A stretch of DNA of 63,568 nucleotides, counting the filler, from Hausera hauseri (Eukaryota), in NCBI GenBank assembly GCA_046269625.1. It is 10 parts of 10 records of this genome, joined end to end, with 100 filler letters (N's around TTAATTAATTAA, not from the genome) between each part and the next. Parts side by side here need not be neighbours in the genome. Positions count along the whole stretch, not along the records: positions 44,082 to 48,962 come from JBJURY010405145.1; 9 more parts are not named here. One strand, 5' to 3'. A program made the translations under genes and the position numbers. Below, piece after piece: positions 1 to 63,568 of this stretch (positions are counted from its first letter, which is position 1; each line of letters opens with the position of its first letter). The notes beneath the pieces are model-generated. The model saw only the letters and a list, made by a program, of their open reading frames with translations, made no database searches and had not been told where the DNA came from.

Positions 1-1270
1 CATTTGTAACGCTTTAATATCCAAATAAATCATTTCAGAATGTTGTATTTGTTTCTGTAAATAAGACGATTGGGACACTTTTAATCGTCTATGTTTCTGA
101 GGCCTCTCCTTGCCTGAATTTCGCATGTTCTTTGGTGAGAGGCCAAAGGCATGGCCCTCAGATCTGACCGCATCTATCGGCATCTTTTTTTCATCAATTC
201 GCTTCATATTTCGCTTAAAATTTAAGGCTTTTGAATTTGTCCGTATCAGGACATCGCAGACATTCATTAAACAATTGAAATTCATACTTATCAATTCTTA
301 TTGATCTATAATTCCACTACTGCCATAGCAGTATATTTATCTATAATTATACATCTTGATATTATATTAAACTTTCTACATGCATATATATAATTGAAAC
401 ATGTTTCTCTTTAACTACAATGTGACCGATTTTTCAAAAATAGACATTTTTCCACAGAACTCGATGTCTTAAATGCAAATAAAATGGTCTTCACTATCAT
501 AAAAGAAATCTCTCACAAAACTCCCACGTTTAATTTTTCCTTCACTAATTCAGTATAACAGTTATTTCTTCAGATCCTTACATCACTATCACCATTATAA
601 TCTTTCAAATCGATTGACGTGAATTGTAAACATTCGAATCACCGACCCATAACGGAAGTTAATCTTTACTACGCGTTTGAGCAGCTTGCAATTTTATAGT
701 GTGTCACAACGTATTTCACAATAGTTGAGTCCTGTTCTCTCTTCCTGAATTACAATGATTTTTACATACTAAAATCCTTGGCAATCATAACACTTTGGAC
801 ATCAATTTGAAAGAATCATAAAAATTAGATAAAGACAATTCAATTATGGAGCATAGAGTGTTTGAAGATATTTGGTTGTGTTTCCGATATTTTGAACCTA
901 TCATTTAATTATTGAGAATGAACTATAAATAACATTCACAAATTATTTCGAAGAAAAAACAATTCAAAGTCAATGATGTAATTGAACCCTTTCCATGTCG
1001 TGGACATTTCCATGTGTATTATTTTCCTTTTCTTTAAGGTTATTTCGTCGTGAAGACGAATCTTTTCCGAGTAAAGGTGGTCCAATTCAATTTTCATCTT
1101 TGTTCTACATAAATGAGAATCATGTCAGTTATTTTAGAATGATTATGAATATAAATTAGACGCCATTTTGATACAGATTCAGTTTACAGTTTGATGAAAC
1201 TCGGATATGCTGTATAACGTGACAGAAGGTTTGTCACAACGGTCATTGTGATTTGTTAAAAAAAGACAAA

Positions 1271-1372
1271 AATGTTCCTTGTAAATAGTTAAACAACGTC
1301 ATCACCAACCACTTTCTGAATGAGCATACTGTATCTGGTGATGACGTTGTTTAACTATTTACGAGGAACATT
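1271..1372. repeat. Near-perfect inverted repeat (37-bp stem, 28-nt loop)
   Basis: aatgttccttgtaaatagttaaacaacgtcatcacca (1271-1307) pairs with tggtgatgacgttgtttaactatttacgaggaacatt (1336-1372); the single mismatch is a G-T wobble on the + strand. Confidence 0.9.
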
Positions 1373-4300
1373 ATATTACCACATCTACAATTTTTGTCAT
1401 ATTTCTAATAAATCACCAATGAATTTTGTGGCCATTTTTCAGTCAATTTGGTTTGTCAGTTTTATAGTGTTTCTGATGAGTTTGAAAGCTTGCATCCTTT
1501 TAATCATCCAATTAATTCGAACTTTTTCCCATATTCACCAAAACATGAACCGCTTAATGTAACCATGAATAAAAAAATATAATCACGGTGTACAACCTAT
1601 TGAAAACAAGCCATTTATTAGAATCAAACATATGGTTACTGTTATCAAAATTGTCGAATATTTAGCCATAAAGTACAATCAAAATTACGACATAGTCAAT
1701 GTTTTCTAATATTTGTGCTTGATCTCTGTCAAATTTAATACAGCACAGAAATTCATATGAGAATTCTGGTTAAAATCCAGAATCAACTAGAAACTGTGCA
1801 TCTTCGCTGTAGCTTGTCCAAGAAGAAATGTGAGGAAATAGTCGGATATTGATGGGAATGAAAAAGTAGGGACTACATTGACAATGTAAGAATATGTCAA
1901 ACTGTAGAGAAATGTGAGGAAATGGTCGGATATTGATGTGAATGAAGAAGTAGGGTGATAAACTCCCGGATTTAGTTGCACCACCACATAAATAGAGAGA
2001 GAGACAATAAAAGTTTGATATGGACTTAATTTTTCTTCAATGTAACGATACAGCATAATCTCTTTACTGTACACACACACATTTAAAATGTAGGAAATGA
2101 AATCCGCGTAATAGAGGGAAAAAGAAATGGTGCGGGGGGATGGGGCCTTTTCCTTTAGTGAAATAGAACAATAAAATAATAATAAAAAACAATAAATAAA
2201 TAATAATAACGTAAATTAATTTAATTAAAATATTAATTTATTAAAATATTAAATAAATTAAAAACCATTTAAACAAAAAACAAAAAATCCTACTTTGTTC
2301 ATCATCATCGTAGTCGTCAGTGTTGAATAAATGATTTGATACTTAAGACATTAGTATATATATTTCAATATGTACGAATATGTGCGTTGTTGTTTTCTTA
2401 ACAGCCTACATATTGTGTAAATATTATTACTTCAAGTTCCATCCAGAATCAATGATGTCCAGTAGAACAAATTATCATTTAATTGATACCATATATATAT
2501 ATTGTTAACCTTATAATGCAATAATTGTGTGTGTGACGTAAAATGGCAAAGGACATGTAAATGTGCACGTAAATTAAACGACAATAATACCTGATAGCAA
2601 TTTTCATAAATTAACGTTGCATAACTACTCATTAGTTTGTAGGTAGACGTACTACCACCACCACCATTGCACTTTTGATCACAGTCCGTGTCCAATTCCA
2701 ACTACATATCCTCGGACAGGTGTGCTGCATAGTTGTCATCAGTGGTCTATATTTAACATTTATCAAACTGTTATTCCAGAGCTGTTTCTCTTTTACAACT
2801 AATGCACATGGAGTATTTCGTCGAAACTTTAGTCTAATTCATATCCACAAATATCATCGTAATAAATTATACAGAAATTATTTAATAACTTATATCTGAA
2901 GATCATTAACATTTATCTTTATGACATGTCCAGATTACCTTTAATGTATCAACATCATTCGAAATGGTATGTGCATTTCAAATACTAAATTGCTTGTATA
3001 GACAATTCATTCCGTTGAATAACTCATTGTAGTCTGATGCACAATCATTTCAATACAAGTAAATATTTATAGTCTTATAGTATTCAAATCGGACTTACGC
3101 TAGATCAAACTTCATTTTACGCAACTTTGTTTCATTTTATGATGTAAATGCACCGACATTGTTTAGTTTTCCTAGGTTTAACAATAATTTTGTAACCAAT
3201 TCGTTCAAATATTGATTTTTTAGTTCAGGGTGTTTCAAAAAATAAATTGTCCGTTTTTCATATTTTTGTTCATATTTTACGGTAATAATAATTAGAAATA
3301 AACTATGGATCAGAGTTAGAAGTCACTTGGCACGAGATACGGACTATAAAAGGGTGACTATGAGCATGAAGCTATTAATTGTGCAATATCCTTCAAAAGC
3401 AATATTAACTCACCGCTTTTTGAAAGCATGTATACTGCGCACTTGACATAGACTTTTTAACATAGTTTTTACTGTTTGTTTGTTCGTTCAGTTGCGTTTT
3501 TCACCCGGATCCTTTCATCTGATCGTGAGGCGGCTATAATATGAAATGCTCAACTGCTCATGGGCTACGTCCCCAACCCATTTCCATCACAGTCTGACTC
3601 GTGCCCGGGGAAATTTTACCCATTTGAAATTTTCCCATTGATTTTTCCCCTTGTTCCCATGGTCTCACCGAGTTGCAACAGTGTCCATTGTAATTGCCAA
3701 CACCTATTTACCCTTTGTACGCATTTTCTCAGCTCTAACAGCACGCGTCTCGTTACGCGAGGCGCATTTCCTGTTTTGCTTCTGCATCTTCTACCGCCTC
3801 TCCCTTACATTTCCCTGATCCGCGCCGCTATTAACTTTTGCTCAATTCGTCACGGGCTATCGATATCACTCGGTCCGAACCTCTTCACTCGACCTCTTTT
3901 CCTGGGGGGGGTCTCCGACTATTTTTAGTAAAATGTTCATAATAGCCAATCAGGTGGGGAAAACTGGTCGGCGGACAAATCAGAGAAGTGCGGTGGACCG
4001 CTCACTTCTACCTACTGATGATGATGATGATGGTTAAGCCTGCTGCATCCAGACAACTCTCTTGGCTAATCCGGTCAACACCCAATCGGAAATATCAAAA
4101 CGACTACAATTATATATAATGTATATAGTCATATACACATGTGTTGGAATCATGTATATTGTACATATAATTTTATGTTTATAGTGTTAATTTGTATGGG
4201 ATTGAGTTAGCTCGAAGAAATATGTGATTGAAAATGCAAAATGTGATGAATTTAACGAAATTGTAAAAAATGATGATGTAAGCATAGAACAGTTTCCATC

Positions 4301-4596
4301 GGCAATCGAGGAGCGGGAGAATGAGGATATTGATTATGTAGTAAAAGATTCACCATAGCTATTTCCTTGTTCGTCTAAGTTCTTTCCTCAGGCTGAGAAT
4401 CAGGTGTCGGCCCATTAACTAGAAAATGCTAATCAAATTCATCACACACATCAGTATGATAATGAATTATAATATTGATTGATAAATAAATTAAAACTCA
4501 AATTCAAAATTTTAAAACCAAATTCAGCTGTTATTATTAATGCTGCTAATTATCAGTGTTTGTAGACTTGCGTTCAGAAAGAAAATTTATGTGATA

Positions 4597-5294
4597 ATGA
4601 TGTGTGATAACGATACCGATCCAAATTATCTTCTAGACCTCAATATGTCATGGACGTTAATCAAGGAACTTTACATAAACGAATATCGGAAGTTAATGAT
4701 GAATGAATTCAAGTTGGTCACAATTGACTATACATTTTGGAATATTTCGCATTCAATTAATGAAAGTGAACATTTAGATTTCGTTCGAGATCAACTAAAG
4801 GATTTAGAAATTATACTACGATATTTTAACATCGACGAAGTAAATATTACTTACAAAAACGTAGGAATATTAATTGATATTGTGAAACAAATTGACGCTA
4901 CGTCATTGTTGGAATTATGTGGAATATTCCCAATATATAGTGTCAAAATCAGCAACTATTTGAATTCATAGAGATTGGTCAAACAACAGAATTTCTCAAT
5001 CTTTTCGAAGAACAGTCTCTTCTTACTGGAAATCTCTCGGAAAATTTTAATAAAAAGGACTTTTTGAATATGAGTTTCCAAAAATCAAAAGATTCGTTGG
5101 ATGACGACAAAGTGAATGTTCTGACTGAAACATACCTTCTCGATTCTATTGTCAGATGGATGGGGTATGGATCTATTGATTATAAACAGCTCTCGGTTCC
5201 TCTATTAAACTCTGAGATTGACTACGTTATCATAAAACGAAATAAATGTGATCGAATGGAATCTTATCGGCCGACGATTTACTACGACAGATGA
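4597..5294 (+). pseudogene. Divergent BTB/BACK (kelch-like family) protein remnant
   Basis: VNITYKNVGILIDIVKQIDATSLLELCGIF resembles the BTB C-terminal helices (ITxxNVxxLLxxAxxLxxxxLxxxCxxFL). FLNMSFQKSKDSLDDDKVNVLTETYLLDSIVRWM resembles the BACK motif (FLxLSxxxLxxLLxxDxLNVxxExxVFxAVxRW). Broken by a stop at 4969-4971 and a frameshift. Confidence 0.6.
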
Positions 5295-5585
5295 AAATGA
5301 TGACGAATTTTGTTGGACATATACGTTAATTAACAGATATACGGTTAATTATATTTTTTGTTCTTGTTTGCTCTGGTCTTCGAATGCTGATGGGAACTGC
5401 GAAGAATGTGTGTGTGTGTGTGTTTTAATTAATAATTGTATTAGAAACTAAGAATAAAGGTGGGAAAATTGTTGTATGTCTATCAAACTAAGTCAAACAT
5501 AAATTTATGTACATTTGTGATCGATGGAAAATTAACCGGAATTAAGGAAGTTTGAGTTGAATGCAATAAAATTCTTGTTTGATAA

Positions 5586-5685
5586 NNNNNNNNNNNNNNN
5601 NNNNNNNNNNNNNNNNNNNNNNNNNNNNNTTAATTAATTAANNNNNNNNNNNNNNNNNNNNNNNNNNNNNNNNNNNNNNNNNNNN
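5586..5685. other. Artificial contig linker (N44-TTAATTAATTAA-N44). The same linker recurs at 10877-10976, 26977-27076, 31231-31330, 36010-36109, 43982-44081, 48963-49062, 55820-55919 and 60033-60132
   Basis: Identical 100-bp spacer with a central 12-mer that puts stops in all six frames. Sequence composition and content change abruptly across each one. Confidence 0.97.
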
Positions 5686-5920
5686 GTTATAATCTATGAC
5701 TGGACATGTTTTAATAAGAGAAGGTCTGGAGAACTTGGTCGCCACAGGCAAAATACCAAGAAATAGAAATAGTGGACGACAGAAGATGAATTACCTGGAT
5801 GGTTTGTGTGAATGGCTCAGACATAAGTCAATAGCAGAGATTACTGGGGACACCAGGAACCGTGAGATATGGAGATCCACGACGATCTACATGTGGCATG
5901 GACTGAAACAGGAACAGTAA
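5686..5920 (+). mobile_element. 3' end of an RTE-clade non-LTR retrotransposon ORF
   Basis: GHVLIREGLENLVATGKIPRNRNSGRQKMNYLDGL...TRNREIWRS matches the RTE C-terminal consensus GHVxRxxGLExLVxxGKIxGxRxRGRQ...DRxxWR. Confidence 0.75.
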
Positions 5921-7703
5921 TATCTCAAGCAAAAACACCACAAGTGGGTCAGCTTGTTTCTCTCCAGCTTGTGTATCAGAGAGAGTCCACTGTTCTTCGT
6001 GACTACAACTGCCCAGCTAATATACAAGTATATTCTCGGGAAAGAAAGGGAGGCCATATAGTGAATGAGTTAGTAGAAAAATTAAAAACTACGACTATTC
6101 GGTGGCTGCTGGAACGGGAAGCGGAGCAGATATATTAATGATGTGGTGATACTGGTTCCTGTAGCAAATAGTTCATTTTCGCTGCTGTACACCATCTAAT
6201 TCATAAACATTAACCGAAAACTATACACATAACAACATACTATTAATTTCTGTACTTTTATTTTGACGAAGATGGAAGAGAAGATTTTCAGATGCCTACG
6301 TACTACAAACGACCAAATATAAATCTAAACATCGATGATAATGAAGTTGATATGACAGTGGCCGAAGTCAAAAGATCCAAAGTATTTGGAAAGCACCAAA
6401 TGGTCTTGGCATTTTCTCGACCTAAGATAGAGCGACAGAAAGTTTGCAATACGAACAGTAGCAATAAAAGCTAACCGGGAATACTGAAGTACAGTGGTAC
6501 TTTAAAGGTAGAAAATTCGACGTAAATGTTAGCTCGCATTTCACGTATTTACTGCTGAATAATAGACGAATGCTTGATGATCAAAAAGCATGCCTTCCTT
6601 ATACACTATTATGGCAAACGTATGACAGATAGCACAAACTGTTGTTCAGTCGATCAAAAGTCAAATGTTGAATGGGTTTTAGTGACAGTTAGTCGGTACG
6701 ACATCAGCAAAATATTTAGCACAACCAAAACCTCGTCAGGAATTGGAAAGGCACCAGCAGTTGTTACGTCTCATCTGGTTTATCTCTGATGATGTTGTCG
6801 GATTGTGATTCGATGTCACTGCCAGAAGCATAGGTGCACAAAATGGCACATTGATTTTTCTCGAATATTTGCTTGTCAGATATTTTCTGTATTCAACATC
6901 TAGACATCATTTTCATGAATTGGTAGTCTCAGGAGTGTTTTACAAATTTTTTGAACCCATATTTGAAGGTTTCCAGAAGTTTTAACCTAATGTTGGACAA
7001 CATAACTTCAATCCTTTGTATCGAATATCACTTTGTATCGACGAGGTACCACTTTCGACTTCCCAGTGGTGTCCACAAGACCGGCTCAATGGCCAAAGTC
7101 AACTATTGTTTCAAAATGTTTTTATATCTAGAAAAATTCAAGATTATTGCAAAGTAGTTAATGAATCTAACAGGATTCTATTCGTTAAAAAATGGACGCC
7201 AAGTCTTCTGGAAGTTGATGTGTCTATAAATGTCTTGCTGTTGTATAAGTACATTATGTAATGTGTTGAAGCTATGGAAGATGCTACCCAAAAAACTTCA
7301 TACCTTGTAGTGTGTTGTTTAAGAGCTCGTTCCAGTGGCACTGTTCACGAAGAAGGTTGGAATTTGCGCACCTTTGATCCGATTCACTTATTTTTTAAAA
7401 ATATTGTCTTTATATAAAGGTGTATTCAACTGATGTTGTATTGTTGATATTATCAAAATTGAAATTGCCTGTGGAATATCGTTTTGAAACGGAATTATTT
7501 AAAAAATAAAGGGCTCTTTACTAATTGTAAATGCCAAAAATTATTAAAACAGAAAATATTGCTTTTTCTAAATTTTACACAAATACTTGATGCGACAGTT
7601 TAATGTCTGGACGTTGTATTTGTATCATTGTTTGGTGATTCGTGTTTAAATAATATAATCACTAATGCACAAACTTTACTCGTTCGCTACCAACCGTCCC
7701 ATA

Positions 7704-8761
7704 CAGGGTGCGCCAGCTAAATCCGTTGAATCTTTATTTACAGCTAGTGTTATCTGTGTATGTGTATATTTACTTTGTATCTTCTGGGTAGGTTATACTA
7801 CTTATTAATATGCTATTTGCATTTAATTGTGCTTAGATTATTTTAAGATGAGCTCGGAATTGGAGCGCCGAACAGCCGTAATAGTTGCCCTTCGCGCCAA
7901 ACGCACTAGTGCAGAAATAGCAACACTTTTGAACCTACCATACTCCATCGTGAGTGAAGTGGCAAAACGATTTTTTGCATCAGAGGAGGAAGGGGACGAT
8001 GCTGGATCCTCGGCAATAGAGAAGCTTGTCATCACATCCCTGAAGCATGATGCTTCTGGCCGCCTCCGGTATATTTCGGACGAGAAAATTTTTGTCATCG
8101 ACGCCAAGGTCAACAGGAAAAATGACCGCTGGATGGCTTAGTACCCGGAGAATGTGCCCATTATCGGAAAGACTAAGAATGCAGCCAGTATGCGCGTGCG
8201 TATTGAGTGATGGAGACGTTATGCCTGCACACTTCTTTACTCAGGGCCAGATGAGAACCAAGGAAGTGTATTTGAACGTCCTAAAGAAGGTTGTGAAACC
8301 TGGATTACCCAAGAGGCCTGTAGCAGACCGTATATTTCCTAGCAAGACGGTGCCCCAGCTCACATCAGCCATCTTGTTCAGAACTGGCTTGAAGACCATC
8401 TTGACGCATTCTGGAGCAAAGAATTTTTGGTCTCATAATAGCCCGGACTTAAATCCTCTGGACCATTACGTCTGGGGCATGGTAGAGAGGGAGAGAAACA
8501 GGACACCCCACAATAACGTCGACTCCCTCAAAACATCTGTGGATCTGGCAATGGACAACATCACCAGAGTTCACGTGCAGAGTGCCTGTTCAAAATTCCG
8601 ACCTTGTATCGAGGCCAATGGAAATTGAATTGAGTGACGTTTTGTTGGTAAGATACATGTAAACTTAAGTCTCGGATAACTTTTTTCTATCATTTGAAAT
8701 GTATGTCAATATATTTTTTGTGTTTTTCTGCTTATCCGACGGTTTTACCTGGCGCATTCTG
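7704..8761 (+). mobile_element. Tc1/mariner-superfamily DD37D (maT) transposon, decayed and internally deleted
   Basis: Left TIR cagggtgcgccagctaaatccgttg follows a TA at 7702-7703. Right TIR ccgacggttttacctggcgcattctg ends at 8761. Transposase pieces: HTH (RRTAVIVALRAKRTSAEIATLLNLPYSIV), SDEKIF, QDGAPAH and SPDLNPLDHYVWG. There are 37 residues between the 2nd and 3rd Asp after correcting one frameshift. Confidence 0.88.
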
Positions 8762-9119
8762 CATATGAGACACACCAGTTTTTTAGCACAACCCGGCGTC
8801 ATATATGTGTCGGTTTAGAATAATGTTTATTTTACTTTTTTATATTTTAAATACTCATACATAAAATGCATTCCAATTGATGTCATAAAATCACGAAAAA
8901 AAATTTTGCCTATGGTGGATGCTTTTCCCAGAAGACTCTTATAGCGAACGGGTAAATTTCTAAAATATCAGTAAATCTGGTTTATGTAAATTGTAATTTA
9001 GAACGCTGACCAATTTTGATTTGAATTTATGAACTTTTTTGCGATTCTATATTCAACAAATTTAAGTTACGCCATATTCGGAAGTATCCGTTGAGTAACG
9101 ATCCAGCGTCCTAAAGTAG

Positions 9120-10440
9120 TGCGAAATTGCCGGTTCTGGCACAAACCCCCCAAATTGCGTAACTTCCGGTCAGAAATTGCGCAACTTCGGGTGTAGATTT
9201 GCGTCACTTCCGGTGGAAATCGCGTCACTTCCGGTAAAATTTTCGCAAAGTTACGCATTTTTCACCGGAAGTTGTGCAATTTCCGGGCAGGACATGACGC
9301 AAAAGTTGCGCAGCAACCGTGTCCTCGTGTGTTCGGCTTTAAAAATTGCGAAAATGGCGTAAGGGCACTGGGAAATTGACCTGAAAGAAAAAGTGGTTTT
9401 GGGCGAATTGCGTGGGACTGGAGAAAAATATTGCAATTTTCTCTTCACGGTTGACCTGGGCACATCACGGCGGTTCGAATGGTATAAGGATTGTAGGGAT
9501 AACTCTTGAGGATAGCCCGTAAAAGAGTATGCCGATTCTGGAACAGCAGTGAAAATAACCGGAAAGTCCATATCTCAGCGCGTAGGAGTCGCACGGAGTT
9601 CGTTTTGGTGTAATTCGATTGGTCTCAATGAGCTGAGTCGAATGGAGCACAAAGTGACGTGAATGGTTTGTACGGGCCGGAGTTATGAGCAGAAAACGGA
9701 GCAAAAAAATAAGTATGAAATGAACATTGCTCAAAATCCTCACATCACACACGGTTTTCATCGATTCTATCGAGTAGTATTCGGTTAGATCTATCGACTG
9801 GTATGTAAATGGATTCAGTACAATGAGTAGTTTGAGCACAAATCAATTGTGCGCTAGAGCGATTTAAAGGGGGAAAAACCGGGAAAATGACCATAACTCC
9901 GGAACGATAATGGATAGTGAAATGGTCTGCATATCGCTGGAACGACGATTGGGAGACGAATCGAACGGTGCAATGATCTATGTCGTCCGACTCATGTCGA
10001 TTGAGCAGTGAGCACTTGAGCACTTTTGAGGTTTTCTGGGGACTGAGTCTGAACGAGAACCCATATTGTCGGTTTCTCTGCATAGTTGGTCTTGGTATGG
10101 CAGCGCGATTTGAACGATATATAAAATGTTCTGACAACTCTTCTGGCGGCCCGATAAAGGGTATGCCGGTTCTGGAACAGTTGAGGTTTTTTTGGCAAAT
10201 TTCAATAATGTACAACTGCTCAGCCAATAACAGACCGATTGAGTCCTTTCGGGTATTGTTTGACACGTCATATTGTGCTGCGTCGAATGATACCCGAATA
10301 GACACTGGCGGACTGTATCGGTCGGAGTTATGAGCAGAAGACGAAGCAACAGTGGTTTTAGGGGGTCGGCAAATGACCTATAGCTCCGTAACAGTAGTCG
10401 ATATGGGTACCGTTCGATTCGTCTCACTGAGATGAATCGA
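9120..10440. repeat. Structured non-coding repeat: an array of ~21-bp gcg(t/c)(a/c)acttccggt units plus two diverged ~300-bp direct copies
   Basis: acttccggt-like units recur at 9160-9240, with an inverted copy (caccggaagtt) at ~9264. Segments ~9410-9700 and ~10040-10340 share gggactg...ataactctt...gtatgccg(a/g)ttctggaacag...ggagttatgagcagaa. Confidence 0.6.
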
Positions 10441-11319
10441 ACGACATTAGAATGTGCGTGATTGGACTAGCGGGGACCATGCATGTAAAAAGGTTACAGT
10501 ACTTAGCAAGGTGCATGATGCGTTGTGCTTACCATGTTTTTATGTATATAAGGGTGTTCATCGTATGAATATTGCATAATTTTGATAGGGAAAACCAATT
10601 AAATAGTATCACACACACATGTAAACTAGTGGATAAAACTATATAGACAATGATATGATAAAATAGTACGCGCACACATAATGAAATTATTTGTATACAA
10701 AAAAAACTTTGATATTATTCATGAGCTGAACTTTTGATAAATAATGTACATTCATTAAAAATAAAAACTCTGCGTACAATTCAAACGTTTAAGCAACACA
10801 TACATACTGAACGTATTAATACTATTTCATTATTAAACACAATCACTTTATCTCTGTTGCTCTCGTTCAACATGAANNNNNNNNNNNNNNNNNNNNNNNN
10901 NNNNNNNNNNNNNNNNNNNNTTAATTAATTAANNNNNNNNNNNNNNNNNNNNNNNNNNNNNNNNNNNNNNNNNNNNTTTCATTATAAAGTTTAAAATTTG
11001 AGCCAAGTGTTGATACTTCAATTTAAAGTGATATGTGGAGTTTCACCTGTTTCTTGTTAAGTGGCACCGCGACTTTAACTAGAATCAGATGATTTAGGAA
11101 AAGAAAAACTCCGTCATTTAACATGTAAGATTTATAAGTGATAGTGTGTTTCTCAACGAGTCTTTAAACAAAACTCAGTGGAACTTAATCGGTCTAAATA
11201 TCTGATCTGACTGAGATCGTTGTTACAGTTTAATCCTAGGACAGTGGCTAACCATTCATTATCTATGGTAGTGCTAAACCACTACCGATGTAATATATTT
11301 CTGGCCACTGCGACGCCGT

Positions 11320-14010
11320 GGCGCTGTTTCGCCATTTTAAACGTTCGGGCGCAGGAACGTTCCAAAATACAGACCACGAGTTACTTGCTACGATTTCTGA
11401 CGCTTGTTGTTCATTTATCAAAGGTAAGATGTGTTGTTTGCGACGGGTGTAACCTGTTTTTGTGTCCTGTACGATAAGTAAACAGTATGGCTTGCATTTT
11501 GAGGGGTAACGTTAGCAGCTTGTACTGAAATGACGCGTCCAATAACAAACGAACACGATCGCGTTTATATTTGCTTTTATATGTGTGTCATATTCATCTT
11601 GACCCACGTTTAATATTTCAGTCAGACACAGCAGGCTGTTGTATGTTGTAATTCATTCGACTTGTGGTTAAAAGACGTGATTAATAATGAACCCACGTGG
11701 TCATTACTATTATTACTGTTTACAAGGTTCTACCTTTCATGCTACGTTTAATTAACTAGTCTGCTTTAAATAATGTTTTGTGTGGATGTTGTTAACGTGA
11801 TAGATTTGTAGATTTGTGGTTAAAATACCTTAAAATAATGAATGGACTGTCATTTTTGGTAAAAATTTGGGTTTGACCACAAACTGTTTCCTATGTAATC
11901 TAGCAGGACACACAACAGCTGTGCTCAAGGAATGTACAAGCTGCATCAATACCTGCAGAAGAGGTGGCAGTATGCATCTGCTCCCAGGCTTACTGCTGAG
12001 CATGCCCAGAAGGCCCCAGCTGAACCTGTGGGTAAGTTATTTTATTTATATTCAAATGTTTCTGTATGTTTACCATTTCTGTATGAAATGTTTTTTTCTA
12101 TATTTTATCTGTGTACATGTTTAATGCTTGCAATTCATCTTAAATTGAACAAACTGATTCTTATTGTTTTCAACTGTTGTCTGCGCCACAGCGATGAGGA
12201 TGGGATGGACGAGGATGAAGAACTGGGGAGAGTGATGTTGAGCATCTCACCTTCTAAACTTTAAGAGTGGAGCTGTTAGTACACTTATCACACACTATAA
12301 TGTCAGAATTCATGGATTCATTCAGTGTCTGTGTGTTGGCAGTTACTGTGGCAATATTTGCTGCCTCACCAAGAGTGTCACCGGGATCAAAAACAGGTTT
12401 TTGAAATTAAAGTTTTTTTTATTAGGACTGGAGCACCTTTGTTTTACATGAATAATTGTTGTCCATTACTGAACCTTGCCTTAACTGTTCTTTTATTTGT
12501 GTTCCAGCCATGTTTCTCTAATGAAATGGATGTGTTTTGCCGTTACAATAATTCTCCAAAGGACTATGATTTGATTCCTGCCATGATGAGCTGATTCGGA
12601 CATCGGTGAGGTAAGTTTGCATTTTTGTTCTATATTTGTGCTGTGTTGAAAGCAAATGAAGCAGCATTGGGTACTTACATTTACATGCATGCTTGTCCAT
12701 ATTGCTCTTCCTCCTCAGACTAACGAGTAGAGTGGGCATAATTCTGAACTAAAGAAAGGGGTACAGTGACCGAAATGGAGTCGAATAACAATTTGTTTTA
12801 ACAGAACATTACTTGCTCATGTTCATACATTAGCTGGTTGCACACAAATTTAATAACCACATGAATGTATCAAGTTTCTATTTATTGTGTACGCATGAAT
12901 CTTGAAACATTCATAATGCATTCTTTGGGTTACGTTAACATTGGTATAATCATTATCTTTGTATCAAATACATTAAAATCTGTAGTGATTAGGATCATGA
13001 GGTTGCTTAATGGGCTTGTGGGAATTAGACATTTTACATTTGCAAAACTATAGGAAACTTGAGAAGGAAGAGTATGGTGGTTTGAGTTCCTACTGACACC
13101 GACAACGTGCATACGCTGTGAATTCTGATATGACGATGATTTTAGTCTGTTGTAGTTCCGTCTGCGGCGCTGTCCAAACCTCCTCCTGATGCACAGACTC
13201 AATTGCATTCATCACGAGTTGATGGTATAAAATACACACAGAGAAGTGATGTTATTGTAATCGACTGTTGTGTTCGATTCAAAGATTAACTGGTTCATTT
13301 ACTGTCCTGGATGTGGTTCCAGCCACACCATGTGTGAAGAGGAGGACGCCTCTGCCCATTCCACCAGGCTTAAGGCAACTCCAGGTATGTTTCTATCTAG
13401 GTGTAGGGCCGAAGTTTAATTTGACATAAGCTTCGTCATAATGTCTGGACAAATGTGCAACAGAACGACTTCACTCCTTGGGACCCAGCATTAGTTCTGT
13501 TTGCACCCCTGTATGCAAGGTGCTTACTTTTGAGAAGATAATTTAATATTAGTATAAGACTGACAATCTTTCCATTTTGCAAACTCCTGACACTAAGATT
13601 TTCCCATAATTCTGCTTTTATTGTTGTTTTCTAAGTAATGTATTTCCATGTAAACTATGCAAGCTATAATGATTATGAAGGTAGTAACAACATTTTTCTA
13701 TCCGCCTTCCTTTTTATAATCTAGCTCCCTCCGCTCCAACTCCGCTGCCTGGCCATGACCATGACAAGCTGTGGACAAAGACCGAGCTTCAGGATCTCGG
13801 ACTGTGGCCTGGGTTTCGCCCAGTGCGAAACATAAGAAACACCATTTCATTGTGGCGTCTTCCTCCAAAACTCAAGCTGATCAAAATGTTTTATTGTTTG
13901 TTTACTAATTCAGTCCTCCCTTTTTCATAGTGTTTTTATTTATTAATGTATAACTTGTGTGTAACAAGTAGCTTGTTGCAACTGACAATATATCAATAAA
14001 TAAAATAAAA
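11320..14010 (+). other. Possible small multi-exon transcription unit (short protein or lncRNA)
   Basis: CpG-rich start with GCCATTTT (~11330). Donors aaaggtaag (~11423), gtgggtaag (12032), gaggtaag (~12611) and ccaggtatg (13385). Acceptors ccacag (~12191), ttccag (~12507, ~13322) and tctag (~13724). AATAAA cluster at ~13996-14009. No recognisable protein. Confidence 0.35.
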
Positions 14011-14190
14011 CTACTATGAATATTATTTGTTGGCCTTTTCCTTATCAATCATAAATTATACATATGTTTACAGTCACATTTAAGACATGTACTAAATTGT
14101 AATGTTATTTCAAATTTGACTACACACGTTTCATGAATACACACACACGTTTATATTGATCTTATAAACCCATTACTTAAAATCTACGAT

Positions 14191-14336
14191 TCACCTCACC
14201 TGCATGTTTTTGGGCTGTGGGAGGAAACCAGAGTGCCTGGAGTACAACCACACAAACATGGGGAGAACATGCAAACAGACCTGGACCGCCCCATCTGGGG
14301 ATTGAACCTGGGTCTTTCTGGTTATGAGGTGACTGT
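14191..14336 (-). mobile_element. Decayed V-SINE fragment (teleost tRNA-derived SINE)
   Basis: Reverse complement reads ...tttgcatgttctccccatgtttgtgtgg...actctggtttcctcccacagcccaaaaacatgcagg, the same V-domain core as the SINE at 25130. Confidence 0.75.
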
Positions 14337-14644
14337 CATCTCCAACGAAATAATGGACGGTTTTCAGCACCGCGGACAGAAAACTATGAAAATAAAGAAA
14401 AGCAATCTCATTGGCTGTCACTCTTACACCTATTCGCAACTGGCCTGCGTGGCGAGCACTCTACTATTTGAGCTAATTCCCCATTGCCTTAGATTTACTG
14501 CAACCCTTGAGAATTTCAATGTATTGATGGCGAGTTGTCGCTCCCTTGGGTTGCAATGTGTTTTAGCTCGCATTCTATTAACTGTATACAAATGTGGTAG
14601 CCCTCCAGCAGTGAAACGTCAAAAAATATAATATTATAGTTTTA

Positions 14645-16966
14645 CAATAAAATCTGGGAGGAGGGAGAGCTCCCACAGAGCTGGAAGGAGGCTGTCATTA
14701 TACCAATAGCCAAACCGGGAAAAGACAACACAAAAGCGGAAAATTATAGACCAATTGCATTAACTTCAAATGTGTGTAAAATAATGGAAAAAATGATTAA
14801 TAATAGATTAACATATTATTTAAACATCAAAGGGTATGTATCAAAATATCAGAGTGGATTTCGAAAAGGGAGGAATACAAATGATCCAACAATTTGTTTA
14901 GAACATGATATCAGGAGAGCACAAGTAATCAAAGAAAGTGTAGTTGCTGTATTTTTTGATATTGAGAAGGCGTATGACATGATGTGGATAGAAGGATTAT
15001 TAATTAAATTAGGACAAATGGGAATTAATGGGAAAATGTTCAACTGGGTTAGAATATAAGTTAGAATTGGGCAAGAATTATCAAAAAAAATTAGCTGTAG
15101 AAAATCGTACACCACAAGGCAGCATTTTAAGTCCATTATTGTTTTCAATAATGATAAATGACATATTTACAGACAGAAGGAAATGGGATGTTCACTGTTT
15201 GCGGATGATGGAGCCATATGGAAAAGAGGTCGAAATACAGAATATGTTGTAAAGAAAATACAAAATGCAATAGTCAGAATAGAAGAATGGGCATTCCAGT
15301 GGGGATTTAAGTTTTCAGTAGAAAAAAAACAAAGGTTATGGTGTTTACACAGAAAAAAATAAGAGAGGAAATACAATTAAAATTATATAACCAAGATTTA
15401 GAGCAAGTTAAAAGTCAAAAGTTTTTAGGAATATGGTTTCATGAAAAAGTCATATGGAACATACATATAGAGAAAATTATTGATAAATGTAAGAAAATAT
15501 TGAACATTATGAGATGGCTGGCAGTGACTGGGGAGCAGATAGAGGAGCTTTAAAGCAAATATACACAGGATTAAGCGGGTCAAATATTGATTATGGAAGC
15601 ACAATTTATGGATCAGCAGCAAAAACACACCTTGAAAAATTAGACACAATACAACATCAAGCAATTAGAATTTGCACAGGAGCACTAGAAGTTGAAATGG
15701 GAGAAATGCCGTTAGATTTAAGGAGAACATAATTAGCAGTACAGTACTGGATAAATTTACAAGGCAATAACCCGGATCACCCAACACTTGAAGTATTAAA
15801 ACCATACTGAGAAAAAGAAAGAAAAAAGTCAAAATCTACCTCAGTCAGTAATACCGCCCTGGATCTTACCAGAACCAACAGTAGACATGACAATAATGGA
15901 AAGGAAAAAGGACAAGACCTACACCATGAATTCACATACAGTACATACATATATAAACAATTATTATCAGTACATTCAAATTTACACAGATGCATCGAAA
16001 ACAAATGGAAAAATAGAAATAGCTTTTACAGTCCCGGAATTTCAAATAAAAATAGGAAAACAAATCAACAACAACTTATCAGTATACACAGGAGAAATTA
16101 TAGCAGTTTTATTAGCAGTACAGTGGGTGGAAGAAGTAAAACCATTAAAATCAATCATCTGTTCAGATTCAAGTTCCACATTACTGAGTTTAAAACACAA
16201 TCATTCAGACAGCAGACCACACATTTTATTAGAAATACTCCACACATTATTCAGGATACAAAGGATGGGATTAACAATAACATTTTTATGGATACCAGCA
16301 CACATCGGAGTAGACGGAAAAAAGGTGGCAGATAAGATAGCAAAGAAGGCAACACAAAATCATATCAACTTCACAGTACATACAAGCAAATCAGAGGCAA
16401 AAAGTATCATCAAACAAAAACTGAAGAAAGAATGGCAGAAAAGATGGGATGGAGAAAGTAAAGGGAGGTGGTTTTATAGGATCAAAAAGGAAGTAGGAGA
16501 AACAAGAACTGGAAGAAGAAGCAGAAAGGAGGATAGATTAATAACAAGATTAAGATTTGGACATACAGCACTCAATTATACACTTTTTCAAATACAGAAA
16601 CACAATACAGGAAAATGTGAGCACTGCGGAGAGGATGAAACAATACAACACGTTACACTAGAATGTCAGAAATATGAGAACGAACAAAGATATATGAAGA
16701 GAGAGTTTGAAAAGATAAAAGAAAAGTTTAACATAATAGATTCACTGAAACATAATTTAGGCAGCAAACATATACAAATTATAATTAGATATTTTAAGAA
16801 AACGAAACTGATTAATAGAATTTGATAAACGATACATATAGATTAGTAATACATACACATAGAATTATACCATGATGAACCATACTCCATACCAGTGGTG
16901 GCGGTAATGCACACCTACAGTTTTTTGCAAACCGCCAATAAAACCCAACCAGAAGAAGAAGAAGAA
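14645..16966 (+). mobile_element. 5'-truncated I-clade (I/Nimb-like) LINE: RT + RNase H + CCHC, frameshifted
   Basis: WKEAVIIPIAKPGKD..NYRPIALTS, YQSGFRKGR, VFFDIEKAYD, TPQGSILSPLLF, SLFADD. RNase H IYTDASK...ICSDSSS...WIPAHIGVDG..VADKIAK. RLRFGH..CEHCGEDETIQHV..EC. The 3' end has a ggcggtaatgca..ccgcc stem, AATAAA and a (GAA)n tail. Confidence 0.92.
15887..16825 (+). pseudogene. RNase H / zinc-knuckle portion of the LINE ORF2
   Basis: 312-aa ORF with RNase H catalytic motifs and a C-terminal CxxC..H..C. Confidence 0.88.
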
Positions 16967-18279
16967 TTTGCATACAGGAAGTGATGTCATTTCTTTTTCG
17001 GTTTTTAAAGTCTTCAGTTCACACACGTGGCTGGTTTGTTTTCCTGCTACAGCCCGGCTGGCCAGGCCGAAATATTACGTAAGTTACTTTTGTTCTATTA
17101 TAAACTTTTTAAATATGTGTTGTTTGATGAGCTATTTATGAATGTAATTGAAATTTAGTTCTAGTCATATAACAATTTTGTTGAGAATCAAATAGGACAA
17201 CTTGTTAAGTGTTTGTGCAAACTTGACCCTTGGCTTCTCTTCATTTATAATTATACTTTCAAGCAATTCTCCATGAAGTTAAACCTCCACAAAATATTTA
17301 TTATTTTAAATTGTTACCCATATCTGCTATGTACCTTGTTTGCTTACTACCTAAATAGCCTGTAGCAATCTGTACCCCCCAAGCTACAGTGGTGTTAAAA
17401 CTCATGTCCTAAATCCCACCACCATTTTTATACCTCCAAAGTTCCACCACAGGCGATCTTATTTGGACATTGCTTGAACCGACTGGTTATCATTGGCTGT
17501 ATTCTATGGCCCCTTGTTCCACATTATAAGGCATCCTGTAGGTACAACTGCTCCAAGCTAAAAATTTACTAATATGTGATAATGTGTTCTTCTCACACAT
17601 GCACATATGTTGTATATGAGATCTAGCATATCTGACACATCTTAGTGGTTTACTATTATTCCAAATGTATGCCCTTTTATTAACCTAATGTTTAATTATA
17701 AAGACTCCTCACTAAGCCCATAGCTTAGCTTTGGTTTCATGAAAAAATGTAACTTTTAATAAACATGCTTGGTTTCTCCAGAAATATGAGCTGGTCACAT
17801 TTTTTAGTTGTTTTAAGTAACTTTTCAAGTGAAACATTAAGTTTAATATTTTTGTAAAAAAGAAGCTTTTATTAAAGAAATGCATAAATGTAGAAACATA
17901 TTTTGGCTGTAGCCTGGTAACAGTTTTGTTTTTATTTAATTAGTATGTTATGTTTGTGCAAACTTGATTATTCTTGGCTATTTTATTGTATGAATGTTAG
18001 CTTTCTGGTTACCTTCAAATGTAATAGAATTTCATATATTTAGGGTTAGTTTGACCCCAGCATATTAAACCTCTTAAATTATCATTAAAATTGTTACAGT
18101 TTGTCACAGTTTTTAGATGTTGATTACTTAAATGTCCAGAAAATACAAGCCTACCAACTCCCTTGTACTCCAAACATAACTTTAGCTACAACCCTAACCC
18201 CAGGTTCAGCCCTGATCCTTGCTGGGAACTGAACATTTGCTCAAAATCTATCTCTCCCCTTTAACCCTAACTTGTTGCA

Positions 18280-21200
18280 TGGGTGAGTTGCCTTATATTT
18301 TGTGAAGGTGAATTTTATTTGTAAAGTATTTTATAGTTGACATTGTTTTATAGCAGCTTTACAGAATCCAGCTTACCTTTACAAGAGGGTTAACACTTTT
18401 CTTGTTGGGGTCGATATGACACCAGTAATTTAAGCCTAACTCTAGTTCCAACACTAATATTAGTTTTTATCATATTCACAGTGCCTATCAGGAAGTCAGG
18501 ATGTGGCGTTCTCCAACTACTGCCTGATCTAACTCCTCTTCCATGCTGATAAAGATCTTTGCTTGAGCTATCTACATCCGGCTCTGAAGCATCGCCATCC
18601 ATGCTACCTGTCTTCTGGAGAAACACTGTGAGAAGGACTAGTTGATATACCTGGTTTTCTTTGACTTGAAGAAGGCCTTCAACAGGATGCTCCATGACCA
18701 GCCTTAACAAGGTTAGCTTTAATCGTAACATTAGCTTCAACACTAACATAAACTCATGGCTGAAATGCCTAATCATATTAAGGCCAAAAGGTATAGAACA
18801 TAGTATTTATGAAATCTGCCTATGCTCTCATATGAGGGTAAGCTGTGGTTTTCAATGTTCTGTTTCTGTATTGTGTGATTTATCAATGTTGTATTTCTAT
18901 ATTGTGACCCATCAATGTTTTATTGCTATATATATAAATGTTCTGTTGTCGACATACCATGTTGGGCAAAGAGGTCTCGATGGCCCTAACAGCCCTGCAA
19001 CTGAAACCCCAAGAACGCCGATCAAGAAGACGATCAAAGATGTGGTGATTGGACCGTATCAGTGNNNNNNNNNNNNNNNNNNNNNNNNNNNNNNNNNNNN
19101 NNNNNNNNNNNNNNNNNNNNNNNNNNNNNNNNNNNNNNNNNNNNNNNNNNNNNNNNNNNNNNNNGAGCCAGTAGTTCAGGTGGGAACACTTTCCCTTTTT
19201 GGAGTATGGTGAGTGGAGGAGGAGAAACTCACACAGCACCAAGAGAAATGGTGTAGAAGGCTGCAGTGCAAACCTTCTATATGTTCTATTTCTCTATTGT
19301 GTGACCTATACATGTTCTGTTTATATACTATGTACCTTATCAATGTTCTTTTTCTCTATTGTGTGACATCAATGTTTTTTTATTTACTGTGTGACCCATG
19401 AATGTTCTATTTCTATATTGTATTGTTCATATTTACAGGATATGATGGAAAAACAAATCAACGCAGATGGCTTGTGCTACTTTCTTCTCATCAGTTTTCA
19501 AACTGCTAAACACGCACACACATATATTTTACCTTCTAAATCTTTGTTTCTTTATTGTGTGACCTATGAAATGTTATATTTCTATATTGTGTCTTATCAA
19601 TGTTTTCACAGGAACCATATTTTCATGCTTTACAGCATGAGAAATATCAACGTTTTTGCAAGAATTATGATTTCCTTCACATTCACAGCATATTCTGGAA
19701 AAACAAATTAACGCATATGGCATATGCAAGTGAGGCTATATGGATTTCGACATGCCATGTGGTGCAAAGAGGTCCCGATGGCCCCAACAGCCCTGCAACT
19801 GAAACCCCAAGAACGCCGATCAAGAAGACGATCAAAGATGTGGTGATTGGACCGTATCAGTGCAGATATGTAGATTCTGAATACTGTCTCGAAGAACACC
19901 TTAAACTGTGCCACCTGAAGACCGTGTACAAGAGCCTTCTTCGCAATGTGGGATTAACGTCAGATCAGAGATTTCTCCAAACCAACCCTAGCTCCAACCC
20001 TAGCTCCAACCCTAGGGATAGGTTTGAAGATCTCTCTGATCTGGCGTTCGTCCCACAATGTGAGGTCCGCTCTTGTGCACGGTCTTTGTTTGGTATGGTG
20101 CAGGGTGTCTTCGGCGGCTGTGTTTATGATCTTCATGTCTGTGTTGATTTACGGTCCACGACTGGAGGAATATGAAGATCACCATAAAGTCATCTTCCAA
20201 TGATGGTGTTATGAAGAGCTGAAATGGCGACTTTTGTTTCTTGGACATGACTTTACAGCGTAACTGGTGGGCCCTGGAGCCAGTAGTTCAGGTGGGAACA
20301 CTTTCCCTTTTTGGAGTATGGTGAGTGGAGGAGGAGAAACTCACACAGCACCAGGAGAAATGGTTTAGAAGGCTGCAGTGCAAACCTTATATATGTTCTA
20401 TTTCTCTATTGTGTGACCTATACATGTTCTATTTATATACTATGTACCTTATCAATGTTCTAATTATCTATTGTGTGACTTCTCAATGTTCTATTTATAT
20501 ACTATGTACCTTATCAATGTTCTATTCATGTACTGTTTGACTTATCAATGTTTTCACAGGAACCATGTCTTCCTGCTTTACAGCATGATAAATATCTTTG
20601 TTTTTGCAAGAATTATGAATTCCTTCATATTTACAGGATATGATTGTAGCACAAGCCATCCGTGTTGGTTTGTTTTTCCTTCTCATCAGTTTTCAAACCG
20701 CTAAACATGCGCACACACACACACATCTTTGAGAATTTCTTTTTCCTACAGTAGCATTCTATTTCAAGAGTGCTCACACGTTCGTGTCTTGATATTTACT
20801 CTGTCATTTTCAACTGATGGTGTTATGAAGCGCTCAAATGGCGATTTTGTTTCTTGTACATTAGATATATCAATGTTTTAGCATGAATGAGTTGCCTCAT
20901 ATTTTGTAAAGGTGAATTTTATTTGTAAAGAATTTTTACAGTGAACATTGTTTTATAGCAGCTTTACAGAATCCAGCTTACCTTTACAAGAGGGTTAAAA
21001 CTCTTTTCTTGTTGGGGTCGATTTGACACCAGTAATTTAAGCCTAACTAGTTCCAACACTAATATTTGCTTTCATCCTATTCACAGTGCCTATCAGGAAG
21101 TAACAATGTGACGTTCTCCAACTACTACCTGATCCAACTCCTCTGCCATGCTGTTAAAGATCTTTGCTTGGGCTATTTACATCGGGCTCTGAAGCATCGC

Positions 21201-24200
21201 CATCCATGCTACCTGTCTTGTGGAGAAACACTGTCAGAAGGACTAGTTGATACACCTGGTGTTCTTTGACTTGAAGACGGCCTTCAACAGGATGCTCCAT
21301 GACCAACCTTAACAAGGTTAGCATTAACCGTAACATTAGCTTCAACACTAACATATACTCATGGCTGAGGTGTCTCCAAATCACGGGGTGCTCTGTGATT
21401 GCCAAATGCCTAATCAAATTAAAGCCCAAAGGTATAGAACATAATATTTATAAAATCTGCCTATGCTCTCATTTGAGGGTAAGCTGTGATTTTCAATGTT
21501 CTGTTTCTGCATTGTGTGATTTATCAATGTTGTATTTCTATATTGTGCCTCATCCATGTTCTTTTTTTATATTGTTTGACCTATATATATTTTTTATATA
21601 CTGTGTAACCTTTCAATGTTTTATTTCTATATTGTGACCAATCAATGTTTTTTTTCTATATTGTGACTCATAATTTTTTTTTTTATATTGTTTGATCTAG
21701 AATTTTTTTCTATATTGTGTGACCTTTCAATGTTCTGTTTCTATATTGTTTGATCTATCAATGTTTTATTTCTATATTTTGACTCATCAATGTTTTTTTT
21801 TTATATTGTTTGACCTAGAATTTGTTTCTATATTGTGTGACCTTTCAATGTTTTATTTCTATATTGTGACTCATTATTATTTTTTTTATATTGTTTGACC
21901 TAGAATTTGTTTCTATATTGTGTGACCTTTCAATGTTTTATTTCTATATTGTGTGACCTTTCAATGTTTTGTTTCTATATTGTGTGACCTTTCAATGTTC
22001 TGTTTCTATATTGTGTGACTTATAAATGTTCTGTTGTCGACATGCCATGTTGGGCAAAGAGGTCTCGATGGCCCTAACAGCCCTGCAACTGAATCCCCAA
22101 GACAGCTGAGCAAGAGGACAATCAAGGATGTGCCGACTGAAAGCCATGTACAAGACCCGATTTAGAATTGTGAGATTAACTCCAGATTAGAGAGTTCTTC
22201 AAGCATGTCCCTAGGGTTGGAGCTACGGTTGGAGCTAGGGTTTGTTTGAAGGTCTCTCTGACTTGTTGTTAGTCCCACAATGTGAGGTCAGCTCTTTTTT
22301 GTACATTTTTAGTTTTTTTTGTATATTGTGATCTATCAATGTTTTATTTCTATATTGTGACTCATCAATGTTTTTTTATATTGTTTGATCTAGAATTTTT
22401 TTTTTAATATTGTGACCTTTCAATGTTCTGTTTCTATATTGTGTGATCTATCAATGTTGTATTTCTATATTGTGACCTGTCATTGTTTTATTTCAATATT
22501 GTGACTCATCAATGTTCTTTTTGTATATTGTTTGACCTAGAATTTTTTTTCTATATTGTGACTCTTCAATGTTGTATTTCTATATTGTGACTCATTACTT
22601 TTTTTTTATATTGTTTGATCTATATATTTTTTATATTTTGTGTGACCTTTCAATGTTCTGTTTCTATATTGTGACCGGTCATTGTTTTATTTCTATATTG
22701 TGACTCAATGTTATGTTTCTATATTGTGACCTTTCAATGTTTTATGTCTATATTGTGAGTCATCAATGTTCTTTTTCTATATTGTGATCTATCAATGTTG
22801 TATTTCTATATTGTGACTCATTAATGTTTTTTTATATTGTTTGACCTAGAATTTGTTTCTATATTGTGTGACATTTCAATGTTTTATTTCTATATTGTGT
22901 GACCTTTCAATGTTCTGTTTCTATATTGTGTGACTTATAAATGTTCTGTTGTCGACATGCCATGTTGGGCAAAGAGGTCTCGATGGCCCTAACAGCCCTG
23001 CAACTGAATCCCCAAGACAGCTGAGCAAGAGGACAATCAAGGATGTGCCGACTGAAAGCCATGTACAAGACCCGATTTAGAATTGTGAGATTAACTCCAG
23101 ATTAGAGAGTTCTTCAAGCATGTCCCTAGGGTTGGAGCTACGGTTGGAGCTAGGGTTTGTTTGAAGGTCTCTCTGACTTGTTGTTAGTCCCACAATGTGA
23201 GGTCAGCTCTTTTTTGTACATTTTTACTTTTCTTTGTATATTGTGACCTATCAATGTTTTATTTCTATATTGTGACTCATCAATGTTCTGTTTCTATATT
23301 GTGTTATCTATCAATGTTGTATTTCTTTATTGTGACCTGTCAATGTTTTATTTCTATATTGTGATCTATCAATGTTGTATTTCTATATTGTGACATTTCA
23401 ATGTTTTATTTCTATATTGTGTGATCTATCAATGATGTATTTCTATATTGTGACCGGACGTTGTTTTATTTCTATATTGTGACTCATCAATGTTCTGTTT
23501 CTATATTGTGTTATCTATCAATGTTCTGTTTTTATATTGTGTTTTCTATCAATGTTGTGTTTCTATATTGTGTTATCTATCAATGTTGTGTTTCTATATT
23601 GTGTTATCTATCAATGTTGTATTTCTATATTGTGATCTATCAATGTTGTAATTCTATATTGTGATCTTTCAATGTTCTGTTTCTATTTTGTGTGATCTAT
23701 CAATGTTGTATTTTTATATTGTGACCTGTCATTGTTTTATTTCTATATTGTGACTCATCAATGTTCTGTTTCTATATTGTTTGACTTAGAATTTTTAGGG
23801 TAGTGTTTGTTTGAAGGTCTCTTTGACCTGCTGTCAGTCCTACAATGTGACGTCAGCTCCTGTGCACGGTCTTTATTTGATATGGTTCAGGGTGTCTTTT
23901 GGGATATGCAGATCACTATACAATCATTTTTGATTGATAGTGTTATGAAGCGCTCAAATGGGGATTTTGTTTCTTGTACATGAGATATATCAATGTTTTA
24001 GCATGAATGATTTGCCTCATATTTTGTGAAGGTGAATTTTATTTGTAAAGTATTTTTACATTTGACATTGTTCTATAGCAGCTTTACAGAATCCAGCTTA
24101 CCTTTACAAGAGGGCTAAAACTCTTTTCTTGTTGGGGTCGATATGACCTCACTAATGAAAGCCTAACTCTAATTCCAACACTAATATTAGCTTTTTTACT

Positions 24201-24960
24201 ATTCACAGTGCCTATCAGGAAATCAGAATGTGACGTTCTCCAACTACTGCCAGATCCAACTCCTCTGCCATCCATGCAACCTGTCTTCTGGAGAAACACT
24301 GTGAGAAGAACTAGTTGATACACCTGGTTTTCTTTGACTTGAAGAAGGCCTTCAAGAGGATGCTCCATGACCAGCCACTAACATATACTCATGGCCAAAC
24401 GCCTAATCATATTCAGGCCCAAAGATATAGAACATAATATTTATAAAATATTACCTATGCTCTCATATGAGGGTAAGCTGTGGTTTTCAATGTTTAATTT
24501 ATGTATTGTGTGACTTATCAATGTTCTTTTTATATACTGTGTGTCTTATCAATGTTTTCACAGGAACCATATCTTCCTGCTTTACAGCATGAGAAAGATC
24601 AATGTTTTTGCAAGAATTATGATTTCCTTCACATTCACAGCATATTATGGAAAAACAAATTAACACATATGCAAGTGAGGCTATACCGATTTCACATGCC
24701 ATGTGGTGCAAAGAGGTCCTGATGGCCCTAACAGCCCTGCTACTGAAACCCCAAGAACGCCGATCAAGAAGACGATCAAATATGTGGTGATTGGACCGTA
24801 TCAGTGCAGATATGTAGATTCTGAACACGGTCTCAAAGAACACATTAAACTGTGCCAGCTGAAGACTGTGTACAAGAACATACTTCGCAATGTGGGATTA
24901 ACTTCAGATCAGAGATTTCTCCAAACCAACCCTAGGGATAGGTTTGAAGATCTTTGATAG
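18280..24960 (+). repeat. Composite macrosatellite / tandem segmental duplication, with a 100-N gap at 19065-19164
   Basis: Block A (gagttgcct.atattttgt...ctatgctctca) occurs at ~18285, ~20890 and ~24010. Block B (ggccctaacagccctgc.actga) occurs at ~18980, 19780, 22070, 22985 and 24723. Block A contains a decayed RTE RT fragment AIHATCLLEKHCEKD*LIYLVFFDLKKAFNRMLH. Confidence 0.85.
21490..23790 (+). repeat. Minisatellite, ~29-31-bp unit (tatcaatgttttatttctatattgtgacc)
   Basis: Dozens of degenerate head-to-tail copies, interrupted by two near-identical ~300-bp inserts at ~22020-22300 and ~22935-23220. Confidence 0.9.
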
Positions 24961-25129
24961 AGATATTTCTTCAAAAAAGGTGTTTAAATGAAACTTATTG
25001 AACATCCAACGTAGCACTATTAAAGGGATCTAAATTTTGACGGATTTGCAAGCGGTGAAGCCATGGAGAATACGGGCAGGCATCAGCTAAGTTTTAAAGG
25101 AAAATGGCTAGATCGTGAGGGTGCAAAGT

Positions 25130-25487
25130 GGGCGGCACGGTGGCTTAGTGGGTAGCACTGTCGCCTCACAGCGAGAAGGTCCTGGGTTCGATCCCCGGGT
25201 TGGGCGATCTGGGTCCTTTCTGTGTGGAGTTTGCATGTTCTCCCCGTGTCCGCGTGGGTTTCCTCCGGGTACTCCGGTTTCCTCCCACAGTCCAAAGACA
25301 TGCTACCAGGTTAATTGGAGACACTGAATTGCCCTATAAAATGGTTTCCTCCTAGGGGGGGTTGCGTCAGGAAGGGCATCCGGTGTAAAACATGTGCCAA
25401 AACCAATGATGCGGATCATAATTGATCCGCTGTGGCGACCCCTAATCGGGATTAGCCGAAAGAAGAAGAAGAAGAAGAAGAAGAAGA
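25130..25487 (+). mobile_element. Full-length composite SINE: tRNA-derived head + V-domain + RTE-type bipartite tail + (GAA)n
   Basis: A box tggcttagtgg and B box gggttcgatcc. V core gtggagtttgcatgttctccccgtg...ctccggtttcctcccacagtccaaagacatg. Then ggttgcgtcaggaagggcatccggtgtaaaa and ccgctgtggcgacccctaa..gccgaaagaagaa, which are typical of RTE 5' and 3' ends. Confidence 0.85.
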
Positions 25488-26038
25488 TGTATACAATAAG
25501 AATAGTGTGTGTTTGTGTTTGACCAAAGTGAGCAGTGTTGTTTTATACTATAACCAAAAATAATAATATAATTATATTACCAAATAGTAAAAAGATTTTT
25601 CTTATTTCAATCTAAACATACGAATGTTATAATGTATATTCGCGGATTTACTATTATAAGAACATTTGTAATTATATATTGTATTAAATAATTGTTACAT
25701 AAGGATATAAGAAGAATGTGTGCATATTTTGTACTTTCTGAGTTGAGCCCTAAAGCCCTGCAGCAGCTTGATGTTCACACTGACACTAAAACGTCTCCGT
25801 CTCTTCTCTGCAGGCTCTTCAAAAGATGTGACTTGTGGATTACATGCTGCACCTACCAACCACAAATCCTCGCAGTAGCTGCTACATCTCTTCTGTGGAA
25901 TATGATTTGCTCATGGGGCTCGGCTATCTCAAACTTTGGGGTTCGTTACCCCAGCTTTACTGACCAGTAGGAAGGTCCATAAACGTTTAAAGCAAGTATC
26001 CTCCTCTAAGAGTCAAGTTTGAGCAAATTTTCACAAAC

Positions 26039-26569
26039 ATGGAGCCTCACTGGAGCCCAGGTTCCCATTCTTCCCCAGTTCTAATCCTGCTGCTGGCTCA
26101 AAGCTGGTTTTTCCCTGCTGCCTCCCCTCAACGAGTCCCCACGGATCCCCAGGCGGCACCGGAGTACGCTCACTCCATCCGGCTCGACGGCGACATCATC
26201 CTCGGCGGATTATTTCCCGTCCACTCACGAGGCGACCGCGGCACGCCGTGCGGCGAGCTGAAGAAAGAGAAGGGCATCCACCGCCTGGAGGCCATGATGT
26301 TTGCCATTGACCTGATCAACAAGGATCCCGAACTGCTGCCCAACATTACGCTGGGGGCCCGGATCTTGGATACCTGCTCCAGGGACACGTACGCGCTGGA
26401 GCAGTCCCTGACGTTCGTGCAGGCCCTGATCGAAAGGGACGGCTCGGACGTGCGCTGCGCCAACGGGGACCCTCCCATCTTCACCAAGCCTGATAAAATC
26501 GTAGGGGTGATCGGAGCCGCGTCGAGCTCCGTGTCCATCATGGTGGCCAACATCCTGCGCCTCTTTAAG
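26039..26569 (+). CDS. grm8: Metabotropic glutamate receptor 8, first coding exon (signal peptide + start of the Venus flytrap domain); teleost
   Basis: [95 protein letters not shown] is GRM8-like among group III receptors. Donor AAG|GTAAG at 26569/26570. Likely acceptor ctctgcag| at 25813. Confidence 0.9.
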
Positions 26570-28199
26570 GTAAGAAAACCACTTCTTATGTCCAATGATA
26601 GCTCGTGTCTTGGCTGGAGTGTGACCTGCTTCACTTGCTCTCTCTCCTGCTAAAAAGAACTTAATAGCATTTACAGCTCTGCTAGCCTGGACGGTAATAC
26701 AGCTAAATTAAAAATCTTCAGCACCACTCTCATACACAAACTGCATTAAAGAGGTCCTTTATTTACTTAAATTGGATTAAAACAGGCTGACTAGCCAGTA
26801 AGGCGTTATTATTCAAAATAACCTGAAACCCCTGTGTCTCCTGTGTGTGTACTGATTTGTTAGAGGTAGAATCCTGTTTTTACTTATTTATTTATTTAAT
26901 TTAAAAAAGGTGTCACTTTCCTTAGTGATGACACCTCTTCCCTCCTGCACCAGTTGTGTGCTCGCCAAATTTCCCANNNNNNNNNNNNNNNNNNNNNNNN
27001 NNNNNNNNNNNNNNNNNNNNTTAATTAATTAANNNNNNNNNNNNNNNNNNNNNNNNNNNNNNNNNNNNNNNNNNNNTTATAAAAGTTTATATAACATTTA
27101 TCTCCTTCACTCGAGAAATGAGACTTATTTTCCTTCTTTTCTGAATTTCCTGATTTTCTGTTGTCTGTCTCAATTCCTCCTCACAATCGAGTTGTGAAAT
27201 AGCCATCTGCTTTAGCAATGCCTTCATGGATGTGTAGACGAGAAGCGATATGCTTTCGTGTTGTGTAATCCTTTCACAAAAATCTGGATTTTTGCGCCGA
27301 AGTAACGTTGTTTCGATGTGTTAATTCTCATGTTTTTATCAAGCTGTGGCACATGTTCAGAATCACTCGCCGTGATTTTTTGATTGTTTTACTGGCTGAA
27401 ATTATAATCAAACGTAGACGTGGGATCCCTCTTTATGATATGCATGCTTTGATCCAAAATAGGTTCATCTGTGTCGGATGATTTTGTAACAAAATTCCGG
27501 ATTGTATTTGACATTAAAACCGGATAGTTGGTTTTATCATGTATTAAGGCCGGATTGTTGTCCATGGCTGTGTTTTAGAGACCGGATTTGGCTCGTAAAA
27601 ACATGTATATTGCTTTGATTCAGTTTGTAAAAATATTGTAACATAACGTATCTGTATGCATACCATATTTTAGCTATATACTAAGTAGGGAGAAAATGGG
27701 GATTCGCCCTCACCTCCCGCCGAAACTGCTAGAGTGAATCGATTTTGCATATATATCAATCGATAGTGTAACAGGGAAATGTCTATGACAACGGCGCCTT
27801 TCCAGTTCAATCGATTAGAAATACGATGCATTAAAAGACATTTCAAATTTGTTGGGAATTTCATGTAATTGATACATTAAAACAAATTGTTTTGGAATAT
27901 TCGGAAATCAATAAAGTTCAAATAAAAGAAATCAATACATTTGAAATTCAAATAAAAATCAATAAATTTGACATTCAAATAATTAATAAATTTAAATATT
28001 TGAACTTAAAAATCTATAATCAAAGCAGTGTGCCTTGATATGGTTATATTTTTCAGTATTTCAGAAATCATTTCCAAGAATTGTGAGTATTTCAATTGTG
28101 CTTCACAAATCATTGTGCTTTTTCCTAGAATTACAAATCGACGATATTATACGCTCCACAAAAACTTCAAAACTGCGGTTCCTATGCTTATTGCACATC

Positions 28200-30886
28200 C
28201 GCAATATTGACAGCGCTACTATTGACACACTCAACAGGATCGAATATTTTATTTGTCCAGGATGTGAGGCTGTATGTGATGGAGAATACATGCCGTTTTA
28301 TGAAGATAATATTGCCCATTTGACAGACTTCACGGCAAAGTCACAGAAGGCCATCTTTAATGAGCAACATAATGTTGATGCATCTGCTTCGCAGTATGCT
28401 GCTGGATCTTTTGATGCAGCTGTTAAGCATATTAGAGAAATGAAACGCGCAGCCGCATCAGGCACAGTAGCATCAGGCGCAGCCATATTAGGTGCAGCGG
28501 CTCCAACAAAAAGCCCAAGAGAGCAGCCATTTGATGCTACAGCATTGAAGAGCATAGTCTGCAGATATGTCATTGCAGCAACTGGTCGTACAACCCTCAA
28601 AGAGTTCCTCGTATACACAAAAAAAGAGACAGAAGAAATTCTTCAGGATAACATGGCCAAGCTCAAACCCCTTAATGTGAATATAAAACTGGAGGCCACA
28701 CACATCAATGTTCATGGCGAAGAATTCGATAGAGCCTTCAAGACCAAAATAGGTCCATATTGGAAACAACCAATATAGTAGAATGGATGTATGAGGCACA
28801 CGCGAAGCTGATACATGAAGTTGGGGAGGGCCAGGATAAGAAGAGCGGCTGGTCCCTGGCAGCCATCAAGAGATTGCTTATGTATGTGCACAAGTACTCC
28901 GCCATGCGGGGCAGTTCATATAATTAGCTCCCTGAATGGATTCGTCGGAAAAACGCATGCGTTAATGTCCATAATAATGAAAACATGGGTTTCATGTATG
29001 TCGTTCTATAAAAACTTATACAAGATCAACATAATGTCTCACGAGTTTGGCTATATAAGGATGTGCAATACAACTATGACTTTAAATGTTTTAAGTTCTC
29101 GCCATTTATTGATGAAGTCTAAATATTCCGGCGACTCAACAATATATTAAATAACATCTTTGGATTGGATGATGAGGATAAATTCTATCAGCTACAGATA
29201 TGTGATGCTGAATTGGAAGATCATAGGGATCTGCTCCTACTAGATGATGGTGAAAAGAAGCACTATGTTTTGATAAAGAACTTTTAACGTCTACTCAGAT
29301 CCCAAATTACGAAACATAAGGAAAGAATCGAAATATGCAAAGATTGTTTGTCCAATTTCAGTGGCAAGTTAGCTCTGGACAGGCTTGCAGAGCACAAAAT
29401 GTACTGCAGCAACAATTATTGTATCAGGTGAGATTTCCCCAAGGAGGACTACATTGAATTAAAGGAGTTCTAGAAGAAGGTCAAGGTCCCAATACTCATC
29501 TATTGCTACTTTGTAACTATTCCGTGTCCAGTTCAGAGTTGAAGCCCTATTCCACAACATAGAAGCACAATGATATACCAATATCATGAACTCTCATCAT
29601 ATTGTATGTATTCAAAAGGACTGGACAGTGAACCATATCTATTCAAGGGTCCAGGCACAGCAGCACATTATATGAAACGATTTGAAGACGTGGCTCATAG
29701 GCTTGGAGACATGTTGCAGCAGAATAAGGCTCACATTAGAATGTCGAAGAAGAAAGACATCCCTATATTGGACCTGGAACCCATTGGAGATACGGGATAC
29801 ATACTGGAAATGGATGTTGAATATCCACGTAGCATTCACGCAAGGCATGAACAGCTGCTTTTCATTCCTGAGAGCAAGTCTCCGTCCCATGGAAAGCATA
29901 GAAAGCTTCTCTGTCATCTGCATAGTAGGGAGAGGTACGTAATCCACTAGATAAATCTCCAGCAAGCGGTCACGAATAGATTCCGCATCACTAAGGTCCA
30001 TCGAACCCTGCAGTTCAGCCAGTCCATGTTACTGCAGCTCTACATGGATCTCAATACGAAGCTGAGGGCTAATGCCAAGAACGATTTCGAAAAAGATCAA
30101 TTTAAACTGTATAATAACAGCGTTTATGGCAAGAAGATGGAGAATATCCGCAATAGGATTAACATCGAGTTGGCCTGTGAGTGGAAGCGAGCAAAGAAGC
30201 TCATTGCCACGCCTAATTTCAAAAGCAGCACCATATATGCGGAGAACTTTGTCAGCATCCATATGCTGAAAACATCCTTGCAATTCAGTAAGCCTATATA
30301 TGCGGGTAGCTGGTATGTGGGTGTGGCAATACCAGATCTGTCAAAGACCCTGATGTACAAATTCCACTACGATATCATGGAACCCACATTCCAGTCCATA
30401 CAGCTGATGTACATGGATATTGATATCTTCATCTATCAGATCCATACGGAGGACATCTATGCAGGCTTTGCTAAGTTAGCTCAGCATATGGATACGTCTG
30501 ACTACCCGAAGAAGCATCCGAACTATTTAATCACCAACAAGAAGGTCCTTGGGAAATTCAAAGACGAGGTGAATGGGGCGATCATCTCGCGGTTTGTTGC
30601 ACTGCGGAGCAAAATGTATGCAATCGATGTACGTGGCCAGGTAAAGAAGCGGGCTAAAAGAGTTCAAGGGACGATCTTAGCCACGAATATCACTTTTGTA
30701 AATTATGTGAAAGTTCTGCACGAGCAGACTCACATAATATCAGAGATGTGCAGTATCCAATCTAGGGCTCATAGCATTAAGACAGCAACACTGCATAAAA
30801 AGAGCCTAAATTGGAAAGATGACAAGAGACAGATCCTGGATGATGGAATAAGCACAATACCTCACGGGCATGCTGCATTAATGTGA
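28200..30886 (+). pseudogene. Polinton/Maverick protein-primed family B DNA polymerase (pPolB), frameshifted and internally deleted
   Basis: N-terminal CPGC zinc-finger-like motif; RAFKTK; SGWSLAAIKRL..KYSAMRGSSY.LPEWI..KNACVNV; GYILEMDVEYP..H..H; motif B FKLYNNSVYGK; KPIYAG..DLSK.LMY.FHY; motif C YMDID (from YMDTDS); KKVLGKFKDE..FVALRSKMY; KKSL..DDKR. Confidence 0.9.
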
Positions 30887-31330
30887 ATATGTAAATATCG
30901 TTATTTTTTGTTGCATCAATAAATCTTATATAAAAATATCGTGTTGCCTTCTTGATTAAGTAATGTGGGATATAGAATAAGACCAAATAACACTAATTAA
31001 AAACTATATAGGCCAAGGAAAAACTATGCAAGCATTTTTGTAACACATTTATTTCATGACAACATAACTTTGGCATAACGATGAACACATTTTATAAGCA
31101 CAATGTGACCCATGTTCACTATAAATACACGTAATGCTCTTTCGTATAGCTTCAAATTTGCCACATTCATATGCACATATTCGTAAGTATGAAAATGCAC
31201 TGTTAAATACCTTCTTCCTTCACCCATCATNNNNNNNNNNNNNNNNNNNNNNNNNNNNNNNNNNNNNNNNNNNNTTAATTAATTAANNNNNNNNNNNNNN
31301 NNNNNNNNNNNNNNNNNNNNNNNNNNNNNN

Positions 31331-34300
31331 GAAGAAACGAAGGACTGAAAGAAAGAACGGATGAACGAAAGAAAGAACGAAAGAACAAAAGAAAGAACGA
31401 AAGAACGAACGAATGAAAGAAGGGACGAACCGAAGAATGAACGAAAGGAAGAACGACCGAACGAAAGAACGAAGGAAAGAACGAACGAACGACAGAAGTA
31501 ACGAAGAAAAGTAAGAAGGAACGATAGAACGAACGAAGGAACAAATAAACGAAAGAACAAACGAAAGAACGAACAAAGGAACGAACGAACGAAAGAACGA
31601 ACGAACAAAAGAAACAATGATTGAATGGACAAATGAAAGAACGAACGAAAGAAAGAAAAAACGAATGAATGAACCATGAAAGAACGAACGAAAGAATGAT
31701 CAAACGCACGAACGAACAAACGAATGAATGAACAAAGGAACGAACGAACAAACGAAGAAATGAATGAAAAATAATCGAAATAATAATCGAACAAACGAAT
31801 GAAAGATCGAACGAACGAACAAACGACCAAGCGAATGAAAGGATGAACGAATGAACGAATCAAAGAAAAAAATGAAAGAACAAACGAAGGAGCGAACGAA
31901 CGAAAGAACGAACGGAAGAACAAACGAAAGAATGAACAAAGAAACAAATGAACGAACGAAAAAACGAACGAAAGAAGGAACGAACGAACGAACGACAGAA
32001 AGGAAGAAGGAACGAACTAACAAACGAACAAATGAACGAACAAAAGAGCGAAAGAACCAACCAACGAACGAACGATAGAACAAAAGAAAGAACAAAGGAA
32101 CGAAAGAAGGACGAACGAAGAAACGAAGGAACGAAAGAACGAACGAATGAACGAACGAAGGAAAAAACGGAGGAAGGATCGAACTAACGAACGAACGAAT
32201 AAACGAACGAACAAACAAAAGAACGAACGAAAGAACGAACAAATGATGGAACAAAAGAACGAACGAAAGAACGTGAGAACGAACAAACGAACGAGCGAAC
32301 GAAATAACAAACGAACGAATGAAGGAGAAAACGAAGGAACCATGGAACGGAAAAACGAACGAACGAACGAAAGAACAAAAGAAGGAACGAATTATCGAAC
32401 GGACGAACGAACAAACGAAAGTACGGACGAGAGAACGAATGAATTAAAGATAGAAAGAACGAAGAAATAAAAGAAAGAACAAACGGACGAAAGAATGAAC
32501 GAACGGACGAAGGAACGAACGAAGCAACGAACGAAAGGACGAACGAACGAAAGAAGGAACGAACGAAGCAACGAAAGAACGAAAGAAAGAAAGAAAAAAC
32601 GTATAAAAGAAGGAAGAAAGCAAGGAACGAAAGAACGAACGAACAAAAGAAGGAAGGAACGAAGGAACAAACAAATGAACGAACGAAAGAATGAACGAAA
32701 GAACGAACGAAAGAACGATTGAAAGAACGAAGGAAAGAATGTCGAAAGAAAGAACGAAATAACGAATGAAGGAACGAACGACGAAAGAAGGAACGAACAA
32801 ACGAAAGACCGAACGAAGGAACGAATGAACGAAAGAAGTAACGAACGAAAAAACGGAGTAAGGAAAGAACTAACGAACGAACAAATGATCGATCGGAAGA
32901 AAGAACAAAGGAATTAACGAACGAAACAAAGTAAGAACAAACGAACGAAGGAACGAACCAACGAACGAAGGAACGAAAGAACGAACGAAGGAACGAAAGG
33001 AAGAACGAACGAAAGAAAGAAAGAAAGAACGAAAGAAGGAACGATCGAATGAAAGAATAAAAGAACAAACGAATGAAAGAAGGAAGGAACGAACAAACAA
33101 ACGAACAAATGAACGAAAAAACGAGTGAATGAACGGAGGACTGAACGAATTAAGGAATGAACAAATGAACGAACAAAAGACCGAACACAGGAATTAACGA
33201 ACGAACGAACGAACAAACGGAAGAACGAATGAATGAACGAACGAACGAGAAAACGAACGAACGAAAGAAGGAAGGAAAAAACAAACGAACGAAGGAAGGA
33301 ACGAATGAAAGAACGCAAGAACGAAAGAATGAACGAATGAACGAAAGAAAGAACGAACGAACAAAAGAACGAAAGAACGAATGAAAGAACAAACGAAAGA
33401 ACGGAGGAAGGATCGAACTAACAAACGAACGAATAAACGAAGGAACAATCGAAAGAACGAACGAAAAAAACGAACGAACGAAAGAACGGTCGAACGAAAG
33501 AAGGAGAAAAGAAAGTAACGAAGGAACGAAAACGATAGAACGAAAGAAGGTATGAAAGAACGAACGGACGAAAGAACCAATGAGCGAACGGTAGAACTCA
33601 AGAACGAACGAATGAACTAACGGACGAACGAACGAACAAAAGTACATACGAGAGAACGAATGAATGAAAGATTGAACGAACAAAGAAATAAAAGAAAGAA
33701 CAAACGAACAAAAGAAAGAATGAACGGACGAAGGAAAGAACAAAAGGACGAACGAAAGAACGAAGAAACGAACGAATAAAAGAACGATAGAAAGATAGAA
33801 TTAAGGAAGGAACAAAAGAACGAAAGAACAAAAAAAGGAAGAAACGAAGGAACGAACGAATGAACGAACGAATGAATGAAAGATTAAACGAACGAAGAAA
33901 TAAAAGAAAGAAAGAACGAACGAAAGAATGATCGAACGAAAGAACAAACAAATGAACGAAAGGACAAAAGAATGAACGAAAGAACGAACAAAAGATCGAA
34001 TGAGCGAACGAACACACGAATAAAAGAACGAAAGAACGAAAGAAAGAAGGAACAAAAAAATCATGGAAAGAACGAACGAACGAACGAACGAACGAATGAA
34101 AGAGCAAACGGAAGAATGATCGAACGATGGAAAGAACAAACGAACAAACGAACGAACGAAAAAACGAAAGAACGAACGAAAAAAGGAAGGAACGAACGAA
34201 CTAAAGAAAGAAGGAATGAACGAAGGAACGAAAGAACGAAGGAAAGTAAGGAGGAAGGAACGAACTAACGAACAAAAAAATGAACTAACGAAAGAACGAA

Positions 34301-36009
34301 AGAACCAACAACGAACTAAAGTAGAACGAACGAAAGAACAAAGGAACGAAAGAAAGAACAAAGGAAGGAACGAAGAAACAAAAGAACGAACGAATGAACG
34401 AACGAAGTAAAGAAAGAAATAACGAAGGAATAAACGAAAGAACGAACAAATGAAAGAAAGAACGAAGAAAAAAACAATCTAAAGAACGAAAGAACGAACG
34501 AACAAACGAACGAACGAATTAAAGAACGAATGAAAGAACGAACAAAAGAATGATCAAATAAAAGAAGAAAAAAACGAACGAACGAATGAAAAAACGAAAT
34601 AAAGAACGGAGAAAGGATCGAACTAACGATCGAACGAATGAACGAACGAACAAACGAAAGAAGGAACGAAAGAACGAACAAATGAAGGAACAAAGAAGAA
34701 ACGAATAAACGAACGGACAAACAAAAAAACGAAAGTACGAACGAGGGAACGAATGAATGAAAGATTGAAAAAACGAAGAAATGAAAGTAAAAAAGAAAGA
34801 ACAAAAGAATGACCAAACGGACGAAGGAACGAACGAAGGAACGAACGAAAGGACGAATGAAGGAAAAAAAGAACAAACGAACGAACGAAAGAACGAAAGT
34901 AAGTAAGAAAGAACAAAAGAAAGACGGAAGGAAGCAAGGACCGAAAGAACGAACGAACAAAAGAAGGAAGGAAGGAAGGAACAAACGAATGAACGAACGA
35001 AGGAACACACGAAGTAATAAACGAAAGAACGAACTAACGAAAGAAAGAATGAAAAAACGAAGGAAAGGTAGAAAGAAAGAATGAAAGAACGAAAGATCGG
35101 ATGAAAGATTAAAAGAACGAATGATTAAAAGAAGGAAGGAACAAATGAACGAACGAAGGAACAAACGAAAGAACGAAAGAAAGAACGAAAGAACGAAAGA
35201 ACGAATGATGGAACGAACGAAAGAATGACGAACAAAAGAAGGAAAGAACGAACGAGCGAACGCAAGAACGAAAGAAAGAAAGAAAGATCGAATGAATGAA
35301 CGAACGAAAGAAGGAACGAACGATCGAACGATCGAACGAACAAACGAAAGAACGAATGAAAGAACAAAAGAATGTACGAAGGAAAGAAAGGACGAAAGAA
35401 CGTACGATCGAACGAAAGAACGACGGAAAAAACGGAGGAAGGAACGAATTAAGGATTGAAGAATTGAACGAACGAAAGACCTAATACAGGAATTAACGAA
35501 CGAATAAACGAACGAACGAACGAACGAACGAAACGAAGAACCAACGAACGAGCGATCGAAAGAACGAAGGAACGAAATAACAAACGAAAAAACAAACGAG
35601 AGATCGAACGAATGAAAGAAAAATAAAACGAACAAAAGAATGAAAGAAAGAACGAAGGAACGAACGATAGGAAGAACGCAAGAACGAACGAATAAACGAA
35701 CGAACGAACGAACGAACGAACGAACGAAACGAAGAACCAACAAACGAGCGACCGAAAGAACGAAGGAATGAAATAACGAACAAAAAAACAAATGAGAAAT
35801 CGAACGAATGAAAGAACAAAAGAACGAACAAAAGAATGAAAAAAAGAAGGAACGAACGAATAAAAGAACGAAAGAAAGAAGGAAGGAAGGAAGGAACGAA
35901 AGAACGAACGAACAAAAACAGGAAGAAACGAAGGACTCAACGAACGAAGGACCAAACGAACAAATGAAGGAATGAACGAAAGAACGAACGAAAGAAACAA
36001 ATAACGAAC
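31331..36009 (+). repeat. Degenerate (GAAC/GAAA/GAAT)n simple satellite, 4.7 kb
   Basis: The entire contig is a purine-rich GAAN tetramer array. All ORFs here are artefacts (SFVR/NERT repeats). Confidence 0.97.
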
Positions 36010-36816
36010 NNNNNNNNNNNNNNNNNNNNNNNNNNNNNNNNNNNNNNNNNNNNTTAATTAATTAANNNNNNNNNNNNNNNNNNNNNNNNNNNNNNNNNNN
36101 NNNNNNNNNGAAGTGTGTGAATTTCAAATAGATACCTATAGCCTTAAAAAAGAACTCAATGACACTGAGATAAGGTGGATATTCAATCCGCCCGCAACCC
36201 CTCATTTTGGGGGAGTCTATGAAGTTATGATCAAATCAATAAAAGGCTCACAAAATAAATTACTCCCGGAGACCTTCTTGACAGACAAAGAGCAGGAAAC
36301 ATTACTAATAGAGATCGAAGGAATAACGAACATTCGGCCACTAATAAGAGCCGCTGATGACTGCAAAAATGATGTCATACTGTCTGCAAACCATTTTATA
36401 ATAGCTAGACACAACGGTGCAATCTATTCAGAGATAAGCGGAACGAGAAACAGCAGCTTCGCAGATAGGTGGAGATACATACAGAAGTTAGTCAACGAAT
36501 ATTGGGACCGCTGGAGAAGTGAAATCCTGTCCGAATGGCGAAATTATGAGAGAATAAAAGGAGAAAAGATAGAGCTGAAAATCGGATACAAAGTGCGGCT
36601 GTTGGAGAAAAATAAAAAGTAAATCACTGGCCAGTCACAGAAATAACGAAGGTTTGCCCTGGGGTGGACAACGTCATAAGGGTTGTAGAGATAAGATTGA
36701 ACGGGAAACATGTAAAAGGCCAGTGCATAAGTTATGCAGAATAGAAAATGAATTGAATTGGATGGATACCGTATAGGATGTATCCGTGAGACGGATGACT
36801 TCAAGGAGGGGGGAAA

Positions 36817-38470
36817 TGTTGGGACCCTATTGTTAGTTGTGGAATCCGGCAAAAGTCCGATCAGAATTCGAAATTAAGGTAAAGAGGAAGGTATGTGTGT
36901 ATATAGAATGTATGTGTGTATGTATAGGAATGAAAACGGGTATGTTGGTATTATATATATTGTACACAATATTTTATGTTTATTTTGTTAAAATTGTGTG
37001 TGTGAGATCCGGTTGAAAAAAGAGGAGTTTGATTGGAAAATGTAAATATATGTGGAATGTGAAATTGAATTATGAATTATTTAATCGCGACGCAATTCCT
37101 GTAGACGTCCATGGAGTCGGAGAAAGGAGAGGCTGTGTATCGGTAGTTGTATACGTGTGTGTCTATAATGTATATTCACATAGGTGGAGAAAGAAATGAT
37201 GTAAGTGAAAATTTATTGCAAATTGATAGAATAAAAGGAATTTAAAATTTAAATTTTTTGAATTTGAGAGATTTCTGCTATGATTAATCAGCCAAAGCAG
37301 AGCTATATATGATTATTAAAAATCAGTATCTGCAGATTAAATTCCAAAGGAGAATAGAGTATTGAAAGTCTATGAAAACGGATAAAGAGTCAATTTAGAA
37401 TTGAGTTTCGTGTGACAATAATGAAGACATTCATTCTAATATCTGAAAAATTGTTGACTTGGAAATTATCACACTCTACTGGTAGAGATATCGCGATATG
37501 CTTCTTCTATGCTAGCAATGTAAATGACGCTATGAGAAACGTTGAGGAATTGATGGGTGATGACAAACAAATCGATGTGTTGTTGAAGTCTGGTGATAGA
37601 TCCAGAGTCTGTAGCATTGAAATAACCTACCTTATGGATTTAAATGTGCGGACTGAACGACGAAACACATATCACAAGATAAGCAGACAAAATTAATCAA
37701 AATTATTGCTCGAACAAAGACTGATCATTGAAAGTAAAGTGAATCATCTTCTTATTCGTTCGACCGAGATGTGTAATGGGCACGAAATTTCTCAGTTGAT
37801 CTTTCAGAGATATTTCTATTATCTTCATGGTGATCTCCGTGAAAATATTTCATTAAACTCAACCGTTTTGAAACGCTCACTATGGAATCACCGATGGGTT
37901 TGGTCAATCTCGTTGGAAAATTCTCCTCTCTGACTTTTCTACGTGAAGCATAGTTATCTGTACGTTGTCGGTGGTCGTCAGAGCAAACTGGAGATGTTGT
38001 GTAGAGTTAAAGGTATTGTTCATTATAATTATTCTCGTTGCTTCCCTTTATCTTGTCTTTTGATTGTCGACAGGGGTTGCAAGCGGTGTATGGATACGTT
38101 TGTGTTTGTGATGGTGATTGATGGGGTTTGTACGGTCGTGTTGGAACTTGGGTTTGGGGTTAAGAAAGGAATTACATGTATTGTTCGGCTCAAACTAGGT
38201 GGGTTTGTAAATGGGAAAAGGGGGAATGTGACTGAAGAGGTCATGCTGGTCGGAGCGGAAATTAACTTCCCTAGGAGATACACCCTTCGGGTGATCAGAT
38301 GTGTTCGACAAAATAGGTCTATATCAAAACTAAACGGTTTGAAGGTGAATGGCCCCAGTGGGAAATCTATAAAAACATCTTTGCGTCGCGTGAATGAGGT
38401 GTTTTGTTTGAACGATGAAGCAAATAACATGGGAAGAAATTTATTATATATTTTCTGTATAAAATTTCCA
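36817..38470 (+). repeat. Single LTR of the BEL/Pao element (~1654 bp, TG...CA)
   Basis: Starts TGTT directly after the polypurine tract aaggaggggggaaa (36803-36816). Ends ...tttCCA 5 nt before the PBS. There is no second copy to confirm the boundaries. Confidence 0.7.
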
Positions 38471-38475
38471 TTATT

Positions 38476-38494
38476 TGGTAGCAGAGCGTGGTTT
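38476..38494 (+). promoter_or_regulatory. Primer-binding site complementary to initiator tRNA-Met
   Basis: tggtagcagagcgtggttt matches the complement of the metazoan tRNA-iMet 3' end (TGGTAGCAGAG..TGGTTT). Confidence 0.85.
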
Positions 38495-39029
38495 GTGCTC
38501 TGCACCGTGATCAGCAGGTACGGACTATGCAATGCAATGGCCTTTGGAATTCTAGATGTCCTTTTCCTTGATGTTGGCCTACTTTTCCTCCCTTATTGTA
38601 TGTATGGAGAGAGAATCCGTGCCAAGCCCGTAAACGTTGCAACGGAAAATCGTACGCGGAAATTAGGCAACGCTGAATGTGAGGCAATGGTGACGCTGTC
38701 GGAGAAATTAAAAGTATTATATATTCGAAATAAAGAAAAGAATCAAACGTCTATTTGCGCCGAAGGGACCAAAAGACGTAATAAATCAAATACGCAGAAA
38801 GTAAAACATTTAGAAGAAACTTGCTTGGGGAGATGAGAAATAAATTGCTAAAAGGAATGAATTGGAGGAATCTAAACGGTATTGAGGAACAGTCAACTGA
38901 GAAGGCAAAAGGAAAAATGGAAAGTTGAGAAATCTGAAGAAAGGCACAACAATGAGACAAGTTAATATAAGGAAATCAGATGATAAGAATATTGGGGAAA
39001 ATTCGGTCTATTTAGTAGAACAAAATTAG

Positions 39030-40772
39030 AAAAAAATAATCGTACTTTGTAATGGACGTCACTATGTTTCAGGGACAATAAAATTACAATCCTACCGTGC
39101 TCTATCAGATCACATAAAGGAGAACCTGAGGATTAACGGTGAATTCACATTATTGAATACCGGAAAGCCATTCCGTACAGACGATGAAGTGACGGATTTG
39201 AAGCACGGCTCAACAATTCACTTGATGTTCCAGTTGAAAAGAGGAAGCAAACTGACCGTGGCTGAGCTCGAAGAACGTATTGCCGAACGACGAAGGCTTA
39301 TGAACGAATTAGCCTTGATCGGAAGGAGGTTGATGGACATAAATGTGAGTGAACATGACTACGACGTGTTCTACCAAAGTTACGAAAAGATTTTCTCAAA
39401 TATCCAAGAGGAACTCTGTTTATTGACAACCGCAGCTAGAAAATTAAAAAGAAAGGAGAATATAACGCTACTGGAAAACGAGATGAAGAAGTTAGACGAA
39501 CAAAATGAGGAGATTAACACGATTATTTACGAACTGAGTCTCCGAGATAATAAAATTTTCGTCAATGTAGCAAAAAACAGCAAATGACGAAATAAAAGAA
39601 AAAATAATTTTGTCTAAACTATAAAGGTTGGAATTGCCAAAATTTGGTAGTGCAATCATCGAATATGACCGATGGAGAAGAACATTCTACACGTGTATGG
39701 ACAAAACGTTAATGTTTACCATATGTAAACAACTACATTTAGAAAGGTGCTTATATGGTGAGCAGAAAAGGTTAATAGAAAACTTCAACATGTCAGAAGA
39801 AGGGTATAGGGCATCCCTGGAAAAACTGGATTTCTACTACGGTGGTGAACAGCGATCTTATGCGGTGTTTATGACCAAAGTCATAAGGTTCCGAGCAGTA
39901 GAGGAGGAAGACATCAAAGGACTAGACGAATTCGTGGCTTTGTTGGAAGGGATAATCGTAAGATTGAGGAATCTAGGGAGAACAAAGGAACTTAATGGAG
40001 GGCTATTGTATCAAAGACTTATGGAGAAGCTCCCAGAATCAATTATACTTCTGTGGGAAAGGCACGCCATTGAGAAATGTCGGATAGGGCCGTAGTATAA
40101 TTGAAGAATTGGATTGAAATAAAAGCGATGGTCAGGCGGAATGCCATAAAGAGAGTGAGACAGATAGAAACGTTCAACACAAGTCAAAGTGTTCGAAATT
40201 TACGGATAGAAGATAGAAGATCGTACTTTACAAAAAGATCACAGGCTGTAAATAGAGAGTGCAAGAATACGAACTCCAAAATAAAAGATCGAGAAGTTAA
40301 AGAAGGGAGGCAGTCTAGCCACCCCAATATACAGCGAGGAGATCGATCCCAGAGATGCTGGAATTATGATAAGAACGGTCAACGTAAATTCGGAGAGAAT
40401 TGTAAATATTTACATCAACCTAATAAGAACGATCAAAAAAGGATATGCTCGTATTTTGAGAAAGGAGAATGCAAGTATGAAAATGATTGTAAATTCCTAC
40501 ATGGGAAAATTGGTAGCAAGGAAAAGGGCAAAAGCAGTAATGACAAGGAGAAATTAAGGCGAAAAATTGAAAATTCCTGTGAAAAAATAGTAGGAACGAC
40601 AACAGAGGAATCAATACCACGGTCGTTAAAGAATGAAAAAAGGAAAGAAGTAAAAAAGAAACAAAACGATGTTAGATCCTACGTTACCCAACGTTCTGAG
40701 GAGACAAGTGAACAGGAAGAAATGGTAGCTCTGAAAACAGTAGAAGTATGGCTAAGAATGGGAATAGAATGA
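39030..40772 (+). pseudogene. BEL/Pao Gag: ubiquitin-like domain, coiled coil, Gag core (DUF1759-like) and two CCCH zinc fingers
   Basis: Open frame from 39030: KKIIVLCNGRHYVSGTIKLQSYRALSDHIKENLRINGEFTLLNTGKPFRTDDEVTDLKHGSTIHLMFQLKRG. Then ELPKFGSAIIEYDRWRRTF..KQLHLERCLYG..LDFYYG. Then CWNYDKNGQRKFGENCKYLH and CSYFEKGECKYENDCKFLH. Confidence 0.8.
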
Positions 40773-43700
40773 AAAATGCAATAGTGCTGTTGGACGATGC
40801 TCGTACCGAGAGATTCGTCGATTCAAAACCAGGCGAAGAACTAGGTGTCGATAAGAAAACAGAAAGGTTGACGATAACAGTTGTCAGAGGGAAACAGACT
40901 GAGATGTCTATTGACAGGGTTAAAATGGTATTGATAAATATGGACCGATCGATAGAAGTCAAATTTGAGGCGATAGCTATGAAAAATCTAATCGGAAAGA
41001 TGAGGGCAGTGAATTGGTTCACAGAAAAATAAAAATGGCCCCATCTAAAGCACCTAAAGTTTTCCACAATATCGCAAAACTTAGAGGTGAATAATATTCT
41101 TGGGGCAAACATTATAGAGTTATACAAGCCAATCAAAGACGTATATGGCAAAAGGGTGCGGTGTGCGATTAACTCCGTTAGGCTGGAACTGTGTAGGACA
41201 AATAAAAAAAAGAAAAAACATAAATAGTAATTTCATAAGAACTTTTTGGACAAGGACAGAGGAAATTCAAAATGATCTGAGCCGCTTATGGGAAGTCGAG
41301 TTTAACATGGATGCAAAAGAGTTTGAGAGGAATAAACAAGACGAGGAGGCAGTAAAACAAATTTTAAAAGAAACGACTCATTAAGAAAATAGATACTCCG
41401 TGCCGTTACCACGGAAGGGATGGATACAAACTGAAATGGAAAACAATCAATGGATGGCAGAAAAACTATTGAAAACTCTGAAGAATAAGTTAGATAAAGA
41501 TGAGGAGGCAAAAGCAGCCTATGAGAAGGTAATAGAAGTACATACGAAGGAAGGATATACCCTAGTGTTGGAAGAACGAGAGGAACAAGAGAGAGTTTGG
41601 CTGTTGCCACATTTTCCGGTCATGAAAATCGATAGGGAAACCACAAAATTCCGGATAGTTTTCGATGCTGCTTCGAAATATCGGGGAAAGTGTCTGAACG
41701 ATTTTCTGGATCCTGGCCCGAAATTACAATTGGACATTATAGGCATTATATTAAGGATGAAAAAACGGCCATGGGTTGTCATATATGACATCCAGGAAAT
41801 GTTCTTGCAGATTAAGATAAAACAAGAAGATAAGAAATATCTAAGATTTCAATGGTATAAGCATGGGGAACGCGACATATAGGAGTTCAGTCGGTTGGTA
41901 TTTGGGTTGAACGCCTCTGCATTTCTGGCGCAACTGATATCAAGACATAACGCCGAAAAATTCAAAGATAAATTCCCCAGAGCCGTAGAAACGATAAAGT
42001 ACTCTACATACATGGACGATTGAATCAATTCAGTCAGCACTGAGAAAGAAGCTGTTTTGTTATACAGCGAGCTAAATGAGATCTTGAAAAAGGCTGGGAT
42101 AGAACCACACAAATGGTTGTCAAACTTTAATGAATTAATGAATGTAATAATTACCACGAGCCGAGCCAAGGAATTTAACATATTGGAAAAAATTGATGTT
42201 ACCAAGACGTTGGAAATGAAGTGAAAGACCGAAGATGATAGATTCCAGTTTGAGGATGTAATAAGCAAGAAATGGAGACAACAAAAAGAACACTATTAAG
42301 CGCATTGTCGAAAATATTCGACTCGTTAGGTTTCCTCACTTGTTACACATTGTTGGGCAAAGTGTTTCTACAGCAACTGTGGATAATGAAAATAGATTGG
42401 GACGAAAAGATCCGGAAACAATTAAGTGAGAAAATAAGGATATGGGTAGAACGAATGAAGAACCTGAGTAGAATAAAGGTACCAAGGTATTTATATTTTA
42501 AGGAAGGCGACTACAATAAGATACATATTTTCTGCGACGCTTCAAGATGGAGGTATGGGGCGGTGGCCTATTTAAGGTCGATAGTGGAAGGAGAAATTAA
42601 AGTAGTGATCATGTGCTTGAAAGGTAAGGTGACACCGGTAAAGTCTGTCGCCATATCAAGACTGAAACTGATGGCAGCCTGTATAGGAGTCAAGCTGGGT
42701 AGAAAAGTGAGTAAGACTCTGTGAAACAAGAAGGAGGAGATACGGCACTGGACGGATAGCATGAGCGTACTGTATTGGATAAAAGGCTGCAGTAAGTATT
42801 ACAAAACGTTCATTGCGAACAGAGTAGGATTTATCCAAGACGAAACGACCGGAAGACAATGGAACTATGTAAAGATGGAACGCAACCCAGCGGACTACCT
42901 TTCTAGGGGACTAGATGTCGACGAGTTAGGAGACAAAATAGAGTGGTGGAATTGTCCAGATTTTTTCAGAAAGACAAAAGATCAATGGTCTGTTCAACCC
43001 ACAGAACTAACTAAACCAAAGGATGAGGAAAAGAGAAGAGACTCATTTGCAGTGATGTCTTTGAGAAACAGTACAACAGAAGGAGAGTATCAGAGTCAGG
43101 ATAATGTGGATAATACCGAACAATATGCCAGATCCCGTTGCGAAGAGATGTTTAAACAAAAGGTAAGATAAATTGCACAAAGGGAGGAGAATAATAATTT
43201 AAGTGAAATACAGCTGAGAAGGATAGCAAAACTAGAAATAATAAAGGAGGATCAAGAAAAGGAGTTTTACACAGAAATTAGAAATTTACGATCTAAGAAG
43301 GAGATTAGCATTAAGAGCATTATTGCAAAGTCTAACCACGTTTCAGATGACGAAGGAGTATTGAGATCGTGTAGCCGGTTAATGACGACCTCTTGGTAAA
43401 ATTGGGAGCAAACGTACCCAATAATACTGTGTGTCGTAGTGCATTATAACAAAATTATTTATTGAGGATATACATTTAAACGCGGCGGGAGTCAACCACC
43501 AAGTGGCGGAGTTAAGTAGTACGTATTGATTCCCCAGGATTAAGAAGCTAGTAAAAGCCTATCAAAATTATTGTATGATCTGTAAGAGGTCAAAAGCGAA
43601 AGGAATACAAACAATAGGAGCACCATTACAGGCGTTTAGAACACAATTGCCGCTTAAAGCCTTCGACAAAGTTGGAATTCATTTCGCCGGACCGGTGAAG

Positions 43701-43981
43701 ACGCGACAAAAACGAGGGTTATTACATGAAAAAAGGTACATCTGTCTAATCACGTGTTTGCTCTGTCGAGGGGTACACGTTGAAATGTTGACAGGATTGG
43801 ACATAAATTCCTTCGTAAAGGCTCTCAAACGCTTTATAAGTCGGAGAGACAGACCTTCGTTGATAATCTCCGACAATGGAGGGATATTCATAGCAGCGAA
43901 TAGAGAAGTGTGTGAATTTCAAATAGATACCTATAGCCTTAAAAAAGAACTCAATGACACTGAGATAAGGTGGATATTCAA
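40730..43981 (+). pseudogene. BEL/Pao Pol (protease, RT, RNase H, integrase; continues at 36110-36790)
   Basis: Motifs as listed for the whole element; multiple stops and frameshifts. Confidence 0.9.
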
Positions 43982-44081
43982 NNNNNNNNNNNNNNNNNNN
44001 NNNNNNNNNNNNNNNNNNNNNNNNNTTAATTAATTAANNNNNNNNNNNNNNNNNNNNNNNNNNNNNNNNNNNNNNNNNNNN

Positions 44082-45375
44082 GAGTCCGTCTTGGTGCTCT
44101 TTTACCCATTTACCTCTCTTCTGATTTTTACAGCGCTTATTATAATTTTTGGAAACTAGAAAAGTCATCGCTGTTAATATGATAAGAACGAAAATTGACA
44201 AACTAAATATAGCTATTATCGGTGAGTTATTCGGCTCAATAGAACTTTCCGTGATGAACACATTCTGAGTACTGAGATCTTTATACGGCATTAGTTCAAT
44301 TTTATTGCCAAGAGTTCGTACTGTAAAAGTTTTAGGGTTCTTACTCTTTGCGGTAATTCTAATTATATAGTCATGTTGCGGCCGTAAGGACCTGCATTCA
44401 GTTTCCTGACTATTCTTTCTCAGGATTACAACTTGATTGGTATGTAAGGTGCCTCATTCAATTTTGATGTCTCGATTTAACGTCGCTTCTGCGTAAAATA
44501 AGATTCTATCGCTTTTTGCCAAAATCTTGACTGGTGTGTTTCCTGGCATTTCTACTGAAGTGACAATCGTAGTAGTGAGAGTTGTAGTTGGAACTGTAGA
44601 TGGTCTTCTCGTAGTGGTTGGGAAGGAAAGCTTCCATCTTCCGATTTTTGGACGGTATCCTCTTAAATAAGTACTTTGTTCTCCGGGATACGTATTGTAT
44701 AAGTCGAATTGTAACTGATAATCCTGTCCTGGTTGTATTACAAAGCACGTGGTGGATCGGTGTCTGGCCATATAACAATACTCCGGATTAGGAATAGAAG
44801 CATTCAATGGTATAAATCGGACAGAAATTTGCCTATCTCCGGGCAGTTCCACCTTAGTTTTGATTCGAATACATTGGTTTTTTAAGTCCTTTGAAATTCC
44901 AATAATGTTATAAACTAAGAGTCTTTTGAACGGATCAGTTCTTCGGATTATTTCGTCCATCTTAGCTTGGTTTGCGTCCTTTCGTTGGGGCATTCTTATT
45001 ACCAGTTCTGTAATTATATAGGCTTAAGCACCAAACCGATTAGAATAAAACATTTCGAATTTGTATCCGTAGGCTTGTCCAAATTCCAAATCACAGCATC
45101 TTTTGTGATTTCCGCATAAAAATCACATTTTCTCACAGTGGATCTGGTTAAAAATATTATTTGAAATTTTACGTGGCTCTAAATAGGTTTGCTTGCTTCA
45201 AACCATGCACATGGTTTGCTCCAATCCATATCGTGTACTCTAAGTAATTGCACGTTCTGGATATCCCTGCGTTTTATCGTGTATCGTAGGTTTTCGGCTC
45301 TGGTTATTGGTTTCACCTTGGGTACTTAAGAAGCGATTAGCGATAGGGTAAGGATTACTTGTACATATGATATCG
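44082..45375 (-). pseudogene. Env-position type I membrane protein downstream of the Gypsy integrase (signal-like segment, FN3-like motifs, Thr-rich linker, TM, basic tail)
   Basis: ISYVQVILTLSLIAS follows the integrase tail. 44993-44082 is one frame with a single TGA at 44454-44456. It contains IQPGQDYQLQF and LRPQHDYIIRITA, PTTTRRPSTVPTTTLTTT, and TM IIAIFSLSIFVLIILTAMTFLV followed by KNYNKRCKNQKRGK. Confidence 0.7.
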
Positions 45376-48300
45376 GTCTGGTTACGATTGACGATGTTTT
45401 CCTTTCCTTATTGACTTTATTTGAACGCAAATTATAGCGTTTATCTGGTCTTATTTCCGTTTTAACTACTCTCTGAATTGATACGACTTCTTCCCTGCCG
45501 TTTTTATTTATATAAACTGTGGCTGGCGTAATCCTAGTAACTTCATAAGTTCCTCTGCCTGTCCTAGTAAGTTTCAAAGATGTGCCTTTCTTTCCTACTC
45601 GTGAGGTTTAGCTTTCTTATCGTATTGCTTCTTGAATTGTTCGTGGTATTCTTCAGATAATTTCTTGGCTATCTCCCAACACTTGTGCAATCTTGATTGT
45701 AATACTTCAACAAGATTTTGTTGTAAATCCTCCGTTTGTGTTGTATAAGGAATCAGTCCTAAATCTATAGGAAGCGCAGCTTCTCTTCCGTACATTATAA
45801 AAAATGGAGTGAATCCTGTCGCAGGATGTGGAGCAGTATTAATTGAAAACTGTGTACTTTCTAAGAACTTATCCCAATCTTTCTAGTCTTTTGCGACTAC
45901 TATGGATAAGATTTGTTTAACTGTCGCGTTTATTCGTTTGACCATTCCATTACATTGGGGATGATAAGCTGTGGTAGTTAATCGTTCAATCTCAAAAATT
46001 TTGGTAATTTTATCGAACAATTCGCTCGTAAAGTTTCTTCCTCGGTCTGTCAAGATTTGTTCGGGTTACCCGTATCTGCAAATGATTTTCCGAACTATGG
46101 CTTTTGCCAAGGTCTCGGCCTTTTGGTCTAATAACGCTACAAGTTCGACGAAATGAGTCAATCGGTCTATGCAGGTCAAAATGTATTTCTTATTCTTGTG
46201 GGTTGTAGGCAGTGGTTCTACAATATCCATAGACATTGCTTGCATTGGTCTATCAGGCACGTCGATAGGTTTAAGTTCGGCGATGTAGCTTTTTACTTTT
46301 CTTTCTTTGGTTGCGCATACTTCGCAAGCGTTCACCCAATTTCTTACGTCGATATAAATGCTCGGCCAATAGTATTTATTTAATATTCTTTTCCATGTCT
46401 TTTTCCACATGTGTCCGGCTAAGTATGAATCATGTTCGGCCATGAGCACTTCCGTTCGTAATCCTTTTGGTATGACGACTAATTTTCGTCCCTTCCGTTC
46501 GTAGTACAATACATCATCGTAATTCGAATCTCCAGCGACGCAGTATTTGTGGCCATATCTCCGTAGGTGTTTTCGCAACTGGAGACCTTGGGTGTTACGT
46601 TGGCATCAACGAACTCGATAATCTATTGTACAACCTTATCTTTTCTCTGTTCAATAGCAATTTTTAATGCCTTATCTAGTGTGAGAGTCCGTTGTCTTTC
46701 TACCAAATCTTCAAGGTGTGCTTTCCTCATTACTGTAACGGCGCTTGTTTTGGTTTTAAGTCTTGATAATGCGTCGGCATCGACATGTTTACTTCCGAGT
46801 TTATATTGAAATTCAAATTGTAACGTGAGATTTCCTTGATCCATATCTGTTAAGTCTACAGGTTGGATTATTTGCTCTACCCTTTAAGGTTGTAACTGCC
46901 TTATGATCAGTAACTATTAAAATCTTTTGTCAATAGATATACACGTTAAAGTGTCGCAGTGCTTCTTTCACTGCCAACGTTTCCAACTCTGTTACGGAAT
47001 AGTTCTTCTCAGCTTTCTTTAGAGAACGCCCTTCATATGCGATTGGATGTTTTAACTCCTCGTCTTCTCGTTTCTGAGCCAGTTCATATCCGATACCTTC
47101 CTTACTGGCGTCTGTTTTGATTATGAACGGTAGGTTGAAGTCAGGATATCTTAAAGCAGGTTCACTAGTTAGAATTTTTTTCATTTCGACAAAAGCTTTC
47201 TGTTCGATATCGGTCCATTTCCATTTGATTCCCTTTTTCAATAAACGATACAAAGGTGCTTTTATCTTAGCACTGTCTGACACATAAGTGGCATAATACC
47301 CACATAATCCTAACCAGTGTCTCAATTCTTTTTGATTATGGGGTTCCATGCAGTCCGATATCTTACTTAATAATGATTTATCCGGCTTCGATCCTCCTTC
47401 TCCGACTATATGTCCAACGTACGATACAGTATTTGAGCCCATTTGCACTTCTTAGGATTCAATTTCAGTCCAGCTTGCTCCAATCTCATGAGTATACCTT
47501 CGATGTATTTTAAATGTTTGTCTTCCGTTTTCGAGGCAATCATGACGCCATCTAAATAGGCGAACGCATGTTCCAGTCCCATTAGCATCTTGTTCATCAT
47601 GCGGGTAAAGATAGCTGGTCCAGTAGTGATTCTAAAAAGCATGACATTGAATTCATATATACCGTCGTGTGTCTTAAATGCTGTTTTGTAACGGTCTTCC
47701 TCTTCTATCTCTACCTGCCAATATCCAGATTGTAAATCGAGCGTAGTAAACTATTTAGCTCCCGAAAGTCTGTCCAAAGCTTTCTTTACAGAGGGTAGCG
47801 GAAAAGAATCCTTTAGCATAAGCGTATTTAACGCTCGGTAGTCGATGCAAAATTGGTGTTTGGCGGTACCTTTTTTCTTGACCATTAGTATTGGTGAATA
47901 CCAAGATCTGTAGCTTGGTCTAATTATGTCTGCCTTTAACATTCGTTCAACTTCTTTGGTTATCTCTGGCCTTAATGAGTGTGGAGGAAGGTACCATTTT
48001 GGCATCTTTTGATCCTCTAAGTCTATTTCCTTGTTAGATCCGGGCTTTTTCTTAAGCGGAATCGTAAGCCTTAAGGTTTTGGCTCGGCCAATATCTTTTT
48101 CATCTCTCGCAATATTTGAACTATAACGACAAAGTAATTCGTAAAATCGACAATATGATTCTGGTGGAAACTTATTCTCTACATGGGGCGGAAATTCGGC
48201 ACCCTTATATGGTTTCTCCTCAATAGTGATTGATGGTACTCTACACGTGTGTCCCAAAGTGGTATTAGCGTACAGTTTAATCGGAGTTGGTGCGTTATTT

Positions 48301-48962
48301 GCTATTCGGTTTGGCACGCGGTCTGTTGATACTCTTGTCAAAATATTGCTGAGCACGAGATTTGGATTGAGCGATTCTTTTGGTTCAAATATATTTGGTG
48401 ATCGTCATCCTGACGTATCTGAGCATATATTAGAATTTCTGTTCTGGGTTGTATGGTTTCATCTACTGGAATTTACACTTCTACGAATTTTCTATCTTTG
48501 GTAGTTTTGACTCCTTTTATTGGGCCCAGTTCTATTAACTTGCCTGAATTGAAATCGATTGCTATATTGGGTAATTGTCTCAATAGGTCACACCCTAACA
48601 CTACATCATCCGTTAATTGCTCCATTACTGAAAATTTATGACGAAAAGATTGTCCCATTATGTGAATTTCTGGTTTCCATTGGAATTTACTCTTCGAGGA
48701 TTGTCCGAAAGCTCCAATGCTTCCTCGATCTGTCGTAGGAGGTGAATATAATTGTTTCCGTAAGAATTGTGGTATCGAATCACTTTTTATCAGTGATATT
48801 TCAGATCCTGTATCTATTAGTGCATAAACCTCCCAATCTTCCAATTGAATTTTTGCGAAGGGCCTGCCTTCGATTACGGTACCGTAATACCTTGGCGCTA
48901 TCTTGGGTTGTCGTATCATAGACACTTTGTAGCCGTTGATGGTGACTTCAGTGGTTCCAACT
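45326..48962 (-). mobile_element. Ty3/Gypsy pol (PR-RT-RH-INT), decayed
   Basis: PR ALIDTGSEISLI; RT SPILMVKKK..FCIDYRALN..DSFPLP, LDLQSGYWQ, AYLDG(D); RH IKTDASKEGIG..AEKNYSVTELETLAV; INT HDSYLAGH..YYW..CEVC, MDIVEPLP, TDRGRNF, YHPQCNG. Confidence 0.93.
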
Positions 48963-49062
48963 NNNNNNNNNNNNNNNNNNNNNNNNNNNNNNNNNNNNNN
49001 NNNNNNTTAATTAATTAANNNNNNNNNNNNNNNNNNNNNNNNNNNNNNNNNNNNNNNNNNNN

Positions 49063-63568: not shown

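What the first reader, a model, noticed from the sequence alone, without database searches (positions are those of the whole stretch)
44082..45375. Gypsy element carrying an FN3-like/mucin/TM membrane protein in the env position
Seen: the integrase tail (..RYNLRSNK..) runs into a signal-like stretch (ISYVQVILTLSLIAS). About 400 further codons follow, with a few stops and one frameshift. Reading through the TGA at 44454 (probably TGG) gives KIE(W)GTLHTNQVVILRKNSQETECRSLRPQHDYIIRITAKSKNPKTFTVRT. This has the FN3 signature W...L-x-P-x-x-x-Y-x-I-x-I-x-A, and a second copy is IQPGQDYQLQF. A Thr-rich linker separates the two, and a 22-aa TM helix with a basic tail follows. Established: known invertebrate env captures derive from baculovirus F (errantiviruses), phlebovirus glycoprotein (Cer) or herpesvirus gB (Tas), not FN3 proteins. 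Inference: this is an independent capture of an adhesion/receptor-like surface protein, possibly made as a Pol fusion released by signal peptidase.
Basis: partly seen in the sequence, partly recalled or inferred. Interest (0 to 1): 0.8.

Follow-up and report, generated by a model that had tools for sequence, protein, structure and literature searches.

The report
Gypsy retroelement with FN3 surface protein
A decayed Gypsy retrotransposon carries, right after its integrase, a gene for a membrane protein built of fibronectin-type adhesion domains instead of the usual viral fusion protein, which may be a different way for such elements to pass between cells.

Summary
On a 4.9-kb contig (44082-48962, minus strand) a Ty3/Gypsy pol is followed, 16 codons after the integrase's last basic motif, by a signal-like stretch and about 415 codons with 4 stops and 1 frameshift. 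Two homologues exist among 1.84 billion representatives; one is intact (479 aa). It shows three repeats, not two, then a short Thr-rich hinge before repeat 3, a TM helix and a YxxPhi tail. A model of it matches fibronectin type III for repeat 2 (Z 9.2, rmsd 2.2, 83 residues) and more weakly for repeat 1; repeat 3 rests on a motif only. The ORF abuts pol with no room for an LTR, has no introns, and shares pol's strand composition and decay rate, so it is probably the element's own third gene. Not shown: the 3' LTR (the contig ends inside the ORF), linkage to pol in other copies, Pol fusion (the intact homologue has its own Met), donor, function. Best guess: a non-fusogenic attachment protein for cell-to-cell spread. 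Ten literature searches found no FN3 cargo in an LTR element. New variant of env-position cargo; interest 0.58.

The parts
48572..48868 (-). Retropepsin protease of pol (gag and the 5' LTR lie beyond the contig end at 48962)
   Evidence: Pfam RVP E 3e-8
47451..47978 (-). Reverse transcriptase, one in-frame stop
   Evidence: RVT_1 E 3.7e-24; best solved relatives include Ty3 Gag-Pol, E 2.3e-35
46933..47217 (-). RNase H
   Evidence: RT_RNaseH_2 E 1.1e-31
45595..46572 (-). Integrase zinc-binding and core domains, two internal stops
   Evidence: Integrase_H2C2 E 5e-16, rve E 3.8e-15
45386..45607 (-). Probable integrase C-terminal tail after a frameshift, open into the accessory ORF
   Evidence: Open frame. 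No Pfam match at E<=10. The assignment rests on position and on recalled likeness to Gypsy integrase tails.
45329..45385 (-). Signal-peptide-like stretch at the start of the accessory ORF
   Evidence: Hydropathy peak 2.33 over 11 residues; aligns to the N-terminus of intact homologue P0006. SignalP was not available.
45245..45328 (-). N-terminal segment after a stop; helical in the homologue's model; a dibasic Arg pair aligns in both
44982..45244 (-). FN3-like repeat 1, broken by two stops and the frameshift at 45140-45113
   Evidence: tblastn of P0006; repeat 1 vs 2 z 9.8; model matches an FN3 monobody, Z 7.4, rmsd 3.0, 84 aligned
44628..44909 (-). FN3-like repeat 2, unbroken
   Evidence: Seven-strand sandwich, pLDDT about 53-73 by block of ten in the homologue's model; fibronectin FN3 Z 9.2, rmsd 2.2, 83 aligned
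44544..44627 (-). Short Thr/Ser-rich hinge
   Evidence: 12 Thr/Ser in 20 residues; also in both homologues
44301..44543 (-). FN3-like repeat 3, one stop at 44454-44456
   Evidence: Strict pattern in 3 of 3 sequences; Pfam fn3 14.3 bits, below the cut-off of 25; model confidence under 50, fold barely tested
44154..44219 (-). Transmembrane helix, 22 residues
   Evidence: Hydropathy 2.67 over 19 residues; confident helix in both models
44082..44153 (-). Basic cytoplasmic tail, cut by the contig end; both homologues end in a YxxPhi motif

Best explanation
The ORF is the element's own third gene: a type I membrane glycoprotein of three FN3-like domains, carried in the env position by a lineage of invertebrate Ty3/Gypsy elements. 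It most likely works as a non-fusogenic attachment or cell-contact protein. Shown: the architecture, an FN3-like fold for repeat 2 (weaker for repeat 1), and the position directly after pol on one contig. Inferred: (1) it enters the ER by its signal stretch, from its own start or subgenomic mRNA (about 0.65) or by release from Pol (about 0.35); (2) the YxxPhi tail sorts it to a membrane domain or to endosomes where capsids gather; (3) the FN3 domains bind the surface of a neighbouring cell, such as a stem or germ cell, and hold producer cell or vesicle against it; (4) entry comes from uptake or a host fusion route, not from this protein. This copy is dead: pol and the ORF are equally broken.
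For: Only 48 nt separate the integrase's last basic motif from the signal stretch, same strand and frame, so no LTR fits between them. The ORF is colinear with the intact homologue over about 1.27 kb with no intron-sized gap. Coding-strand composition matches pol (A 0.363 vs 0.371, CpG o/e 1.05 vs 1.06), unlike the innexin-like region (A 0.328, T 0.348). Lesions run at 5 in 1278 nt against 11 in 3564 nt of pol (p 0.78; frameshifts assigned by eye). Three members 36-47% identical keep the hinge, repeat 3 and TM, and both homologues keep the tail motif, which points to long selection on the protein. Foldseek gave 80 PDB matches at E<=0.001, and 42 of the 42 rows shown are FN3-containing proteins by title and my recall. 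VIA best Z 9.2. Atlas leads were FN3 membrane proteins at 0.85-0.87, leads only. No R-x-K/R-R furin site in 4 of 4 sequences and no 19-residue hydrophobic peak between signal and TM in the intact homologue. Precedent for env-independent spread: Drosophila sORF2 elements (PMC11952523, abstract seen).
Against: Linkage to pol is seen in one copy only; the two homologues are unnamed singletons with no DNA context. No PPT or 3' LTR can be seen. The model is weak overall (mean pLDDT 49.6, 3 sequences). Non-FN3 Ig-like sandwiches score almost as well (beta-galactosidase Z 8.0, DUF3244 Z 7.5), and the tool warns that Z under 8 may mean only a common arrangement. Pfam fn3 stays below its cut-off in 2 of 3 proteins and is absent in the third. 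A fold shows no function, and an adhesin alone does not explain how a capsid crosses a membrane. The composition control is a single region.
Confidence: 0.45

Rival explanations
1. It is stable cargo but acts on the host cell, not on particle delivery: a cytokine-receptor-like decoy, a signalling modulator or a superinfection block.
For: Repeats 1 and 2 with paired Cys align as a tandem to cytokine receptors (IL-20R2 Z 8.4 over 168 residues but rmsd 13). The best viral fold match is a fish herpesvirus protein, ORF129A (E 2.5e-5). Rotifer LTR elements carry non-envelope ORF3 types (PMC5408684, passages).
Against: These matches are at fold level only (7-14% identity). The tail is short. No ligand is known.
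Confidence: 0.2
2. One-off capture: a host surface-protein mRNA recombined onto the end of pol in this copy, and the homologues are ordinary host genes.
For: Only one linked copy is seen, and the homologues' context is unknown. FN3 membrane proteins are common in animals (recalled). Template switching would also give an intronless, same-strand join.
Against: Pol-like strand composition and equal decay. The family is tiny (2 hits in 1.84 billion) with no conserved host orthologue. The join falls just before the signal stretch and just after an apparently complete integrase tail.
Confidence: 0.2
3. The protein is itself a fusogen of a kind not yet described.
For: It sits in the env position with type I topology, an N-terminal helical segment with an aligned dibasic pair, and a YxxPhi tail.
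Against: No canonical furin site and no long internal hydrophobic stretch. The ectodomain is almost filled by three small sandwiches.
Confidence: 0.08
4. The join is an assembly chimera between a repeat and an unrelated sequence.
For: The assembly is fragmented and mixed, and a neighbouring element contig is circularly collapsed. No reads are at hand.
Against: The frame stays open across the join for 93 codons, and composition and decay are uniform across it. No tandem repeat lies at the join.
Confidence: 0.05

Closest known systems
[quoted passage not shown]
   Same: Gypsy pol followed by a signal peptide-ectodomain-TM gene downstream of integrase.
   Different: Their envs resemble paramyxovirus F or herpesvirus gB; 'fibronectin' occurs 0 times in the survey's main text. 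The survey used env baits, so it could miss this class. Its flatworm elements carry gB before pol. Here the ectodomain is FN3-like, with no canonical furin site.
Bdelloid rotifer LTR elements with varied ORF3 (F-like env, small TM proteins, GDSL lipase, DEDDy nuclease; PMC5408684, passages)
   Same: Shows that the position after pol takes cargo other than viral fusogens.
   Different: None of those is described as FN3 ('fibronectin' 0 times).
Drosophila MDG1-group elements with sORF2 (PMC11952523, abstract)
   Same: Membrane protein used for cell-to-cell spread without a classical env.
   Different: sORF2 is a short FAST-like fusogen; this is a 479-aa multi-domain ectodomain protein.
Oikopleura Tor env (PMC4402516, passages)
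   Same: Gypsy-type element with a membrane glycoprotein after pol, expressed by splicing or from an internal promoter, a model for expression without Pol fusion.
   Different: Tor Env is furin-cleaved and has a putative fusion motif.
FN3 domains of fibronectin, cytokine receptors and Robo/L1/LAR; viral FN3 proteins (phage tails, cyprinid herpesvirus ORF129A)
   Same: Seven-strand sandwich with the Leu/Tyr motif of strands E-F.
   Different: At most 14% identity in the PDB fold matches; no sequence-level relative, so the donor is unassigned.

Membership tests
Metaviridae (Ty3/Gypsy) | pol order protease-RT-RNase H-integrase | tested here: met
   feature from the ICTV profile PMC7879559, whole text read
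Metaviridae (Ty3/Gypsy) | RT closest to Ty3/Gypsy | tested here: met
   PDB sequence search: Ty3 Gag-Pol E 2.3e-35 among 3 matches. No tree was built, so the clade is unassigned.
Metaviridae (Ty3/Gypsy) | gag, PBS, PPT and two LTRs | not testable with these tools
   The contig ends just before the protease and inside the ORF; its ends have no 15-mer match elsewhere in the window.
env-carrying Metaviridae | surface plus transmembrane protein downstream of integrase | tested here: met
F-type env (errantivirus) | R-x-K/R-R furin site followed by a fusion peptide | tested here: not met
   0 sites in 4 of 4 sequences; no 19-residue hydrophobic peak between signal and TM in the intact homologue. The looser R-x-x-R was not scanned.
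F-type, gB-type or phlebovirus-type env | class I, III or II fusogen fold | tested here: inconclusive
   Model residues 76-286 match FN3; the rest of the model was barely tested.
Pfam fn3 (PF00041) | score at or above the gathering cut-off of 25 bits | tested here: not met
   14.3 bits, 13.0 bits and no match
FN3-like fold | seven-strand sandwich superposing on FN3, repeat 2 | tested here: met
   Z 9.2, rmsd 2.2, 83 aligned; Z 8.7, rmsd 2.3, 83 aligned. Measured on the homologue's model, not on this copy.
FN3-like fold | same, repeats 1 and 3 | tested here: inconclusive
   Repeat 1 Z 7.4, rmsd 3.0, 84 aligned. Repeat 3 pLDDT under 50, motif only; repeat 2 vs 3 z 0.3-2.7 over 6 pairs.
Pol-env polyprotein released by signal peptidase | one open frame from pol into the ORF in intact copies | tested here: inconclusive
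   In frame here (chance about 0.2 for the last 22 codons to be open, times 1 in 3 for frame); the intact homologue is free-standing; no fused form found.

The most novel reading that the evidence does not exclude
A long-lived lineage of invertebrate Gypsy elements has replaced the viral fusogen with a captured three-FN3 adhesion protein and uses it to dock capsid-bearing membranes onto stem or germ cells. This would be a transmission route based on adhesion rather than fusion, and a class of env-position genes that searches baited with known envs cannot see.
Probability: 0.35. Interest if true: 0.8.

Novelty: new variant of a known kind. Interest (0 to 1): 0.58.

Why it matters
Described env-position surface proteins of invertebrate LTR elements are mostly viral fusogens or small fusogen-like proteins. 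An FN3 receptor-like protein there would show that elements can recruit the host's adhesion toolkit. It would make testable whether attachment alone is enough for spread between cells. It also suggests that surveys baited with known env sequences miss a class of cargo. The weight is limited for now: one decayed copy, no LTR, no function, and cargo diversity after pol is already known from rotifers.

Tried and rejected
Homologue searches: longer forms of the window protein, 0 of 1087 candidates; the intact homologue found only itself among 3340; the 'shorter' search covered only 30-102 residues and gave 0 of 12; prokaryotic genomes, 0 of 67 pattern matches confirmed. PDB sequence searches gave nothing under E 0.1 (the CD45 match at E 2.1 is not significant). 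NCBIfam and PHROGs gave only weak, uninformative matches. The single-sequence model of the window piece was poor (pLDDT 41.8) and its fold search had 0 matches at E<=0.001. A second Atlas search of unnamed clusters peaked at 0.84, uninformative. No class I, II or III viral fusogen appeared among the rows shown for the homologue's model in PDB or BFVD; this does not exclude them. A loose FN3 pattern hits 8 times in the window, 5 of them elsewhere, so only the strict one was used. No dUTPase or integrase-tail family was found by Pfam. The purine runs inside the contig all lie in coding sequence and are not taken as the PPT. No complex prediction was run. Literature: 10 searches turned up no FN3 cargo in an LTR element. 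One search gave 0 papers with all three terms. 'fibronectin type iii' was in 1 of 20 listed (unrelated proteomics); 'fn3' in 0 of 9; 'fibronectin' in 1 of 25 (not read); 'fniii' in 0 of 15. Passages of PMC8220671, PMC554778 and PMC12440569 added nothing on FN3. Subscription papers and Repbase are not covered, and no supplements were read; the element tables of PMC13524379 could hold related pol sequences. Metagenome and viral contig collections stayed unchecked.

Full report
Setting. The window is a string of unrelated contigs joined by N-linker-N spacers. One long contig looks like fish DNA (glutamate-receptor exon, CpG o/e 0.49); five others have CpG o/e 1.00-1.25, one with an innexin-family ORF, and two are intermediate at about 0.7. 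The element's contig, 44082-48962, has CpG o/e 1.06, so its host is probably an invertebrate with little methylation. A flatworm fish parasite is my guess from recalled innexin likeness and is not tested. Neighbouring contigs say nothing about the element's flanks.

The element. [quoted passage not shown] Pol has 6 stops and 5 frameshifts in 3564 nt by my segmenting, which left out stops at the segment borders. After the last frameshift, near 45600, one frame stays open from 45607 to 45329.

The accessory ORF. About 415 codons follow, with stops at 45328, 45181, 45026 and 44456 and one frameshift between 45140 and 45113. Two stops in 343 codons, against 23 expected, is far from chance. A search of 1.84 billion representatives gave 2 hits: P0006 (479 aa, intact, E 1.8e-49) and P0007 (189 aa, E 1.5e-30). 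Both are unnamed singletons from ENA contigs of 4,939 and 16,242 nt. The three sequences are 36-47% identical. P0006 covers the window's ORF from signal stretch to tail with no intron-sized gap. It shows this plan: signal stretch, helical segment, repeat 1, short helical link, repeat 2, Thr-rich hinge, repeat 3, stalk, TM, and a basic tail ending in YxxPhi. Repeats 1 and 2 are clearly related (z 9.8); repeat 3 is only marginally related to repeat 2 (z 0.3-2.7 over the 6 pairs) and not detectably to repeat 1. The contig ends about a dozen codons before the homologues do.

Fold. The strict pattern of strands E-F is nonetheless unique in the window and is kept in 3 of 3 sequences. A model from the three-sequence alignment is weak overall (mean pLDDT 49.6) but gives repeat 2 as a seven-strand sandwich at about 53-73. 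Foldseek found 80 PDB matches at E<=0.001, and 42 of 42 rows shown are FN3-containing proteins by title and recall, with low whole-chain TM-scores because the domain arrangement is arbitrary. VIA-align against 48,161 chains put fibronectin FN3 first for repeat 2 (Z 9.2, rmsd 2.2, 83 aligned) and matched repeat 1 to a monobody (Z 7.4, rmsd 3.0, 84 aligned); other Ig-like sandwiches reached Z 7.5-8.0. In the viral library the best match was cyprinid herpesvirus ORF129A, followed by phage tail FN3 proteins. So FN3-like is well supported for repeat 2, fair for repeat 1 and motif-based for repeat 3. These fold results are for the homologue, not for this copy.

Is it part of the element? An inserted Gypsy element would place a PPT and an LTR (PMC7879559, whole text) between integrase and any neighbouring gene; 48 nt leave no room. 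The ORF has no introns, shares pol's A-rich coding strand (0.363 vs 0.371), and has decayed at the same rate (3.9 vs 3.1 lesions per kb, p 0.78). I put the chance that it is long-term cargo near 0.75. The gap is that linkage is seen once: no tool gave the homologues' DNA, and the 3' LTR is off the contig.

How it is made. This copy is in frame with pol and lacks an in-frame ATG before the signal stretch, which fits release from Pol. That arrangement has roughly a 1 in 14 chance of arising without selection (one search gives 0.21 for the open stretch; 1 in 3 for frame). Against it, P0006 was called as a free-standing ORF with a Met just before its signal stretch, and no fused form appeared. Spliced env mRNAs (PMC12992720, passages) and internal env promoters (PMC4402516, passages) are known alternatives. 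I give separate expression 0.65 and Pol fusion 0.35.

What it does. There is no canonical furin site and no long hydrophobic stretch in the ectodomain, and small sandwiches fill most of it, so it does not look like a fusogen. My best reading (0.45) is an attachment or contact protein, sorted by its tail, that brings capsid-bearing membranes against target cells, with entry by a host route. A receptor-like or decoy role (0.2), a one-off passenger (0.2), an unknown fusogen (0.08) and a chimera (0.05) remain. Every functional step is inferred.

Against what is known. A survey of 1512 env-carrying Gypsy elements found F-type and gB-type envs, used env baits, and does not mention fibronectin in its main text (PMC13524379; abstract, passages and section 14). 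Rotifer elements carry varied ORF3 cargo, none described as FN3 (PMC5408684, passages). Drosophila sORF2 elements spread without env through a small fusogen (PMC11952523, abstract). Ten searches found no FN3 cargo in an LTR element; the library lacks most subscription papers and Repbase, and no supplements were read.

Verdict. A real and apparently undescribed cargo in a known position: a new variant of a known kind, interest 0.58. It would rise to about 0.8 if intact copies show the ORF inside the LTRs across a lineage and the protein acts in spread.

Noticed in passing
window 36110-43981 (+): BEL/Pao element (DUF1759, Peptidase_A17) on a contig whose ends share 66 identical nt (36121-36186 = 43916-43981). 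It starts in mid-integrase, passes a purine tract and probable LTR start near 36800, then gag-pol: a circularly collapsed assembly or a one-LTR circle. Its gag has a CCCH zinc finger match (E 2.3e-9).
   Followed up: partly
window 31336-35996: 4-bp microsatellite array of about 1167 copies, 68% matches, extreme strand skew.
   Followed up: no
window 51953-52639 (+): Innexin-family ORF (E 1.6e-29), next to a second, different decayed Gypsy pol at about 49300-51900 (-).
   Followed up: partly
window 10977-26976: Fish-like contig (CpG o/e 0.49) with a metabotropic glutamate receptor exon at 25991-26650, non-LTR RT and RNase H at 14640-16822, and complex dispersed repeats at 18300-24900; the assembly mixes two organisms.
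   Followed up: partly
window 28020-30883 and 56136-59461: ORFs that by recall resemble Polinton/adintovirus genes (family B polymerase piece, integrase start, capsid-like ORF); no Pfam match at E<=0.01.
   Followed up: no
window 48100-48470 (-): Long spacer between protease and RT; by recall like the dUTPase-derived remnant of some Gypsy clades; no Pfam support.
   Followed up: partly
window 8044-8625 (+): ORF that by recall resembles a Tc1/mariner transposase end; no Pfam match at E<=0.01.
   Followed up: no
window 4516-5291 (+): Two overlapping ORFs with a weak BACK domain match (E 2.2e-5); possibly a broken BTB-kelch gene.
   Followed up: no
window 54134-55234: Inverted repeat pair of about 290 nt at 80% identity, MITE-like.
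   Followed up: no
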